64,000 nucleotides of DNA. It comes from an uncultured Alphaproteobacteria bacterium. Lineage in GTDB: Bacteria; Pseudomonadota; Alphaproteobacteria; JAPULJ01. Location: NCBI GenBank assembly GCA_964494065.1, contig CAZBRE010000004.1, forward strand, positions 911 to 64,910. The letters are read 5' to 3'. Both the position numbers and the translations under genes were made by a program. This document shows positions 1 to 64,000 of this stretch, one piece after another (the stretch's first letter is position 1; every line of letters begins with the position of its first letter). The notes beneath the pieces were generated by a model. That model was given only the letters and a program-made list of their open reading frames with translations. It had not been told where the DNA came from and did no database searches.

Positions 1-64
1 CGGCCATGGCGCATGCGCTTAAGCCATTCCTCGATGGTGAAGGATCGGCAATTCGCCGGCCGGC

Positions 65-1471
65 CTACTGAAGCTCCCGCACGTCGGCCAGGGTGCCGGT
101 GACGGCCGCCGCGGCCGCCATTGCCGGCGAGACCAGATGCGTACGCCCGCCGCGGCCCTGGCGGCCCTCGAAATTGCGGTTCGAGGTCGAGGCGCAGCGC
201 TCACCCGGCTCCAGACGGTCGGCGTTCATGGCAAGGCACATCGAACAGCCCGGCTCGCGCCAGTCGAAGCCCGCCTCGACCAGCACCTTGTCGAGCCCTT
301 CCTGCTCGGCCTGTTCCTTCACCAGTCCCGAGCCCGGCACCACCATCGCATAGACGCCCTCGGCGACCTTGCGGCCCTTGGCGATCGCGGCGGCGGCGCG
401 GATATCCTCGATGCGGCCGTTCGTGCACGAACCGATGAAGACCTTGTCGATCGCGACCTCCTTCAGCGGCGTGCCCGGCGTGAGCCCCATATATTTGAGC
501 GAGCGCGCGATCTGGTCGCGCTTGCCCGCGTCCTCGGCCGAGTCGGGATCGGGCACGGCGCCGGTGATCGGCACCACGTCCTCGGGGCTCGTGCCCCAGG
601 TGACTTGCGGGGCGATGTCGTTCGCATGCAGGGTCACCTCGGTATCATAGGTGGCGCCCTCGTCGCTCGGCAGGGTCTTCCAGTATTCCACCGCCTGCTC
701 GTAGGCCCCGCCCTTGGGCGCCATCGGCCGGCCCTTTACATACTCGAAGGTGGTCTCGTCGGGGGCGACCAGGCCGGCGCGGGCACCACCCTCGATCGAC
801 ATGTTGCAAACGGTCATGCGCCCTTCCATCGAAAGCGCGCGGACCGCCTCGCCGGCATATTCGATCACATGGCCGGTGCCGCCGGCGGTGCCGATCTTGC
901 CGATGATGGCGAGGATCATGTCCTTGGCCGTGACGCCGGTCGGCAGCGCGCCGTCGACCGTGATGCGCATATTCTTGAAGGGCCGCATCATCAGCGTCTG
1001 GGTGGCCAGCACGTGCTCGACCTCCGATGTGCCGATGCCGAGGGCGAAGGCCCCGAAGGCCCCGTGCGTCGCCGTATGCGAATCGCCGCAGGCCATGGTG
1101 ACGCCGGGCAGGGTGAAGCCCTGCTCCGGGCCGATGATGTGGACGATGCCCTGGCGCACGTCGTCCATGCCGTAATAGGGCACGCCGAACTCGGCGCAGT
1201 TGTCGCGCAGGGCCTCGACCTGAATGCGCGACTCCTCGTCGTCGATGCCGTGGGCGCGGTTGGAGGTCGGCACATTGTGGTCGGCCACCGCGAGCGTCGC
1301 CTCGGGCCGGCGCACCTTGCGCCCGGCCATGCGCAGCCCCTCGAAGGCCTGCGGGCTGGTGACCTCGTGGACGAGGTGCCGGTCGATATAGATGAGGCAG
1401 GTGCCGTCATCCTGCCGATCGACCAGATGGCCGTCCCAGATCTTGTCGAACAGGGTGCGCGGTTTCGCCAT
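65..1471 (-). CDS. leuC: 3-isopropylmalate dehydratase large subunit
   Basis: Full-length aconitase-family protein with LeuC motifs ([32 protein letters not shown]). Start taken at the internal ATG (MAKPRT) rather than the ORF-track start at 1486. Confidence 0.9.
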
Positions 1472-1598
1472 GTCGCCTGGTTCCATTTAGCCTGGATTTG
1501 GGTCGTCTCGAAAATGACCTGATACCGCGCGGGTGCTATGGCAAGCGCGCCCGTGCGGGCGCTAGACGTAGCCTTTCAGACCGTCACGATCAATCCCG

Positions 1599-2483
1599 TC
1601 AGGCCACGGGGCCGTCCGGCCAGGCGCCGCCGCGCGCCACGGTGACCGGCACTTCGTTGATCGGATAGCCCGCCGCGGCCGGGATGCAGACGGCCTTGTC
1701 GCCGCCGCGATCCTCGATCTTGGGCTGGACGGCAACGATTTCGCGGGCCCGCGCCGCCGCAACCGCCGCCTCGACGCTCGCCGTCTGGGCCAACAGCATG
1801 AGATTGAGCCGGGTCGGAAAGACGATCGGCCGGGTCCCGGCATTGGCCTCGACCAGCGCCGCTTCCGGGCGGATCCAGATCGAATCGACCGTCTCGCCGC
1901 CATCGTGCAGCGCCGCCTGATCGGCGGGCGCCACGGTCAGGTAGAAATGCGTGTCGAAGCGCTTGGGCACGATCACCGGCGTGATCCAGCGCGCAAACGG
2001 CACTAGCGCATCGCAAGCGAGACGGAGGTTGTGCGCGCGGACGAAGTCCGCCATCGCCAGCGCCCCGGTCTCGAAGGGCGCGCGGTAGTCCTGAAGCGCC
2101 TCGACCGAGGCCGCGTCGAGCAGCCCCGTCTCGCCCTCACGCCGCGCCAACAGCACGCCGCACTCCTCGAAGCTCTCGCGGATCGCCGCCACCGCCAAAG
2201 CGAGCTCGGTATCGTCGAGCCCGTCGGCGCCGTCGCAATGGTCGCGCAGCAGAGGATCGCCGTCGCCGTTGGCCAGCTTGCCGCCCGGAAAGACCGAGGC
2301 GCCCGAGGCCGTATCGATCTCGTGATGGCGCACCACCATGAATACTTCGAGCCCCTCCGGCGCGTCACGAACCAGCAGGATCGTCGCCGAGGGCAAAGCG
2401 GGGGCCGGTTCGGAGATCGTCAAGGAATGCGCCTTTCGTGAGGATCCGCGTCGATCATGGACTTTGGACCCGGCCGGGTCCAT
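1599..2483 (-). CDS. NUDIX hydrolase family protein
   Basis: Nudix box GGKLANGD...IRESFEECGV present. Start uncertain; an internal alternative start is possible. Confidence 0.65.
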   Translation of the reverse strand: MDPAGSKVHDRRGSSRKAHSLTISEPAPALPSATILLVRDAPEGLEVFMVVRHHEIDTASGASVFPGGKLANGDGDPLLRDHCDGADGLDDTELALAVAAIRESFEECGVLLARREGETGLLDAASVEALQDYRAPFETGALAMADFVRAHNLRLACDALVPFARWITPVIVPKRFDTHFYLTVAPADQAALHDGGETVDSIWIRPEAALVEANAGTRPIVFPTRLNLMLLAQTASVEAAVAAARAREIVAVQPKIEDRGGDKAVCIPAAAGYPINEVPVTVARGGAWPDGPVA

Positions 2484-2610
2484 CTCTCACAATATCTTGG
2501 GTGTCGGGCGTTGCGCTTTTCGCGCATCTGCCATGCACCCGTACAAGATTGAAAGCCCGCGACGTGGGGCGTAGTTCGCCTTCAATGTTTCCTACCAGGA
2601 TTGCGTGATC

Positions 2611-3825
2611 ATGACCGACGCCGTCAAAACCTGGCGCACGCCGACCATCATCATTTTCGCCGGCTGCCTGATCACGATCGTCAGCTTCGGCACCCGCGCC
2701 GGCTTCGGGCTGTGGCTCGATCCGATGTCGAAGTCGCTCGGCTGGGGCCGCGAGGTCTTCTCGCTCGCGGTCGCGATCCAGGTGCTCGTCTGGGGCGCCG
2801 CCCAGCCCTTCGCCGGCATGCTCGCCGACAAATACGGCAACGCTCGCGTGCTCTCGATCGGCGCATTGCTCTATGCCGCCGCCGTCTATCTGATGGCGAT
2901 GTCCGATACGCCGGTCATGCTGAACCTCTCGGCAGGACTGTTGCTTGGCCTCGGCCTCGCCGGCGCCTCCTTCTCGATCGTGCTCGCCGCCTTCGGGCGC
3001 ATGGTGCCCGAGGAGCGGCGATCGACCGCGCTCGGCATCGGCACCGCCGCGGGCTCGATGGGCCAATTCCTGATCGTACCGATCAGCCAGTTCATGATTT
3101 CGCGCTTCGACTGGCAGACGGCGCTGATCATCGCCAGCGCCTTCCCGCTGCTGATCATCCCGTTCTCGATGGCGCTGGCCGGAAAGTCCGAATTCGACGG
3201 CGTCGGCCAGGACCAATCGATCGCCGCCGCGATCCGCGAGGCGAGCCGGCATCCGTCCTATATCCTGCTGGTGATCGGCTTCTTCGTCTGCGGTTTCCAC
3301 GTGACCTTCATCCAGGTCCACCTGCCGCCCTACATCACCGATGCGGGGATGGACGCGTATGTCGGCGCCTGGGCGATCGCTGTCGTAGGCGCGCTCAATA
3401 TCGTGGGGTCGATCACAGCCGGCATGCTGGGCGATAGGTTCAGCAAGAAATATCTCCTGAGCGGGCTCTATTTCACCCGCGCGGTGGCGATCGCGATTTA
3501 CGTGATGATGCCGCCCACCGTGGTCACGACGCTCGTCTTCGCCGGCGTGATGGGGCTGTTGTGGCTATCGACGGTGCCGCTCACCAGCGGCCTGGTCGCA
3601 CAGATGTTCGGGCCGCGCTATATGGGGATGCTGTTCGGCTTCGTCTTCTTCAGCCACCAGGTCGGCGCCTTCCTCGGCGTCTGGCTCGGCGGCAAGCTCT
3701 ACGACACCACCGGCTCTTACGATGTGGTCTGGTGGATGGGCGTGGCGCTCGGCGTTGGCGCGGCGCTTATCCATTTCCCGATCAACGAAGGCCGCGTGGC
3801 GCGGCTGGCGCAGCAGCCGGGTTAG
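2611..3825 (+). CDS. MFS transporter
   Basis: About 12 predicted TM helices and a G/A-rich hydrophobic profile typical of the major facilitator superfamily. ATG at 2611; an in-frame GTG at 2605 is the alternative start. Confidence 0.8.
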   Translation: MTDAVKTWRTPTIIIFAGCLITIVSFGTRAGFGLWLDPMSKSLGWGREVFSLAVAIQVLVWGAAQPFAGMLADKYGNARVLSIGALLYAAAVYLMAMSDTPVMLNLSAGLLLGLGLAGASFSIVLAAFGRMVPEERRSTALGIGTAAGSMGQFLIVPISQFMISRFDWQTALIIASAFPLLIIPFSMALAGKSEFDGVGQDQSIAAAIREASRHPSYILLVIGFFVCGFHVTFIQVHLPPYITDAGMDAYVGAWAIAVVGALNIVGSITAGMLGDRFSKKYLLSGLYFTRAVAIAIYVMMPPTVVTTLVFAGVMGLLWLSTVPLTSGLVAQMFGPRYMGMLFGFVFFSHQVGAFLGVWLGGKLYDTTGSYDVVWWMGVALGVGAALIHFPINEGRVARLAQQPG

Positions 3826-3847
3826 GGCGAGCGCAGAACCGGCCGGC

Positions 3848-4375
3848 TCAGCTTTCGCCGGCGTCGTCTTTCTTCTCTTCTGCCGTTTCTGCGGCCTTAT
3901 CTTCGGCGGGCGCCTCGGCAGCCTTGGACTCCGCCGCCTTCGCCTTGGCCGCGGCCTCCTCGAGCGCGAAGGCCTCGGCGGCGGTCGCGACCTCCTCCGG
4001 CTTCACGCGGGCGCGGCCGGTCGTGCGCTCGGCGATGCGCGCCGCCTTGCCGGTACGGCCGCGCAGGTAATAGAGCTTGGCCCGGCGGACCCGGCCGCGG
4101 CGCACCAGCTCGATATCCTCGATACGCGGGCTGTAGAGCGGAAAGACACGTTCCACGCCCTCGCCGTAGCTCAGCTTGCGCACGGTGAACGAGGAGTTGA
4201 GCCCGGCATTCTTGCGCGCGATGCACACGCCCTCGAAGGCCTGGATGCGCTCGCGCGTGCCTTCCACCACCTTGACCATCACGCGCACCGTGTCGCCGGG
4301 CGCGAAGTCGGGCAGGCTCTTATCGGCCGTCAGTCGATCGATCTGCTCTTGCTCGATTTGCTGGATGGTGTTCAT
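3848..4375 (-). CDS. rplS: 50S ribosomal protein L19 with Ala/Glu/Lys-rich C-terminal extension
   Basis: [11 protein letters not shown]...[23 protein letters not shown] is canonical L19. The start ATG at 4375 overlaps the trmD stop by 4 nt. The low-complexity tail is [25 protein letters not shown]. Confidence 0.9.
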
Positions 4376-5118
4376 CGCTCGCTTCCTTCTTCTATCCGGG
4401 CCGTCTTCCGGGCCGCCTCGTAGCGGGCCCACAGATCGGGCCGCCGGCGGCGTGTGATCTCCTCCGCCTGGGCCAACCGCCAGGCGCGTATCTTCTCGTG
4501 GTGGCCGGAAAGCAGAACCTCCGGCACCGCCCGTCCCTGCCATTCGGCCGGCCGGGTGTAGTGGGGATACTCCAACAATCCCCGCTCGAAACTCTCCTCG
4601 CCCAGCGAGGCCGCAGCGCCCAGCACCCCGGGCAGCAGGCGGACCGTCGCGTCGATCAGCGCCAGCGCCGCGGGCTCGCCGCCCGACAGCACGAAGTCGC
4701 CGAGGCTCACCTCGTCGAGATCGCGCGCCTCGATGGCGCGCTGGTCGATCCCTTCATAGCGCCCGCACAAGATGGTGACGCCCGGCCCGGCCGCAAGATC
4801 CTCGACCCGTCGCTGGTCGAGTGGCGCGCCGCGCGGCGTCATCAGCAGCACCGGGCCCGGCCGATCGGCCACCGCTTCCAAAGCCGCGTCGACCACGTCG
4901 GGCCGCATCACCATGCCCGGACCACCACCGAAGGGCGCGTCGTCCACGGTGGCGTGCTTATCGCGCGCAAAGTCGCGGATGTCTACCGTTTCGAGCGCCC
5001 AAATGCGCGATTCGAGCGCCTTGCCCGCTAACGATTGCGCGAGCGGCCCCGGAAACATCTCCGGGAAGATCGTCAGCACGGTTGCGAGCCACGGTGCAGG
5101 GGTCTGGGCGGCGCTCAT
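4372..5118 (-). CDS. trmD: tRNA (guanine37-N1)-methyltransferase
   Basis: TrmD signature [12 protein letters not shown]...GGGPGMVM...GRYEGIDQR. Overlaps the rimM stop by 4 nt. Confidence 0.9.
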
Positions 5119-5648
5119 TGCTCGTCCTCCCCGACTTCGTCCGGCGGCGAGACCACGATGCGCCCGCCGGCGATGTCGATCACCGGCACCGCCGCCTTGG
5201 TGAACGGCACCAGCAGTTCGGCGCCCTCGTTCGAGCGGATCTCGATCAGCGTGCCGGCGCCGTGATCGTGGACCGCGCGCACCGTGCCGAGCGGCGCGCC
5301 ATCCTCGTCCTCGGCCGCGAGCCCGATCAGGTCAGCGTGATAGAACTCGTCCGCATCCGGCTCGGGCAGCGCCGCGCGCGCGACATAGAATCGCGTGCCT
5401 TTCAGCGCCTCCGCGGCGTTGCGGTCGTTTATCCCGTCCACCTTGATCACCAGGTCTCCGCGTGCTTGGCCGACGATGCGGAGCGTGAATGTGCGCGTCC
5501 CCGCCTCGTCGGTGACCGGCCCGTAGGCCGCAATGTCTTCAGGTTCGGCGGTGAAGCTCCTGACCCGCAGTGCGCCGCGCACCCCGTGCGCGCCCGCCAC
5601 GGCCCCCAGGCACACACGCGCCTGGTCGGGCTTGTCCGCGTCCACCAT
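5115..5648 (-). CDS. rimM: 16S rRNA processing protein RimM
   Basis: RimM-like N-terminal domain plus PRC barrel. Sits in the conserved rpsP-rimM-trmD-rplS position. Confidence 0.85.
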
Positions 5649-5654
5649 CGGCCG

Positions 5655-6236
5655 CTAGGCGTCCTCCTTCTTCTCTACCTCGGCAGCCTCTTCGGCCTTT
5701 GCTTCCTCCACAGGGGCCTCTTCCGCCGGGGCTTCCTCGACCTTTGCCTCCTCGGCAGGCGCTTCTTCAGCCGGTGCCTCCGCAGCCGCTGCCTCGGCAG
5801 GAGCCTCCTCTGCAGGAGCCTCCTCTGCAGGCGCTTCCTCTGCAGGTGCTTCAGGGGCCGGGGCTGCGCTCTCCGCGGCGGCGGCTTCCTCGGCGGCTTT
5901 CTTGGCCTCCTCGGCGGCCTGCATGCGCTCGACCGTCTTCGGCCGCGGCATATGCTGCTTGGTCTGCTCGCGCCGCTCGGGCAGCGTGATCAGGTTGGCC
6001 GCGCCCAGAAAGCGCGCGACGCGGTCCGACGGCTGAGCCCCATGGCCGAGCCAGTGCTTGATCCGCTCCTCGTTGAGCTTCACCCGGTCGGGGTGGTCCT
6101 TGGGGACCATCGGATTGTAGCTGCCGACGCGCTCGATGAAGCGCCCGTCGCGCGGCGTGCGCGAGTCGGCGACGACGATCCGATAGTACGGTCTCTTCTT
6201 CGCCCCTCCCCGGGCGAGACGGATTCTAAGCGACAT
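5655..6236 (-). CDS. rpsP: 30S ribosomal protein S16 with long Glu/Ala/Pro-rich C-terminal extension
   Basis: [42 protein letters not shown] is canonical S16. The C-terminal ~90 aa are low-complexity [11 protein letters not shown] repeats. Confidence 0.9.
5690..5905. repeat. Imperfect tandem 12-15 nt repeats (gcaggagcctcctct-like) encoding the S16 EAPAEE tail
   Basis: Visible reiteration of gcctcctctgcagg units in the 3' part of rpsP. Confidence 0.6.
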
Positions 6237-6310
6237 GATCGTGGGGTCTCCTGTGCCTCTGGTGTCGATTTAGTGTCGATTGGTCTCGTGTATTGCCGTC
6301 AATTCGCTGG

Positions 6311-7720
<1,410 letters not shown>

Positions 7721-8064
7721 CGCGGCCTCAAATCCCCTCCAATTCCGGATCACCCAAACCACGAACGCGCCCGTGCGCGAAACTCGCGGACGGACGGGCC
7801 CCCTCGGGAGCGGATCACAAAGCCAAGGCGATCCGGAAAGTCGTGCGGAATGTATGGAGGGGGCGGGGGGCTGTCAAGGCGGCCAACCCGCCTATCGACA
7901 TACCCCGATACCCCGCAATCCCGCACGATTCCTGGCCACCTAACAGTTTCTTAACCCCAGCGGTGGCCCAATGCCGGCGCCGGCAGATGCGCGTGGCCTC
8001 GAGGGTTCGGAGCCGCCACGCTGTCGCTCGCGCCAGAAGTCTGGGCTGAAGAAGGTTCGCCGCC

Positions 8065-9507
8065 ATGATCTCGCGCTTCAGCGCAGAGTTCACAGATCCA
8101 TCGATGGAGCAGGCGTTTCGCGAGGCGAGCTTCGTCGATGCGCGGCTGCTCAACCGGACGACCGCGGCCATCGCATCGCTGATCTTCGTCGGCTTCGCGA
8201 TATTCGACTACATCGTGCTGGGCACGAGCCAGCTCTTCTACACGCTTTTCGGGCTCCGTATCGGTCTGGCCGGCACGGCGGTTCTAGTCATCGCGCTGAC
8301 GAACGATCCCAAGCGCTACCGCGTCGCAGACATCGCGATTCTGGTGCTGCAGCTCTACATCGTCGGCATGTTCCTGGTCGCGGTCTCGGTTCGGTCACCG
8401 TCAGGGCTGCTCTATCCGCCGAACGTCTCATCCTACGGGATCGTGATGATCGTGCTCGGCAATTACGTCTTCATTGCCACACGGTTTTCGTTCTCCACCC
8501 TGGTCGCGCTGCTGGCGTCGCTCAGCTACCTCGCGGTCAGCCTCCTCTTCCGGCCCTTCACTTCCGTGGACATGGCGTTGGAGGGCACGCTGCTGCTCGG
8601 CTGCAACATGCTCGGCGTCTCGATGCTGCACCGGATCCAGACATTGCAGCGGCGCCAATACGGCATGCTGAGGGAAGAGCGCCTGGCCGGCGAGCGCCTG
8701 CAGGCCCAGTCGCGCGAGCTCAAGACGATCGCCCGCGATCTCGCCCGCGCCCGCGACGAGGCCACCATCGCGAACCGCGCCAAGTCGGAGTTCCTGGCGC
8801 ATATGAGCCACGAGTTGCGCTCCCCCTTGAACGCCATCATCGGCTTCACCGAGGTGATGACCTCGGCCATGTTCGGCCCGGTCGAGCCGCCGCGTTACCG
8901 CGAATATGTCGGGGATATCAACGCCTCCGGCGTCCATCTGCTCGCGGTGATCAACGATCTGCTCGATCTCTCCAAGGCCGAATCGGGCCACATGGAACTG
9001 AACGAGACGGTGGTGCGCATAGAAGATGCGGCCGCCTCGGCGATGCGCCTCGTGCGCGAGCGCGCCTACGAGGCGACGGTCAAGCTGACTCTGGACGTGC
9101 CGGAGACGCTGCCCGATCTCCGCGCCGACGAGCGCATGATCAAGCAGATCGTCCTCAATCTGCTCACCAACTCGGTGAAGTTCACCCAGCCCGGCGGCAC
9201 TGTTGCCGTGAGCGCGCGCCTCGACGACGAGGGCCGCCTGGTGGTCGTCGTCGCCGATACCGGCGTCGGCATCGAGGCGCAGGATATCCCGAAGGTTCTG
9301 GAGGCCTACGGTCAGGCGGACGTTGCCCGGTCGCGCTCCAGCGAGGGCACCGGCCTCGGCCTGCCGCTCGTCAAGTCGATGGCCGAGCTGCACGGCGCCA
9401 GCGTCGAGCTCGACAGCACACCGGGCGAAGGCACCACAGTCACCGTCGGCTTCCCGGCGGAGCGCCTCGTCAGCAGCACCAACGCCGGCGAGGACCGCGT
9501 CGCCTGA
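8065..9507 (+). CDS. Membrane sensor histidine kinase (orphan, no adjacent response regulator)
   Basis: About 6 N-terminal TM helices, HisKA H-box FLAHMSHELRSPLNAI, and HATPase_c G-boxes DTGVGI and GTGLGL. Confidence 0.8.
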   Translation: MISRFSAEFTDPSMEQAFREASFVDARLLNRTTAAIASLIFVGFAIFDYIVLGTSQLFYTLFGLRIGLAGTAVLVIALTNDPKRYRVADIAILVLQLYIVGMFLVAVSVRSPSGLLYPPNVSSYGIVMIVLGNYVFIATRFSFSTLVALLASLSYLAVSLLFRPFTSVDMALEGTLLLGCNMLGVSMLHRIQTLQRRQYGMLREERLAGERLQAQSRELKTIARDLARARDEATIANRAKSEFLAHMSHELRSPLNAIIGFTEVMTSAMFGPVEPPRYREYVGDINASGVHLLAVINDLLDLSKAESGHMELNETVVRIEDAAASAMRLVRERAYEATVKLTLDVPETLPDLRADERMIKQIVLNLLTNSVKFTQPGGTVAVSARLDDEGRLVVVVADTGVGIEAQDIPKVLEAYGQADVARSRSSEGTGLGLPLVKSMAELHGASVELDSTPGEGTTVTVGFPAERLVSSTNAGEDRVA

Positions 9508-9564
9508 GCGCGCCTGCCCGCTTGGCATTCCGCGCCGACCGGGCCATATAAGCCGCATCACCAC

Positions 9565-10428
9565 TTGGATAGCGGCGGCATGAGCGCCATGAGTGCCACG
9601 AAGGAACGCCACTTCATCAAGATGCACGGCCTGGGCAACGACTTCGTCGTGCTCGACCGGCGCGCGAACGGCGGGACCATCCCGGCCGAGACCGCGCGCG
9701 CGCTCGCCGACCGCCATCGCGGCGTCGGCTGCGACCAGGTGATCGTCATCGGCGAGAGCGGCATGGCGGACGTGGCATTGCGCTTCTTCAATCCCGATGG
9801 CGGCGAGTCGGGTGCCTGCGGCAACGGCACGCGCTGCGTCGGCGCGCTCTTGATGAACGAGCGCGGCGCCGACCATCTGGCGGTGGAAACGCTGGCCGGT
9901 GTGCTCGATATCGAGAAGGCGTCGGACGGCCTGGTCAGCGTCGATATGGGCCTCGCCCGCACCGAATGGGACGAGATCCCACTCGCCGAACGCACCGATA
10001 CGCTCCATCTCGGGATTTCGGAGGGCCCGCTCGCCGATCCGGTCGCGGTCAATATGGGCAACCCGCACGCGGTCTTCTTCGTCGAGGACGCCGTGGCCGT
10101 CGATCTGCCCAAGCACGGCCCCAAGCTCGAGCACCACAAGCTCTTCCCCGAGCGCGCCAATATCGGCGTTGCCCAGGTGATCGGTGAGAACCGGCTGCGT
10201 CTTCGCGTCTGGGAGCGCGGTGCCGGTATCACGCAAGCCTGCGGCTCGGGCGCCTGCGCCGCCACTGTCGCCGCGCATCGCCGCCATCTCACCGGGCGCA
10301 AGGTCGAATTGCAACTTGACGGGGGCCCGCTGGCCATCGAGTGGCTGGAGAACGGCCATGTCCTGATGACCGGGCCGGTCGCCACCTCGTTCACCGGCGA
10401 GCTCGACGCCTCGCTCTTCGCCGGCTGA
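9565..10428 (+). CDS. dapF: Diaminopimelate epimerase
   Basis: FIKMHGLGNDFVV...CGNGTRC...CGSGACA catalytic cysteine motifs. Start may instead be the ATG at 9580. Confidence 0.9.
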   Translation: MDSGGMSAMSATKERHFIKMHGLGNDFVVLDRRANGGTIPAETARALADRHRGVGCDQVIVIGESGMADVALRFFNPDGGESGACGNGTRCVGALLMNERGADHLAVETLAGVLDIEKASDGLVSVDMGLARTEWDEIPLAERTDTLHLGISEGPLADPVAVNMGNPHAVFFVEDAVAVDLPKHGPKLEHHKLFPERANIGVAQVIGENRLRLRVWERGAGITQACGSGACAATVAAHRRHLTGRKVELQLDGGPLAIEWLENGHVLMTGPVATSFTGELDASLFAG

Positions 10429-10439
10429 GGGCGGCGACG

Positions 10440-11699
10440 ATGAACGCCAATCCCGGACGCACGCCCGAAATCATCACCTTCGGCTGCCGGCTCAATACCT
10501 ACGAGTCTGCGGCGATGGGCGAGCTTGTCCGCGCCGAAGGCCTCACCGACGCGGTCATCGTCAACACCTGCGCCGTCACCGCCGAGGCCGAGCGCCAGGC
10601 CCGCCAGGCGATCCGCAAGGCCCGCCGCGAGCATCCGGGGGCGGAGATCATCGTCACCGGCTGCGCCGCCCAGATCGACCCCGCGCGCTACGCCGCCATG
10701 GACGAGGTCGACCGCGTGCTCGGCAACAAGGAGAAGCTCGAGGCCGCATCGTTCACGGCCGGTACTGTCGCGCCCGTCCAGGTCAGCGACATCATGGCGC
10801 TCACCGAGACGGCGGGCCACATGCTGGGCGGCTTCGAGGAGCGCACGCGCGCCTTCGTGGAGATCCAGCAGGGCTGTGACCACCGCTGCACCTTCTGCAT
10901 CATCCCTTACGGGCGCGGCAACAACCGCAGTGCGCCGATCGGCGCCATCGCCGAGCAAACGCGGGCGCTGGTCGCGGCCGGATACAACGAGGTCGTGCTG
11001 ACCGGCGTCGACATCGCCGGCTACGGCAAGGACCTGCCGGGTGCACCCTCGCTCGGCCAGCTCGTCCGCCGCCTGCTCGCCGCCGTGCCGGAACTCAAGC
11101 GTCTTCGCCTGTCCTCGCTCGATCCGGCGGTCGTCGACGACGATCTTCTGCGCGCGGTCGCCGAAGAAGATCGCCTGATGCCGCATCTGCATCTGAGCCT
11201 ACAGGCCGGCGACGATTTGATCCTGAAGCGCATGAAGCGTCGGCACAGCCGCACACAAGTTGTCGCGCTGGCCGAACGTCTGCGCGCGCTGCGCCCCGAC
11301 ATCGCCTTCGGCGCCGATCTGATCGCGGGATTCCCAACGGAAAGCGTCGAGGCGTTCGCGAACACCCTGGCGCTCGTCGAGGACTGCGGCCTCACCTATC
11401 TCCACGTCTTCCCCTATTCGGAACGCCCCGGCACCCCGGCCGCGCGGATGCCGCACGTGCCGAAGCCGGTGCGCAAGGCGCGCGCCAAGACGCTTCGTGC
11501 CGCGGGCGAGGCGGCGCTCGGCCGTTTTCTCGATACCCGTATCGGCCAGACCGAAAGCGTGCTGATCGAAGCCGGTGGAAAGGGCCGCACCGCCCACTAC
11601 GCGCCCATCCGCCTCGACGGCGATCACCCGCGCGGCACAATCGTTAAAGCGATCGTGACCGGGCGCGGGTGCGATCATCTGATCGGCCGGGTGCGCTGA
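10440..11699 (+). CDS. mtaB: tRNA threonylcarbamoyladenosine methylthiotransferase (MiaB-like)
   Basis: MTTase N-terminal domain, radical-SAM CDHRCTFCIIP motif, and a TRAM-like C-terminus. Start at the internal ATG 10440, just after the dapF stop. Confidence 0.85.
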   Translation: MNANPGRTPEIITFGCRLNTYESAAMGELVRAEGLTDAVIVNTCAVTAEAERQARQAIRKARREHPGAEIIVTGCAAQIDPARYAAMDEVDRVLGNKEKLEAASFTAGTVAPVQVSDIMALTETAGHMLGGFEERTRAFVEIQQGCDHRCTFCIIPYGRGNNRSAPIGAIAEQTRALVAAGYNEVVLTGVDIAGYGKDLPGAPSLGQLVRRLLAAVPELKRLRLSSLDPAVVDDDLLRAVAEEDRLMPHLHLSLQAGDDLILKRMKRRHSRTQVVALAERLRALRPDIAFGADLIAGFPTESVEAFANTLALVEDCGLTYLHVFPYSERPGTPAARMPHVPKPVRKARAKTLRAAGEAALGRFLDTRIGQTESVLIEAGGKGRTAHYAPIRLDGDHPRGTIVKAIVTGRGCDHLIGRVR

Positions 11700-12853
11700 T
11701 GTTCGGCCGCAAGAAACAGGAGGGCGAGACGGAGTCCGAACCGCAGCCCGACGCGAAGAAGGGCTGGTTCTCCCGCCTCAAGGACGGGCTCACCAAGTCG
11801 ACCGACAAGATCACCGGCGGCATCGACGCCGTGATCGACGAGGCCCCCGAAGAGGCGGCGGCCCCCGCCGAGCCCGCAACGGAACCCGTCCCCACCACCG
11901 CCCCGGAGCCGGAAAAGCTCAAGGCCCCGGCCCGGACGCCAGCGGCGACCCAGACAGACGAGACAGAGGAGCCGGCCCGCCCTGGCCTGGCCGAGCGCAT
12001 CGTCCGCTTCGTGCGCCGCCGCAAGCTCGACGACGCCGCACTCGAGGCGATCGAGGATGTGCTGATCACCGCCGATCTCGGCCCCGCCGCCGCGGCCAAG
12101 CTCACCGCCGACCTGGCGCGCGACAAGTTCGACAAGGCGGTCTCCAGCGAGGAGATCCGTGAGGCGCTGGCCGAGAACGTGGCGGCAATCCTGGAGCCCG
12201 TCGCCCAGCCGCTCGCCCCCGATCCGGCGAAGCATCCGCATGTCGTGCTCGTGGTCGGCGTGAACGGCAGCGGCAAGACCACGACGATCGGCAAGCTCGG
12301 CAAGCAATGGACCGATCAGGGCCTCACGGTCAGCTTCGCCGCCGGCGATACCTTCCGCGCCGCCGCGGTCGAGCAGCTGAAGATCTGGGGCGAGCGCGTT
12401 GGCGCGTCCGTGCTCGCGCGCGACACCGGGGCGGATGCGGCCGGCCTCGCCTACGATGCGCTGCAGGGTGCCGCCGGGCGCGGCGACGACGTGCTGCTGA
12501 TCGACACTGCCGGGCGGCTGCAGAACAAGGCCGATCTGATGGCGGAGCTGGAAAAGATCGTCCGCGTGCTGCGCAAGCTCGACGCCAGCGCGCCGCATTC
12601 GGTCCTCCTCGTGCTCGACGCCACGGTCGGCCAGAACGCCCACAGCCAGGTGCAGATCTTCAAGGAGATCGCCGAGGTCTCGGGCCTCATCGTCACCAAG
12701 CTCGACGGCAGCGCCAAGGGCGGGGTGATCGTGGCGCTTGCGGAAAGCTTCGGCCTGCCGATCCACGCCATCGGCGTCGGCGAGGGCGCCGACGACATGC
12801 GTCCCTTTAAGCCCCGCGACTTTGCAAGGTCGCTTATGGGGCTGGAAGAATAG
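11699..12853 (+). CDS. ftsY: Signal recognition particle receptor FtsY
   Basis: Acidic N-terminal region followed by an NG domain (GVNGSGKTTTIGKL, DTAGRLQNK). The ATG overlaps the mtaB TGA (TGATG). Confidence 0.9.
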   Translation: MFGRKKQEGETESEPQPDAKKGWFSRLKDGLTKSTDKITGGIDAVIDEAPEEAAAPAEPATEPVPTTAPEPEKLKAPARTPAATQTDETEEPARPGLAERIVRFVRRRKLDDAALEAIEDVLITADLGPAAAAKLTADLARDKFDKAVSSEEIREALAENVAAILEPVAQPLAPDPAKHPHVVLVVGVNGSGKTTTIGKLGKQWTDQGLTVSFAAGDTFRAAAVEQLKIWGERVGASVLARDTGADAAGLAYDALQGAAGRGDDVLLIDTAGRLQNKADLMAELEKIVRVLRKLDASAPHSVLLVLDATVGQNAHSQVQIFKEIAEVSGLIVTKLDGSAKGGVIVALAESFGLPIHAIGVGEGADDMRPFKPRDFARSLMGLEE

Positions 12854-12863
12854 CCGCGCCTGT

Positions 12864-12895
12864 TTGCAGGGGCGGGTTTGAAACCCGCCCCTGCA
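12864..12895. repeat. Palindromic GC hairpin repeat, family A (TGCAGGGGCGGGTTTGAAACCCGCCCCTGCA)
   Basis: Near-perfect 31-nt palindrome between convergent ftsY and the EAL gene. Related copies lie at 30378 and 53391. Confidence 0.65.
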
Positions 12896-12904
12896 ACGAC
12901 GCGT

Positions 12905-14107
12905 TCATCGGCCGGTCACCAGCGCCGCGAAATCCGCGGCCGCCGTTGCTTCGCCGATCAGATAACCTTGCGCCAGATCGCAGCCCTCGGCGGCCAAGAA
13001 ATCGAGCTGGTCCTGCTTGCTCACGCCTTCGGCCACCACGCGCAGGTTGAGCGCGGCGGCAAGGCTGACGATCGCCCGCACGATGGCGACGTCCTCGGCG
13101 TTCTCCGGCAGCTCCTCGATGAAGGCGCGGTCGATCTTGAGCGCATCGACCGGGAAACCCCGCAGATAGGCAAGCGAGGAATAGCCGGTGCCGAAGTCGT
13201 CCACCGTGATCGAGACGCCGAGCGCAGCCAGCGAGATCAGCGTGACCGCGACCTGCTCGGGATCGCGCATCAGGCTCGACTCGGTGATCTCGATCTCGAG
13301 CCGTGCGGACGGCAACCCAGTCTCTTGAAGCACACCGGCGACCGTCGTGGCGAAGGCCGGCGCCTCGAACTGCTCGGCCTCGACATTGACCGCGACGCTC
13401 GCCTCCGACCACGCGGCGGCATCGGCGCACGCCTGACGGAGCGCCCATTCGCCCAACGGCCCGATCAGCTCGCTCTCGCGCGCGACTCCGAGGATGAGGT
13501 CGGGCGCCACCCGGCCCCGCTCGGGATGCTCCCAGCGCAGCAGCGCCTCTGCCCCGGTGATCCGCCCGGCGGCGATGTCGAGCTTGGGCTGATAGCCGAG
13601 GCGAAGCGCATCCGTTTTGAGCGCGGTGCGCAGATCGCGCGCGAGACCGACCCGGTCTTCCGCTTCGACGGTGACCGCGCGGGCGTGATAGGCAAAGGCC
13701 GCCCCGCGCTCCCGTGCCCGATCGAGCGCACCGCCTGCGAGCGCGGCCAACTCGTCCGGCGCGCGGCTGTCGTCCGGGTAGAGCGCGATCCCGACCGCGG
13801 CCTCCGGCCCCAGCCCGTCGAGCAGCTTCTGGGCCAGGAAGGCCGCTTCGTCGAACCGGTCGAGATCGGTCTGGATCACCGCGAAGCGCGCCGCATCCAG
13901 GCGTGCCACCGTGTCGGTCGCCCGCACCCGCTCGGAGAGCGCGGCTCCTGCCGCTTTGATCGCATCGTCGCCGGCGAGCGAACCCGGATCGACCACGAGC
14001 ACCGCCAACGCGCCCTTCCGCCGGTCAGCGCGCGCCATCGATTGACGGAGCCTGTCGCCAAACAGTGCGCGGTCGGGGAGGCCGGTGAGGGGATCGTAGA
14101 GCGCCAT
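12905..14107 (-). CDS. Degenerate-GGDEF / EAL domain protein (probable c-di-GMP phosphodiesterase)
   Basis: GGDEF-like fold with the GG(D/E)EF position replaced by ...RLDAARFAV... The EAL domain carries the intact EALLRW motif. Start at the internal ATG 14107 (MALYDPLTGLPDR). Confidence 0.8.
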   Translation of the reverse strand: MALYDPLTGLPDRALFGDRLRQSMARADRRKGALAVLVVDPGSLAGDDAIKAAGAALSERVRATDTVARLDAARFAVIQTDLDRFDEAAFLAQKLLDGLGPEAAVGIALYPDDSRAPDELAALAGGALDRARERGAAFAYHARAVTVEAEDRVGLARDLRTALKTDALRLGYQPKLDIAAGRITGAEALLRWEHPERGRVAPDLILGVARESELIGPLGEWALRQACADAAAWSEASVAVNVEAEQFEAPAFATTVAGVLQETGLPSARLEIEITESSLMRDPEQVAVTLISLAALGVSITVDDFGTGYSSLAYLRGFPVDALKIDRAFIEELPENAEDVAIVRAIVSLAAALNLRVVAEGVSKQDQLDFLAAEGCDLAQGYLIGEATAAADFAALVTGR

Positions 14108-14176
14108 GGGACGGCGACGTTTATACCACCGTGTCACAAAAATGACTCGGTGTAGTTCCCTCGCGCACCCATCAGC

Positions 14177-14947
14177 TCAGCCGAAGGACAACCCCAGCCC
14201 GTCCCAGACGAGCTTTATCCCGGTGCCGAAGAGCAGCAGATAGGCGATGCGGTAGAAGATCGCCTCGGGCACCCGCTTGTGCAGCCAGACGCCGACCCAG
14301 ACCCCGAGCGGCGCCAGCGGCAGCAGCACCAGCGCGGTCGTCATGTTCGCCGTCGAAAGCTGGCCCAGCATCGCATAGGGCACCAGCTTCACGTAGTTGT
14401 AGACCATGAAGACGACCACCATCGTGCCCTGGTAGAGCGTCTTGTCCATCTTCTGGGGCAGCAGGTAGATCTGCGCCGGCGGGCTGCCGGCATGGGCGAC
14501 GAAGCTGGTGAAGCCGGCGACCGTGCTCCAGAACCCGCCGCGCCAGATATGCGGTTCGGTCGCCGGCATGTCGCGGCGGCCGAGGAGCGGCGCGCCGACC
14601 CAGCGATAGAGCGTGAAGGAGAGCGCGATCACGCCGACGATCAACCGCACGATGTCGTCGGTCAGATGATCGAAGCTGACCCAGCCGATGCCGATACCGA
14701 CCAGCCCCGCCACGATCATGATCGCAGTATTCCGGCGATGCCAGGTCTTGCGGTAGGCGACGAGCCCGGCGATGTCCATCAGGCAGAGGATCGGCAGCAT
14801 GATGGCGGCCGCCTGCACGGGCGAGATCAGGAGCGCCATGATCGGCACGGCAACCCCGCCCGCACCGCCGAAGCCGCCCTTCGATATGCCGGTCAGCATC
14901 ACCGCCGGCACCGCGGCGACATAGAACCAGGGATTGTCGATCAACAT
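14177..14947 (-). CDS. TauE/SafE family sulfite exporter-like membrane protein
   Basis: Internal ATG start (MLIDNPWF...). About 8 TM helices and glycine-rich GG..G motifs typical of TauE/SafE. Confidence 0.75.
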   Translation of the reverse strand: MLIDNPWFYVAAVPAVMLTGISKGGFGGAGGVAVPIMALLISPVQAAAIMLPILCLMDIAGLVAYRKTWHRRNTAIMIVAGLVGIGIGWVSFDHLTDDIVRLIVGVIALSFTLYRWVGAPLLGRRDMPATEPHIWRGGFWSTVAGFTSFVAHAGSPPAQIYLLPQKMDKTLYQGTMVVVFMVYNYVKLVPYAMLGQLSTANMTTALVLLPLAPLGVWVGVWLHKRVPEAIFYRIAYLLLFGTGIKLVWDGLGLSFG

Positions 14948-15053
14948 GGGCGCGCGTCTTCTCCGGAGCACCTTCGTCTGGCGGCCGCCGCCGCGCCTTT
15001 CGGCAGCCGCCGCCACTGGCGCACCAAACGCGCGCGGCCTATATACAGCCGTC

Positions 15054-15635
15054 ATGAACCCGATCGTCAAATTCTTAGTCGAGGTCGGCCCGCTCGCCGC
15101 CTTCTTCATCGCCTATTCGAGCTGGGGCGGCGAGGACGACAAGGCGAAGCTGATCGCCGCCACCGCGATCTTCATGGTCGCGATCGCGGGCTCGCTCGCG
15201 GTTTCGGTCTGGCTGGAGCGGCGCGTTCCGCTGATGCCGCTGGTCAGCGCCGCCGTGGTGTTCGTCTTCGGCGGCCTCACCCTCGCCCTCGACAGCGAGA
15301 TCTTCATCAAGATGAAGCCGACGATCATCAACGCGCTCTTCGCGGTGATCCTGTTCGCCGGGCTGGCGCTGGGCCGGCCGTTCCTCAAGCATCTCTTCGG
15401 CGCGGTGATGAACCTCGACGAGGTAGGCTGGAAGAAGCTTTCGATCCGCTGGGCGTTCTTTTTCTGCGCCGTGGCGGTGTTGAACGAGATCGTCTGGCGG
15501 AATTTCTCGACCGACCTCTGGGTCAACTTCAAGGTCTTCGGGATCCTGCCGCTGACGCTCGTCTTCGCGCTCTCGCAGACCCCGCTCATCCAGCGCCACA
15601 CGGTCCCCGAGGACGCGCCCGCCGGCAAAGGCTGA
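15054..15635 (+). CDS. yciB: Intracellular septation protein A (YciB/IspZ family)
   Basis: MNPIVKFLVEVGPLAAFFIAY... is a typical YciB N-terminus; 5 TM helices. Start at the internal ATG 15054. Confidence 0.8.
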   Translation: MNPIVKFLVEVGPLAAFFIAYSSWGGEDDKAKLIAATAIFMVAIAGSLAVSVWLERRVPLMPLVSAAVVFVFGGLTLALDSEIFIKMKPTIINALFAVILFAGLALGRPFLKHLFGAVMNLDEVGWKKLSIRWAFFFCAVAVLNEIVWRNFSTDLWVNFKVFGILPLTLVFALSQTPLIQRHTVPEDAPAGKG

Positions 15636-15647
15636 GCGCCGTCCCCG

Positions 15648-16181
15648 CTACCGCTTCCGCATGTCGCCGGTCTCGCCGGGCGGGTTGGTGCGCACGGTGT
15701 GGTCGCCCGAGGCTTCGCTCTCGCGGAAATGGTTCAGCACCCAATGCACGCTCGGGAAGGCGAGCTCGTCCCAGGGAATGTCGTCCCAGGCGAACAGCGC
15801 GACCTCCTGGCTTTCGGGCCCCGCGGCGAAATCGGGCGCGGGCAGATGCGCGCGGAAGAACATCTGCACCTGGCTGAGGCGCGGGATGTTGTAGACCGCG
15901 AGCAGCCGCTCGATCTCGATCCTGGCGCAGGCCTCCTCAAAGGCCTCGCGCGCCGCGCCCTCGGTGATCGTCTCGTTGAGCTCGAGATAGCCGGCAGGCA
16001 CCGTCCAGAAGCCGCGCCGCGGCTCGATCTCGCGGCGGCAGAGCAGAAACTGCTCCTCGAACGTGACCACCGAGCCGACGACGATGCGCGGATTGTCGTA
16101 CTGGATGAAGCCGCAATCGGGGCAGACCAGCCGCTCGCGGTCGTCGCCGTCGGGCACGGTGCGCACCGACGGGCCGCTCAT
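15648..16181 (-). CDS. NUDIX hydrolase with N-terminal zinc ribbon
   Basis: [12 protein letters not shown] zinc ribbon followed by Nudix box [21 protein letters not shown]. Start uncertain; alternatives at 16181 and 16235. Confidence 0.7.
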
Positions 16182-16379
16182 GTTGCCGCTCGCTGATTTA
16201 GGAGGCCGGGAATCTGCAGGTACGCGCGCGCTCATGACGCTAATCTGGCCAGCGACGCCGCGCCAGGCAAGTCTGCGGGCCTGCGCCGCGCCGCAGGCAC
16301 GCCAAATGTCTTGAATTGACACGCCCCGCGCGCGACCTTGGTGCGCTGCAACAACCAACGGCACCGAACCGCAAAACGC

Positions 16380-16865
16380 ATGGCCGACCCTCCCCGCGAG
16401 CCCCCATACAATCCGACCACGGCCGCCTTCTCCTCGCCGATCCCCCACGTCGCCGAGCTCGGCATCGAGCTGGTCGAGGCGGGCGGCGGGCGCGGGCTGA
16501 TGCGCCTGCCCTGGCGGGAGAACCTCGTCGGCAATCCCGAGACCGGGGTGCTGCATGGCGGCGTCGTTACCACCCTGATCGATTCGATCTGCGGGCTTGC
16601 CTGTCTCACCGCGCTGGAGAAGCCGCAGCCGATCGTCACGCTCGATCTGCGGATCGACTACGTGCGCCCGGCGACCCCGAAGCTCGACATCTTCGCCGCG
16701 GCGGATGCCTACAAGGTCACGCGCCAGGTCGTCTTCCTGCGCGCCACCGCCTATCAGGAGGACCCCGACGATCTCGTCGCTGCCGCCGTCGGCACCTTCA
16801 TGCTGAGCGGCCGGCTCGGCATCCGCCCCACAAATGAAGGTGCCACGAGTGAGGGCGGATCATGA
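16380..16865 (+). CDS. PaaI-family hotdog thioesterase
   Basis: [23 protein letters not shown] motif of the PaaI/4HBT thioesterase family. Start at the internal ATG 16380. Confidence 0.75.
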
Positions 16866-17311
16866 GCGCCTTCGTCGACCTGATCGCCGAAGCGAAAGCG
16901 AGCGGCGACATCCAGGGGTTGATCGACGCCATCCCCTACCACGCCTATCTCGGCATCCGGGCGCGCGAGGAAAACGGCGCGCTCATCGCCACCCTGCCCG
17001 AGAACGAGAAGATCATCGGAAACCCGGTGCTGCCGGCGATCCATGGCGGCGTGATTGGCGCCTTTCTGGAAACAACCGCGATCTTCCACCTTCTATGGAC
17101 CGGCCAGACGGTCCACGTGCCCAAGACGATCACGATCACCGTCGACTATATGCGCTCGGCCGGCGTCCGCGACACATACGCGAAAGCTCAAATTACAAAG
17201 CTCGGATCGCGTGTGGCGAACGTGCGGGCGCATGCCTGGCAGGACGATCCCGAGAGGCCCATCGCGGCGGTCAATGCCAATTTCTTGATTCAACCTGCTG
17301 ACAACGGCTAA
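16862..17311 (+). CDS. PaaI-family hotdog thioesterase (tandem paralog)
   Basis: NPVLPAIHGGVIGAFLETTA motif. The ATG overlaps the upstream stop (ATGA). Confidence 0.75.
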   Translation: MSAFVDLIAEAKASGDIQGLIDAIPYHAYLGIRAREENGALIATLPENEKIIGNPVLPAIHGGVIGAFLETTAIFHLLWTGQTVHVPKTITITVDYMRSAGVRDTYAKAQITKLGSRVANVRAHAWQDDPERPIAAVNANFLIQPADNG

Positions 17312-17668
17312 TCCGTTAATTATAAACAAAAATTAGCCATGGCGGACGGCGCGCATCTGCTCGCAAAGCGTCTTTGGCCACCCGAAATACAACCGCATTT
17401 CCATTAACCTCCTGACTAATTTTATTAATTCTTTGGTAAGTCCTGCCCCCGAATAATCGACCCGAAGCCGCGAGGAAACGCGGCCGTGAACCACCGGAAC
17501 GCGCTGGCGCATGTAGCGTGGCGGGACCGGGTGGAAAGAGAGGTTTTGGGTAAGGAGAGCGGCGGTGCATAGACGCACCATTTCACAAATGGCCTTCGGG
17601 GCCCGCGGACCGCGCCGTTTTGCGCGCGGCCTTCGCGCGTGCGCGCTCGGGATTATGGAGACGGAGCG

Positions 17669-18817
17669 ATGACCGCCGTCGCCCAAGCCGCGCTCATGGC
17701 CGCGCCCGATATCGCCAATCTTCTCGACCTGGCCCGCGACCACACGCGTGCCGGCCGCGCGACCCTGGTCGATGCGGTAGGCAATCTCTTCATTACCCGC
17801 GAAGGCGGCTTGAGCGCCCGCGAGAGCGAGCTCATTTCGGAGATCCTGTGCCGGCTGATCGAAGACGTCGAAGTCTCGGTCCGCCAGACGCTCGCGGAAC
17901 GTCTCGCCGACCGGAGCGACGCGCCGCGCGATCTGATCGTGCATCTCGCCAATGACGAGATCGAGGTGGCGCGCCCGCTGCTGGTAGACAGCCCGCTGCT
18001 CGACGCTCCCGAGCTGATCGAAATCGTGCGCCACCGCTCGCGCGAGCACCAACTCGCGGTCGCGCTGCGCACCGGCATCAGCGTGCCGGTCTCCGATGCG
18101 TTGATCGCCAGCGGCGACGGCAGCGTGATCAAGACGCTGCTGGAAAACGATAGCGCCGAGATATCGATGCTGGCCTTCGAGTATCTGGCCGAGCAGGCGC
18201 GCCGCACCGACGCGTTCCACGAACCGCTGATCGATCACCGCCACCTGCCGGCCGAGCTGGCCTCGAGGATCTATTGGTGGGTCTCGGCCGATCTTCGCGG
18301 CCGCATCATCGGTAAGTTCGACATCGACCCGATCGCGCTCGATGAGACCTTGCAGCTCGCCGTCCGCGACATGATCGCCGAAGCCGATGAGCAGGTGAGC
18401 GGCGACTCGGGCAAGGCCAGCGAGCTGGTCGAGCATCTCTGGCGCAGCAATGCGCTCGATGCGAAGCTGCTCATCCAGGTCCTGCGCGAGGGCGAGATCC
18501 CGCTCTTCGAAGCGATGTACGCGAAGATTACCGACCTGCCCGTCGCGACCATAAAGATCCTGCTCTACGAGCCGGGCGGCGAGCAGCTTGCCGTGGCCTC
18601 GAAGGCGGCGCAAATCTCCAAGCCCGACTTCGCCTCGATCTTCCTGCTGAGCCGCCAGGGCCGGCCGGGGGACCAGACGGTGGACCCCGAGGAGCTCTCG
18701 CGGGTGCTGGCCTATTACGACACGCTGAACGGCGACGTGGCCGTCGACGAGGTGCGCCATTGGCGCGTCGATCCCGATCGCATCAGGATCGGCCAGGCCC
18801 CGACCACGATCAACTGA
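17669..18817 (+). CDS. Conserved alphaproteobacterial hypothetical protein (DUF2336-like, repeat-containing)
   Basis: GGAG RBS 8 nt upstream of ATG 17669. Internal repeats of L..D.S..I...L pattern. Coding-like composition, unlike the antisense ORF on the other strand. Confidence 0.6.
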   Translation: MTAVAQAALMAAPDIANLLDLARDHTRAGRATLVDAVGNLFITREGGLSARESELISEILCRLIEDVEVSVRQTLAERLADRSDAPRDLIVHLANDEIEVARPLLVDSPLLDAPELIEIVRHRSREHQLAVALRTGISVPVSDALIASGDGSVIKTLLENDSAEISMLAFEYLAEQARRTDAFHEPLIDHRHLPAELASRIYWWVSADLRGRIIGKFDIDPIALDETLQLAVRDMIAEADEQVSGDSGKASELVEHLWRSNALDAKLLIQVLREGEIPLFEAMYAKITDLPVATIKILLYEPGGEQLAVASKAAQISKPDFASIFLLSRQGRPGDQTVDPEELSRVLAYYDTLNGDVAVDEVRHWRVDPDRIRIGQAPTTIN

Positions 18818-19184
18818 TCGCTTCTACCTGAACCGGGTCGCCCGGAGTCGCGTCCTTCAGCGCGCGCACATCATCGGCCGCCCGCGCCCAGATATTCGTA
18901 GGCGCAGCAAGCCGGATCTCGTCGCCCTCGGAGATCGGTGTGCGGCCATAGCCGATGGCGATCGCATCGCCCTCGACCCAGAAGGCAATCTCCCCCGGCT
19001 CGACCACGGCGCGGGCATCGGCCTCGCGCGCGACCGAGACCGGGGTCTCGAAATAGACCTCCTCGCCCCATGTGAGCGCCTGCGCCTCGATGGGCAGCGC
19101 CGCCAGGACGGCCGCCGCCGTGGGCGTGTCGAGCGTCTCGGCCTCGATGGAGACCGCGCCCACTGTGATCCTGATCCGCGCCAT
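18810..19184 (-). CDS. Small hypothetical protein (cyclophilin-like fold family suspected)
   Basis: 124-aa ORF starting 5 nt downstream of the pgk stop, with coding-like composition. Family assignment is tentative. Confidence 0.45.
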   Translation of the reverse strand: MARIRITVGAVSIEAETLDTPTAAAVLAALPIEAQALTWGEEVYFETPVSVAREADARAVVEPGEIAFWVEGDAIAIGYGRTPISEGDEIRLAAPTNIWARAADDVRALKDATPGDPVQVEAIS

Positions 19185-19189
19185 CCGTG

Positions 19190-20407
19190 TCAGCCCTCCG
19201 CCCGCCCCTTGACGTCACGTCGCAGGGCCTCGACGCCCGGCAGCGCTTTTCCTTCCAACCATTCGAGGAAGGCGCCGCCAGCCGTCGAGACGTAGCTGAA
19301 GTCGTCCGCCACCCCGGCATGGGCCAGCGCCGCGACGGTGTCGCCGCCACCGCCCACGGTCAGCAGCTCGCCGGCCTTGGTCCGCGCCGCCGCCGCGCGC
19401 GCCACGGCCACGGTCCCGGCATCGAAGGGCGGCACCTCGAAGGCGCCGAGCGGGCCGTTCCAGACGAGCGTCCGCCAGTCCTCCATTGCGGCCGTTAACA
19501 CCGCCACGCTGGCCGGGCCGACATCGAGGATCATGGTGCCCGCCGGCACTTGCCCGATCGGTACGGTTTGGGTCGCAACGCCAGCCTTGAGCTCGGCCGC
19601 GACTACGCCGTCCTCGGGCAGCAGCAGCGTGCAGCCCGCTTCCCTGGCCGCGGCCTCGACATCCCGCGCGGTGCCGACGAAGTCGGGCTCCATCAGCGAG
19701 GCACCGACATCGATCCCGCGCGCATGAAGGAAGGTGTTGGCCATCGCCCCGCCGATCACGATCGTGTCGACCTTGGCCGCGAGGTTTTCCAGGACGGCGA
19801 TCTTGGTCGAGACCTTGGCGCCGCCGATGAGCGCCGCGAGCGGCCGCTTCGGCGCATCGAGCGCGCCCGAGAGCGCTTCAAGCTCGGCCTGCATCGCCCG
19901 GCCCGCCGCCGCCGGCAGGAGATGCGCGATCCCCTCGGTCGAGGCATGGGCGCGATGTGCGGCCGAAAAAGCGTCGTTCACATAGAGGTCGCCGAGCTTC
20001 GCCAGCGCCGCCGCGAACGCCGGATCGTTGGCTTCCTCGCCGGGATGGAAGCGCAGGTTCTCAAGCAGCGCCACCTCGCCGTCGCCGAGGCCGTCGATCA
20101 CGGATGCCGCCGCGTCCCCGACGCAGTCGGGCACGAAGACGACCGTGCGGCCGAGCGCCGTCTCGAGCGCCGGCGCGACGGGCTTGAGCGAGAACTCCGG
20201 CTTGGCCTCACCCTTGGGCCGGCCGAAATGCGAGATCACGACGACCTTCGCGCCCTTCTCCGCCAGCTCGTTCACGGTCGGCGCCAGGCGGTCGAGCCGC
20301 GTCGTGTCGCTCACCTTCCCGTCGGCCATCGGCACGTTGAGATCGCCGCGGACCAGCACCCGCCGTCCGGCCACGTCGAAATCGTCGATCGTCTTGAAAC
20401 GCCCCAC
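19190..20407 (-). CDS. pgk: Phosphoglycerate kinase
   Basis: FKTIDDFDVAGRRVLVRGDLNVP...ISHFGRP...GGGDT motifs. Confidence 0.9.
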   Translation of the reverse strand: MGRFKTIDDFDVAGRRVLVRGDLNVPMADGKVSDTTRLDRLAPTVNELAEKGAKVVVISHFGRPKGEAKPEFSLKPVAPALETALGRTVVFVPDCVGDAAASVIDGLGDGEVALLENLRFHPGEEANDPAFAAALAKLGDLYVNDAFSAAHRAHASTEGIAHLLPAAAGRAMQAELEALSGALDAPKRPLAALIGGAKVSTKIAVLENLAAKVDTIVIGGAMANTFLHARGIDVGASLMEPDFVGTARDVEAAAREAGCTLLLPEDGVVAAELKAGVATQTVPIGQVPAGTMILDVGPASVAVLTAAMEDWRTLVWNGPLGAFEVPPFDAGTVAVARAAAARTKAGELLTVGGGGDTVAALAHAGVADDFSYVSTAGGAFLEWLEGKALPGVEALRRDVKGRAEG

Positions 20408-20443
20408 GCGTTGCCGCCCTTCGTCTTGGTTCTAAGAGAGTGC

Positions 20444-21553
20444 CTATTCCATATCGATCGAGGCCGCGCCCGCAACCGCATATTCGCTGGGGCCGATATC
20501 GAAGATGTTGCGGATCGGATCGCCGAGCAGGCCGATGGCGCCCGGCTGGCGCGCGCCCTCGATGATCGTGACGTCGCCCAGCTCGCCGCCGACATTGTCG
20601 ACGCGCAGCCAGTGGACGAGGTTGCCGGTCTCGATGTCGATCACCGCGACCGCGCATTGCGGATTGGCCCGCGCCTTGGCCAGGGTCTGGGCGATCGGCA
20701 GCTCGTCGAAGCCGGCCTCGCGCCGCGGCCGCGACAGAGTGACGACGGCATAGCGTCCGACGAAGGAAAGCCCGCGCAGAAACCCCGGACACAAAGCCAC
20801 GCGCTCGAACCGGCCGGTGGCCGTGTCGACGAAGCCAAGATAGCCTGTGCCCGATTCGAGCAGCCACAGCTTGCCCCGATAGACGCGCGGGCTGTGCGGC
20901 AGCGAGAGCCCGCGGGCGATGACCGTCCCCCCGGCGACGTCCATCACCACGCCGCTATCGGCGCGCCGGTCGCGCCAGCCGCCTGCGGTGTTCTCGCTCG
21001 CCAGCGCGGTCACATAGCGCAGCTTGCCCTCGTCGACGGCGATGCCGTTCAAATGGCAGCGGTCCTCAGCGACCAGCGCGCTCACGAAGGGCGGCCGCCA
21101 GACCGGCACGAAGTTGTAGAGATCGCGCAGCTCGGCCACGCAGGAGAAGAGCGGGTTCGCGAACAGCACCCGCCCCTCGCCATCGACCGCGATGTCGCCC
21201 GGCCGGATCTCGCCCGTCGTGTAAGCCGCCTGCGGAATGAAGAGCCGGTCGTAGCCCGCGACCGTCACGCCGTCGGCGAGCCGGTTCTCCATCCGCCAGA
21301 TCTGGTAGCGCGTGGCCAGGAAGATGCTGTCGTCCACCGCCTTCACGGCGTAAGTGCGGCCGAAGGCGCGGCCGACCAGCGCGATCTCGCCCTCCGAGGT
21401 GAGCCCGACCAGAAAGAACATGCCGCCCGTGCGCGTGGTCAGCGCCAGGCCGATATGGCGCGCGGTCAGCCAGTCGGCAAAGCCCGACGAGCGGCTGAGC
21501 TTCGGCCGGTCGATCGTCTCATCGGCGCGGTGATTGCCAACTGTGCTGTTCAT
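20444..21553 (-). CDS. Conserved hypothetical protein, TIGR03032/DUF4915-like
   Basis: 369-aa soluble protein with repeated beta-strand-like segments. Family recalled from memory, not verified. Confidence 0.5.
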   Translation of the reverse strand: MNSTVGNHRADETIDRPKLSRSSGFADWLTARHIGLALTTRTGGMFFLVGLTSEGEIALVGRAFGRTYAVKAVDDSIFLATRYQIWRMENRLADGVTVAGYDRLFIPQAAYTTGEIRPGDIAVDGEGRVLFANPLFSCVAELRDLYNFVPVWRPPFVSALVAEDRCHLNGIAVDEGKLRYVTALASENTAGGWRDRRADSGVVMDVAGGTVIARGLSLPHSPRVYRGKLWLLESGTGYLGFVDTATGRFERVALCPGFLRGLSFVGRYAVVTLSRPRREAGFDELPIAQTLAKARANPQCAVAVIDIETGNLVHWLRVDNVGGELGDVTIIEGARQPGAIGLLGDPIRNIFDIGPSEYAVAGAASIDME

Positions 21554-21678
21554 CGTCGTCGGGCCGGCGCGCTAAAGCTCCCGGGAGGTTGCCCCCCGGA
21601 ATAAGGTTTGGATGGGCGCCGCCGCCGCCGATCCGAATAAAAAATCGTCCAATCAAATCAATCGATTAACGAATCACA

Positions 21679-23073
21679 TCACTCCCAACGCCGCTCCAGC
21701 CGCCGGAAGCTGTTGGGCTTGCGCGTCGCCTCCGCCGGCGCGGGCACGCCCATCGTCTGCAGGAGGACGCCCATCGTCGCGAGCGTGCGGAAGACGCCGA
21801 ACTTGACGGTGGAGTCCTCGGTCACGAGCTGGCTGCGCGTGGTGAAGAGCTCGTTCTGGATGTCGAGCAGATCGAGCAGCGTGCGCTGGCCGAGATCGAA
21901 CTGCTTGGAATAGGCATCGCGCACCTTGGCCGTCGCCGCGACCTGATTCTGCAGCGCAACGCGCCGCCCGCGCGCGGCGTTGAGCGCAGCCCAGGAGGTG
22001 CGCACCTGCTGCACGACCTCGCGCCGCGCCCGGTCGAGCGTGTCGCGCGCTTCCGACAACCGCGCCTTGGCCTCGCGAAGGCGCGCCGTGTCGCTGCCGC
22101 CGTGGAAAAGGCTCCAGCGCCCGACGACCAAGGCCTGGCCGTCGAAGGTGCTGCCGCGCACGCCGTCGACATTGCGCAGGCGGTTGGCCGCGGCCTCGAT
22201 GCTGACCTTGGGGAAGAACTCCGAGCGCGCGACGCCGATCTGACCCATCGCCGTGTTGATGTCGGCCGCGGCCGCAAGGATCGCCGGCGCCGTCTTCACC
22301 GCGATGTCGGACGCCGCATCGACATTGGCCGGCAGCTCGAGCTCGGGCGCGGTGACCGGCGCGAGGCCCTCCGGACGCTCGCCGACGATGGCACGGTAGC
22401 GCGCGACGGCATCCTCGTAGCGGCCCTGCGCCGTGGCCAGATTGCCGGTCGCCGCATACATCCGCGCGCGCGCCTGCTCGACATCGGAGCGCGGGCCCCG
22501 GCCGCCGCGCGCCCGGGCGGTGACGCGCCGCAGGATCGCCTGATGGGCCTGGAGATTGCGTTTCGAGAGCGCCACCACGCTCGCCGTGCGCAGCACGTCG
22601 AGATAGGCCTCGATGCCCTTGAGCGCCACGGCCTGCGCGGTGTCGCTGACCCGGTAGCGGGCGGAGTTCACGCGCGCCTTCTGGCGCGCCACCTCGCTGT
22701 CGGTGAAGAAGCCGTCGAAGAGCCGCTGCTGGACCACGACGCCCCCCTCCTGGCGCGGCATGCCGTCGAAGCCCGACTTGCCGCGTCCGCGCGTCGCCGC
22801 GTTCAGGCTCGCCTCGGGGCCGACCGCGCCGCGCACGTCAACCTGGGGGAAGTAGAGCCCGCGCGCCGCGCGCAGCTCGTGGCCGATGGCGCGCCGGTTC
22901 TTGCGCACCGCGCCGATCTCCGGGTTGGTCGTGACGATGATCCGCACCGCTTCCTCCAGCGTGCGCGCCGAAGCGGTCGCCGCCGGCAGCGCCACCGCCA
23001 GGGCTCCGATCGCCGCGCACACGATCGACGCACCGGTCCGCCGCGAACAGGATGATGTTCGGATCAAGACCAT
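21679..23073 (-). CDS. TolC-family outer membrane efflux protein
   Basis: Signal peptide, then two TolC repeats (LTLEEAV...-type N-terminus, RYRVSDTAQAV..., LDLLDIQNELFTTRSQL). Confidence 0.8.
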   Translation of the reverse strand: MVLIRTSSCSRRTGASIVCAAIGALAVALPAATASARTLEEAVRIIVTTNPEIGAVRKNRRAIGHELRAARGLYFPQVDVRGAVGPEASLNAATRGRGKSGFDGMPRQEGGVVVQQRLFDGFFTDSEVARQKARVNSARYRVSDTAQAVALKGIEAYLDVLRTASVVALSKRNLQAHQAILRRVTARARGGRGPRSDVEQARARMYAATGNLATAQGRYEDAVARYRAIVGERPEGLAPVTAPELELPANVDAASDIAVKTAPAILAAAADINTAMGQIGVARSEFFPKVSIEAAANRLRNVDGVRGSTFDGQALVVGRWSLFHGGSDTARLREAKARLSEARDTLDRARREVVQQVRTSWAALNAARGRRVALQNQVAATAKVRDAYSKQFDLGQRTLLDLLDIQNELFTTRSQLVTEDSTVKFGVFRTLATMGVLLQTMGVPAPAEATRKPNSFRRLERRWE

Positions 23074-23568
23074 CGATCAATAGTGCCGTTGAACCTGGAG
23101 ATCAGAATCGGCATTTCTTTTGAGAGAACCAAAGTAAATCACCAACCGCGCACGTTAGTCGCATTTGAACATAGGTTCAAGCACGGCTAATTAACGCTGA
23201 TTACAGAAATGAATTCTTACCAGCAACAATTTTCAGTTTGATTCGACACAGCGTGCGCGTATTAAGCGCACGACGTTGCATTCTCACATCACGAGGTCGC
23301 GAATCTACATTTACGTCGTCAAAGTGATTCGCGAATCAAGGCGCAGGACTGAATTGAATATTTAGACCTTGGCCAAGTATATTGAGATCGTCAGGGCTCA
23401 CGCCCAGTCATGGGCGCATGACATTTGAGTCTTCGTTGACGTCTCGACTAATAATTCTCATAGGCGGCGGCGCTGCAGAGTCACCAAGACTCAGCACCAC
23501 AACATCTGCCCAAGTAATTCGGTGCAACCACCAAATATTCGAATGAACTGGCCCCACGGGCCCGCCGA
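23074..23568. promoter_or_regulatory. AT-rich non-coding island (tolC upstream / P450 downstream) with palindromes
   Basis: No ORFs in any frame. Contains the perfect 12-bp palindrome GATTCGCGAATC (23326-23337), the half-site TCGCGAATC (23297-23305), GATTCG at 23240, and a stem-loop at 23252-23272. Confidence 0.45.
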
Positions 23569-24807
23569 TTACGCCGCGCCGCGGACCGGCGCCGGTGTGA
23601 AGCCGAGGCGGAGCGAGCGGACGCCGCGGAAGGAAAGTGAATCCACCCAGTCGGGCTCGGGCCCGCGCGGCTCGAGATGGGTCAGCCGCCGCGCCAGGAT
23701 CGGGAAGGCGATCCGTGCTTCCAGCCGCGCCAAGGGCGCGCCGAGGCAGAAATGGATGCCGTGGCCAAACGTCAGGTGCCGGTTCTCCTTCCGCGCAATA
23801 TCGATCGTCTCGGGCTCGGGGAATTCCTCGGGGTCGCGGTTCGCCGCCGCCACCATGGCGAAGACGCGCTGGCCCGGCTCCAACCGCTTGCCATGCATCT
23901 CAACCGGCTCGGCCGGAATGCGTGTCATCGCCAGGCCCGGCCCGTCATAGCGCAGGATCTCCTCCACCGCGCTCGCCGCCAGCGCGGGATCGGCGACCAG
24001 CGTCGCCAGCACGTCCGGGTTGCGCGAGAAATGATAGAAGCCGTTGCCGATCAAATTCATCGTCGTCTCGTGGCCAGCGAAGAGCAGCAGCACGCAGGTC
24101 GCGAGCAGCTGCTCGTCGTTCAAGCCGCCCTCCTCGTCGGAGGCGGCGATAAGCCCCGAGATCAGATCCTCGCCGGGGTCCTTCCGCCGCGCCGCGAAGA
24201 GATCGCCGAACAGCCCCTCGAGCGCCTTCACCGCGTCCTGGGCGCGGGCGCGCTTGTCGGGCGTCATCTGCGCCGAGCCGACGAAGGTGGCGAGGTCGTC
24301 CGACCAGCGCTTGAACTGGTCGGTGTCGTCGAGCGGCACGCCCATCATATGCGCGATCACCATCACCGGCAGCGGGAAGGCGAAATCGGCGATGAGGTCG
24401 GTCTCGCCCTCCTCGATGAAGCGGTCGATCAGCTCGTTCACCAACGCCTCGACGCGCGGCTTCAGGCGTTCCACGGCGCGGCTGGTGAAGGCCTGGTTGG
24501 CGAGACCGCGCAGCCGCGTGTGCAGCGGCGGATCGTTGAACACCATCCAGTAGCCGAGGTCGCGCAGCAAATCGGGAATGCGGTTTCGCTCGCCCTCGCT
24601 CAGACTGTTGCGGAAGGGCGAGATGCGGTCGGCGGAGAACTGTTCGCTGGTCATGCAGCGCTTGACGTCGTCGTAGCGCGTCAGCACCCAGCCCTTGAGC
24701 GCCGGGCTCCAATGCGCCGGGTCGTCCTCGCGGAGACGCCGGAAGGCGGGATAGGGATCGGCCTGGATGCCGGGCGCGCGGGTATCGAAAATGAACGGTT
24801 CGGTCAT
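23569..24807 (-). CDS. Cytochrome P450
   Basis: AGHETT I-helix motif, ETLR-like EILRYD, and the haem-binding loop FGHGIHFCLGAPLAR. Confidence 0.9.
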   Translation of the reverse strand: MTEPFIFDTRAPGIQADPYPAFRRLREDDPAHWSPALKGWVLTRYDDVKRCMTSEQFSADRISPFRNSLSEGERNRIPDLLRDLGYWMVFNDPPLHTRLRGLANQAFTSRAVERLKPRVEALVNELIDRFIEEGETDLIADFAFPLPVMVIAHMMGVPLDDTDQFKRWSDDLATFVGSAQMTPDKRARAQDAVKALEGLFGDLFAARRKDPGEDLISGLIAASDEEGGLNDEQLLATCVLLLFAGHETTMNLIGNGFYHFSRNPDVLATLVADPALAASAVEEILRYDGPGLAMTRIPAEPVEMHGKRLEPGQRVFAMVAAANRDPEEFPEPETIDIARKENRHLTFGHGIHFCLGAPLARLEARIAFPILARRLTHLEPRGPEPDWVDSLSFRGVRSLRLGFTPAPVRGAA

Positions 24808-24856
24808 GGTCGCCTAGCCTTTCCTGCCCCGATAGTACGCATTCAAGCGATCTCAA

Positions 24857-26707
24857 TCACACGATTTCGATCACATCGGGATCGCCGCCGGCATAGATCT
24901 TCGCAACCTGATCCGGGCGGTTGTCGAGCACGGCGCGCTGGTTCACGTAGCCCTTGTCGGTGATCTCGTTGGCGTCGATCGAGGGCGGCTCGGCCATGAT
25001 CAGCGCGTAAGCGAAGCGGCGGCTGTTGGCGCTGTTCTCCGCGTTATGCGTCTTCAGCCCCTCCTTGAGCGCCTCGCGGACCTCCGGCCGGGCGATCAGC
25101 TCGGGAAGCGGCAGATCGTCCCCGCCCTCCTTCACCAGCGAGGCGCAGCCCGCGGCGTTGGGGAAGATCAGCAGGCCAATCTCCTCGCGATCGTGGCCGG
25201 TCAGCACGGCGTCGGCGACCACCGGCCAGCCGGCGTCGATGGCCTTCAGGCGCAGCTCGCCCGCATGCACCCAGGTGCCGGACATGAGCTTGAAGTTCTC
25301 CGCCGTGCGCCCGTCGAAGACGAGGCCCTTGGCGGGATCGTCGGGGTCCTCGAGCTTGCCCGCATCGCCCATCTTGAAGAAGCCGTCCTCGTCGAAGGCC
25401 TCGTCGTTCAGCTCCGGCCGGCGCCAATAGCCGGGGGTCACGTTGGCGCCGCGCACGCGCAGCTCCATCTTGGTGCCCGAGGGCGTGAGCTTGATCTCGG
25501 TGCCGGGCAGCGGCACGCCGATCACGCCGGCTTTTTCGATCAGCCAGTGGACCGTGGCGGCCGCCGGCGCGGTTTCCGTTGAGCCCCAGGAGGAGATCAT
25601 CGGCACCCGGTCGCCGCGCGCCTTGATCGACAGCGCCTCGAGCTTGGCCCACAAGGCCGGCGGCAGGGCGGCGGCGGCGTAGAACAGCATGTCGAGATTG
25701 CTGAAGAAGTTGTTCCGCAGCTGCTCGTCCTTCTCGAGATACGGCGCCAGCACGTCGTAGCCGCGCGGCACGTTGAACGAGATCGTCGGCGCGACTTCTT
25801 TCAGGTTCGCCACCGTCTGCTCGATGATCCCCGGCGCCGGCTTGCCCGCATCGACCCAGAACTGGCCGCCATGCAGCAGCACGGTGTTGAAGTTATGACT
25901 TCCGCCGAAGGTGTGCGACCAGGGCAGCCAGTCGACCAGCACCGGCGGGCGCTCGTGGATGAACGGCCAGACCTGCCCCATGGCGGTCACGTTCGAGGTC
26001 AGCATCGACTGCAGCGTGATGACGCCCTTAGGCATGCCGGTCGAGCCCGAGGTGAAGAGCACCTTGGCGACCGTATCGGGCGTGATCGCTGCGTAAGCGT
26101 CGCGCACGGCCTGGCCCGGCTCGGTCTTCATGAGATCGGAGAGGAGCTCCTGGCCCGGCCCGGCATTGGCGCTCACCACCACGGCCGCGTCGCCGAGATC
26201 GAGCGCGGCGAAGGCCTTGGCGAAGCGCTCGCCGTCGGCGGCGTAGACGAGGCCCGGCGTCAGCAGACCGTGCACGTATTTGAGCTTGCCGTGATCCGTC
26301 GACATCAGCGAGTAGGCCTGGCTGATCGGCGAGGCCGGTACCCCAGCCTCCATCGCCGCGAGCTGGACCAGCGCGTTGTCGACCGCGTTGTCGGAGAGCA
26401 GCATTACCGGCCGCTCGGGCGTCACGCCCCTATCCAGGAAGGCCTGGCCCAACCGTCGTACCAGATCGCCGCCCTCGCCGTAGGTCACTTTCCGCCACGG
26501 CGCATCGCTCACTGGCGGGGCGGTCCGCTCGGCGATCCACAGCCGCTCCGGATCCTCCTTTTCCCAGCGATGCAGCATCGCCGGCACATGCGGAGGCGTC
26601 TCCGCCAGCGTGTACGGGGACCGGAAGATCATCGTGCCGTCGTCGCGCGTCTCGACGTTCACGCCCGGCGGCGCAAAGGAGATCTTGGCGAAAGGCGGCT
26701 TGTTCAT
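24857..26707 (-). CDS. AMP-dependent acyl-CoA synthetase, feruloyl-CoA-synthetase-like (long ~615 aa type)
   Basis: AMP-binding motifs [22 protein letters not shown] and SWGSTET. Paralog of 32370-34232. Confidence 0.8.
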   Translation of the reverse strand: MNKPPFAKISFAPPGVNVETRDDGTMIFRSPYTLAETPPHVPAMLHRWEKEDPERLWIAERTAPPVSDAPWRKVTYGEGGDLVRRLGQAFLDRGVTPERPVMLLSDNAVDNALVQLAAMEAGVPASPISQAYSLMSTDHGKLKYVHGLLTPGLVYAADGERFAKAFAALDLGDAAVVVSANAGPGQELLSDLMKTEPGQAVRDAYAAITPDTVAKVLFTSGSTGMPKGVITLQSMLTSNVTAMGQVWPFIHERPPVLVDWLPWSHTFGGSHNFNTVLLHGGQFWVDAGKPAPGIIEQTVANLKEVAPTISFNVPRGYDVLAPYLEKDEQLRNNFFSNLDMLFYAAAALPPALWAKLEALSIKARGDRVPMISSWGSTETAPAAATVHWLIEKAGVIGVPLPGTEIKLTPSGTKMELRVRGANVTPGYWRRPELNDEAFDEDGFFKMGDAGKLEDPDDPAKGLVFDGRTAENFKLMSGTWVHAGELRLKAIDAGWPVVADAVLTGHDREEIGLLIFPNAAGCASLVKEGGDDLPLPELIARPEVREALKEGLKTHNAENSANSRRFAYALIMAEPPSIDANEITDKGYVNQRAVLDNRPDQVAKIYAGGDPDVIEIV

Positions 26708-26828
26708 GCGGGTGCTCCTCCCCAGGGCGGCAGTCGCGGCAACGGTTTCCCCGTCGCTTCGTCGGCCACGATCTTAGCGCAGCCGCCCGGCGGAAAGAAA
26801 ACCCCTCGGTGCAGACAAATCCACGCAC

Positions 26829-26913
26829 GTCATTCCTGCGAAAGCGGGAATCCATGGAAGACGGCGGACACTGCCGCCCATGACTCTGGATCCCCGCTTT
26901 CGCGGGGATGACG
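26829..26913. repeat. Composite palindromic repeat, family B (two hairpin units GTCATTCCYGCGAAAGCGGGAATCC / GGATCCCCGCTTTCGCGGGGATGAC)
   Basis: Two inverted units at 26829-26853 and 26888-26913, each a 7-bp stem capped by GAAA or TTTC. Copies at 32174 and 34247. Confidence 0.7.
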
Positions 26914-26942
26914 AAGAAAAAATGCGGGGTTAGACGATCCGC

Positions 26943-27266
26943 CTAGTTCGGCTGGACGTGCTTGGGCAGGTAGCGCCCGTCCTCGGGTCCCTCGAACAGA
27001 TCGCCGATCTGGGGATGGCGGCAGGGCTGGCCGGTCTCGTCCTGCAGCAGGTTCTGCTCGGAGACGTAGGCGATGTAGGTGGTCTCGTCGTTCTCGGCGA
27101 GCAGGTGGTAGAAGGGCTGGTCCTTGCGCGGCCGCACTTCTTCGGGGATCGACTCCCACCATTCCTCGGTGTTGTTGAATTCCGGATCGACGTCGAAGAC
27201 CACCCCGCGGAACGGGTAGATCCGGTGTTTCACAACCGCGCCGATGGGGAATTTGGCTTCTCGCAT
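26943..27266 (-). CDS. hspQ: Heat shock protein HspQ (hemimethylated-DNA-binding YccV-like)
   Basis: FPIGAVVKHRIYPFRGVVFDVDPEF aligns with the E. coli HspQ N-terminus. Start at the internal ATG 27266. Confidence 0.75.
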   Translation of the reverse strand: MREAKFPIGAVVKHRIYPFRGVVFDVDPEFNNTEEWWESIPEEVRPRKDQPFYHLLAENDETTYIAYVSEQNLLQDETGQPCRHPQIGDLFEGPEDGRYLPKHVQPN

Positions 27267-27472
27267 CGAGAACTCCGGCCGTCGTGTGACGATCGAATGA
27301 CCTGTATCCGGCATGCGCCCCAACCTGCTCCATGGCGCCCGCGGGATCAAGCCTGCGCCCAGATATCCCTTGCCGCCCGCTTTTTTTGGACGAATATGAC
27401 TTTCGGCAGGGACGACCTGCATACTCTACGAGAATGGTTAAAAATCCATCCAAGGAGAGGAGATTTGCCGCC

Positions 27473-27955
27473 ATGGCCAAGGCAATGTTCGCAGCCGGCT
27501 GTTTCTGGGGCGTCGAGACGGCGTTTCGGCGCCTGAAGGGCGTGACAAACGTGACCGTGGGCTATTCGGGCGGTACCCTGGAAAACCCCACCTACGAGAA
27601 GGTCTGCAGCGGCATGACCGGCCACGCCGAGGTGGTGCTGGTCGAATACGACGAGGCCAAGGTCTCCTACGACGACCTGCTGGCGCTCTTCTTCCAGATC
27701 CACGACCCGACCCAGATGAACCGCCAGGGCCCCGATGTCGGCACCCAGTACCGCTCGGCGATCTTCTATTACGACGACGCACAGAAGGATGCGGCGCAGG
27801 CGATGAAGGATCAGGTGGGCGAAAGCGCGCGCCGCCCGGTCGCGACCGAGATCACCGCCGCCGGCCCCTTCTGGCCGGCCGAGGACTATCACCAGCAGTA
27901 CGAAGAAAAGCGCATGGGCGCCACCGCGCGCCTCTTCGGCGGCTGGAAACGGTAG
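27473..27955 (+). CDS. msrA: Peptide methionine sulfoxide reductase MsrA
   Basis: Catalytic GCFWG motif. AAGGAGAGGAG RBS upstream of ATG 27473. Confidence 0.85.
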   Translation: MAKAMFAAGCFWGVETAFRRLKGVTNVTVGYSGGTLENPTYEKVCSGMTGHAEVVLVEYDEAKVSYDDLLALFFQIHDPTQMNRQGPDVGTQYRSAIFYYDDAQKDAAQAMKDQVGESARRPVATEITAAGPFWPAEDYHQQYEEKRMGATARLFGGWKR

Positions 27956-27974
27956 CGTCCGAAGACGCGCGCGC

Positions 27975-28508
27975 ATGTCGGGGTTCGCCGTCAGCCATCT
28001 CGAGTTCCGCGTTCGCGACGCGGCGGCGATGGAAGCGTTCTACACGGGCGCGCTCGGCTTCACGGTGACCGACCGGGGCGACGGACCGGACGGCATGGTG
28101 TTCCTCAGCCGCAGCGCCGACGAACATCATCAGCTCGTGCTCAACCCGGTCGGGGACAAGGCCGGCTCGCCCGACCGGCTCGACCATGTCGCGTTCCGGG
28201 TGGACTCGCTCGAGCGGCTTCGCCGCTTTCACGATGCCTTGAAGGACGCGAACGCCGCGCGGCTGGAGACCGTGTCGCACGGCAACACCTGGTCGGTCTA
28301 TTTCCTCGACCCCGAAGGCAACCGGCTCGAGCTCTTCGTCGACACGCCGTGGCATGTCGACCAGCCGACGCGCTTCGCCATCGACCTGTCGCTGCCCGAC
28401 GACGCGCTCGCCGCGGCGACCGAGGCGGAGATCCGCAAGCGCAAGGGCTTCCGCGGCGTCGATGCCTGGCGGAACGAACACCGTGAGCGGATCGACGCAC
28501 CGGGCTGA
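27975..28508 (+). CDS. VOC (glyoxalase/bleomycin-resistance/dioxygenase) family protein
   Basis: VOC-type pattern with the LDHVAFRVDS metal-binding region. Confidence 0.7.
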   Translation: MSGFAVSHLEFRVRDAAAMEAFYTGALGFTVTDRGDGPDGMVFLSRSADEHHQLVLNPVGDKAGSPDRLDHVAFRVDSLERLRRFHDALKDANAARLETVSHGNTWSVYFLDPEGNRLELFVDTPWHVDQPTRFAIDLSLPDDALAAATEAEIRKRKGFRGVDAWRNEHRERIDAPG

Positions 28509-28584
28509 CGCGGGCATCAATTCCGCTCCCGCGCAAAATGGTCTAGCCTTGGGATCGACAAGAAACGATCCGGGGGAGGCGGCC

Positions 28585-30231
28585 ATGTCGGCGCTCAAAA
28601 AGAAATTCTGGGGCTGGGGCTTCGAGGGCGAGACCGTCGGCGAGGACGAGGCGAAGCTGGTCTTCGCCGAGATCGTCCGCCGCCACGGCGAGATCGCCGA
28701 GGCCGCCGCCGACGTGCCTAAGGTCAGCGACTTCGATCTCCGCGCCCCGCGTGTCCAGGCGACGGGCGCGGCGGCAAAGTGCGTCACCGACGACCCGCAC
28801 GAGCGGCTGCTGCACGCCTATGGCAAGTCCTTCCCCGACACGGTGCGCATGTTCCGCCGCGAGGTGCCCGAGCCGCCCGACCTCGTCGCCTATCCGGAAA
28901 CGGAAGACGACATCGTCGCGCTCATGGATTGGGCCGACGGGGCGAATGTCGCGGTCATACCCTTCGGCGGCGGCACCTCGGTTTGCGGCGGCGTCGAGCC
29001 GGCGGTGGGCGACGCTTACGCCGGCACGCTCTCACTCGATCTCACCCGGCTCGACAAAGTCCTCGAGGTCGACAAGACGAGCCGCGCCGCGCGCATCCAG
29101 GCGGGGGCCGCCTGCCCGATCTTCGAGCGGCAGCTGAAGGAGCACGGGCTCACCCTCCGCCATTTCCCGCAGAGCTTCCTCCACGCCACGCTGGGCGGCA
29201 TGATCGCGACCCGCTCGGGCGGGCACTACGCGACGCTCTACACGCATATCGACGACTTCGTGGAATCGACCCGGACCGTCACGCCGTCCGGCGTCATGGA
29301 GAGCTTCCGCCTGCCCGGCTCGGGCGCGGGCCCCAGCCCCGACCGCATGATGATCGGCTCCGAAGGCATCCTCGGCGTTATCACCGAGGCCTGGATGCGC
29401 GTGCAGGACCTGCCCAGGCACCGCGCCGCCGTCTCGGTCGGCTTCCCCGACATCTATGCCGGTGCGGAGGCGATCCGCGCGCTCAGCCAGGCCTGGCTCT
29501 TCCCCTCGAACTGCCGCCTGCTCGACGCCGAGGAGGCGCGGAACACCGGCGCGGGCGACGGCAACGCCGCACTCCTCGTACTCTCCTTCGAGTCGGCCGA
29601 CCACCCGGTCGAGCCCTGGATGGCGCGCGCCCTCGAGCTCGTGCGCGATCATGGCGGCCGCTACGACGAGGCGGCGCTCGCCGACAAGGAGAGCCACAAG
29701 AAGGACGCCGCCGGCGCCTGGCGCAACGCCTTCATCCGCATGCCGTACTATCGTGAGGTTCTGACCCCACGGGGCGTCATCTCCGACACCTTCGAGACCT
29801 CGATCACCTGGGAGCGTTTCCCCGCCTTCCACGACGCGATCAAGACGCGCATGCGCGATGTGATCAAAGACGTGACCGGCAAGCCTGGCTCGGTGACATG
29901 CCGCTTCACCCATGTCTATCCCGACGGTCCCGCGCCCTACTTCACCTATTCGGCGCTCGGCGCGTGGGACGGGTTGATGGAGCAGTGGCGGACGATCAAG
30001 GCGGCGGCGAACGAGGTGGTCGTCTCCAACGGCGGCACCGTCACCCACCACCACGCCGTCGGCCGCGACCACAGACCGGGCGGCTACGACAAGCAGCGGC
30101 CGGAGGTTTTCGCGCGAGCGCTGGCCGGCGCCAAGGCGGCGGTCGATCCCAACGGGATTTTGAATCCAGGCGTGCTGATCGATCCGGTTGGCAAGAGCGT
30201 CGGCACGACGGGGGCGATGGCGGGGATGTAA
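28585..30231 (+). CDS. FAD-linked oxidase (alkyl-DHAP synthase / D-lactate dehydrogenase-like)
   Basis: FAD_binding_4 region (AVIPFGGGTSVCGG) with an AGPS-like C-terminal domain. GGGGGAGG RBS before ATG 28585. Confidence 0.75.
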   Translation: MSALKKKFWGWGFEGETVGEDEAKLVFAEIVRRHGEIAEAAADVPKVSDFDLRAPRVQATGAAAKCVTDDPHERLLHAYGKSFPDTVRMFRREVPEPPDLVAYPETEDDIVALMDWADGANVAVIPFGGGTSVCGGVEPAVGDAYAGTLSLDLTRLDKVLEVDKTSRAARIQAGAACPIFERQLKEHGLTLRHFPQSFLHATLGGMIATRSGGHYATLYTHIDDFVESTRTVTPSGVMESFRLPGSGAGPSPDRMMIGSEGILGVITEAWMRVQDLPRHRAAVSVGFPDIYAGAEAIRALSQAWLFPSNCRLLDAEEARNTGAGDGNAALLVLSFESADHPVEPWMARALELVRDHGGRYDEAALADKESHKKDAAGAWRNAFIRMPYYREVLTPRGVISDTFETSITWERFPAFHDAIKTRMRDVIKDVTGKPGSVTCRFTHVYPDGPAPYFTYSALGAWDGLMEQWRTIKAAANEVVVSNGGTVTHHHAVGRDHRPGGYDKQRPEVFARALAGAKAAVDPNGILNPGVLIDPVGKSVGTTGAMAGM

Positions 30232-30377
30232 CCTCCCCTCCAGTGTCACCCCGGACGGAGCGAAGCGACGAGCCGGGGTCCATCGGGCAGAGTGATCAAG
30301 CTCAAACGGCGCGCCGTTGGCACGACCGTATGGATCCCGGGTCAAGCCCGGGATGACAGTCTTGTTGAGTGAATAAT

Positions 30378-30409
30378 TGTAGGGGCGGATTTCAAACCCG
30401 CCCCTACAA
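30378..30409. repeat. Palindromic GC hairpin repeat, family A
   Basis: TTGTAGGGGCGGATTTCAAACCCGCCCCTACAA sits between the convergent FAD-oxidase and SBP-like genes. Confidence 0.65.
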
Positions 30410-30433
30410 ATACACAACCGACCGCACCCACCC

Positions 30434-31180
30434 TCACGCCGCCACGAGAAGCTTCCCCGTCACCCCGTGCTTGTCGATCAGCTCGGCGACGAGGCCGCTC
30501 GCCTTCGCCTCCTCGACGAAATCCTTGAGAAATGCGGCAGCGGCCGTCTTGTGCTTCTGGGTGCCGATTGCCTGCTGCACGGCGGTGAAGCGGCCGTCGA
30601 GGATGCGCGCGCCGGGCAGCTTCTGAAGGTTGTCCATGAGCGGCGGCCGCAAGCCCGCCAGCGCATCGAACGGTTCCGACATGAAGAGATCGACCGTGCC
30701 GTCGAGGCCCTGGCCGCGCACCAGCTCGGCATGCTTGAGCGTGCGCGAGAGGTAGAGGTCGTAGGCGCTGCGCCCCGAGACGGCAATGCGCATGCCCGGC
30801 CGGTCGACCTCCTCGATCGTCCGGATCGGCGAGCCGGCCGGAACGAGATATGTCGCCTCGATCTCGGTATAGGCGGGCGTGAAGGCGATGGTCTCGGCGC
30901 GCTTCGCTTCGGCGGCGATGAGGCCGATGTCCCAGCTGTCGGTCACGGCCGCATCGGCAAGCTCGCCCGGCGAGGGGAAGATGATGTATTCGATGCCGAG
31001 GCCAAGCCGCTCGGCGATCGCGCGCGCCAGATCGGGCGAGACGCCTTCCGGATCGCCCGAGGCGCTTCGGCCCGTCACCAGCAGCACGTTGGAGAGGTTG
31101 ATCCCGGCGCGCAGCACGCCGGAGGGCGCAAGCTCGGCGGCAATGTCAGCGGCACTTTCGGTGGGCGTATCGGCAGGCAT
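30434..31180 (-). CDS. Substrate-binding-domain protein (SBP_bac_3-like) lacking an obvious signal peptide
   Basis: Periplasmic-binding-protein type II fold motifs. The N-terminus is acidic and non-hydrophobic. Confidence 0.6.
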   Translation of the reverse strand: MPADTPTESAADIAAELAPSGVLRAGINLSNVLLVTGRSASGDPEGVSPDLARAIAERLGLGIEYIIFPSPGELADAAVTDSWDIGLIAAEAKRAETIAFTPAYTEIEATYLVPAGSPIRTIEEVDRPGMRIAVSGRSAYDLYLSRTLKHAELVRGQGLDGTVDLFMSEPFDALAGLRPPLMDNLQKLPGARILDGRFTAVQQAIGTQKHKTAAAAFLKDFVEEAKASGLVAELIDKHGVTGKLLVAA

Positions 31181-31276
31181 GAGGGCGTCCGTGGGGTCGG
31201 TTTCCGATCCCTGCCCTCTATCACGCCCGCCCGCTCAAGGCCATGCGTCTCAAAGGAACCGCGGGTCGAGCCCGCC

Positions 31277-32011
31277 CTACTCGCCGAAGACCGCGCGCAG
31301 CACGAGCACGCTGTCGCGCTTCGGCTGCCTGAGGGTCTCCTCGAAGAAGGCGACCGCGAAGGCGCAGGCCTTCTCCTGGTCCTTGGCTTTGAGCCCGGGC
31401 TTCCATTGCACCAGGTTCTCGCGGCCCAGCCGCTCGGCGAGCCGCGCCAGCACCGCGTTGAGCGGCCGGCGATAGGCGTTGGGATCGGGCTTGCTGCGTT
31501 TCTGGCCCTTGCGGCCGTTGCGGCGCGACTGCACCACGATCTGGGTCATCGCCACGCCCATCCGGCGCCGCTCGATCCGGGTGAGCTTGCGGAAGATCCG
31601 CGCCCGGTCGTTGGACGAGCCCGCCATGTAGTCGTAGCAGTCCTCATACGAGCCGGCGCGCAGCACCGACAGGATGTCGCGGGTCATCCGGGCGAAGCCG
31701 ATCACCGCGGCGTCGCTGGTCCGCGTGTAGTAGTAGGGGAAGTAATTCCAGCCCATGCGCGAGCCGAACTCGATCGAGGCCACCAGCATCGACGAGCGGC
31801 CGCCAAAGCGCCGCGCCTCCTCGAGTTCGCGGATGAAGTTGGCGCGCTCGTGCGGATGGTCCTCGAAGAGGATGCGGAAATAGGCGCTCTTGCGCTCCAT
31901 CTGCGCCACGATCCGCTCGGCGATCTGGGCCCGCTCGGCGAGCTGCGGGGCGGCCTGCACCGGGCCGACCAGCGCAAGTCCGAGGATGAGCAGCGCGGCC
32001 AGCACGGCCAT
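31277..32011 (-). CDS. Hypothetical exported protein
   Basis: Signal peptide MAVLAALLILGLALVGPVQA from the internal ATG 32011. No recognisable family. Confidence 0.45.
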   Translation of the reverse strand: MAVLAALLILGLALVGPVQAAPQLAERAQIAERIVAQMERKSAYFRILFEDHPHERANFIRELEEARRFGGRSSMLVASIEFGSRMGWNYFPYYYTRTSDAAVIGFARMTRDILSVLRAGSYEDCYDYMAGSSNDRARIFRKLTRIERRRMGVAMTQIVVQSRRNGRKGQKRSKPDPNAYRRPLNAVLARLAERLGRENLVQWKPGLKAKDQEKACAFAVAFFEETLRQPKRDSVLVLRAVFGE

Positions 32012-32173
32012 GCGGCGGCGGGGGCTGGCGGAGCCGTCGCGCGTCCAGTCGAAGATACCCAGAAATCTGGAGAATATCTGCATGGCCCGGCCCTCCTGGC
32101 GGATGCCCGAGGCTTACAGGAGGGGGACGAATATTCGCTTAATGTCGGCAGCGGGCGAGGCCGGCAGCTGATC

Positions 32174-32257
32174 GTCATCCCAACGAAAGCGGGGATCCAT
32201 GCCGGATCCCGAACTCCGGCGCGAGATCGCTGGATTCCCGCTTTCGCGGGAATGACG
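32174..32257. repeat. Composite palindromic repeat, family B
   Basis: Units GTCATCCCAACGAAAGCGGGGATCC (32174-32198) and GGATTCCCGCTTTCGCGGGAATGACG (32232-32257). Confidence 0.7.
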
Positions 32258-32369
32258 ATGAAGGAAATGAGCGTATTTTTTTACATATACGTAAATTCCC
32301 CAGTTGACGCCCGCCGCGATTCCGTCTGACATTCTCCCGACAGCCTCGTCCCGTGGGGAGGGGACAATC

Positions 32370-34232
32370 ATGGCGAGCGCCGCAAACGCACCGTTCATCG
32401 ATCTGCCCTTCGCTAAGCCGAAGGTGACGCGGACCAGGCGCGACGACGGCAGCACCGTGCTCGCCTCCGGCTACGCGCTCGCCGACTACCCGCCGCACAT
32501 GCTCGCCTATCTCGACCGCTGGGCCGAGGCGGCGCCCGACCGCGTCTTCCTCGCCGAGCGCGACGCGGAGGACAACTGGCGCGAACTCACCTATGCCGAC
32601 GCCGCCGAGCGCTCCGGCCGTCTGGCCCAGACGCTGCTCGACCGCGGGCACAGCGCCGCGCGCCCGATCATGATGCTGTGCGACGCCACGGTGAACATGG
32701 GCGTCCTGAAGCTGGCGGCGATGCGCGTCGGCATTCCCTTTGTGCCCGTCTCGCCGGCCTATTCGCTGATGTCGGAGACCTTCGAGAAGCTGCGCGGCGT
32801 GGTCGAGATGATCCGCCCCGGCCTCGTCTATGTGTCCAAGCAGGCGATGTTCGCCCGCGCGCTCGAGGCGGCGGGACTGCGCGAGGTGCCGCTGATCGCC
32901 GACGAGCCTGCGGACGGCGCGGCCACCGACAACATCCAAAGCTTCGAGAGCTGGCTTAGGCCGCCGCCAGGCCCTGCCGTTGCCGAAGCCTTCGCGGGCG
33001 TCGGCCCCGACACGGTCGCCAAGATCCTGCTCACCTCGGGCTCGACCGGCACGCCCAAAGGCGTGCTGAATCCGCAACGCATGCTCTGCTCGAACGGCGT
33101 TGCGGTCGACCAGCTCTGGCCCTTCCTCGGCGCGCGGCCGCCGGTGATGGTCGACTGGCTGCCCTGGTCGCACACCTTCGGCACCAACTTCAATCTCGGC
33201 CAGATCCTGCGCCACGGCGGCTCGCTCTATATCGACGCCGGCAAGCCCGCGCCGGGCCGCATCGAGACGACGCTGAAGAACCTGCGCGCGGTGCGGCCGA
33301 ACCTGCTCTACAACGTGCCGCGCGGCTTCGACATGCTGCTGCCGCATCTGGAGGCCGACGACGACTTCGCCGCGCATGTCTTCGGCGATCTCGACATCAT
33401 CTTCTACGCCGGCGCCGCGCTGCCGAAGACCCTGTGGGACCGGCTCGAGGCGCTCTCGGTCTTCGTGCGCGGCGCGCGCGTGCCGATCCTCTCCTCGCTC
33501 GGCGCGACGGAAACAGGCCCCGTCGCCACGCTCTCCCATTGGGGGCCGGAGATCGCCAACAGCATCGGCCTGCCGATCCCCGGCACCGAGGTGAAGCTGG
33601 TGCCGAGCGGCGACAAGACCGAGATCCGCGTGCGCGGGCCCAATGTCACGCCCGGCTATTTCGATGCGCCCGACCTCACCGCCGCCGCCTTCGACGAGGA
33701 GGACTTCTTCCGCCTGGGCGATGCGGTGACATACATCGATGAGGCCAAGCCCGAGCGCGGCCTCCTCTTCGATGGCCGCGTGGCGGAGAACTTCAAGCTG
33801 CTGACCGGCACCTGGGTCGCGGCGGGGCTCCTGCGCATCGCCGCGATAAGCGCCGGTGCGCCGGTGATCCAGGACGCCGTCGTCACCGGCCACGATCGCG
33901 AGGAGGTCGGATTACTGATCTTCCCCAATCCCGCCGGTTGCCGCGCGGTCGCCGGCGACGTCCCCGAGGACGAGCCGCTTGATGCGCTGATCGGGCGCGA
34001 GCCCGTGCGCAGCGCGCTTGCCGCGGGCCTCGCCCGCCACAATTCCGAAAACCCCGGCAGCAGCACGCGCATCGCCCGCGCGCTCATCATGACCGAGCCG
34101 CCCTCGATCGACGGCAACGAAATCACCGACAAGGGGTACCTGAACCAGCTAGCCGTCCTGGCGCGGCGCGCAGAGTTGGTGGAACGGCTTTACGCGGAGC
34201 CGGCGGCGGAGGATGTGGTGTTGATCGCGTAG
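32370..34232 (+). CDS. AMP-dependent acyl-CoA synthetase, feruloyl-CoA-synthetase-like (paralog 2)
   Basis: [22 protein letters not shown] and SLGATETGP motifs. GGGGAGGGG RBS before ATG 32370. Confidence 0.8.
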
Positions 34233-34246
34233 CGCCTAACCACCTC

Positions 34247-34333
34247 GTCATTCCCGCGAAAGCGGGAATCCAGAAGCATCAGGGCGCCAATCTTTCCGGC
34301 TTCCCTGGACCCCCGCTTTCGCGGGGGTGACGG
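34247..34333. repeat. Composite palindromic repeat, family B
   Basis: Units GTCATTCCCGCGAAAGCGGGAATCC (34247-34271) and GGACCCCCGCTTTCGCGGGGGTGACGG (34307-34333). Confidence 0.7.
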
Positions 34334-34363
34334 TCAACCAAGCTCGGTGCGCCGGGCGCCGCC

Positions 34364-36166
34364 CTAAAACGCCGCTTCCTCCAGCTCCATCAGCGGCTTC
34401 GCGCCGCCGGTCATCGTCGCAAACAGCCCCGCCGTCTCGGGCAGCACGCGCGCCATGTAGAAGCGCGCGGTGGCGAGCTTGGCTTTGTAGAAATCCTCCT
34501 CGCCGTTCGCGCCGGCCTTCAGCTTGTCGCGCGCGATCTTCGCCATGCGCGCCCACATATAGCCGATGGCGACGAAGCCGAAGGCGCGGAGATACTCGCT
34601 CGCCGCGGCGGCCGCGTCGTTCTGATCCTTCATGCCGGCCTCGGCGAGCCACAGCGTCGTCTGCTGCAGCTTGGCGAATGATTTCATCAGCGGCGTGACG
34701 AACTCCGCCATCTCCGGATCGGAGGCGTTCGCCTCGATGAACTTCTGCACGGGGTGGAAGAAGCGGCGCAGGAACCGGCCCATATGCGCCGGCAGCTTGC
34801 GGCCGATCAGGTCGAGCGCCTGAATGCCGTTGGTGCCCTCGTAGAGCTGGGTGATGCGCGCGTCACGCACGAACTGCTCGATGCCGTGCTCGGAAATGTA
34901 GCCGTGGCCGCCATAGACCTGGACGGCGAGGTTCGCCGCCTCGAAGCCGTGATCGGTGAAGAAGGCCTTGATGATCGGCGTCGTCAGCTCGATCCAGTCG
35001 GAGGCCTCTTCGCGCACCGCCTCGTCGGGATGCTTCAGCATCTTGTCGATCTCGTAGCCCGTCCAATAGGCAAAGGCGCGCGCACCCTCGGTCAGCGAGC
35101 GGGCGCGCAGCAGCATGCGCCGCACGTCGGGATGGACGATGATCGGATCGGCCGGCTTGTCGGGCGCTTCGGCGCCCTTGAGCCCGCGGCCCTGCACGCG
35201 CTCCTTGGCGTAGTCGACGGCATTCTGGTAGGCGACCTCGGCGAGGCCGAGCCCCTGCATGCCGACGCCGAGGCGCGCGGCGTTCATCATCGTGAACATA
35301 TGCGCCATGCCCTTGTGCGGCTGGCCGACCAGCCAGCCCTTGGCCTCCTCGAAGTTGATGACGCAGGTCGACGACGCCTTGATGCCCATCTTGTGCTCGA
35401 TCGCGCCGCACATGACGCCGTTGCGCGGCCCCGCGACGGTCTCGCCGTTCTCCTGCTTGGGCAGGAACTTCGGCACCAGGAAGAGCGAGATGCCGCGCAC
35501 GCCCTCGGGCGCGTCGGGCAGCTTCGCCAGCACCAGATGGACGATGTTGTCCGTCAGGTCGTGCTCGCCGGCGGAGATGAAGATCTTGGTGCCGGTGATC
35601 TTGTAGGAGCCGTCGGTATCGGGCACCGCCTTGGTGCGGATGAGACCGAGATCGGTCCCGCAATGAGGCTCGGTGAGGCACATCGTGCCCGACCAGGTGC
35701 CGTCGACCAGCTTCGGCAAGTACTCGTCCTTGAGCGCGTCGGTCGCATGGTGCTCGATCGCGTTGTAGGCGCCGAGCGAAAGCCCCGGATACATGCCGAA
35801 GGACATGTTGGCCGAGCAGATCATCTCCTCGAAGACGAAGTTGATGACCTTGGGCAGGCCCTGACCGCCATATTTCGGATCGCAGGCGATGCCGCACCAG
35901 CCCGACTCGGCGAAAGTCTTGTACGCTTCCTTGAAGCCCTCCGGTGTACGTACGACACCGTTCTCGTACGTACAGCCCTCCTGGTCGCCCGAATAGTTGA
36001 GCGGCTGCAGCTCGTTCTCGCAGAGCTTGGCCGCTTCTTCGAGGACCGCATCGATGATGTCGGGCGTCGCCTCCTCGTAGCCTGGCATCTCGGCCAGCTT
36101 CTCGACACCGAGCATCTCGTGCAGCACGAAGCGCATCTCGCGCAAGGGAGCCTTGTAGGTCGCCAT
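34364..36166 (-). CDS. Acyl-CoA dehydrogenase (long ~600 aa FadE-type)
   Basis: ACAD N, middle and C-terminal domains plus a C-terminal extension. Confidence 0.85.
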   Translation of the reverse strand: MATYKAPLREMRFVLHEMLGVEKLAEMPGYEEATPDIIDAVLEEAAKLCENELQPLNYSGDQEGCTYENGVVRTPEGFKEAYKTFAESGWCGIACDPKYGGQGLPKVINFVFEEMICSANMSFGMYPGLSLGAYNAIEHHATDALKDEYLPKLVDGTWSGTMCLTEPHCGTDLGLIRTKAVPDTDGSYKITGTKIFISAGEHDLTDNIVHLVLAKLPDAPEGVRGISLFLVPKFLPKQENGETVAGPRNGVMCGAIEHKMGIKASSTCVINFEEAKGWLVGQPHKGMAHMFTMMNAARLGVGMQGLGLAEVAYQNAVDYAKERVQGRGLKGAEAPDKPADPIIVHPDVRRMLLRARSLTEGARAFAYWTGYEIDKMLKHPDEAVREEASDWIELTTPIIKAFFTDHGFEAANLAVQVYGGHGYISEHGIEQFVRDARITQLYEGTNGIQALDLIGRKLPAHMGRFLRRFFHPVQKFIEANASDPEMAEFVTPLMKSFAKLQQTTLWLAEAGMKDQNDAAAAASEYLRAFGFVAIGYMWARMAKIARDKLKAGANGEEDFYKAKLATARFYMARVLPETAGLFATMTGGAKPLMELEEAAF

Positions 36167-36178
36167 GGGTACGGTCTC

Positions 36179-38500
36179 CTAGTTCCTGAGCGGCTTGCCG
36201 GTGGTGAGCGTGTGCTCGATCCGGGCTAGCGTCTTTTCGGTGCGCACGAGCTTCATGAACTCCTGCACTTCGAGCTTCAAGAGCTGATCCTCGGTGACGG
36301 TCTCGGTGATGTCGGTGTCGCCGCCCGACAGCACCGTCGCCACTCCGCCGGCCACGCGCGCATCGTGCTCGGAGGCCTGGCCCTGCTGGACGAAGCCCGC
36401 AACCGCGAGGTCCATTGCCGCCTTGGCGGTCGAACCCGGCAGGTTGAGCTCCACCGGCTCGGGCGGTGTGTAATCCTTGGCGAGCGCCAGTGCTTTCGCC
36501 TTGGCATCGGCCAGCAAACGGTCGCGGTTCATGGTGATGCCGTCGCCCGAACGCAGGATCTTCATGTCCTGGGCGAGATTGGCGGAGCGCGAGACCGCGG
36601 CGGTCGAGATGTACTCGAAGGCCTTACCGACCGCGGGCATGTAGCCGCCCGGCCGCTTTTCGTCGACCGCCCAGCGCGTCACCATCTCCTTGCAGCCGCC
36701 CCAGCCCGGCACGAGCCCCACGCCGACCTCGACGAGGCCGATATAGGCTTCCGCGCAGGCCTGGATGGCATCCGAATGCAGCAGGATCTCGCAGCCGCCG
36801 CCGAGCGCCATGCCGGCCGGCGCGCCGACCACGGGGAAAGGCGCGTATTTGAGCTTCTTGTACGTGCGCTGGCCCTGCTCGAGGCCCTGCTCGATCATCG
36901 GCCAGACGCCGACATTGGCGGCGAAAAGCGCGAGACCGATATTGGCACCGACGGAAAAGTTGTCCGCCTCGTTGTACACGACGAGCGCGGTCATATCCTT
37001 CTCCACGACGGCGATGGCCTTCTCGATCATGGCCATGATGTCGCCGTCGATCGCGTTCATCTTGGAATGGAATTCCAGACAGGCGACACCGTCGCCGATA
37101 TCCCAGAGCGAGGCGGAGGCGTTCTTCGCCAAAGGCTCCGATGCCCGCTTGATGTCTTCGAGCTTGATGACGCCTTCGGGCCGCTCGACGTCGTGATATT
37201 TCCCGTCGGTGCCGAAGAACTGCAACTTGCCGTTCTCCACCCGGTAGAAGGTGCCGTCGCCGACCTTGGCGAGCAGCTCCGGCACGGGCCGGCCCTCTTC
37301 CGCCAGCTTATCCGCGAACCACTTCGCGCCAAGCTTGTCGATCAGCTCGAACGGCCCCCATTTCCACGCATAGCCGAGGCGCATCGCCTCATCGACCTTG
37401 ACGATATCGTCAGCGATCTCGGGCACTAAGAGGGCGGCGTAAGACAGCGTGTGCGAGAGCACCGCCCAGGCATAGCCGCCGCCCTTGTCTTCATGGGTGA
37501 CGAGCGCCTGAAGGCCCTTGCGGCCGGCGCGCACGCTGGCGAGCTGCGCCTTCACCGACGGCTTGTATTCGCCCGTCGCGAGATCGATCGATTCCTTGAC
37601 GCGGCCGCCGCCCTCGCGGTTGAGGCGATAGAAACCGCCCTTGCCCTTCCGTCCGGTGTAGCCGTCGGCGATCATCTTCTCGATCTTGTCGGAAGACCGG
37701 TAGAGCGCCTTGTAGGGGTCGCCCTCGGGCACGTTGTCATAGAGCGATTTGGAGACATGCGGCATCAGATCGATGCCGACCAGATCCATGAGCCCGAAGA
37801 TGCCGGTCTTGGGCAGCCCCATCGGCTTGCCGGCAATGGCGTCCGCTTCCTCTACGGTCAGCCCGCGGTCGACCGCCTCGTTGATCGCGACCTGGCCGAA
37901 CAGCGTGCCGATGCGGTTGGCGACGAAGCCCGGCGTGTCCTTGGCGTCGACGATACCCTTGCCCAGGCGTACGTCTCCGAACGCACGTACGGTGTCGAGC
38001 ACGTCTTTCCGCGTCTTCGGTCCGCCGACGATCTCGAGCAGACGCAGATAGCGTGGCGGATTGAAGAAATGCGTGATGACGAAGTCTTTCTGGAAGGACT
38101 CCGGCAACCCATCGGTCAATTGCTTCAATGGAATCGTCGAGGTGTTCGACGAGACGATCGAGCCCTTCTTGCGATGCCCTTCGAGCGTCTTATAGAGGGT
38201 CTGCTTGATGTCCACGCGCTCGACGATCGCCTCGACGATCCAGTCGACCTCGCCCAGCGCGTCGAGATCGTCCTCGACATTCGCCGGCGTCACCAGCTTC
38301 ATCGCGCGCGGATGCATGAAGGGCGCGGGATCCATCTTCTTCATCGCGTCGATGGCCTTGCGCGCCACGATCGAGCGGTCGTTCGCGCCCTCCGGCACGA
38401 TGTCGTAGAGCAGCACCGGCACGCCCGCATTGGCGAGGTGCGCGGCAATCCCGCCCCCCATCACGCCCGAGCCGATGACGGCGGCTTTCTGGATTTCCAT
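36179..38500 (-). CDS. 3-hydroxyacyl-CoA dehydrogenase / enoyl-CoA hydratase fusion (FadN-type domain order)
   Basis: N-terminal NAD-binding motif AVIGSGVMGGGIA. C-terminal crotonase fold. GAGGAG RBS before ATG 38500. Confidence 0.85.
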   Translation of the reverse strand: MEIQKAAVIGSGVMGGGIAAHLANAGVPVLLYDIVPEGANDRSIVARKAIDAMKKMDPAPFMHPRAMKLVTPANVEDDLDALGEVDWIVEAIVERVDIKQTLYKTLEGHRKKGSIVSSNTSTIPLKQLTDGLPESFQKDFVITHFFNPPRYLRLLEIVGGPKTRKDVLDTVRAFGDVRLGKGIVDAKDTPGFVANRIGTLFGQVAINEAVDRGLTVEEADAIAGKPMGLPKTGIFGLMDLVGIDLMPHVSKSLYDNVPEGDPYKALYRSSDKIEKMIADGYTGRKGKGGFYRLNREGGGRVKESIDLATGEYKPSVKAQLASVRAGRKGLQALVTHEDKGGGYAWAVLSHTLSYAALLVPEIADDIVKVDEAMRLGYAWKWGPFELIDKLGAKWFADKLAEEGRPVPELLAKVGDGTFYRVENGKLQFFGTDGKYHDVERPEGVIKLEDIKRASEPLAKNASASLWDIGDGVACLEFHSKMNAIDGDIMAMIEKAIAVVEKDMTALVVYNEADNFSVGANIGLALFAANVGVWPMIEQGLEQGQRTYKKLKYAPFPVVGAPAGMALGGGCEILLHSDAIQACAEAYIGLVEVGVGLVPGWGGCKEMVTRWAVDEKRPGGYMPAVGKAFEYISTAAVSRSANLAQDMKILRSGDGITMNRDRLLADAKAKALALAKDYTPPEPVELNLPGSTAKAAMDLAVAGFVQQGQASEHDARVAGGVATVLSGGDTDITETVTEDQLLKLEVQEFMKLVRTEKTLARIEHTLTTGKPLRN

Positions 38501-38528
38501 CTCTTCGCTCCTCGGCGTTCGGCGCGGG

Positions 38529-39671
38529 CTATACGGCTTCAAGCACGGTGGCGATGCCCTGACCGCCGCCGATGCACATGGTGGCGACGGCATACTTGCC
38601 GCCCTCGCGGGCGAGGTTCGCGGCCGCCTTGCCGGTGATCCGCGCGCCCGAGGCGCCGAGCGGATGGCCGAGCGCGATGGCGCCGCCGTCGAGGTTCACC
38701 TTCGCCGGGTCGATGCCGAGCTCCTTGATGCAGGCGACCGACTGCGAGGCGAAGGCCTCGTTCAGCTCCATCACGTCGATGTCCTCGATCTTGAGGCCGG
38801 CGCGCGCGAGCGCCTTCCGCGTCGCCTCGACGGGCCCCATGCCCATGATCTCGGGTTCCAGGCCCGTGCCCGCGATCGCCTTGATGCGCGCGAGGATCGG
38901 CAGCTTGTTCTTCTTCGCATAATCCTCGGTGCAGACCAGCACCGCCGAGGCGCCGTCGGTCAACGGCGACGACGTGCCCGCGGTTACCGTGCCGTCCTTG
39001 TCGAAGGCGGGCTTGAGACCCGACAGCGTTTCCTGGGTACTGTCGGCGCGGATGCCGCCATCGGTGTCGACGACGCCGTTGTTGGGCGTCTCGATTGGGA
39101 CGATCTCGTCCTTGAAGCGGCCGCCCGTGCGGGCCGCTTCGGCCTTCTGATGGCTGGCGATGGCGAAGTCCTGCTGCACCTCGCGGGTCACCTGATACTT
39201 CTTGGCGACCTCCTCGGCGGTCTGGCCCATCGAGAAGTAGGTCTCGGGCCAGCCCTTCGCGAGCGCAGGATTCGGTGAGGGATTGTAGCCCATCATCGGC
39301 ACGCGGCTCATCGACTCCACGCCCGCGGCGATGAAGGCCTCGCCGGCGCCGAGCTGGATGTCGCCCGCGGCCATGTGGATCGCCTGCATCGAGGAGCCGC
39401 ACCAGCGGTTCACGGTGATGCCGCCCGTCTTGACCGGCAGATCGGAGAGAAAGACGACGTAGCGGCCCATGTTGAAGCCCTGCTCGGCCTCGGGCACGGC
39501 GCAGCCGAGGATCAGCGTTTCGATGTCGTCCTTGTTGACGCCGGTCTTGTCGATCAGCGCCTTGACGACGGTGGCGACCAGATCGTCCGGCCGCACCTTG
39601 GTCAGCGTGCCCTTATGCGCGATACCGAAGGGCGAGCGGGCGTAACCCGCGATGACGACGTTCGTTTCCAT
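38529..39671 (-). CDS. Acetyl-CoA C-acyltransferase (thiolase)
   Basis: Thiolase signatures VNRWCGSSMQA, NEAFASQ and GGGQG. Confidence 0.9.
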   Translation of the reverse strand: METNVVIAGYARSPFGIAHKGTLTKVRPDDLVATVVKALIDKTGVNKDDIETLILGCAVPEAEQGFNMGRYVVFLSDLPVKTGGITVNRWCGSSMQAIHMAAGDIQLGAGEAFIAAGVESMSRVPMMGYNPSPNPALAKGWPETYFSMGQTAEEVAKKYQVTREVQQDFAIASHQKAEAARTGGRFKDEIVPIETPNNGVVDTDGGIRADSTQETLSGLKPAFDKDGTVTAGTSSPLTDGASAVLVCTEDYAKKNKLPILARIKAIAGTGLEPEIMGMGPVEATRKALARAGLKIEDIDVMELNEAFASQSVACIKELGIDPAKVNLDGGAIALGHPLGASGARITGKAAANLAREGGKYAVATMCIGGGQGIATVLEAV

Positions 39672-39782
39672 GGTCGCTTACCTTCCCTCACTGGCGGGGC
39701 TCGCAGCCCCGTATTCCAGATAGCGTTGCATTGAATTGCGTCACGACGGCGACAACGCCGCCGACGTCCTCAGTCCAACCCC

Positions 39783-40352
39783 TCAGTCGAGCAGCGCGAC
39801 GATGTCGCGGCCGGCCCGGCGCAGGATCTCCTTGTCGCCCGTCAGCCCCATGATCATGATCGCGCCCTGCACGCGGGCGATCGAGTCCTCGGCCAGCTCG
39901 CGCGCGCGCTTGTCACCGTACTTGCCGGCGAGCAGCTTCGTCAGCGCCCTGGCCCAATCCTCGAAGTAGATGCGGATGCGCTCGACGAATTCCGGCACGC
40001 TGCCGCCGACCTCGAGCGCCAGATTGCCCATCACGCAGCCGCCCTCGCGGCCGATGAAGTAGCGCTCGACCGCATCGGCCAGCGCCTGGAGGCGTTCCTT
40101 CGGCGTCCGTCCGTCATCGTTGGCGGGGTCGTGCGCCGGATTGAACAGCTTGACCCGCCCGTCCTCGATCACCCGGTCGAGCGCCGCCACCGCGAGCTCC
40201 TTCTTACCCGGGAAGTAGTGATAGACGCTGCCTTTCAACAGGCCGCAGGCGCCGCTGATATCCGACATCGACGTGTGGTGATAGCCCTTCACCCGAAAGA
40301 GGTTGAGGGCCCCGTCGATGACATTGTCGCGATCGGTCTTCTTGACGGCCAT
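39783..40352 (-). CDS. TetR family transcriptional regulator
   Basis: HTH TetR N-terminal motif GYHHTSMSDISGACGLLKGSVYHYF. Start at the internal ATG 40352. Confidence 0.8.
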   Translation of the reverse strand: MAVKKTDRDNVIDGALNLFRVKGYHHTSMSDISGACGLLKGSVYHYFPGKKELAVAALDRVIEDGRVKLFNPAHDPANDDGRTPKERLQALADAVERYFIGREGGCVMGNLALEVGGSVPEFVERIRIYFEDWARALTKLLAGKYGDKRARELAEDSIARVQGAIMIMGLTGDKEILRRAGRDIVALLD

Positions 40353-40684
40353 GAGCGGATACGGGCTGACGCGGAGGGGGCTGATGCGCTGACGAGAAAA
40401 GGCCGGATCCCCGGCCCCGCTGATCAGGAAAATCATCCAACCAAACGGTCGGTTGGTTCGCGAGAAACATACGCGCGTTTGATTGGGCTGTCAAGCATCG
40501 CTTGAAGGAGGGTACGGAAATCATCGAAACGCCCCACGATTCCGCCAAATAGCGGGCCTTTAAACCTCGGCCAGTCCTCGCAAACCCCAGACAATTCGGG
40601 CCCGTCCGTCCTGGACGGGCCCGTTTCGTGCCGGCTGGAGAGATCCGGGCTTACGTCGTCACATCTCCCGTCGTCACCTGGTCG

Positions 40685-43012
40685 TCACGCCTTCAACTGG
40701 TCGCCAATCGGCAGGTTGCGGATCCGCTTGCCGCTGGCGTTGAAGATCGCGTTGGTGAGCGCCGGGATGAAGGGCGGCACCATCGGCTCGCCGATCCCGG
40801 TCGCGTGCACCGAGAAGGGATGCTCCACGACATGGGCGTGCACCCGACGCGGATAGTTGCTCGAGCGCACCATCCGGTAGTCGTGGAAGTTGCTCTGCGT
40901 CACCGCTCCGTTCTCGTAGTTGATGCCGCTATAGAGCGCCGCCGTCATGGCGAAGACGCAGGCGCCCTGGACCTGCGAGCGCACCCGCTCGGGGTTGGCC
41001 ACGAAGCCGCAATCGACGGCGACATGAACCTCGGGCACGGAGAGATTGCCCGTGTCGTCGACCTTCGCCCGCACCACCGTCGCGACATAGGTCACGAAGC
41101 TGCGGTGCCCGGCGATGCCGAGAGCCTCACCCTTGGGCAGCTGCTTGCCCCATCCGGCCTTTGAGGCCGCGAGCTCGATCACGTTGCGCAAGCGCCCCGT
41201 GTCGAACGGGAACTCGTCATAGGGCTCGCCGTGGTTCCACATCGGCTTCTTGAGCCCCATGGCCTTGTAGTCGAGCTTGCGCGGCGGGCCGAGCAGCTCG
41301 AGCAGCACCTCCTTCTGGTCGCGGCCGAGCTCGGCGGCGAGCTCCGCTGCGATCGACTGCACCGCAAAGGCCCGCCCGATGTGCGAGACCGAGCGGAACC
41401 AGCCGACCCGGGTATGCGCGAGCGCCTTGCACTGCTCGGCGCGCACATTGGCGATGTCGAACGGCATATCCTCCAATCCCATACCGATTTCGATCGGGTG
41501 CTGCACGCCCTTGTCGGGCACGAAGGTCGAGAGGAACGACGGCTGGGCGCTCCGATGCCGCCAGGCGATCGGCTTGTTCTTGGCGTCCAGGCCGATGTCG
41601 ATCCGCTCCACCGTGGTCGTGTGGTGGAAGCTGTGGCGGATGTCGTCCTCGCGGGTCCACTGCACGCGCACCGGCGCGCCGACGAGCTTGGACAGGAACG
41701 CCGCCTCGGTGGCGAAGTCCCCCTTCGACTTGCGGCCGAAGCCGCCGCCCAACAGCGTCACGTTCACCCTCACCGCGTCGGGCTTGATGCCGAGATAGGC
41801 TGCCGTGTCGGTGCGCACCGCATAGGGGCTCTGCACCGGCCCCCAGATCTCGCAGCGGCCGTCCTTGAAGCTGGCGATCGCCGCCGGCGGCTCCATCGGC
41901 GCGTGGACCATATGCGGCTGGTAGTACTCGCGCGTGAAGACCTTGGCGGCCCCCTTGAGCGCCTTCTCCGCATCGCCCTGGTTGCGCACCGGCGTGCCCG
42001 CCGCGCGGGCCGAGGCCCGAAGCGACTTCTCGTAGGCGGACGTGTTGTACGTGCCGTTCGGGCCCGGATTCCAATCGATCTTGAGCGCATCACGGCCCTG
42101 GATCGCCGCCCAGGTGCTGTTCGCGACCACCGCCACGCCGCCGAGCGGCTTGAACTTCGAGCCGAGCCCGGTCGTCGGGATGACCTCGACCCGTTCGACC
42201 CCGGGCACCTTGAGGGCCGCAGCCTTGTTGACCTTCTTGATTGTGCCGCCGACCACGGGCGGACGCGCGATCACGGCATACTTCATGCCGGGCAGGCGCA
42301 CATCGGCGCCGTAGGTCGCTTTGCCGGTGGTGATGTCGTGCAGGTCGACGATCCGCACCGTGCCCTTGCCGATATAGCGGAACTCGCTTTCCTTCTTGTG
42401 GCGCAGGCTCTCGCGCGCAGGCGCGGGCAGGCCCATCGCCACCTTGGCGAGCCGGCCGTAGCCGACACGGACGCCGAGCGACTTGTGCACGACCTCGTGG
42501 TTGATCGCCTGCACCTCGCTCACGTCGGTCTTCCACAGCTTCGCCGCGGCCTGCTCGAGCATGAGGCGCACCGAGGCGCCGATGTCGCGCGCCGGCTGGA
42601 TGTGGTGGCGCAGGCTGCGCGAGCCGTCGGTGTCCTGGTTGCCGTATTTGGGCTCGTCGCCCTCGGCCTGGACGACCTTCACGCGGCTCCAGTCCGCTTC
42701 CATCTCGTCGGCGATCACCATCGGGATCGAAGTGCGCGAGCCCGTGCCCATCTCCGAGCGGTGGGCGACGATGGTCACCGTGCCGTCGGGATCGATCGAG
42801 ACGAAGACGTGCGGCTTGGCGACGATGCCGTGCGGCATGTCTAGGCCGCCGTGCTTGTAGGTCTTATAGGCGTGCGCGGGCACGACCTGCATGGCGACGA
42901 CGAAGGCTGCCGTGCCGGCGAGGAACGACCGGCGGCTCACATTCTCGCAGACGGCTTGCCCGAGCTGCGGAATGGGCGTGCTCGAGAGCTGCTCATTGAG
43001 ATAATGCAACAT
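40685..43012 (-). CDS. Molybdopterin-dependent aldehyde/isoquinoline oxidoreductase large subunit (IorB-like)
   Basis: Tat-like RRSFLAG N-terminus. Xanthine-dehydrogenase-family Mo-binding domains. Confidence 0.85.
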   Translation of the reverse strand: MLHYLNEQLSSTPIPQLGQAVCENVSRRSFLAGTAAFVVAMQVVPAHAYKTYKHGGLDMPHGIVAKPHVFVSIDPDGTVTIVAHRSEMGTGSRTSIPMVIADEMEADWSRVKVVQAEGDEPKYGNQDTDGSRSLRHHIQPARDIGASVRLMLEQAAAKLWKTDVSEVQAINHEVVHKSLGVRVGYGRLAKVAMGLPAPARESLRHKKESEFRYIGKGTVRIVDLHDITTGKATYGADVRLPGMKYAVIARPPVVGGTIKKVNKAAALKVPGVERVEVIPTTGLGSKFKPLGGVAVVANSTWAAIQGRDALKIDWNPGPNGTYNTSAYEKSLRASARAAGTPVRNQGDAEKALKGAAKVFTREYYQPHMVHAPMEPPAAIASFKDGRCEIWGPVQSPYAVRTDTAAYLGIKPDAVRVNVTLLGGGFGRKSKGDFATEAAFLSKLVGAPVRVQWTREDDIRHSFHHTTTVERIDIGLDAKNKPIAWRHRSAQPSFLSTFVPDKGVQHPIEIGMGLEDMPFDIANVRAEQCKALAHTRVGWFRSVSHIGRAFAVQSIAAELAAELGRDQKEVLLELLGPPRKLDYKAMGLKKPMWNHGEPYDEFPFDTGRLRNVIELAASKAGWGKQLPKGEALGIAGHRSFVTYVATVVRAKVDDTGNLSVPEVHVAVDCGFVANPERVRSQVQGACVFAMTAALYSGINYENGAVTQSNFHDYRMVRSSNYPRRVHAHVVEHPFSVHATGIGEPMVPPFIPALTNAIFNASGKRIRNLPIGDQLKA

Positions 43013-43016
43013 GGCC

Positions 43017-43469
43017 TCATGCTCCCGTCGAGGCGTGCCGGACGGCCGCCACGATCCGCTGGTAACAGCCGCAGCGGCAGATGTTGCCCTGCATGCCGTT
43101 GAGGATTTGCTGGTCCGATGGTTTCGGGTTCGCCGCCAGCAAGGCGGAGGCCTGCATGATCTGGCCGGCCTGGCAGAAGCCGCATTGCGGCACGTTGAGC
43201 TCGCGCCAGGCGATCTGGACCGGGTGGTTGCCGTCCTTCGACAGCCCTTCGATCGTGGTCACCGACTTGCCGGCGGCTTCGCTCACCGTCGTCAGGCAGC
43301 CCTTCACCGCCTTGCCGTCGACCTGCACCGTGCAGGCGCCGCACAGCCCCGTGCCGCAGCCGTATTTCGTGCCGGTCAAACCAAGCTCGTCGCGCACATA
43401 CCACAAGAGCGGCATGTTCGGATCGCCGTCGAACTTTCGTTCGACGCCATTCACTTTGAGTGTCGCCAA
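43017..43469 (-). CDS. (2Fe-2S)-binding small subunit (IorA-like)
   Basis: [11 protein letters not shown] and CGFCQ...CRCGCY cluster motifs. Confidence 0.85.
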
Positions 43470-43994
43470 GGGGACCTCCCTAGTTGTCGCGCCGTTTGCC
43501 CGGCCCGAATTTCTGTGCTTGTCGCCGACGCCGACTCTCCACGCGTGCGGCCTCAGTCAAGCGGTCTTGACGAGGGGTCGGCCCGTTCACTTTGAAATCG
43601 AAGACAAAAGCGCCGCCTGCGCCGGCCTTCCGCCCCTCGCCGTCCAACAACCAGAGCAAGAAACCGCAGCGCTATTCGAAAACACTATCATCGCGCCGAA
43701 TCGCGAGCCATTTGAAAACGGGATTTGCCAGGTAAAACTGATATGCGTTTCACCACTACTGGCAAAAGTGAACGTCGTCGGCCGAATCCATTTGTTGTCA
43801 TGAACAACATTGCGCGCGCCCAACGCACAACGCTGAGACGAAAATCAAAAACCGCCCAACGTTTTGTTGCGCTTCTGGTTGGCCCGCTTCGCTGCGCTCG
43901 CTAGACTGCGCGTCGTCGCCTAAGTCTCATAAGACGCATAAGTTTCAGGGGTGCGGTCTCGTAGGCGCGCACAGTTCAGCCAGCAGGAGCGGCC

Positions 43995-44552
43995 ATGTGG
44001 ATCTGGGTGGTGATCGGAGTTGTCGTTCTTCTCGTCGTCGCCGTCATCTGGATCTTCAACAAGTTCGTCCGTCTGCGCGCGATGTCGCGCGAGGGCTGGA
44101 GCGGGATCGATGTGCAGCTGAAGCGCCGCTACGACCTCGTCCCCAACCTCGTCGAGACCGTCAAGGGCTACAAGATCTACGAGCAGGACGTGCTGACACG
44201 CATCGTCAAGCTGCGCGGCGAGGCGGGCAAGGAAAGCCATCCCGAGGCGCGCGGAGCGATCGAGGGTGATCTGGCGCAGAATATCGGCCGGCTCTTCGCA
44301 GTGGCGGAAAATTATCCTGACCTCAAGGCGAGCAAGGTCTTTCTCGATCTTCAGGAAAAGCTAACCGAGGTCGAGGATCATCTGCAGTATGCGCGGCGCT
44401 ACTACAACGGCACCGTGCGCAACCTCAACATCTACGTCCAATCGTTTCCGAGCAATCTGATCGCCACGATATTCGGCTTCAAACGCGCGGAATACTTCCA
44501 GCTCGATGCACCGGAAGAAGGTGCTGCGCCCGAGATAAAGCTGGCGAGCTGA
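43995..44552 (+). CDS. LemA family protein
   Basis: N-terminal TM helix, then LemA core (RRYDLVPNLVETVKGY...NYPDLKAS...ARRYYNG). Confidence 0.8.
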   Translation: MWIWVVIGVVVLLVVAVIWIFNKFVRLRAMSREGWSGIDVQLKRRYDLVPNLVETVKGYKIYEQDVLTRIVKLRGEAGKESHPEARGAIEGDLAQNIGRLFAVAENYPDLKASKVFLDLQEKLTEVEDHLQYARRYYNGTVRNLNIYVQSFPSNLIATIFGFKRAEYFQLDAPEEGAAPEIKLAS

Positions 44553-44572
44553 CGATCCCCGCATACAGGACT

Positions 44573-45337
44573 ATGCGCATGGTTCAGCGCCTTCTTTTTT
44601 CGCCCCGCTGGCTCTTGTGCCTTGCCGGAGCCCTCGCGATCGCCAACGCTGCCTTCGCCCAGTCGGCGGGAGCGGGCGAGAGCGGTGACAGCCAGGGCAC
44701 CACAGGCCGGAACCGCGCCGACGAGCGCATACTCGATTTCGTCTGCCGCTTCGAGATCGCCAGCGACGACAGCGTGGTGATCACCGATACGATACGCGTG
44801 GTCGCCGCGGGCAAACAGATCAGGCGCGGGATCTACCGCGATCTGCCCCTGCGCCAGGACAACCAACATGGCGGCTGGAGACGCGTCGACGTCAAGGTTC
44901 TCGAGATAAAGCGCGACGGCAAGCCCGACGCCAACCACGCCGTGATCCGCGGCAACTTCATGCGGCTCTATGTCGGGCGCAAGGACTATTTCCTGCCGCA
45001 CGGGGTCCACACCTACACGATCAAATACCGCTTGAGCCCGTGGGTCCTGCCGCATGCCGACAATCACATGGTCCTTTGGGAGGCGACCGCCGCGAGCTGG
45101 CCGTTCCCGATCGAGCAGGCGAGCGCTACCGTTGTCTCGCCGCCGGGCACGCGCCTACTCGGTGGCAGCGGCGATACCGGCGCGCCGGGCAGGCGCACCG
45201 CGAACTATACCATGCGCCTAACCGGGCCGCGCACGATGAGCTTCCGCGCTACCAAACCTTTGCGTCCGGGGGAGCGTCTTCTCTTTGTGGTGGGCTTCAC
45301 CAAGCACCCCTCCCGCATTCCGGCTTGGCGCAAATAG
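44573..45337 (+). CDS. DUF2207 N-terminal-domain-only protein (truncated paralog of the next gene)
   Basis: Signal peptide. Clear similarity to residues ~90-330 of the downstream DUF2207 protein (IRVVAAGKQIRRGIYRDLPL, IEQASATVV). Ends before the TM region. Confidence 0.6.
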   Translation: MRMVQRLLFSPRWLLCLAGALAIANAAFAQSAGAGESGDSQGTTGRNRADERILDFVCRFEIASDDSVVITDTIRVVAAGKQIRRGIYRDLPLRQDNQHGGWRRVDVKVLEIKRDGKPDANHAVIRGNFMRLYVGRKDYFLPHGVHTYTIKYRLSPWVLPHADNHMVLWEATAASWPFPIEQASATVVSPPGTRLLGGSGDTGAPGRRTANYTMRLTGPRTMSFRATKPLRPGERLLFVVGFTKHPSRIPAWRK

Positions 45338-45369
45338 CCCCGACGATCCCCAGACACAGGACACAGCGC

Positions 45370-47433
45370 ATGACTCAGCGCCACATCGCACCATTCGGCT
45401 GGCTCCTCTGCCTTGCAGGATTTCTCATGTTTGCCACCGCGGCGCTCGCCCAATCGAGCATGGAGGAGGGCGGCGGCGACCGCGGCAGTGGCGTCGACCG
45501 TGGAAGCGGCAGCAGCGGGGGCGGCGGCGCGGAAAGCGAGGGCGGTGGCTTCGGAAGCGGCGGGGCCGCACGTGGTGGCGGGGCATCGCGGCCCGTCACC
45601 AACCTCTCCTACGAGCGCATCGTCAACTACGACAGCCGCGTCGAGGTGAAGAAGGATGCGAGCGTGATCGTCACCGAGACGATCCGCGTGGTCGCGCTCG
45701 GCCGGCAGATCAGGCGCGGCATCTACCGCGACCTGCCGTTACGCTACCGTACGCCCAACGGCGCGCGCATGACGGTCGGCTTCAAGATTCTTGAAATAAA
45801 AAGAGACGGAAAAACAGAGGCTTACCATACGGAGAGCCGCTCGAACGGCATCCGCATCTATGTCGGCCGAAAGAGCTATTTCCTGCCGCGCGGCGTCTAC
45901 ACCTACACCATCAAATACCGGATGAGCCGCATTGTCGGCTTCTTTGACGGCTACGACGAGATCTACTGGAACGTGACCGGCAACGGCTGGGTCTTCGCGA
46001 TCGAGCAGGCGAGCGCCACGGTCGTGCTGCCCGCGGGCGCCAGCGTTCGCCAAAGCATCGCCTATACCGGCCCCCAGGGCGCGCGCGGCACGGCGTATTC
46101 CAAAAGCCCGGGCGGCGCGGGCGAAATGGTGTTCCGCACGACCCGGCGCTTGCGCGCCCGCGAAGGGCTGTCGGTCGCGGTCGGCTTCACCAAAGGTATC
46201 GTGGTCCCGCCCTCGAGCACGGAGAAGATGGGCTGGTTCCTCGCCGACAACGCGCCGGCGATCCTCGGCTTCGTCGGCCTCGTCGTGCTCGGGATCTTCT
46301 ATCTGTTCGCCTGGATCCGGGTCGGCCGCGATCCGGCCAAGGGCGCCATCATCCCCTTGTACGAGCCGCCCAAGGGCATCTCGCCCGCCGCCGCGCGCTT
46401 CATCCGCCGCATGGGCTTCGACAACAAGGCCTTCGCCGCCGCCGTCGTCAACATGGCGGTCAAGGGCTATCTCACCATCAGCGAGGACAAGAAAAAGAAG
46501 TTCACGCTCGAGCGCATCGACGAGGACAAGTCGAAGCTGTCACAGGGCGAGCGCGATATCGCCAAGAAGCTCTTCCGTTCGAAGGCGAAGATCAAGCTCG
46601 AGCAGTCGAACCACTCCAAGATCAGCGGCGCGCTGAACGAGCTCAAGGCCTATCTCCGCCTGGAATTCGAGAAGGCCTACTTCCTCACCAACCGCGGCTA
46701 TGTCTTCGCCGGGCTCGGCATCACCATCGTTGCCGTTCTCGTCGCCCTGGTGACGGCAGACGAAGCCGTCGGGGCGGTCTTCATCGGCATCTGGCTCAGC
46801 GTCTGGACGATGGGGGTCTTCTTCCTCGGCATGCAGGTCTGGAAGTCCTGGACCTCGGGCAGCTATGCGATGGGCGTCGTCATGACGCTTTTCTTCATTC
46901 CCTTCTTCGGCGGCGAGGTCGCGGGCGCCATCGGGCTCGGTGCGATCATCGACTGGCTGGGCGTCGTCATGATCCTGGCGATGGGTTTCGTGAACGCGCT
47001 GTTCTTCCACCTGATGCGCGCGCCGACGCTCATGGGGCGCAAGGTGATGGATCAGCTCGAAGGCTTCCGGATGTATCTTTCGGTCGCCGAGAAGGACCGC
47101 ATGAACCTGATGAACCCGCCGGCCGAAACGCCCGAGCTCTTCGAGAAGTTCCTCCCCTACGCGCTGGCGCTCGACGTCGAGCAGAAATGGAGCGAGCGCT
47201 TCGCCGATGTGCTGAAGGCCGCGCGCATGGCCGACGGCACGCCCTATCATCCCTACTGGTATCACGGCACGGCCTGGTCGACGCTGGGCGCGACGGGGCT
47301 CGCGAGCGGCCTGGGGGGCGCCTTCAGCAGCGCCATTTCCTCCTCCTCGACGGCACCGGGCTCCTCTTCGGGGTCGGGCGGCGGCGGCTTTTCCGGCGGC
47401 GGTGGTGGCGGCGGCGGTGGCGGCGGCTGGTGA
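45370..47433 (+). CDS. DUF2207 domain-containing membrane protein
   Basis: Signal peptide, extracytoplasmic DUF2207 domain, multi-TM C-terminal region, and a poly-Gly C-terminal tail. Confidence 0.75.
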   Translation: MTQRHIAPFGWLLCLAGFLMFATAALAQSSMEEGGGDRGSGVDRGSGSSGGGGAESEGGGFGSGGAARGGGASRPVTNLSYERIVNYDSRVEVKKDASVIVTETIRVVALGRQIRRGIYRDLPLRYRTPNGARMTVGFKILEIKRDGKTEAYHTESRSNGIRIYVGRKSYFLPRGVYTYTIKYRMSRIVGFFDGYDEIYWNVTGNGWVFAIEQASATVVLPAGASVRQSIAYTGPQGARGTAYSKSPGGAGEMVFRTTRRLRAREGLSVAVGFTKGIVVPPSSTEKMGWFLADNAPAILGFVGLVVLGIFYLFAWIRVGRDPAKGAIIPLYEPPKGISPAAARFIRRMGFDNKAFAAAVVNMAVKGYLTISEDKKKKFTLERIDEDKSKLSQGERDIAKKLFRSKAKIKLEQSNHSKISGALNELKAYLRLEFEKAYFLTNRGYVFAGLGITIVAVLVALVTADEAVGAVFIGIWLSVWTMGVFFLGMQVWKSWTSGSYAMGVVMTLFFIPFFGGEVAGAIGLGAIIDWLGVVMILAMGFVNALFFHLMRAPTLMGRKVMDQLEGFRMYLSVAEKDRMNLMNPPAETPELFEKFLPYALALDVEQKWSERFADVLKAARMADGTPYHPYWYHGTAWSTLGATGLASGLGGAFSSAISSSSTAPGSSSGSGGGGFSGGGGGGGGGGGW

Positions 47434-47487
47434 TCGTGCGCGTCGGAACCGGAAACTATTCCGCCATTCGGCGCGTATAACCTCATC

Positions 47488-48330
47488 ATGAACCAGCTCG
47501 CCCGCACACTCCTTCTGCTGCCCGCCCTGGCGCTGCTCGCCTTGCCGGCCGCCGCGCGTGGCCCGCGCGACGTCGCCTACGGCCCCGATCCCCGGCACAA
47601 GCTCGACCTCTATCTTCCGGACGGCGCGGGCCCGGACGCCAAGCCGCGCAAGACCTTGATCTTCATCCATGGCGGCGGCTGGCGGCGCGGCAACAAGGAC
47701 CGCTACGGCTTCGTCGGCCGCGCCTTCGCCGACGCCGGCTATGTGGTGGTGCTGATCAACTACCGGCTCTATCCGCGGGCGCGCTTTCCGGGCTTCGTCG
47801 AGGACGCCGCGCGCGCTGTCGCCTGGGTGCGCGAGAACGTGCGCCGCCACGGCGGCGACCCCGAGCATATCTACCTGATGGGGCATTCGGCGGGCGCGCA
47901 TATCGCGGCCTTGCTGGCGCTCGACCCCGGCTATCTCCAGGCCGCCGGCGTGCCGCGCAGCAGCATCGGCGGCATGATCGGCCTCGCCGGACCTTACGTT
48001 TTTCACCCCGAGCAGCTACCGCGCCTGGCCAAGATCTTCGCCGCGCATCCGGCGCGCAACGCCCGGCCGGTCGTCTTCGCCGAGAATGGCGCGGCCACGA
48101 CCAATGGGGGCGGTCCACCGCTGCTCTTGCTGTCGGCCGGGCTCGACACGGTCGTGGGCGCGCGCAACGGGCCCGGCCTCGCCGAGGCCTATCGCCGCGC
48201 CGGCGGCCGCGCCACCGCGCGCAGCTATCCCGGCATCGGGCACGGTCAGATCGTGATCGCGATCTCGAAGTTCTTCCACGGCCTGGCGCCGGTGCTCGAC
48301 GACACGGTGCGGTTTATCGGCAAGCCCTGA
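47488..48330 (+). CDS. Secreted alpha/beta hydrolase (esterase/lipase family)
   Basis: Signal peptide. HGGGW oxyanion motif and GHSAGA nucleophile elbow. Confidence 0.8.
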   Translation: MNQLARTLLLLPALALLALPAAARGPRDVAYGPDPRHKLDLYLPDGAGPDAKPRKTLIFIHGGGWRRGNKDRYGFVGRAFADAGYVVVLINYRLYPRARFPGFVEDAARAVAWVRENVRRHGGDPEHIYLMGHSAGAHIAALLALDPGYLQAAGVPRSSIGGMIGLAGPYVFHPEQLPRLAKIFAAHPARNARPVVFAENGAATTNGGGPPLLLLSAGLDTVVGARNGPGLAEAYRRAGGRATARSYPGIGHGQIVIAISKFFHGLAPVLDDTVRFIGKP

Positions 48331-48582
48331 GGTCGGGCCGAACGGTTTTCGAACAACAACCGGAAATCGCCGGGCTGTCTCAGCTGTCCCACCGCCGCTG
48401 TCTCATCTGTCCCGCTTTTTCGTCCCAACCGTCTCAACTGTCCCATTCGCCAGGCGAAGACGCGGACGCGCCGACCTCAACCTTCAATTGACTCCCCGTT
48501 TCGCGTTGCCCTAGCGTTTGATCGGGCGAAGACGACGCGCAACGGCAATCCGCACAAGCGGACTCACTCCTGGGAGGAAACG

Positions 48583-50046
48583 ATGATGTCGGCACGGTTC
48601 TGGTCGGTTCGTTCAATCGGTGTTGCCTTGGCGCTCGGCGTCGCGTCGCTCATGCCGGCGGCGCAGGGCCAGGCGGCGGAGAGCGCCGAGGCGCGCTGCG
48701 TCGGCTTGCGCAATCTCCAGATCGATGCGGGCTTCGTGACGTCGGCGCGGGTCAACCGCGGCGACAAGGGCCTGCCCGCCTATTGCCAGGTGCGCGCGAT
48801 TGCATTGCCGGCGATCTCGATCGAGGTGCGGCTGCCGCTCACCGGCTGGAACGGCAAGCTCTACCAGGTCGGCTGCGGCGGCTTTTGCGGCATCCTCGCC
48901 CGCGGCGACAAGTCCAAGGGCTTCATCAACGCGATGGGGCCGGGCTTGAAGAAGGGCTATGCCACCGCTGCCTCCGACAGCGGCCATCACGGCATGAGCG
49001 TGGTCGACGCATCCTGGGCCGATCACAATCCGGTCGGCGAGCGCGATTGGGGTTGGCGCTCGATCGGCGAGACCAACCGCGTGGCCAAGGCGCTGATCGC
49101 CGCCTTCTATAACGGCAAGCCCAGCCGCGCCTATTTCCAGGGCTGCTCGACCGGCGGCCGGATGGCGCATATGGCCTCGCTCAAATATCCGACCATGTTC
49201 ACCGGCATCATCTCCGGCGCGCCGGCGATGGACTATACCGGGCTCGTCGCCACCAGCATGGCCTGGCTGGTCCAGGCCAACACCGATGCGCAGGGCAAGG
49301 CGATCCTAAAACCCGGCAAGGACAAGCTGATCGGCGACGAGGTGATGCGCCAATGCGATGCGGTCGACGGCAAGCGCGACGGCGTCATCCAGGATCCGCG
49401 CAAATGCAAGGTCGATCTCGCAAAACTCCAGTGCAAGGCCGGCGCGGACAGTGCCAAATGCCTGACCACGGCCGAGCTCGGCGTCGTCGCGAAATGGCGG
49501 CAGGGCGCGCGCGATTCCAAGGGCACGCCGCTCTTCGCCGGACAGATCCCCGAAGGCTCGGAGCGCTTCTGGTGGCTATGGCTCACCGGCAAGAAGGGCG
49601 GCGGCGGCAAGCTGATCCCGATCTTCGGGCAGAACTTCCTCGCCTACATGGCCTTCGCCGACGATCCGGGGCCGAGCTTTACGGCCGCCAAGTTCAACTT
49701 CGACACCGACCCGCCGAAGCTCAAAGCCATGGCCAAGGTCTACAATTCCGACAATCCGGACATCTCGAAGTTCCGCAAGGCCGGCGGCAAGATGATCGTC
49801 TGGCACGGCTGGGCCGACGCCATCGTGCCGCCCTACAAGACGCTGCAATGGTACGAGCAGGTGCAGGCGAAGATGGGTGGCGCGGAGAAGACCAAGGCCT
49901 TCGTGCGGCTCTTCATGATCCCCGGCATGGATCACTGCGGGCTGCTCAAGGGCGCGAACGGCGTCAACCAGCACAGCATCGACCCGCTGAGCGCGCTCGA
50001 GCAATGGGTGGAGAAGGGCAAGGCGCCGCAAACGATTATGAAGTAA
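48583..50046 (+). CDS. Tannase/feruloyl esterase family protein
   Basis: Signal peptide. GCSTGG nucleophile motif with a cysteine-rich lid, typical of the tannase/feruloyl-esterase family. Confidence 0.8.
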   Translation: MMSARFWSVRSIGVALALGVASLMPAAQGQAAESAEARCVGLRNLQIDAGFVTSARVNRGDKGLPAYCQVRAIALPAISIEVRLPLTGWNGKLYQVGCGGFCGILARGDKSKGFINAMGPGLKKGYATAASDSGHHGMSVVDASWADHNPVGERDWGWRSIGETNRVAKALIAAFYNGKPSRAYFQGCSTGGRMAHMASLKYPTMFTGIISGAPAMDYTGLVATSMAWLVQANTDAQGKAILKPGKDKLIGDEVMRQCDAVDGKRDGVIQDPRKCKVDLAKLQCKAGADSAKCLTTAELGVVAKWRQGARDSKGTPLFAGQIPEGSERFWWLWLTGKKGGGGKLIPIFGQNFLAYMAFADDPGPSFTAAKFNFDTDPPKLKAMAKVYNSDNPDISKFRKAGGKMIVWHGWADAIVPPYKTLQWYEQVQAKMGGAEKTKAFVRLFMIPGMDHCGLLKGANGVNQHSIDPLSALEQWVEKGKAPQTIMK

Positions 50047-50145
50047 GGGCGGGCGGCGCAGCGTAGCCCCCACGAAAAGGAACGGCCGCCCGCGGATACC
50101 ATGCCACGGGCGGCCGAAGGCGCGCTTAGGGGACCACAGCGCGCG

Positions 50146-50553
50146 CTATTGCCAGGCGCGGGCAGCGGAGCTGCGGCCGATCACCTCGTCGATCAGCCCG
50201 TCGAGCGCTTCGCGTTGCGCCGCGTCGAGTGTGCGGTAGAGCGCCTCAAGGGCCGGTCGTAGCCGGCGGACCGCCGCCGAGACGACGTCGGCGACGTCAG
50301 CAAGACGGTCGAAGCGGGCGATCGTGCCGTCGTCGGAGCGGTCGAGCTCGACCCAGGCGATCTGCATCGCCTCGACGCAATCGTGGACCGTCCCGGTCAG
50401 ATACTCCCAGGGCTCGTGCTGATCGCCGTCGATGGCGAGGTAGCGCTCGGCCAGGGCGATCAGCGCTTCGATCCGCTCCGGGCCAGTTGGCGGCGTGGCA
50501 CGGCTGCGGCGGTCATGCCCGTGACATCCGAACCCGGGTTCGAGGTCCAACAT
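50146..50553 (-). CDS. Small LTXXQ-motif protein (Spy/CpxP-family paralog, no signal peptide)
   Basis: GAGGGAGG RBS 6 nt before ATG 50553. C-terminus LDAAQREALDGLIDEV parallels the upstream gene. Confidence 0.45.
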   Translation of the reverse strand: MLDLEPGFGCHGHDRRSRATPPTGPERIEALIALAERYLAIDGDQHEPWEYLTGTVHDCVEAMQIAWVELDRSDDGTIARFDRLADVADVVSAAVRRLRPALEALYRTLDAAQREALDGLIDEVIGRSSAARAWQ

Positions 50554-50564
50554 CCCGGCCTCCC

Positions 50565-51095
50565 TCAGCGCCGGCCGGCGCGGTGCGAGATCAGCCCGTC
50601 GAGCGCTTTCTTCTGCTTGTCGCTCAACGTCGCGTAGAAGCGGTCGAAGGCCGGGCGGACGCGCTTCAGGATGTCGAGCCCGGTCGTCGCCATGGCCTCG
50701 AAGCGGGCGAGGCGCTCGGGCGCGGTGCGGGGCTCGCCGGCGGCCTGAAGCTCCTTGCACTTCTCGCCGACCGAGGCGCTGCCGGCGCGGATGGCCGCGC
50801 CCAGATCGTTCCACGCCGCCGTCTGCTCGGCGTTGAAGTTGACGAAGCCCTCGACGAAGGCGAGGCCGTGCTCGATGCCCTGATTGCGGCGCTCGCTGCA
50901 GACCGCCTGGAAACCGCGCCGGTGGCCACCTTGGCCCCAACCGCCGCGGAAGTGGGCGGCGACGGCGCCGACGGGCGCCTGCCCGACGAAGGCGCCGGCG
51001 GTGTAGCTGGGCGCGGTCGGCCAGGCGACGACGGTGGTGGTCGCGAGGATCGCGACCGCTGTTCCCACGCTGATCAGGATGTTGCGGGTCTTCAT
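50565..51095 (-). CDS. Spy/CpxP family periplasmic LTXXQ protein
   Basis: AAGGAGG RBS. Signal peptide. LSDKQKKALDGL LTXXQ motif. Confidence 0.7.
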   Translation of the reverse strand: MKTRNILISVGTAVAILATTTVVAWPTAPSYTAGAFVGQAPVGAVAAHFRGGWGQGGHRRGFQAVCSERRNQGIEHGLAFVEGFVNFNAEQTAAWNDLGAAIRAGSASVGEKCKELQAAGEPRTAPERLARFEAMATTGLDILKRVRPAFDRFYATLSDKQKKALDGLISHRAGRR

Positions 51096-51291
51096 GACAG
51101 TCCTCCTTGGTTCCATGTGCTGCGAGCGCGGCGCCGGGCGCCGCCTCGCCAACCGGTATGGATCGGCGGTGTTGCACAACGATGTCGGCGGACGTGGGGT
51201 TTGGTAACGCCGTATTGCAGGGCCGCCGCCTGTTACAAAGCGTTACAAAGTTTTCCGGAGCGTATGCGGCGCGCGCCTATAATCCCGCGCC

Positions 51292-52011
51292 ATGGCCCGG
51301 ACGCCCCACATATTGATCGTCGACGACGACGCCGAGATCCGCGACCTGCTGGCACGCTTTCTGAAGAAGCACGAGATGCGGGTCGAGACCGCTGCCGACG
51401 GCCGCGCCATGGCCAAGGCGATGGAGGCGGCGCGCTTCGACCTCGTCGTGCTCGACCTGATGCTGCCGGGAGAGGACGGGCTCAGCCTCTGCCGGCGTCT
51501 GCGGGTCGAAAGCGCATTGCCGGTGATCATGCTGACGGCGCTCGGCGAGGAGACTGACCGCATCGTCGGGCTCGAGATGGGCGCCGACGACTATCTCGCG
51601 AAGCCCTTCAACCCGCGCGAGCTCCTGGCGCGCATCCGCGCCGTGCTGCGCCGGGTGGGCTCCGCCGCAGGGCCGGCGACAGAAGAGCGCGGGCGCAGGC
51701 TCGCCTTCGACGGCTGGATGCTCGATCTGGCGAAGCGTGAGCTGCGCGATCCGGGCGGCGCGCTGGTGGCGCTTACGGCGGGCGAGTTCGACCTGCTCGC
51801 CGCCTTCGCCGAGCATCCCAAGCGGGTCCTCAACCGCGACCAGCTGCTCGACCTCACGCGCGGGCGGGCAGCGGCCGCCTTCGACCGCAGTATCGACGTG
51901 CAGCTGAGCCGGCTCAGGCGCAAGGTCGAGGCCGACCCCAGGGACCCGCAGCTCATCAAGACCGTGCGCGGCGGCGGCTACATCTTCACCGCCGACGTGG
52001 AGGGCGTGTGA
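51292..52011 (+). CDS. OmpR-family two-component response regulator
   Basis: Receiver domain (LIVDDD...VLDLMLPG) and winged-helix domain ([15 protein letters not shown]). Confidence 0.9.
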
Positions 52012-53363
52012 TGCGTCCCCTGATACGCCCCCTGGCACGTCTGTGGCCCCGCAGCATCGCCGGCCGCAACACGCTCGTCCTGATCGCGGGCCTGTTCACC
52101 GTGATCTGCGCCGGGGTCATGGTGTGGTGGCTGAGCGTAGCCCGCGACGGCCCGCCGGGTAGCCGTTTCGTCTTCGAGACCGTGGCCAGCGTCGCGGCGA
52201 TGATCGACCGGCTACCGCCGGAGGCGCGCGCTGCCGCGCTCAAAGGGGAAACGACCGATGCGTTCAAGCTGGTCTGGACGCGCTCGCGACCTGCCCGGCG
52301 GCTGAAGCGACGGGGCTGGGAGATGCGCTGGGTGGCACGGCAGCTCGAACGTTCGCTGGCCGCGCGCGGGCTCAACACGGTCGAGGTCGGCGTGCCGGCA
52401 GACAGTCCGCGCCGCAGGGCGCGAGCGGTGGAGGCCCATTTGCGACTGAGCGACGGAAGCTGGCTCACCATCTCGGGCCGCGATCAAATGCGCGGGCCTC
52501 CGCGGCCGCTGGCCGTGCTCGGCGTGATCGTGGTGATCGGGCTGGGGTTGACAGGGCTTGCGATCCTCGTTTCGCGCCGGGTAACGCGCCCGCTGCAGCG
52601 CTTCTCCGCCGCCGCGGTGCGGCTCGGCACCGACGTCGAGGCGCCGCCGATGGACGAGGCCGGGCCGACCGAAATCCGCGAGGCGGCGGAAGCTTTCAAC
52701 CAGATGCAACATCGCATCCGCCGCTTCGTCGAGGACCGCACGCGAATGCTGGCGGCGATCAGCCACGATCTACGGACCATGCTGACGCGCTTCCAGCTCC
52801 GCGCCGACTACATCACGGACGACGAGCAACGCGCCAAGGCGGTCGAGGACATCGCCCGCATGCGCGAGATGCTCGACGCCACGCTCTCCTTCGCCCGCGA
52901 CGATGCGGCGGCCGAGCCAACGACGACCGTCGACCTCTCGAGCCTCTTGCAGACCCTGTGCGACGACCTCGCGGACGCCGGCCGCGCGGTCGCCTTCGAC
53001 GGCCCCGACAGGGTGACGCTCGCCGGCCGGCCGGTGGCGCTGAACCGTGCCTTCGCCAACCTGATCGACAACGCGGTCAAGTATGGCGGGGGGGCGGAGG
53101 TCGGGCTGGAGGAGCGTGCGGACGACGTAGTGATCATCGTCGCCGACCGCGGGCCGGGAATTCCCGCCGAACGGCGCGAGCAGGTCTTCGCGCCGTTCTT
53201 CCGCCTGGAGGAATCGCGCAGCCGCGAGACCGGCGGCACCGGCCTCGGTCTGGCGCTGGCCCGAACCATCGTGCGCGGGCATGGCGGCGACATCACGCTG
53301 GAGGACCGCGAGGGCGGCGGGCTCGTCGCGCGTGTCGTGCTGCCGCGGGGCGCGGACGGGTGA
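52011..53363 (+). CDS. Sensor histidine kinase (EnvZ/CpxA-like)
   Basis: Two TM helices, HAMP, HisKA H-box [10 protein letters not shown], and HATPase motifs DRGPGIP and GGTGLGL. The ATG overlaps the response-regulator stop. Confidence 0.85.
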
Positions 53364-53390
53364 GTACCGGCTGAGAATACTTGTAGGGGC

Positions 53391-53421
53391 GGGTTTGAAA
53401 CCCGCCCCTACAAAAAGATTG
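53391..53421. repeat. Palindromic GC hairpin repeat, family A
   Basis: TGTAGGGGCGGGTTTGAAACCCGCCCCTACA sits between the convergent histidine kinase and fadD-like gene. Confidence 0.65.
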
Positions 53422-53431
53422 GGTGTGCCCC

Positions 53432-55174
53432 CTACCCCTTCGCCTCGGCCTTGGCGGCTTCCTCGGCGAGCAGCTCCTTCTTCAGGATCTTGCCGATCGC
53501 CGACTTCGGCAGGTCGGTGCGGAACTCCACCATCTTGGGCATCTCGATCTTGGAGATCTTGTCCTCCAAGAAGGTGAGGAGATCGGCTTCGCTGAGCGAC
53601 TGGCCCTCGCCCAGCGCGACGTAGGCCTTCACCGTCTGGCCGCGATACTCGTCGGGAAGGCCGACGACGGCGCATTCGGACACCGCCGGATGCATGTAGA
53701 TCGCCTCCTCGACGTTGCGCGGATAGACGTTGTAGCCGCCGGCGAGGATCATCTCCTTCAGCCGGTCGACGATGAAGGTGTAGCCGTCCTCATCCAGATA
53801 GCCGATATCGCCGGAACGGAAGCGGCCGTCGATGATCGCCTCCTTCGTCGCCTCTGGATTGTTCCAGTAGCCCGCCATCACCTGCGGGCCGGTGATGCAG
53901 ACCTCGCCGTTCTCGCCGGTCGGCACGGGCTTGCCGGTATCGATCGAGACGATGGTGATCGTGGTGGCCGGCATGGGCAGGCCGATCGAGCCTTCCTTGT
54001 TGATGCCGGTGAAGGGATTGGCGGTGGCCACGGGCGAGGTCTCCGAAAGCCCGTAGCCCTCGACGAGCGTGCAGCCGGTCAGCTTCTCGAATTTCTGCTT
54101 GACCTCGAGCGGCAGCGCGGCGCCGCCCGACAGACAGTAAGCGAGCGACGACAAGTCGTACTGGTCGAGCTTGGGATAGTTGTTGACCGCGGTGAAGAGC
54201 GTCGGCACGCCGGGCATGATCGTCGGCTTGGCGCGCTGGATCGTCTCCAGCAGCTGCACGATCTCGAAGCGCGGCAGCAGGATCATGGCCGAGCCGCGAT
54301 AGACGCTGCTGGTCATCACGATGGTCATCGCGAAGACGTGGAAGAGCGGCAGCACGCCGATCACCCGGTCGGGCTGACCCTCGGCCGCCGGGAACCACAT
54401 GTCGCACTGCATCGCATTGGCGTAGAGGTTGGCGTGGGTCAGCATGGCGCCCTTGGGCACGCCGGTGGTGCCGCCGGTGTATTGCAGCACCGCGATGTCC
54501 TTCACCGGATCGACGCGCACCTCGTCGACCCGGCCGTCGTTCTTGATCAGGTCCTTGTAGCGGACGTGGCTGTCGTCGCGCGGGATCTTGGCGATCTCCT
54601 TGGCCTTGGCCAGCGGGAACAGCAGGTTCTTCGGGAAGGGCAGGATGTCCTGCATGCGGCAGATGATGACCTTCTTGAGGCGCGACTGCTTCAGCAGCGC
54701 CGGCACCTTGTCGTAGAGCACCTTCAGATCGAGGGTGACGAAGAAGTCGGTCTCCGAATTGTCGATCTGGTAGAGCAGCTCGCGCTCGGCATAGAGGGGG
54801 TTGTAGTTCACCACCGTGCCGCCGGCCTTCAGGATGGCGAAGAAGCCGATCACCGAATAGGGCGTGTTGGGCAGGAAGAGCCCGACCTTGATGCCGGCGC
54901 GCACGCCCATCTGCTGCAGGCCCTTGGCCATGCGGTCGACCTGGTCGCCGACATCGGCGTAGCTCATGGTCTTGCCGAGGAAGTCGATCGCCTGGTTCTT
55001 GGCGTAGCGCTCGACCGCGTGGTCCATCAGCGCATAGAGGCGGCGCTCGGGGATCTCGGTATCCCACTTGATGTCGGGCGGATAGGATTTGAGCCAGGGA
55101 TGCTTGCTGTCGCCTGACGTGCCTTCGGGTTTGGCTTGGGCGCCAGCGCTCGTGGTGGCCTTCTCGGTCGCCAT
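53432..55174 (-). CDS. Long-chain fatty acid-CoA ligase (FadD-like)
   Basis: YTGGTTGVPKGAMLTH and GYGLSETSP AMP-binding motifs. AGGAGG RBS before ATG 55174. Confidence 0.85.
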   Translation of the reverse strand: MATEKATTSAGAQAKPEGTSGDSKHPWLKSYPPDIKWDTEIPERRLYALMDHAVERYAKNQAIDFLGKTMSYADVGDQVDRMAKGLQQMGVRAGIKVGLFLPNTPYSVIGFFAILKAGGTVVNYNPLYAERELLYQIDNSETDFFVTLDLKVLYDKVPALLKQSRLKKVIICRMQDILPFPKNLLFPLAKAKEIAKIPRDDSHVRYKDLIKNDGRVDEVRVDPVKDIAVLQYTGGTTGVPKGAMLTHANLYANAMQCDMWFPAAEGQPDRVIGVLPLFHVFAMTIVMTSSVYRGSAMILLPRFEIVQLLETIQRAKPTIMPGVPTLFTAVNNYPKLDQYDLSSLAYCLSGGAALPLEVKQKFEKLTGCTLVEGYGLSETSPVATANPFTGINKEGSIGLPMPATTITIVSIDTGKPVPTGENGEVCITGPQVMAGYWNNPEATKEAIIDGRFRSGDIGYLDEDGYTFIVDRLKEMILAGGYNVYPRNVEEAIYMHPAVSECAVVGLPDEYRGQTVKAYVALGEGQSLSEADLLTFLEDKISKIEMPKMVEFRTDLPKSAIGKILKKELLAEEAAKAEAKG

Positions 55175-55307
55175 AGCGTCCTCCTGATCGCATGCGCAGC
55201 GGTTCGCACGCCAAGGCGCCCGACCACCGCTTTGGCGCAAGGCTCTGTCAGCCATGCGCGCAAGTCAAGTGGGCGTTGACGATAACGCGCGGGTCAGGGG
55301 CGTCCGC

Positions 55308-55997
55308 TCAGCCGCCGTTTCGTTCGAGCACTTGGTCGTGCAGGCGAAAGAGCGCGCGGTCGACGATGCCGAGCGCGCCCAGATGCTCGACCGTGTTATG
55401 GAGATATTCCGCGCACGCCCCCAGCGGGCCCGCCGCGCTCGCGATCACCTCGACCACCTGTTTCTCCGGCAAGAGGCCGGTATAGCGGTCATGCGCGTGA
55501 TTGATGACGAAGGTGACGGCGCGGATGATGCCCTCGGGCGTGCGCACCTTGACCCAGCGCGGCGCGTAGGCGCCGCTCACCATCTCGCGCTTGAAGACGA
55601 TGCCGAGCTCGGTTTCCGCCTGATCCTCGTCGAGGCGGAAGGCCACACCATGGCACGAGCCGCCGCGGTCGAGCGCCAGGGTGAGGCCGGGATTCTCGGG
55701 CGTGCCGCGGCCGGCATGGGTCCACAGGCAAAACCGCCGGTGAAAGCCGTGGATCAGGCCGACCCGCCGCTCGGCGTAATAGAAGGCCGGGTTCCACATC
55801 AGCGAGCCGTAGCCGAAGACCCAGACGTCGGCGCCATTGCGCGCCTCGAGCGTCTCCTGGAGCTTCGCTTGCAGCGCGTCCTCGCTCAGGATCGGGAAAG
55901 GATAGCCGCTGGCGACGATGCGCCGCCGCACCTCGCCCGAGGCGATCTGCTCGCGGGTGAGCGTCCAGCGCTTAAGCGGCCAGGGCGCGTTCGACAT
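55308..55997 (-). CDS. ChaC-family gamma-glutamylcyclotransferase
   Basis: VFGYGSLMWNP motif. Start at the internal ATG 55997. Confidence 0.7.
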   Translation of the reverse strand: MSNAPWPLKRWTLTREQIASGEVRRRIVASGYPFPILSEDALQAKLQETLEARNGADVWVFGYGSLMWNPAFYYAERRVGLIHGFHRRFCLWTHAGRGTPENPGLTLALDRGGSCHGVAFRLDEDQAETELGIVFKREMVSGAYAPRWVKVRTPEGIIRAVTFVINHAHDRYTGLLPEKQVVEVIASAAGPLGACAEYLHNTVEHLGALGIVDRALFRLHDQVLERNGG

Positions 55998-56559
55998 AAT
56001 CCATCCGGTCGGAGCCGAAAAACATCTCGTCGCCGACAAAGCAGGTGGGCGCACCGAAAGCGCCGCGCCTGACCGCCTCCTCGGTGGCCGCGATCAGGCC
56101 GTCCTTGACCGATTGTTCCTGGATGCGCGCGGCAAAGGCGGCCGGGTCGAGCCCCGCGCCTGCCAGAACTTTGCCGATCACCTCGACCTCGCCCATGTTC
56201 GCGCCGTCGATCCACATGGCCTGCCACATCGCCGCGTCGTAAGGCTCGAAGTTACCGTCTTCCAATGCTGCCACGGCGCCGCGCATCAACGGTAGCGTAT
56301 TGATGATGAAGTAAGGGTTCATGGTGAAGGGCACGCCGAGATGCGTCGCCATGCGCGGCATATCGTTCAGCATATAGGCGCCCTTGGCCGGGATCGCGAC
56401 CGGGGTCTGGTTGCCCGTCGCCTTGAAGACGCCGCCCAGCAGCATCGGCCGGCGCACGACCTGCGCGCCCGTGCGCTCGGCGATGCCGGCGAGCTGGACA
56501 TGGGCGAGATAGGAGGTCGGGCTGCCGTAATCGAAGAAGAATTCGAGGGTCTTGGCCAT
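55972..56559 (-). CDS. 2-hydroxychromene-2-carboxylate isomerase family protein (DsbA-like)
   Basis: FFFDYGSPTSYLAH N-terminus typical of the HCCA isomerase / DsbA-like thioredoxin fold. Confidence 0.75.
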   Translation of the reverse strand: MAKTLEFFFDYGSPTSYLAHVQLAGIAERTGAQVVRRPMLLGGVFKATGNQTPVAIPAKGAYMLNDMPRMATHLGVPFTMNPYFIINTLPLMRGAVAALEDGNFEPYDAAMWQAMWIDGANMGEVEVIGKVLAGAGLDPAAFAARIQEQSVKDGLIAATEEAVRRGAFGAPTCFVGDEMFFGSDRMDYVERALAA

Positions 56560-56618
56560 GGATCTCGGGACAAAAAGCTGGAACGGGTCGCGCTTACGAC
56601 CGCGCGAACCGGCTCAGC

Positions 56619-57353
56619 TTACCACGGCTCAAGGAAGGGGCGAACGTCGAGTTCGTGGGTCCAGGCGCTGCGCTTCTGGCAATGGAGATGCCAATAGTTC
56701 TCGGCAATGTCGTCGGGCAGCAGAATGCCGTCGGGCGGCCGCGACGCGATGAGATCGGGGAAACGCTCGCGGGTGAAGGGCGTGTCGATCGGCCCGTCGA
56801 TGATGACATGCGCGACGTGGATGTTCTGCGGCCCGAGCTCGCGCGCCATCGACTCGGCGAGCGCGCGCTTGCCGTGCATGCCACCGGCAAACGCCGAAAA
56901 GCCCGCCGCGCCCCGCACGCTCGCCGTGGCGCCGGTGAAGAGGATGGTGCCGCGGCCACGTGTCACCATGCGTTTGGCAACCTCGCGGCCGATCAGGAAG
57001 GCCGATTTGCAGGCGAGCTCCCAGACCTTGTAGTAGACCCGCGTCGTCGTCTCGGTGATGGGAAACTGGACGTTGGCGCCGATATTGTGGACCGCGACCT
57101 CGATCGGGCCGATGTCGCGCTCGACCGTCTCGACGAGCTCGGCCACCGCCTCCTCGCGGCGCGCATCGGAGCCGAAGGGATGGACCTCGCCGCCTTCGCC
57201 TTCGATCAGGCGCACGAGATCGGCCAACTTCTCCGGGTTGCGGCGGGTGATGGCCAGCGCGTAGCCCTCGCGGGCGAAGCGCCGGGCAATGGCACCGCCC
57301 AAACTGTCGCCCGCGCCGACCACGAGCGCGACCTTCTTCTCCGCATTGGCCAT
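56619..57353 (-). CDS. SDR family oxidoreductase
   Basis: VVGAGDSLGGAIA Rossmann motif with a short-chain dehydrogenase/reductase length and profile. Confidence 0.8.
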   Translation of the reverse strand: MANAEKKVALVVGAGDSLGGAIARRFAREGYALAITRRNPEKLADLVRLIEGEGGEVHPFGSDARREEAVAELVETVERDIGPIEVAVHNIGANVQFPITETTTRVYYKVWELACKSAFLIGREVAKRMVTRGRGTILFTGATASVRGAAGFSAFAGGMHGKRALAESMARELGPQNIHVAHVIIDGPIDTPFTRERFPDLIASRPPDGILLPDDIAENYWHLHCQKRSAWTHELDVRPFLEPW

Positions 57354-57492
57354 GGACGCCCCTCCCCGTCGCTATCTAAAGCGCGGGCGGCACCAAGTCC
57401 ACCGGCACCCACCCGATTGATTCGGGTCAATCCGGCGGGCGGTTGATTGCGCCTAAATTCGAAGGCACGATCGGAACCCTGTCAGTGGACGG

Positions 57493-57906
57493 ATGACACT
57501 CATGCCCGAGATGGACCTCGACAAGATCTGCTTCATCGTCGTCAAGGCCCGCGAATTCGACGTCAAGGAGGACGTCGTCGAGCCCGACTACGGCTCGAAC
57601 GCCGCCGACGACCACTTCCGCCAGGTTCTGGAATCCTATGCCGACGACGCGACCTTCGACGAGCTGAAGGAAGCGATCGACGACATGAATGTCGACGAGC
57701 AGTGCGAGCTTGTGGCGCTCACCTGGGTCGGCCGCGGCGACTTCACGAAGGACGAGTGGGACGAGGCGCTACAGACCGCGCGCGACGCGCATAACGATCA
57801 TACCGCGGCCTATCTGCTCGGCACGCCGCTGCTGCCGGACTATCTGGAAGAAGGCCTCGCTGCCTTCGATCTCTCCTGCCAGGACTTCGAGATGGGGCAT
57901 CTCTAG
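57493..57906 (+). CDS. DUF3775-like acidic small protein
   Basis: 137-aa acidic ORF. Family assignment tentative. Confidence 0.5.
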   Translation: MTLMPEMDLDKICFIVVKAREFDVKEDVVEPDYGSNAADDHFRQVLESYADDATFDELKEAIDDMNVDEQCELVALTWVGRGDFTKDEWDEALQTARDAHNDHTAAYLLGTPLLPDYLEEGLAAFDLSCQDFEMGHL

Positions 57907-57936
57907 AAGCAGTTGGACGCGGCGCTTAGTCCCCTC

Positions 57937-58072
57937 TCCCCTTGTGGGAGAGGGTGGCCGCGCCAGCGGCCGGGTGAGGGGAACGCCGCAACAGCGGCAA
58001 CGCATATGCAGCAAACGCCTTTGGCGTTTGGACCCCTCACCCTGACCCTCTCCCACAAGGGGAGAGGGGAAT
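57937..58072. repeat. Nested inverted repeat (CCCCTCTCCCCTTGTGGGAGAGGG ... CCCTCTCCCACAAGGGGAGAGGGG with inner GGGTGAGGGG/CCCCTCACCC arms)
   Basis: Sits between convergent DUF3775 and the acylase gene. Each arm is itself a hairpin. Confidence 0.65.
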
Positions 58073-58088
58073 TGCGGATGCCCTTTTG

Positions 58089-60362
58089 CTATTTCCCTGG
58101 CGCGAGCTTGGTCTTGTGCGGGAAGGCCTTGCGCACCGTCTCCATGCGGAACGGCACGTGCACGTACTCGCCCTTGAGCCAGAGCGGCACCTGGTCGGTG
58201 AAGTTGGCCGAGTTGAACCAGCCGTCCTGGCCGCCCAGCAGCGTGAACCAGTTGGCATCCGGATCGGACAGATCGGAGATGTGCCGCGCGTTGGAGCCGA
58301 AGCGCGCGGGATGGCGCTCGTCGGTCGTGCTGTGCGCCGTCTTCCAGAGCGTGTCGTTCGAGCCCTCGGCCGGCGCGTCGACGAAGCGGAAACGGCTGCC
58401 GATCACCGGCAATCGGCCGAGCGGATGGTTGACCACGAGGCGATGGAAGGCGCCCCAGTTCTCGAAGCCGTCGAACTTGGCGGCGGCCGCCGTGAGCGCG
58501 GCTTTGAGATCGGCGGCGAGCGCCGTGTCGTCGGCGCGTTCGATATCCTGGGCGAGCAACGCCTTGTTGCGCGACTGGCCGGCGAGAACGGCCGCGACCT
58601 CGGGCGCATAAAGCCGCTTGCGCAGCGCTGTTGAAAGGTAGTGATGCACGAGCTCGAAGGCGACGGCGCCGCGCGAGGCCGTGCTGTAATGGCCGTCCCA
58701 GTCGCGGAACGCCTTGAGCAGCGTCACCTCTTGCGCGCTCAACCCCTTGGCGACGCCGAGGGCGTCGATCCTGCCCGCGATCAAGTCGCGCAGCTTGACC
58801 GCCGAGATGAGATAGACGTCGCGCTGCACGGCCCGGAGCGCCGCGAGGTCGATCTTGCCCGTCCCCGTCATCAGCGCCGCCATGCGCTTCACCCGATCGT
58901 CGGTGGAAAAGAAATAGCCGATCGGCACGGCCGCCGGGGCGGGCCGGTTGTTGGCCGAGGCGAGGAAGCCGATCTTGGGGTTGTAGCTCACGGGCAGGTC
59001 GAGGACGTTCAGGAAGCCGTGCCAGGTGTCGCGCGGATCGGTGGGATCGAGGACGATATCGCGCGGCCTTGTCTCGCGGCGCACCGGCAGGCGGATCGCC
59101 ATCAGCTGGCCGATATTCCCGTCGACATCGGCGTAGAGCATGTTCTGGGCGGAGACGGCGAACGTCTTGAAGGCGGCGCGGAACTCATCCCAGTTGCCGG
59201 CGCGCTGGACCTTCAGAAACGCCGTGATCTCGTCACTACCGTCATGGCCGACCCAGCGCAACGCGAGCGGCCCGTCACTACCGGCATTCAGCAAGGGCGC
59301 ATCGCTGATGATCGGGCCAACGGGGGTGGTCCGTACCGTGACCCGCGTGTTGCGCCACCAGCGGACGCGGATCGTCTCCTCGCGGGACTTGATCTCGCCC
59401 GGCTTGAACTTGGCGGCGTCGTAGAGGTCGGACGAAGCCGCCCGCATATTGGTGCCGCCCCAGGCGATGCGCTCGTTGCGGCCGAGCGCGACGAAGGGAA
59501 TGCCCGGCACCATCAGGCCGACGGCATGGACGTTTGGCGACTTGATGCCGGCGATCAGCCACAGGTTCGGCAGCATGATCCCCAGATGCGGGTCGTTCGC
59601 CATCAGCGCAGCGCCGGTCTTGGTGCGCGCGCCCGCGACCGCGAGCGAGTTGCTGCCCGAGCGGCTCATGCCGCGCAATATGTCGTCGAGCGCCGCCTGC
59701 TTGCCGTCGGGCCGGAAGCTCGCCATCGAATCGCCGCCGTTCTTGACCAGACGCGCCCAGAGCTCCGGCCAGTCCTTGCGCTTGCGAAGCTTCAATGTGG
59801 AGAACCAGACGAGCCAGTTGACATCGGTCGAGGCGAGCCGGCCGATCGTCAGCACGTCGCGGATCGTCCAGGGCTCGCGCTCCAGGCCGAGGATGCGGTA
59901 TTCGGCGGGCAGGACTTTCGCCGTCTTCTGATAGTGGTTGATGCCGGCGACGAAGGCCGTGACCCAGGCCTTGGTCTCGGGCGGCATCGCCGCCTCGCTC
60001 GCCTCGGCCGCCTTGGCGTAGTTGAGGATGCGCAGGCTGTGGTCGATCTCGGTGGCGAGCGGCCCCGCCATCTCCGAGATGCGGCCCTGCGAGATCCGGC
60101 GCATCAGCTCCATCTGCCCGAGCCGCAGATGCGCGTGGACGAGGCCGAGCGCGAAGGCGAGGTCGGCGTCGTTCTGCGCCTCGATGAAGGGGATCGCGTG
60201 CGCGTCCCAATGGATCGTGACCGGGGCCTTGAGCGGCAGGCCTTCGGTCGGGAACATGGCGAGGCGCTGGCCGATATCGGACTTATTCGGCAGCGGCGAA
60301 AGCACGGCGCAGCCGACGAGAAGCGAGCTGATCATGGAGAGAGCTAGGGCGCGGAGGGGCAT
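58089..60362 (-). CDS. Penicillin acylase family protein (Ntn-hydrolase; possible AHL acylase), lipoprotein
   Basis: Lipobox LLVGC after ATG 60362. Penicillin-amidase-family length and motifs (ANDPHLG...GRNERIAWGGTN). Confidence 0.8.
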   Translation of the reverse strand: MPLRALALSMISSLLVGCAVLSPLPNKSDIGQRLAMFPTEGLPLKAPVTIHWDAHAIPFIEAQNDADLAFALGLVHAHLRLGQMELMRRISQGRISEMAGPLATEIDHSLRILNYAKAAEASEAAMPPETKAWVTAFVAGINHYQKTAKVLPAEYRILGLEREPWTIRDVLTIGRLASTDVNWLVWFSTLKLRKRKDWPELWARLVKNGGDSMASFRPDGKQAALDDILRGMSRSGSNSLAVAGARTKTGAALMANDPHLGIMLPNLWLIAGIKSPNVHAVGLMVPGIPFVALGRNERIAWGGTNMRAASSDLYDAAKFKPGEIKSREETIRVRWWRNTRVTVRTTPVGPIISDAPLLNAGSDGPLALRWVGHDGSDEITAFLKVQRAGNWDEFRAAFKTFAVSAQNMLYADVDGNIGQLMAIRLPVRRETRPRDIVLDPTDPRDTWHGFLNVLDLPVSYNPKIGFLASANNRPAPAAVPIGYFFSTDDRVKRMAALMTGTGKIDLAALRAVQRDVYLISAVKLRDLIAGRIDALGVAKGLSAQEVTLLKAFRDWDGHYSTASRGAVAFELVHHYLSTALRKRLYAPEVAAVLAGQSRNKALLAQDIERADDTALAADLKAALTAAAAKFDGFENWGAFHRLVVNHPLGRLPVIGSRFRFVDAPAEGSNDTLWKTAHSTTDERHPARFGSNARHISDLSDPDANWFTLLGGQDGWFNSANFTDQVPLWLKGEYVHVPFRMETVRKAFPHKTKLAPGK

Positions 60363-60505
60363 GGATAGTCTATCCGGTCGGCTGGGTAGGCTGGCGGGAC
60401 TAGACGGGCGCGTACAAAACACGCGTTCTCGATAGATAGGTCGGCCTTTCGGGTGCCGCCAGCGTTGGATACGCTCGCACGAGCAGATAAGCGACGGACA
60501 AGGGC

Positions 60506-60973
60506 ATGCCAAATGACAAGCTGGTGATCGACGGCCTGGACGGGTTCCGAGCCCTGGTGGGGAAAACGGTCGGGCCCTCGGATCCGGTCGAGGTGACGCG
60601 CGAGCGCATCGAGCATTTCTGCCGCGCCGTCGACAACGACGAGTGGACCCATTGGGACTTGGAGCGCGCCGAGGCCTCGCGCTTCGGCACGCTGATCGCG
60701 CCGGCCATGTTCACCGCCGCCTACTTCCCGCGGCTCCAGTTCGACATGATCGAGATCCGCAACGTGCCCACCTTCCTGATCCAGGGGGCGGAGGGCATCC
60801 GGCTCTTCTCGCCGCTCAAATGCGGCGAGCGCTTCATCATGAGCTTCACCATCGCGGCGGTCGAGGAGCGCGCGAACGGCATCGCGGTCCGCTACGACGC
60901 GCGCTTTTCCCGCCCCGGCGAGGACGAGCCCTTCGCGCTGGCGAGCTTCATCATCCGGTACCTGGAGGATTAG
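60506..60973 (+). CDS. MaoC-like (hotdog) dehydratase N-terminal-domain protein
   Basis: 155-aa hotdog-fold protein with a FAS1-like dehydratase pattern. Confidence 0.65.
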   Translation: MPNDKLVIDGLDGFRALVGKTVGPSDPVEVTRERIEHFCRAVDNDEWTHWDLERAEASRFGTLIAPAMFTAAYFPRLQFDMIEIRNVPTFLIQGAEGIRLFSPLKCGERFIMSFTIAAVEERANGIAVRYDARFSRPGEDEPFALASFIIRYLED

Positions 60974-61150
60974 CGCCGGGCCGCGCCGCCCGAATGCCCC
61001 CCATGCAATCAGTTTTTACGATCATGGTGGTTTTTCACTGACCGCGCGGTTAATATATAATAGAGGCATCCGAGGGTGGCCGGATTGGCATGGACCGGCG
61101 CCCCGCGCGGCTCGATTGGACGCCGCGCCAGACAGCCAGGGACGGAAACG

Positions 61151-62125
61151 ATGGCAGAAACTGCGGTTGAAAGCGCCGAAGCGGCCGGCGACGTCGAAGC
61201 GGTCAAGAGCGCGACCATGGCCAAGATCCAGGCCGGCGAGCTGATCGAGGACCTTGAAGAGGTCTTTCCCGATTATCGCAACGCGCTGGTGCAGACGCTG
61301 ACGATCGCCGCGCAATCGGAGGTCACGGTGCTGACCTGGGCCTACACGGCCTACCGCACCTGCCCCGATATCGGCGCCAAGGTCGCGGTCTCGGCAACGA
61401 TCCAGGACGAGGTCGGCCACGCGCACCAACAGGGCATGCTGCTCGAGCGCTTCGGCGTCTCGATGCGGGAGAAGACGTTCGACATCGCGCCGGAGACGAT
61501 CAAGACGCTGATGATCATGCAGTTCGAGCTCAAGAACTATTTCGAGTTCCTGGTCTCGCAGTGCTTCCTCGACCGCGCCGGCCGCATCACCACGCGCGAC
61601 GTTGAGCTCAACTGCTCCTTTGCGCCCTATCGCCGCTCGCTGCGCAAGATCAACTTCGAGGAGCAGTTCCATGTCGGCCACGGCGAGCAGTGGGTGAAGT
61701 TCTACGCCGAGTACTCGCCGGAGACCCGCGCGGCGGTGCAGAAGGCGCTCGACTGGATGTTCCCCCACGGCGTCACCTGGTTCGGCCTGCCCGACCGCCT
61801 GAAGCACCGAAAGGGCCAGCTCGACTTCAAGGTGCGCGGCTGGTCGAACGATACGATGCGCGAGATGTGGCTGCAGTCGGCGTGCAAGTTCGCCGCCGAG
61901 GTGGGGCTCGACGTGCCGGCGCATTACGACGAGGAGCAGGGCAAGTACGTGCTCGACTGCCCCTTTCCGATGATGTGCGACGTCGAGAAGCGCGAGTGGA
62001 TCTGGGAAGAGGCCGACTGGAAGGACACGATCAACCAGCTCAAATACGACGGACCGATGAACCCTTACGCGCATGCGCGGCTGCAAAGCGAGGTCTGGGG
62101 GGACGAGTTGTGGAAGGAGGACTGA
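61151..62125 (+). CDS. PaaA-like ferritin-fold diiron oxygenase subunit (aryl-CoA epoxidase alpha-like)
   Basis: Aligns with E. coli PaaA across the diiron helices (FPDYRNALVQ...IQDEVGHAHQQG vs MPDAYRKTLI...VQDEAGHGLYLY). Confidence 0.75.
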   Translation: MAETAVESAEAAGDVEAVKSATMAKIQAGELIEDLEEVFPDYRNALVQTLTIAAQSEVTVLTWAYTAYRTCPDIGAKVAVSATIQDEVGHAHQQGMLLERFGVSMREKTFDIAPETIKTLMIMQFELKNYFEFLVSQCFLDRAGRITTRDVELNCSFAPYRRSLRKINFEEQFHVGHGEQWVKFYAEYSPETRAAVQKALDWMFPHGVTWFGLPDRLKHRKGQLDFKVRGWSNDTMREMWLQSACKFAAEVGLDVPAHYDEEQGKYVLDCPFPMMCDVEKREWIWEEADWKDTINQLKYDGPMNPYAHARLQSEVWGDELWKED

Positions 62126-62430
62126 CCGCCGCCGTCCGCGAGGCGCTCGCCCTCGTCAAGGACCCGCATATGGATGTGGGGCTGAGCGATATGGGCATGC
62201 TGCGCGAGGTGACCGTCAGCGCGCAAGGCGCGGTGACGGTGGCGATCGTCTATCCCTGCATGGGTTGCCCCGCCTACGAGATGATCCAGTGGGACATCAA
62301 GAAGCGGGTCGGCGCGATCGAGGGGGTGACGGGGGTCAAGGTGAAGATCGCCTGGGGCGAGAAATGGCAGAAGTCCGACATCGCCCCCTGCGCCCGCGAG
62401 CATGTGAAGGATTACGGGTTCCAGATCTAG
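62110..62430 (+). CDS. DUF59 / PaaD N-terminal-domain-like small protein
   Basis: VKDPHMDVGLSDMGML...YPCMGCPAYEMI matches the PaaD N-domain (DPEIPVLTITDLGMV...TYSGCPATEHL). Start uncertain: GTG 62110 after a GGGGGA RBS, or ATG 62170. Confidence 0.55.
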   Translation: MEGGLTAAVREALALVKDPHMDVGLSDMGMLREVTVSAQGAVTVAIVYPCMGCPAYEMIQWDIKKRVGAIEGVTGVKVKIAWGEKWQKSDIAPCAREHVKDYGFQI

Positions 62431-62685
62431 GTGGGAGGCCAGGAAGTGAGCGAACGCGTCCTCGAGCCCGATACAGAGCTTTACGAGGTCTTCGGCCGGC
62501 ACCGCATCGACGGGCGGCTGGAGCATCTGGGCACGCTGAGCGCGCCAAACCGCGATCTCGCATTGGCGCGGGCCCGGCTCATCTACTCCGAGCGCGAATG
62601 GATCGAGATGACGATGGCGCCGGCCGATGCCTTCGAGCGGGTCATCGGCCGGCCCGATCCGGGCTCGGCGGTGGGCTTCGCATGA
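62431..62685 (+). CDS. PaaB-like small subunit
   Basis: LYEVFGRHRIDGRLEHLGTLSA...ALARARLIYSEREW aligns with E. coli PaaB (LYEVFVRSKQGLSHRHVGSLHA...ALENARDAYTRRSE). GTG start at 62431 or 62446. Confidence 0.6.
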   Translation: MGGQEVSERVLEPDTELYEVFGRHRIDGRLEHLGTLSAPNRDLALARARLIYSEREWIEMTMAPADAFERVIGRPDPGSAVGFA

Positions 62686-62906
62686 TGGGTGACGCCAAGA
62701 CTAGAGCCGCGAAGGACCGGGAGGCCGACAAGCCCACCCAAGTCAGGTCAGATGGCGTCTTCCGCGACAAGTACGACATGACGGTCGAATGCCCGTGGTG
62801 CGGCTCGACCGACAACACGGTCCACAATCCCTTCGGCGGCACCGTCTCGGAGATCGCTTTCGAATGCGCGAGCTGCGGCAACCCGTTCGGCTGGATGAAA
62901 TGGTAG
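62682..62906 (+). CDS. Zinc-ribbon small protein, PaaD C-terminal-domain-like
   Basis: ECPWCGSTDN...FGGTVSEIAFECASCGNPFGWMKW parallels the PaaD C-terminus (CPRCGSTDT...FGSTACKALYRCDSCREPFDYFKC). Confidence 0.55.
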   Translation: MMGDAKTRAAKDREADKPTQVRSDGVFRDKYDMTVECPWCGSTDNTVHNPFGGTVSEIAFECASCGNPFGWMKW

Positions 62907-62934
62907 CGGCGGAGAAGAGACGAGGGAGCGCGCG

Positions 62935-63786
62935 ATGGATCTGACCCCTGACGTCAAACAGGCGCTGCGCGACGAGCTCGTCACCATCGCCGACTGCAAA
63001 TGGGTGCTGGGCCACTGGTACATCAAGGTGATGCGGAACGGCCGCGGGCTGCAGGACTTCACGTCCATGGCGGCGATGGCGCAGGATGTGCTCGGCCATA
63101 CGCGGGCGCTCTTCAAGTTCCTGGAGGACGTGTTCGACGAGCCCGAGGGCGCGCTCGAATTCGGCCGCGGCAAGGACGAGCTGCACGCGATGAGCCTGCT
63201 CGACGCAGCACCCGAAAGCTGGGGCGACTATGTCGGCACCGTCTTCATGGCCGAGGCCGCGATCGCCGAGCTCGTCGAAACGCTGAAGGGCGGCGCCTTC
63301 GAGATCGCCCAGCCGTTGCTCGAGCAGATCGCGGTGGAGAGCGAGTTCCACCTCCTTTGCGCCAGCGGCTGGCTCAAGAGCTTCAGCGAGGCGGACCGCG
63401 ACGGCCTCAAGGCCGCGCTGCCGGGCCGCATGAAGCAGACCGTCGCCTGGTTCGGCCATGACGCCGAGGCGGCGGACGACGTATTGCTCAAGGAGGGCAT
63501 CCGCACGAAGAGCGTCGCGGAGGCGCGCGCCTCCTTCATCGATAGCGCGCTGCCCAAGCTCGCGGCGGATGCGGGGCTCGATGCCTCGGCGGTCGCGGGC
63601 GCCGGCGAGGCCCGTCCGGGTCCGAGCTGGGATCCGGTGCTACGGCGCGAGCGCGACCACGTCTTCTCCCCCGACATGTGGGAATTCATGGTGCCGACCA
63701 ACGAGGACGCCGTCCTTGCGCGCCGCCCGCTGGCGATCAGCGTCGGCGACAATGTCGGGCCGGTCGCGGTGAAGGCGGGGCGGTAG
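62935..63786 (+). CDS. PaaC-like ferritin-fold subunit
   Basis: N-terminal pattern ALRDELVTIADCKWVLGHW...DVLGHTRALFKFL resembles PaaC (TLRLGDNCLVLSQRLGEW...DLLGQARNFLSYA). Confidence 0.6.
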   Translation: MDLTPDVKQALRDELVTIADCKWVLGHWYIKVMRNGRGLQDFTSMAAMAQDVLGHTRALFKFLEDVFDEPEGALEFGRGKDELHAMSLLDAAPESWGDYVGTVFMAEAAIAELVETLKGGAFEIAQPLLEQIAVESEFHLLCASGWLKSFSEADRDGLKAALPGRMKQTVAWFGHDAEAADDVLLKEGIRTKSVAEARASFIDSALPKLAADAGLDASAVAGAGEARPGPSWDPVLRRERDHVFSPDMWEFMVPTNEDAVLARRPLAISVGDNVGPVAVKAGR

Positions 63787-64000
63787 GGCAAGCATGTGCT
63801 TTCAGTCGATCACTTACTTAATCAGCAATCGAGATTGCATTACCCAAAAGTTCATATAATCACTTACAGTTGAAAAAAGCGCTAGATTGAGCTCATAAAT
63901 AGACTGAGTAGCAGCAGCCGCTCACACGTGCTTTACGTAGCGTGGGTGCCGATATTGCCGGCTGTTCGACCGATTGCCGCAATTGGTACGGTGTTTCGGT

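Follow-up and report, generated by a model that had tools for sequence, protein, structure and literature searches.

The closest described relatives of the repeats reported here are the CGTC-1 REPs, which were defined by Di Nocera, De Gregorio and Rocco (2013, BMC Genomics 14:522, PMC3733652) as hairpins having an unpaired 5' tag CGTC (variants TGTC and CCTC), an 8-bp stem starting with AT, a 4-nt loop and a CCA tail. CGTC-1 units were found to be intergenic, with a bias to sites just past the 3' ends of genes, and HH dimers (tags outside) predominate, with spacers of 20-100 nt that can carry small stem-loops (PMC3733652). The hosts are mainly Alphaproteobacteria, in which the units reside alongside GTAG REPs, and five phyla were listed; in the same survey the Rickettsia palindromic element RPE-6 was equated with CGTC-1 (PMC3733652).

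In 2025, Chenal and colleagues (Nat Commun 16:2388, PMC11893778) described the nuclease SsnA, encoded in an NTS-ssnA-NTS layout, and demonstrated its ssDNA-specific cleavage biochemically. Ssn is a ~95 aa single-domain GIY-YIG (cd10448) endonuclease whose gene is typically bracketed by the Ssn-related motif (SRM). It was shown that Ssn binds an 8-bp/GAAA hairpin in ssDNA with a 5' CGTC tag and a 3' CC(A) tail, and cuts the ssDNA a few nt 5' of the motif, dsDNA and RNA not being substrates; binding and cutting of the motif as ssDNA by the cognate Ssn was established for four homologues (PMC11893778). Furthermore, the activity of Nm SsnA was abolished when the stem sequence was altered, even with the hairpin kept. 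SRM transposition was raised solely as a hypothesis, and the biological role of Ssn and SRM outside Neisseria was stated to be open (PMC11893778).

The window, by which we mean the whole 64-kb stretch of DNA analysed here, holds three ~85-nt elements that had been reported in the initial annotation and that proved to be real. They are made up of six 28-nt units, arranged as three inverted pairs (pair 1, 26828-26913; pair 2, 32173-32257; pair 3, 34246-34332). Matches to GTCAYYCCNGCGAAAGCGGGRATCC with up to 3 mismatches lie at 26829+, 26888-, 32174+, 32232-, 34247+ and 34307-, with no others in the 64 kb; the chance expectation obtained from shuffles was ~0.01 matches, and 0 of 100 shuffles reached the six observed. 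The unit is laid out as CGTC / ATTCCCGC / GAAA / GCGGGAAT / CCA. The initial description of a 25-nt unit with a 7-bp stem fell short in both respects, as a C precedes GTCA in every unit to give the CGTC tag, CCA follows the stem, the conserved length is 28 nt and the stem (ATTCCCGC/GCGGGAAT) has 8 bp. The separation of ~33 nt was accurate (spacers of 34, 33 and 35 nt), and translating the unit does give the peptides VIPAKAGIQ and RHSRESGNP, the overlapping ORFs in which they occur being artefacts.

In pair 1 the left unit (26828..26855, + strand) reads CGTC-ATTCCTGC-GAAA-GCGGGAAT-CCAT, with one T.G stem position and 2 mismatches to the NTS consensus, and the right unit (26886..26913, - strand) reads CGTC-ATCCCCGC-GAAA-GCGGGGAT-CCAG, carries a compensatory T-A to C-G change and matches the published SRM pattern; the spacer between these 28-nt units (26856..26885) has a small stem of its own, GGCGG..CCGCC. 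The left unit of pair 2 (32173..32200, +), CGTC-ATCCCAAC-GAAA-GCGGGGAT-CCAT, is degenerate, with two unpaired stem positions, and fails the SRM pattern. Its right partner (32230..32257, -), CGTCATTCCCGCGAAAGCGGGAATCCAG, is identical to the NTS consensus, as is the left unit of pair 3 (34246..34273, +), while the right unit of pair 3 (34305..34332, -), CGTC-ACCCCCGC-GAAA-GCGGGGGT-CCAG, carries a double compensatory change. All three pairs are heterodimers of an ATT-type unit and an ATC- or ACC-type unit, and on either strand each folds into a single extended hairpin, with energies of -55 to -59 kcal/mol and z scores of -6.5 to -8.8. The three spacers have no sequence relationship to each other, which speaks against one pair having recently been copied whole from another. 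A seventh unit, which stands alone and belongs to a sister subtype (30330..30358, -; TGTC-ATCCCGGG-CTTGA-CCCGGGAT-CCAT, with a 5-nt loop) also matches the SRM pattern and is placed in the convergent spacer between an FAD-oxidase and an SBP gene. The three pairs fall inside 7.5 kb of the 64 kb, a clustering with a post hoc p of roughly 0.04. A separate GTAG REP family is also seen in the window, at 12866, 30379 and 53383.

Judged by their sequence, the six units are members of the published CGTC-1 REP family, alias Neisseria dRS3/NTS, Rickettsia RPE-6 and SRM, and the REP/MITE-like intergenic repeat suspected at first is thereby given a name. The CGTC tag and the CCA tail are present in 6/6 units. 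The stem is ATTCCCGC/GCGGGAAT or a compensated variant around a GAAA loop, starting with AT in five of the six and with AC in one, the unit at 32174 being the one with two unpaired positions; the three pairs are all tags-outward and all in intergenic DNA. The NTS consensus CGTCATTCCCGCGMAVGCGGGAATCYRG (Chenal 2025) is matched exactly by two window units and with 2 mismatches by two more, with 0 matches in shuffles, and the published SRM search pattern, HGTCWYN(0-2)YYVSBRHN(0-5)WNVSBRGN(0-2)RNCYNB, gave 5 matches in the window (four of the six units and 30330-30358) as against 0.77 in 100 dinucleotide shuffles. Rfam at gathering thresholds returned no match at the repeats. Integron attC sites, dif/Xer sites, CRISPR repeats and a tRNA-like 3' CCA minihelix were dropped as candidates on sequence grounds.

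The same unit was found well beyond this organism. Among the matches listed, which come from 120 genome stretches in many phyla, 151 of 157 exact units have complementary bases at the two free stem positions, the CCA tail is present in 145 of the 157, and GTCA is preceded by C in 91 and by T in 58; likewise, among the matches listed, close pairs in other genomes have their tags outward in 70 of 97 cases and the consensus unit adjoins unrelated genes in many phyla. In viral contigs, repeat-bearing stretches numbered 81 among 2.9 million contigs. The three elements are ordinary copies of an already published and very widespread bacterial hairpin repeat.

The placement of the pairs was largely as first described. 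Copy 1 starts 29 nt past the hspQ stop and lies 120 nt from the ATG of ligase 1 (26707, minus strand), copy 2 lies between divergent genes, 112 nt from the ATG of ligase 2 (32370), and copy 3 is situated between the convergent ligase 2 and ACAD genes, 13 nt past the stop of the former and 31 nt past that of the latter, so that ligase 2 is bracketed by repeats. The two ligases are feruloyl-CoA-synthase-like paralogs with 52% identity. The comparison with relatives that had been proposed for presence or absence of the repeats was run on two genomes, L126 and L130, and the three pairs were found to be missing from the orthologous spacers with the paralogs and gene order kept. In L126, in which ligase 1 is 90% and ligase 2 is 87% identical and the gene order is the same, no unit occurs in 20 kb; in L130 (ligase 2, 91% identity) none of the three pairs is present at the syntenic locus, and the spacer between ligase 2 and ACAD holds GTAG REPs in place of the pair. 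The seventh unit does have a counterpart at the orthologous place in L130, and metagenome contigs of the same species as the window carry identical pairs. Upstream blocks conserved in the relatives, at 26708-26816 for ligase 1 and about 32276-32369 for ligase 2, each lie between the repeat and the gene and are unrelated to one another. Both paralogs, at only 52% identity, are already present in the repeat-free L126, so that the ligase duplication long predates the repeats. We infer from these alignments that the three pairs are recent insertions in spacer DNA, gained after the split from the closest sampled relatives; in principle their absence in the relatives could also reflect losses instead of gains.

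A candidate partner gene is available. ORFs bracketed by units on both sides, in a screen that also took in the 81 viral-contig stretches, led to a ~95-aa GIY-YIG nuclease gene, the partner proteins belonging to PF01541. Of 80 metagenomic loci picked by the GIY-YIG protein alone, 55 have tagged hairpins on both flanks at a distance of 200 nt or less and 20 have them on one flank; hairpin density is 5.6 per kb near the GIY-YIG gene versus 0.56 per kb farther off, and in 40 of the 55 two-sided loci the nearest hairpins are oriented +/-. The units flanking two such genes (L227 and L288) are identical to the consensus unit of the window. The hairpin-bracketed gene, arrived at here independently, is the published ssDNA-specific nuclease SsnA in its NTS-ssnA-NTS layout, and is already known. 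When 853 ORFs of the 120 repeat-bearing stretches listed were clustered all against all, the families recovered were all common ones (histidine kinases, ABC ATPases, clamp-loader AAA+ and HflK/C), and the GIY-YIG gene was missed. No ssn homologue was found in the 64-kb window by tblastn, and we assume that a cognate Ssn is encoded in the source organism. Given the dependence of Nm SsnA on stem sequence, units of the ATC and ACC types may be inert or may depend on a different Ssn.

It is likely that each element is a tags-outward inverted CGTC-1 REP pair, and that the three pairs are non-autonomous, were gained in this lineage and are no device for regulating the ligases. From geometry, a tags-outward pair would present one correctly oriented motif on each strand, and two Ssn cut sites would be expected just outside the pair on opposite strands, as is the case at both ends of an insertion sequence. 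In the master element the shape would be the same, with the nuclease gene replacing the spacer (NTS-ssn-NTS), and the three window pairs would be non-autonomous copies gained in this lineage, which may have settled at insertion-tolerant sites, beyond the conserved promoter blocks or past stop codons. As side effects, the pairs may influence mRNA 3' ends, or the recombination or transformation of the DNA that they flank. A bolder proposal, which we regard as doubtful, is that the pairs are fresh gains in an ongoing spread of SRM heterodimers (ATT-type plus ATC/ACC-type, tags outward), mobilised in trans by Ssn acting as a new kind of ssDNA transposition enzyme, beyond its role as a transformation-restriction nuclease, with the bracketing of ligase 2 as an early NTS-gene-NTS stage. 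The fresh gain is suggested by near-consensus units that are missing from relatives at 87-91% protein identity.

The alternative that fares best, although we consider it unlikely, is a role exerted chiefly in RNA, in which copy 1 would stabilise the 3' end of hspQ or serve there as a terminator-like hairpin, and copy 3 would do so for ligase 2 and ACAD. The short distances of copies 1 and 3 from three stop codons fit the published 3'-end bias of CGTC-1 (PMC3733652), and the very stable folds on both strands are as such a role would have them, but no T-run follows the pairs, and a promoter and terminator scan gave no sigma-70-like promoter and a single, weak terminator-like site, inside copy 2. 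Copy 2 is also between divergent genes, the relatives do without the pairs, and SsnA does not bind RNA (PMC11893778). An RNA-level effect could nevertheless be a by-product of the repeats, and the two readings are not exclusive.

It is very improbable that the pairs co-regulate both ligase paralogs as a common cis-regulatory or 5'-UTR RNA module, as had been suggested in the initial annotation. The similar distances of 120 and 112 nt, the ATT-type unit lying proximal in both copies, and the stable hairpins speak for it, yet the orthologous upstream regions in both relatives lack the pairs though their proximal 95-110 nt are conserved, the upstream blocks of the two ligases are unrelated to each other, and the duplication far predates the repeats; the similar distances simply follow if insertions are tolerated only beyond the ~95-110 nt conserved upstream blocks. 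The shared orientation holds in a narrow sense, the ATC-type unit being distal and the ATT-type unit proximal in copies 1 and 2, and is a 1-in-2 coincidence. Copy 3 sits at a 3' end, copy 2 lies beyond a conserved TTGAC/operator-like block as seen from its gene and is probably outside the ligase 2 transcript, and among the matches listed the consensus unit flanks unrelated genes across many phyla. Equally hard to credit is that the pairs are REPINs, that is, REP doublets mobilised by RAYT, an IS200/IS605-type Y1 transposase. The architecture of two inverted REPs and a spacer is REPIN-like and classical GTAG REPs do occur in the window, but the pairs have CGTC where REPINs have GTAG (GT[AG]G), their spacers differ between copies unlike those of typical REPINs, and in the 2013 survey CGTC units were not found to flank any tyrosine transposase gene (PMC3733652). 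The gene that CGTC units do bracket encodes a GIY-YIG nuclease, and of the 23 ORFs found between units in 1.7 Mb of loci, none was transposase-like when the translations were read by eye, the one nuclease being GIY-YIG. Chance, or a leftover of the ligase duplication, has nothing in its favour beyond the position beside the paralogs and can be dismissed, with six units observed against 0.01 expected, flanks and spacers unrelated, and both paralogs in the repeat-free L126.

For annotation, a false lead is removed, as the hairpins upstream of the ligases are a pan-bacterial selfish or domesticated repeat and no shared regulatory element. The window offers a clear case of SRM pairs that are present in one lineage and absent from its close relatives, which bears on the question raised in 2013 and 2025 of whether CGTC/NTS repeats are mobile and moved by Ssn, a question that one 64-kb window does not answer alone.

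Rickettsia palindromic elements are known for in-frame insertion into genes, whereas the three window pairs are all intergenic. In a Rickettsia endosymbiont (L078) an in-frame CGTC-1 copy was seen within a long aminoacyl-tRNA-synthetase-like ORF. REPIN/RAYT systems (Bertels & Rainey 2011; Nunvar 2010) likewise consist of inverted REP doublets as non-autonomous units and of a single-copy enzyme gene bracketed by the same hairpins, with recognition of the hairpin in ssDNA, but differ in their GTAG tag, in the HUH Y1 transposase fold in place of GIY-YIG, and in spacers that are usually conserved. As regards Neisseria, two window units are identical to the NTS consensus, the SRM pattern covers four of the six, and ligase 2 between its repeats resembles the NTS-gene-NTS arrangement of Neisseria surface-protein genes, although the window has no ssn gene in 64 kb and its host is an uncultured alphaproteobacterium. 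With the CGTC-1 REPs the window shares the CGTC tag, the 8-bp stem beginning with AT, the 4-nt loop, the CCA tail, the HH dimers, the intergenic position near 3' ends and the co-resident GTAG REPs. The window differs in that its pairs are 3/3 heterodimers, where those of Di Nocera 2013 were mostly homodimers, and the host range in the present sample, which consists mostly of MAGs, extends beyond the five phyla of that survey to CPR groups, Chloroflexota, Omnitrophota, Acidobacteriota, Planctomycetota and others.

The three inverted-repeat elements that the initial annotation had reported around two feruloyl-CoA-synthase-like ligase paralogs lie where it placed them (copy 1, 26828-26913; copy 2, 32173-32257; copy 3, 34246-34332). 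A search with GTCAYYCCNGCGAAAGCGGGRATCC, allowing up to 3 mismatches, located six units and no more in the 64 kb (26829+, 26888-, 32174+, 32232-, 34247+ and 34307-), compared with 0.01 matches in dinucleotide shuffles, and no further GTCAYYCCNGCGAAAGCGGGRATCC units were found in the window at up to 5 mismatches. The repeat itself was thus borne out, but its proposed length of 25 nt was too short, as all six units carry a C before this core and an A after it. Once the boundaries were set from alignments of the three elements in either orientation, the unit was seen to consist of a 4-nt CGTC tag, an 8-bp stem (ATTCCCGC and GCGGGAAT) around a 4-nt GAAA loop, and a 3-nt CCA tail. In variant units the stem is kept by paired changes (ATCCCCGC/GCGGGGAT, ACCCCCGC/GCGGGGGT); the unit at 32174 is degenerate. 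In all three elements the paired units face each other with their CGTC tags outermost, across spacers of 34, 33 and 35 nt between the 25-nt cores. These spacers have no sequence in common, which argues against a simple recent copying of whole pairs, and a small stem of some kind is present within each. Folding energies are -11 to -14 kcal/mol for a unit on its own and -55 to -59 kcal/mol (z -6.5 to -8.8) for a complete element, which forms a single long hairpin whichever strand is folded.

CGTC-tagged REPs were defined by Di Nocera, De Gregorio and Rocco in 2013 (PMC3733652). In their work the CGTC-1 family was shown to have a CGTC or TGTC tag, an 8-bp stem starting with AT, a 4-nt loop and a CCA tail, and to occur mostly as 'HH' dimers (tags outside) with spacers of 20-100 nt, in intergenic DNA near 3' ends; it is mainly alphaproteobacterial, co-resident with GTAG REPs, and was equated with Neisseria dRS3 and Rickettsia RPE-6 (PMC3733652). 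Feature for feature, the window units are CGTC-1 repeats, and the REP/MITE-like reading, one of two offered for the elements, was correct in that they belong to an already described family. Two window units match exactly, and two more at 2 mismatches, the Neisseria NTS consensus CGTCATTCCCGCGMAVGCGGGAATCYRG (Chenal et al. 2025, PMC11893778), and the published pattern for the Ssn-related motif (SRM) has 5 matches in the window against 0.77 in shuffles.

Scanning one genome per species with the 25-nt core returned at least 120 stretches, the hosts among the matches listed ranging very widely across bacteria: Alpha-, Beta- and Gammaproteobacteria, Desulfobacterota, Chloroflexota, CPR groups, Omnitrophota, Acidobacteriota, Planctomycetota, Nitrospirota and a Rickettsia endosymbiont; most of these stretches are MAGs, with a binning risk for individual assignments, and several are complete chromosomes. 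Among the matches listed, 70 of 97 close pairs have their tags outward, with spacers of 5-131 nt, and the 157 exact units carry the CCA tail in 145 cases and a C (91) or T (58) ahead of GTCA; the two stem positions left free in the search are complementary in 151 of them, against 116 expected from the marginals. Repeat pairs also run in frame through a long tgt-like ORF of putative identity in a Parcubacteria MAG (L015 6519-7439 (-); ...VIPAKAGIQ...LDSRLRGND...) and a long putative aminoacyl-tRNA-synthetase-like ORF of the Rickettsia endosymbiont (L078 859-4269 (-)). Unlike the usual pairs, head-to-tail unit arrays with a 36-nt period were seen in an Ignavibacterium MAG (L122 5790-5922) and alternating arrays in Candidatus Omnitrophus magneticus (L094 2-435).

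It was also proposed that the elements might be a shared cis-regulatory or RNA module of the ligase paralogs. Copy 1 is located 29 nt past the stop of a YccV/HspQ-like gene (26943-27422, -) and 120 nt ahead of the start of ligase 1 (AMP-binding; 24857-26707, -). Copy 2 occupies the spacer of a divergent gene pair, 112 nt ahead of the start of ligase 2 (32370-34232, +), and copy 3 lies between the convergent stops of ligase 2 and an acyl-CoA dehydrogenase (ACAD; 34364-36166, -), 13 and 31 nt off. For all three pairs to fall inside 7.5 kb of a 64-kb window is a little unusual (post hoc probability roughly 0.04). In the protein collection the nearest ligase 2 proteins have 99% (same species), 91% and 87% identity, followed by 69% or less, and the contigs of these nearest relatives are syntenic with the window. 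Identical pairs are found on the same-species contigs (L001-L004, L131). L126, a MAG labelled Alphaproteobacteria (GCA_035527975.1), holds p450, ligase 1, YccV, MsrA, FAD oxidase, solute-binding protein (SBP) and ligase 2 genes, and its 20 kb have no unit at up to 5 mismatches nor by the published SRM pattern; L130, with SBP, ligase 2 and ACAD, lacks all three pairs. The window and L126 (the 87% relative) are nearly the same over the roughly 109 nt that abut the ligase 1 start codon (26708-26816), the rest of the spacer being far less conserved; copy 1 starts 11 nt beyond this block, and at its site L126 has wholly different DNA that includes tandem repeats of the CTCTGTG type as well as other palindromes. 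For ligase 2, the conserved upstream block (about 32276 to 32369, including TTTACATATACGTAAA and TTGAC...GTCTGACATT) is shared with L126 and L130, and copy 2 starts 18 nt beyond it. The near-palindrome TTTACATATACGTAAA followed by TTGAC...GTCTGACATT (about 32276-32340) is probably the real ligase 2 control region, operator/promoter-like and possibly a repressor site. Where the window has its CGTC pair between ligase 2 and ACAD, two GTAG REPs are found in L130. The duplication long predates the repeats, since the two ligases are only 52% identical to each other, against 90% between ligase 1 and its orthologue in L126. The conserved blocks upstream of the two genes are not related to each other. 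Thus, as far as the comparative data allow, a ligase-specific module is refuted. Judged from these sequences, the most economical history would have the window's lineage gain the three pairs; explaining the pattern by loss would take five events or more. Similar repeat-start distances would follow if insertions survive only outside functional upstream blocks, by chance of similar length.

An ORF at 31277-32083 (-; 268 aa, no Pfam match, signal-peptide-like N-terminus) is missing from L126 and L130, where the SBP directly adjoins ligase 2, and copy 2 sits at the edge of the extra segment holding it. A block of about 6 kb (branched-chain-type ABC transporter and GST-like gene) lies between ligase 2 and ACAD in L126 only (10531-16251), being missing from the window and L130, which indicates that this neighbourhood is rearrangement-prone. 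A second window family, presumably the 'family A' of the initial annotation, is the classical GTAG-tagged REP GTAGGGGCGGGTTTSAAACCCGCCCCTAC (12866-12894, 30379-30407, 53383-53411). The GTAG REP in the convergent spacer of the FAD oxidase (28354-30231, +) and SBP (30434-31180, -) has orthologous-site counterparts in L126 (7333) and L130 (1515, 1625) and at this site therefore predates the CGTC pairs. Adjoining it is a lone TGTC-tagged unit with a 5-nt loop (TGTCATCCCGGGCTTGACCCGGGATCCA, 30330-30358 (-)), identical at the orthologous site of the 91% relative (L130 1466-1494 (-)) and missing from the 87% relative. The sole Rfam gathering-score match in the window was the ffh sRNA (RF01793; 7760-7811 (-), 36.5 bits, cut-off 35), and two direct repeats of about 150 nt (44711-45038 and 45601-45928, 74-75% identical, 890 nt apart) are probably tandem paralogous genes.

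Clustering all ORFs of the listed repeat-bearing stretches gave common families only. ORFs with units on both sides gave at least 23 candidates, one of them a GIY-YIG protein of about 97 aa. A tblastn search of 1.7 Mb with this protein located six copies, of which five have a unit 4-136 nt away; three (in a gammaproteobacterial MAG, an Anaerolineales MAG and an IMG/VR contig) are bracketed by units with tags outward. These proteins belong to PF01541 (E 1e-14 to 1e-17); among solved structures, the UPF0213 proteins 1zg2 and 1ywl come closest. In a reciprocal test, 80 metagenome loci were picked by protein only, using an alignment of five GIY-YIG proteins as query; a tagged hairpin was found within 200 nt of the gene on both sides in 55 loci, on one side in 20 and on neither in 5. 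Close to the gene there were 5.6 hairpins per kb and further off 0.56, the nearest hairpins being at a median of 20 and 23.5 nt, in +/- orientation in 40 of the 55 loci. Stem sequences vary among loci, and the two flanking units within a locus usually match. In a Peribacteria MAG an ssn-like GIY-YIG gene (L121 6647-6931 (-)), which may be a pseudogene, has an in-frame stop and AT-rich hairpins (CGTCATTCCCAACTTGATTGGGAATCC) on both sides. No ssn homologue was found by tblastn in the 64-kb window; the enzyme would be encoded elsewhere in the source genome.

The hairpin/GIY-YIG association, found independently here, was already published by Chenal et al. in 2025 (PMC11893778). Across bacteria their ssnA (94 aa, GIY-YIG cd10448) is flanked by at least one motif in 71% of cases and on both sides in 42%. 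Biochemistry demonstrated that SsnA binds the hairpin solely as ssDNA and cuts the motif strand only, a few nucleotides 5' of the hairpin, being inactive on dsDNA and RNA; in N. meningitidis it reduces transformation by NTS-containing DNA (PMC11893778). If this ssDNA-specific binding and cleavage, demonstrated by others on homologues, also holds here, the geometry of a tags-outward pair suggests that the two strands would each be cut once, at opposite ends and just beyond the pair; a single enzyme may not accept every compensated stem variant. The pairs might then have spread as non-autonomous copies, neutral or nearly so for the adjoining genes. As both the repeat family and its partner enzyme have been described, no novelty attaches to either. 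NTS-ssnA-NTS was likened to an insertion sequence and its role outside Neisseria called open (PMC11893778), and the only remaining value of the present locus is as a natural instance of presence versus absence for the still-open matter of whether SRMs move.

Follow-up and report, generated by a model that had tools for sequence, protein, structure and literature searches.

Among the closest known systems to the locus analyzed here are the PaaABC(D)E systems of E. coli and Pseudomonas, in which a diiron oxygenase converts phenylacetyl-CoA to its epoxide and the genes follow the order A-B-C-D-E. To our knowledge, PaaD is the only one of the phenylacetyl-CoA epoxidase components to which no function has yet been assigned. 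A second diiron ring epoxidase acting on a CoA thioester, benzoyl-CoA epoxidase BoxAB, belongs to the same structural superfamily. For haloarchaea, NCBIfam already models a DUF59-only PaaD (NF041868) and a 56-aa zinc-ribbon protein named 'PaaE' (NF041869). Here we describe a five-gene locus in an alphaproteobacterial stretch of 64 kb, hereafter referred to as the window. Judging from sequence, positions 61151–63786 are likely to represent an intact operon for a CoA-thioester PaaABC-type diiron oxygenase of a distinct, widespread clade that has no linked reductase.

Gene organization of the locus

Five co-directional genes had been described in a preliminary description as resembling PaaA, the N-terminal domain of PaaD, PaaB, the C-terminal zinc ribbon of PaaD and PaaC (hereafter A, DN, B, DC and C). 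All five are present in this order with matching Pfam domains, and the adjoining MaoC-like gene and the AT-rich end of the window (its last 200 nt) were confirmed as well. The locus was compared with a set of 84 related loci.

Table 1. Features of the oxygenase locus and its flanks
Feature	Coordinates	Strand	Description
MaoC/HadA-like hot-dog protein	60506–60973	+	155 aa; PF13452 E 5.3e-12, PF01575 E 1.2e-7
Sigma-70-like promoter candidate	61032–61061	+	TTTTCA, 18 nt spacer, TATAAT; consensus match only
PaaA-like gene (A)	61151–62125	+	324 aa; PF05138 E 1.7e-35
DUF59 gene (DN)	62110–62430	+	106 aa; GTG start; PF01883 E 1.7e-16
PaaB-like gene (B)	62446–62685	+	79 aa; PF06243 26.9 bits (gathering score 27)
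Zinc-ribbon gene (DC)	62682–62906	+	74 aa; 4-Cys; PF23451 E 5.8e-15
PaaC-like gene (C)	62935–63786	+	283 aa; PF05138 E 3.4e-16
AT-rich tail	63787–64000	no strand	34% GC at 63801–63900

The gene starts overlap or are closely spaced. The start of DN overlaps the 3′ end of A by 16 nt, and the stop of B and the start of DC share an ATGA overlap. A GGAGG sequence is located 7 nt upstream of the B start at 62446, while an alternative GTG start at 62431 would yield an 84-aa product. Third-position GC content (GC3) is of the coding type in all five genes (0.84–0.91; overall GC ~0.65). In locus L001, independent gene callers give identical products of 106, 79, 74 and 283 aa. The promoter candidate lies in the 177-nt gap separating the MaoC-like gene from A, where two overlapping consensus matches were found against 0.5 expected.

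Synteny with loci L001, L002 and L005 ends at 63786–63788, i.e., at the stop codon of C, and no match to the AT-rich tail was found in any fetched relative locus. The AT-rich end was considered as a tRNA or integration site; no tRNA was detected there and the idea was rejected. Positions 61151–63786 hold an intact five-gene operon of a Paa-like diiron oxygenase with a split PaaD and without a reductase gene.

The A and C proteins

The A protein belongs to the PF05138 superfamily (123 bits against a threshold of 28.5). Its score with the PaaA equivalog model TIGR02156 is 99.9 bits, below the cut-off of 280, and its alignment with E. coli PaaA reaches only 48 bits. Residues E57, E87, H90, D141, E171 and H174 do not vary among 15 diverse members of the clade and align with the iron ligands of E. 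coli PaaA, which we take from the published structure to be E42, E72, H75, D126, E155 and H158. The best PDB matches of an AlphaFold model of A (pLDDT 87.1) are PaaA chains 3pwq, 4iit and 3pw8, with TM scores of 0.78–0.84 over ~309 columns; BoxB is a weaker fold match. As modeled, A has the PaaA fold.

The C protein passes the PF05138 threshold (59.7 bits), scores 28.2 bits with TIGR02158 (cut-off 133) and matches E. coli PaaC in BLASTP with an E value of 1e-5. As in PaaC, its diiron ligand set is incomplete, with Val at the position of E87 of A in the motif QDVLGH. No database record of the exact C sequence was found, and homologues 90% and 70% identical to it were used. None of the five proteins comes near the curated cut-offs of the PaaA–D TIGR equivalogs. 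The family matches, the six retained ligands and the PaaA fold support the initial assignment of the cluster to Paa-like diiron oxygenases. In the proposed enzyme A would be the catalytic diiron protein and C its non-catalytic structural partner.

PaaD is divided between two genes that flank a short paaB-like gene

A single PaaD polypeptide of ~165 aa is absent from the locus. Its DUF59 and ribbon parts are specified by two genes with the B gene between them, as first proposed, and this layout is conserved across loci. The DN and DC proteins cover positions 1–88 and 98–144, respectively, of the 146-position TIGR02159 PaaD profile, each scoring below the 108-bit cut-off. DN is 32% identical to residues 19–108 of E. 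coli PaaD, and DC is 38% identical to residues 125–163. With the haloarchaeal models, DN scores 66.8 bits (NF041868, paad_haloarch, cut-off 180) and DC 28.2 bits (NF041869, cut-off 100). The Cys-Pro motif of DN is conserved, and each of the four Cys of DC (CxxC...CxxC) is at least 90% conserved. The maturation or metal-insertion role presumed for PaaD would be borne by two separate polypeptides, DN and DC.

The match of B to PF06243 is confined to profile positions 3–43 of 89. B scores 26.3 bits with TIGR02157 (E 5.9e-6, cut-off 85.45), and it resembles TIGR04031 (Htur_1727 family) about as weakly. A profile of the B family matches PaaB structures 4iit_B (E 5.8e-7) and 3egr_A, and hhalign aligns B with E. 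coli PaaB at 95% probability over residues 5–64; overall, the match to PaaB spans no more than residues 6–62 of 95. The N-terminal two thirds are homologous to PaaB at the profile level and the C-terminal third is absent, in line with the C-terminally short PaaB noted at the outset. An AlphaFold model of B made with six near-identical sequences had a pLDDT of 52.7 and was unusable for fold assignment. The gene is kept in all 84 loci save one that ends at a contig end, and its product may act as a bridging subunit. Word-indexed homologue searches returned only 10 close matches for DC (74 aa) and 5 for B (79 aa); source names of these homologues were 'hypothetical', 'Elf1' and, once, 'PaaB subunit'.

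The three small genes might be thought to be one frameshifted or decaying paaD accompanied by a spurious PaaB-like ORF, or ORFs arising by chance at high GC. Many long spurious ORFs do arise in the high-GC DNA here, and the Pfam PaaB score is 0.1 bit under the gathering threshold. However, DN, B and DC are separate ORFs with conserved residues in all 84 loci, down to ~37% identity in A, and use different frames and overlaps. Their GC3 is 0.84–0.89, the PaaB homology is significant at the profile level, and the gene callers agree independently in L001. The frameshift and the artefact in general are refuted by the conservation of DN, B and DC across loci, and we assign this explanation a negligible probability.

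Distribution and gene order

PaaD is split in all 84 related loci. The window order, A-DN-B-DC-C, was found in 33 of them. Another 44, from several phyla and from haloarchaea, have the order A-DN-B-C-DC, half of these (22/44) with an extra DUF59 gene upstream; the remaining 7 are cut at a contig end or have no detected zinc ribbon after C. In a neighbor-joining tree of A, window-order loci are monophyletic (35/35). This subclade probably arose when the zinc-ribbon gene moved from its place behind C to one in front of C. Relatives are encoded in at least 518 species genomes, and cultured carriers include Thalassotalea sp. HSM 43 (L090). A search of a representative library with A gave 322 matches at E ≤ 1e-3 and 20 at E ≤ 1e-30, counts that are a poor guide to abundance since the library is clustered at 50% identity and the clade is thereby compressed.

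We found in the literature no description of the split layout, no characterized member of the clade and no biochemical data on one. The suggestion that the architecture may be undescribed stands in so far as no paper was found and the small genes are annotated as 'hypothetical', but the order recurs widely and a haloarchaeal split PaaD is already modeled by NCBIfam. The architecture is not rare: the order A-DN-B-DC-C has 33 further occurrences, which fall in one clade, and the sister order is widespread. This goes part of the way toward removing the novelty proposed at the outset. The layout is a conserved variant, shared by many bacteria and archaea, that has not yet been given a name. Surveys of paa genes with standard HMMs will overlook both the short PaaB-like gene and the zinc-ribbon gene, and the five-gene clusters would then be called 'partial (PaaA-PaaC only)'.

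Electron supply

A phmmer search of all window ORFs with E. coli PaaE gave no match, in agreement with the reported lack of a reductase gene. With the same query, all ORFs of the 84 loci yielded one match, in L034, 8 kb off; a PaaE-type reductase is thus found within 10 kb in 1 of 84 related loci. The sole match to a 2Fe-2S ferredoxin query in the window and the 84 loci was the same L034 ORF. We infer that electrons come from an unlinked donor, a reductase or ferredoxin encoded elsewhere.

Alternatively, the free 4-Cys ribbon could bind iron and, as a rubredoxin-like carrier replacing the ferredoxin domain of the missing PaaE, connect the diiron center with a general NAD(P)H reductase. The conserved CxxC...CxxC cysteines are consistent with such a function. 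A stand-alone ribbon gene accompanies the lack of a nearby PaaE in every locus examined, the canonical-order haloarchaeal locus L089 shows the same pairing, and the name 'PaaE' was given by NCBIfam to the haloarchaeal ribbon. Yet fused E. coli PaaD has the same four Cys and coexists with PaaE, Pfam classes the domain as a zinc ribbon, and the ribbon is missing, remote or not annotated in a few loci (L048, L082). The correlation could merely mirror shared ancestry, and we consider a carrier role of the ribbon quite improbable.

Genomic neighborhood and substrate

The most often conserved neighbor is the MaoC/HadA-like gene, with a homologue beside the oxygenase genes in 28 of the 34 loci of the window order. 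Its product matches HadA best among NCBIfam models and has Asn in place of the canonical hydratase catalytic Asp (motif FCRAVDNDEWTHWD). Along with this atypical protein, clade-conserved partners include FadD-like ligases, a family III CoA-transferase, acyl-CoA dehydrogenases and an SCP-x thiolase with DUF35; the closest relatives additionally have an aldehyde dehydrogenase and an ABC importer. Marine Gammaproteobacteria loci carry acyl-CoA dehydrogenase, CoA-transferase and thiolase/DUF35 genes, Alphaproteobacteria loci carry aldehyde dehydrogenase, MaoC and ABC importer genes, and the neighbors in the window are only MaoC and a penicillin-amidase-family gene. Since neighbor sets differ by sublineage, a single substrate cannot be inferred. 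The aldehyde dehydrogenase of L003 scores as a generic or StyD-like enzyme, no PaaZ-type model being among its listed matches. As a possible 'split PaaZ', the aldehyde dehydrogenase and MaoC genes adjoining the oxygenase in L003 and L091 were also considered; the MaoC-like protein is without the catalytic Asp.

The surroundings had been described as an island rich in aryl/acyl-CoA ligases. This view was rejected: the first 24 kb of the window (1–24 kb) are housekeeping (Ffh, FtsY, PGK, a LeuC-like gene), 32–43 kb holds ordinary beta-oxidation genes, and the ligases among these genes are generic fatty-acid types. Ligases linked to the clade are FadD8-like or generic acyl-CoA synthetases. Neither the surveyed genes of the 64-kb window nor the conserved neighbors of the window-order clade include a PaaK ligase, a PaaG isomerase, PaaZ or an alternative hydrolase, or a PaaJ thiolase. 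Together with scores under the TIGR equivalog cut-offs and partners unlike those of paa clusters, this makes plausible the earlier proposal that the substrate is other than phenylacetyl-CoA. The substrate is probably not phenylacetyl-CoA, and the conserved partners point to a catabolic route for an organic acid outside the canonical phenylacetate pathway.

The enzyme could instead be a divergent but isofunctional phenylacetyl-CoA 1,2-epoxidase, with the same substrate as PaaABC(D)E and with the adjacent penicillin-amidase-family enzyme freeing phenylacetate from amides. A gene of that family (PF01804, E 1.6e-159) adjoins the cluster in the window, L001, L002 and L005; it is not independent evidence, because the linkage is seen only in these near-identical lineages (82–88% nucleotide identity). 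Clusters of the sister order, A-DN-B-C-DC, have more paa-like surroundings. The Neobacillus cluster is accompanied by PaaX, PaaF/G-like crotonases, a thioesterase and an aldehyde dehydrogenase, that of Agrobacterium by a PaaI thioesterase, and that of Thermus by an aldehyde dehydrogenase together with crotonases. The L003 aldehyde dehydrogenase scores best with betaine-aldehyde and phenylacetaldehyde (StyD) dehydrogenase models. According to a 2026 survey (PMC13186573), Bacilli, Deinococci and Halobacteria have 'PaaA-PaaC only' modules linked to a phenylacetate-CoA ligase. Against this stand the type of the linked ligases, the lack of a PaaK-type ligase, PaaG, PaaZ and PaaJ in the window and among conserved window-order neighbors, and the low scores of A with the PaaA model and E. 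coli PaaA. We regard an isofunctional epoxidase as unlikely.

Proposed role of the system

Our preferred reading is a CoA-thioester oxygenase of a separate clade. Homology, ligand conservation, fold, gene order and its conservation, and the lack of a linked PaaE are shown by the analysis, and we infer oxygenase action on a CoA ester and the roles of the subunits. Specificity for a CoA ester is suggested by homology to PaaA and BoxB and by the CoA-metabolism neighbors.

A bolder proposal, which we put forward as a long shot, is that the window-order clade is an unrecognized CoA-dependent oxygenase system with a non-phenylacetate substrate, in which the freed zinc ribbon has a role of its own. 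Were it true, the substrate might be alicyclic, branched or an aryl-alkanoate, and the enzyme would belong to a beta-oxidation-like pathway that is common among marine Halieaceae and other Pseudomonadales and occurs in some soil Alpha- and Betaproteobacteria. The ribbon might then serve, e.g., in rubredoxin-like electron delivery or in docking of a general reductase, and its own role would be the reason why PaaE loss and PaaD splitting always co-occur. In abundant marine bacteria the window-order clade is associated with genes for CoA ligase, CoA-transferase, acyl-CoA dehydrogenase, MaoC and thiolase-DUF35, and for this reason may mark an uncharacterized catabolic route. A large natural clade in which the PaaD domains are separate proteins and PaaE is not linked also provides a clean genetic handle, as each half can be deleted or purified to ask which one the oxygenase needs.

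Comparison with known systems

The locus shares with PaaABC(D)E of E. coli and Pseudomonas the A, B, C and D families, small genes tightly coupled in one operon, the six diiron ligand positions in A, a presumably non-catalytic C and the PaaA fold as modeled (TM about 0.8). It differs in the order A-DN-B-DC-C versus A-B-C-D-E, in PaaD being two polypeptides, in a PaaB without its C-terminal third and in having no PaaE, PaaK, PaaG, PaaZ or PaaJ. In BoxAB, unlike in the window, one large subunit (BoxB) has its own reductase, BoxA, and B, C and D partners are lacking.

ChsH1-ChsH2-Ltp2, BbsAB and IpfDE are hydratase/aldolase and thiolase modules, and we know of no characterized system among them that uses a PaaABC-type oxygenase. 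Many window-order loci of marine Gammaproteobacteria resemble these modules in having an SCP-x-type thiolase with DUF35, accompanied beside the oxygenase by a HadA/HadB-like MaoC pair, an acyl-CoA dehydrogenase and a family III CoA-transferase; the window itself, unlike these systems, is without the thiolase-module genes.

The sister A-DN-B-C-DC clusters include those of Halalkalicoccus jeotgali B3 (plasmid NC_014298), Agrobacterium (pAtCG920) and Thermus thermophilus (pHB5018c), three genera with RefSeq-annotated examples, as well as those of Neobacillus bataviensis, Bradyrhizobium and Gemmatimonadota. They have the same split PaaD, short PaaB-like protein and lack of PaaE and belong to the same tree clade, their A proteins being 35–49% identical to that of the window. 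Unlike in the window, their zinc-ribbon gene follows C, and their neighbors are often paa-like (PaaX, PaaI, crotonases, aldehyde dehydrogenase, a benzoate-CoA-ligase-family enzyme). In RefSeq they carry the labels 'Phenylacetic acid catabolic protein / metal-sulfur cluster assembly factor / hypothetical'.

The haloarchaeal NF041867/NF041868/NF041869 system, represented by L089 on a Natribaculum luteum plasmid, also combines a DUF59-only PaaD with a separate zinc-ribbon protein (~56–68 aa) and, as in the window, has no FNR-type PaaE nearby. Unlike in the window, the gene order of L089 is the canonical A-B-C-DN-DC, its PaaB is full-length (100 aa), and PGAP gives its A and C the names paaA and paaC. 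With the haloarchaeal models, the window proteins stay well under the cut-offs; the two systems have the same two-gene split in different orthologous groups.

Gene content and coding status of the cluster

ORF analysis of the window revealed five tightly spaced genes at 61151–63786 of the forward strand: A (PaaA-like), DN (DUF59, the N-terminal half of PaaD), B (PaaB-like), DC (zinc ribbon, the C-terminal half of PaaD) and C (PaaC-like). The gene order and structural details of the preliminary description proved correct throughout. GC3 of the five ORFs was 0.84–0.91, compared to an overall GC of ~0.65, as is characteristic of true coding sequences in this genome. Independent gene calls in L001, a 90% identical metagenome contig, gave the same products of 106, 79, 74 and 283 aa. 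An AT-rich patch between a MaoC-like gene and A contains a match to a sigma-70-like promoter (TTTTCA and TATAAT, 18 nt apart), and the five genes may therefore form an operon with its own promoter, a candidate defined by consensus match.

Features of the window and of related loci
Feature	Locus	Position	Strand	Details
Additional genes	window	1–24000 / 32000–43000		GGDEF-EAL protein, xanthine-dehydrogenase-family molybdoenzyme, tannase and esterase genes
Penicillin-amidase family gene	window	58089–60512	−	Ntn hydrolase; PF01804, E 1.6e-159; divergent from MaoC-like and oxygenase genes
Amidase to A	window	60366–61197		compared with L005
MaoC-like gene	window	60506–60973		
Candidate promoter	window	61032–61061		
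A	window	61151–62125	+	324 aa
DN	window	62110–62430	+	106 aa; GTG start; 16 nt overlap with A end
B	window	62446–62685	+	79 aa; GGAGG 7 nt upstream; alternative GTG at 62431 gives 84 aa; matches TIGR04031
DC	window	62682–62906	+	74 aa; ATG overlaps B stop (ATGA)
C	window	62935–63786	+	283 aa
Region 3′ of C	window	63787–64000		AT-rich (34% GC at 63801–63900)
Amidase to A	L005	9670–10037		no MaoC-like gene
Ferredoxin	L086	5889–6170		93 aa, 2Fe-2S
B-like	L087	8271–8537		matches TIGR04031
B-like	L088	8241–8435		matches TIGR04031
B-like	L007	11263–11520		matches TIGR04031

In Pfam searches DN matched PF01883 (DUF59/FeS_assembly_P, E 1.7e-16) and DC matched PF23451 (PaaD zinc beta ribbon, E 5.8e-15). 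On the 146-position PaaD model TIGR02159 of NCBIfam, DN covers positions 1–88 and DC positions 98–144; the two therefore make up one canonical PaaD. They align, respectively, with residues 19–108 (32% identity, E 2e-11) and 125–163 (38% identity, E 9e-9) of E. coli PaaD. Both small ORFs are thus PaaD-related, as had been proposed from the sequence, and PaaD was encoded by two genes in 84 of 84 loci compared, a conserved architecture that argues against a single frameshifted paaD. In source annotations DC homologues are named ‘hypothetical’ or ‘transcription elongation factor Elf1’.

Gene order among relatives

Relatives of A were found in at least 518 species in a scan of one genome per species. 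The best 80 of these loci and four metagenome contigs were compared, with HMMs of the window proteins used to classify ORFs and stop coordinates used to order them. The window order, A-DN-B-DC-C, was present in 33 loci and one truncated locus, A-DN-B-C-DC in 22 and DN-A-DN-B-C-DC in another 22; the remaining six were cut at a contig end or had no zinc ribbon detected after C (L048 and L082). With 33 other loci sharing the order and the sister order, A-DN-B-C-DC, spread over several phyla, the layout is not the rarity it might have been.

Window-order loci were exactly monophyletic (35/35) in a neighbour-joining tree of A with E. coli PaaA as the root, and were nested within the A-DN-B-C-DC clade; their nearest neighbour was Mycobacterium sp. 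SM1. The simplest history would be that the ribbon gene moved once, from its place behind C to one ahead of it. Members of the window-order clade have A proteins at least ~51% identical to that of the window and come mainly from marine Gammaproteobacteria (Halieaceae, Luminiphilus, Halioglobus and other Pseudomonadales), with some Alphaproteobacteria and Burkholderiales. The closest genome among fetched loci is a soil Alphaproteobacteria MAG, L005 (88% identity in A). The sister order is carried by Bacillaceae, Thermus, Chloroflexota, Gemmatimonadota, Acidobacteriota, Actinomycetes, Bradyrhizobium, Agrobacterium and haloarchaea. In L051–L081 (Gemmatimonadota/Longimicrobiales) a second DUF59 gene lies directly upstream of A, in about 22–25 sister-order loci (26 with the truncated L050); CoA ligases are absent from these neighbourhoods, which contain instead an MBL-fold hydrolase, PFK, a PLP decarboxylase and an Rce1-like protease.

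Predicted oxygenase subunits

Both A (E 1.7e-35) and C (E 3.4e-16) matched PF05138 (PaaA_PaaC). All components scored far under the curated NCBIfam equivalog cut-offs: A 99.9 bits versus 280, B 26.3 versus 85, C 28.2 versus 133, and the PaaD parts 56 and 36 versus 108. Residues E57, E87, H90, D141, E171 and H174 are invariant in A-like proteins and align with the iron ligands of E. coli PaaA in its published structure (E42, E72, H75, D126, E155 and H158). The best match of an AlphaFold model of A (pLDDT 87) was PaaA over the full length (TM 0.78–0.84), followed by PaaC, SSO1313 and BoxB. C-like proteins have Val at the position of a ligand Glu of A (motif QDVLGH), and their ligand set is incomplete, as it is in PaaC.

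B matched PF06243 (PaaB) at 26.9 bits (gathering score 27), over profile positions 3–43 of 89 only. A profile of 22 B-like proteins from related loci found PaaB alone among solved structures (4iit_B, E 5.8e-7; 3egr_A, E 1.3e-6), and hhalign matched B to residues 5–64 of 95 of E. coli PaaB with 95% probability. B is thus a genuine PaaB relative without the C-terminal third, in agreement with the C-terminally short PaaB noted initially. The short PaaB-like proteins also match TIGR04031 (‘Htur_1727 family rSAM-partnered candidate RiPP’) about as well as or better than PaaB (for example, 35.3 versus 28.0 bits in Agrobacterium). Members of this ‘RiPP precursor’ family may have a PaaB fold, or PaaB-like sequences may have contaminated its model.

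Genomic neighbourhood

The preliminary description placed the cluster in a ligase-rich island. The rest of the window is ordinary chromosome, with housekeeping genes at 1–24 kb (LeuC-like aconitase, Ffh, FtsY, a MiaB-like radical SAM protein, PGK) and a beta-oxidation set at 32–43 kb (ligase, acyl-CoA dehydrogenase, FadB-like protein, thiolase, TetR). Close to the cluster lie FadD/PimA-like ligase, ChaC, DsbA, SDR, DUF3775, penicillin-amidase-family and MaoC-like genes. Over 34 window-order loci, conserved neighbours were a MaoC/HadA-like protein (28), AMP-forming ligase (23), acyl-CoA dehydrogenase (18), AraC (15) and TetR (14) regulators, family III CoA-transferase (13), SCP-x-type thiolase (10) and DUF35 (9), the last two often accompanied by a HadA/HadB-like MaoC pair. 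The closest alphaproteobacterial relatives have an aldehyde dehydrogenase, one or two MaoC genes, an SDR, a ligase and a branched-chain-type ABC importer, and in Thalassotalea sp. HSM 43 (CP038493, L090) the cluster is accompanied by three acyl-CoA dehydrogenases and by AraC regulators. Other cultured carriers are Halioglobus isolates and Allopusillimonas ginsengisoli. Linked ligases resemble FadD8 or are of generic type, and are neither PaaK nor benzoate-CoA ligase. That the enzyme is simply a phenylacetyl-CoA epoxidase seems improbable to us.

The MaoC-like protein of the clade (L001–L035) has Asn/Gln at the catalytic Asp of (R)-hydratases and Trp at the Pro (FCxxxxNxEWxHWD versus GDxNPxHxD). 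Its best NCBIfam match is HadA, the non-catalytic partner in HadAB. The gene is absent between amidase and A in L005, and is therefore dispensable or was lost in at least one lineage. Linkage to the penicillin-amidase-family gene is conserved in the closest relatives only, and these also carry a GH3-family adenylating enzyme a few genes downstream of the cluster.

Electron supply and the end of the cluster

With E. coli PaaE as the phmmer query, all ORFs of 40 aa or more were searched in the window and the 84 loci with 10 kb flanks. No PaaE match was found in the window, and a single one, 8 kb upstream, in the related locus L034. The absence of a linked reductase is therefore a trait of the whole clade and not a window-edge effect. 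A 2Fe-2S ferredoxin query taken from beside the Halalkalicoccus cluster matched only the same L034 ORF, and so revealed no separate ferredoxin in the window or the 84 loci. That ferredoxin, on a Halalkalicoccus jeotgali B3 plasmid (L086), is encoded divergently ~800 bp upstream of A, with a GNAT acetyltransferase gene in between, and is the sole candidate electron carrier seen adjoining any cluster of the clade. Strict co-occurrence of split PaaD with absence of PaaE would fit a freed four-Cys ribbon acting as a rubredoxin-like carrier in place of PaaE; we consider this unlikely, and favour an unlinked electron supply.

Synteny with L001, L002 and L005 (82–88% nucleotide identity) stops exactly at the C stop codon, and for that reason we would not expect a reductase gene on the contig past position 64000. 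In close relatives C is followed by a ParE/RelB toxin-antitoxin pair, GH3 and Dus genes, while the window sequence 3′ of C matches none of the fetched loci; the position looks like a variable site or insertion hotspot.

Proposed function

By homology, A, C and B would form an oxygenase core, parallel to the described (PaaACB)2 assembly (PMC4498308, PMC9493321). DN and DC would jointly supply the contribution of PaaD, which is needed in vivo, dispensable in vitro and resembles SufT (PMC4498308, PMC9493321), and is therefore presumed to act in maturation or metal insertion. An unlinked ferredoxin/reductase system would supply the reducing equivalents. The substrate would be a CoA thioester made by the linked ligase or CoA-transferase, processed further by hot-dog-fold, acyl-CoA dehydrogenase and thiolase-type enzymes rather than PaaG/PaaZ/PaaJ. 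We regard this general picture as likely, and the main interpretation made from sequence holds. Here the enigmatic PaaD is found naturally dissected, and the system points to a CoA-dependent oxidative route, possibly a new one, in abundant marine bacteria.

Comparison with known systems

Our literature search found no paper on this layout and no characterised member. The layout is neither rare nor wholly new to databases; its variant features are the split PaaD, relocated small genes, truncated PaaB and missing PaaE. Unlike window-order loci, sister-order clusters often lie in paa-like settings: that of Neobacillus has PaaX (at trusted cut-off), three crotonases, a thioesterase, an aldehyde dehydrogenase and a benzoate-CoA-ligase-family enzyme, and that of Agrobacterium a PaaI thioesterase. 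RefSeq labels read ‘Phenylacetic acid catabolic protein / metal-sulfur cluster assembly factor / hypothetical protein / Phenylacetic acid catabolic protein / hypothetical protein or unannotated’. A 2026 survey (PMC13186573) reported modules associated with phenylacetate-CoA ligase, termed ‘partial multicomponent (PaaA-PaaC only)’, in Bacilli, Clostridia, Deinococci and all Halobacteria. Our results suggest that some of these modules, at least, comprise all five genes, the small subunits being missed by standard models, a reading that would correct ‘partial’ paa module calls. In the haloarchaeal canonical type, represented by Natribaculum (L089), PaaD is split as in the window but the order, A-B-C-DN-DC, is canonical. 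NCBIfam has haloarchaeal models for a DUF59-only PaaD (NF041868) and a 56-aa ribbon named ‘PaaE’ (NF041869), so the split of PaaD is known at the database level, but not the order or clade of the window.
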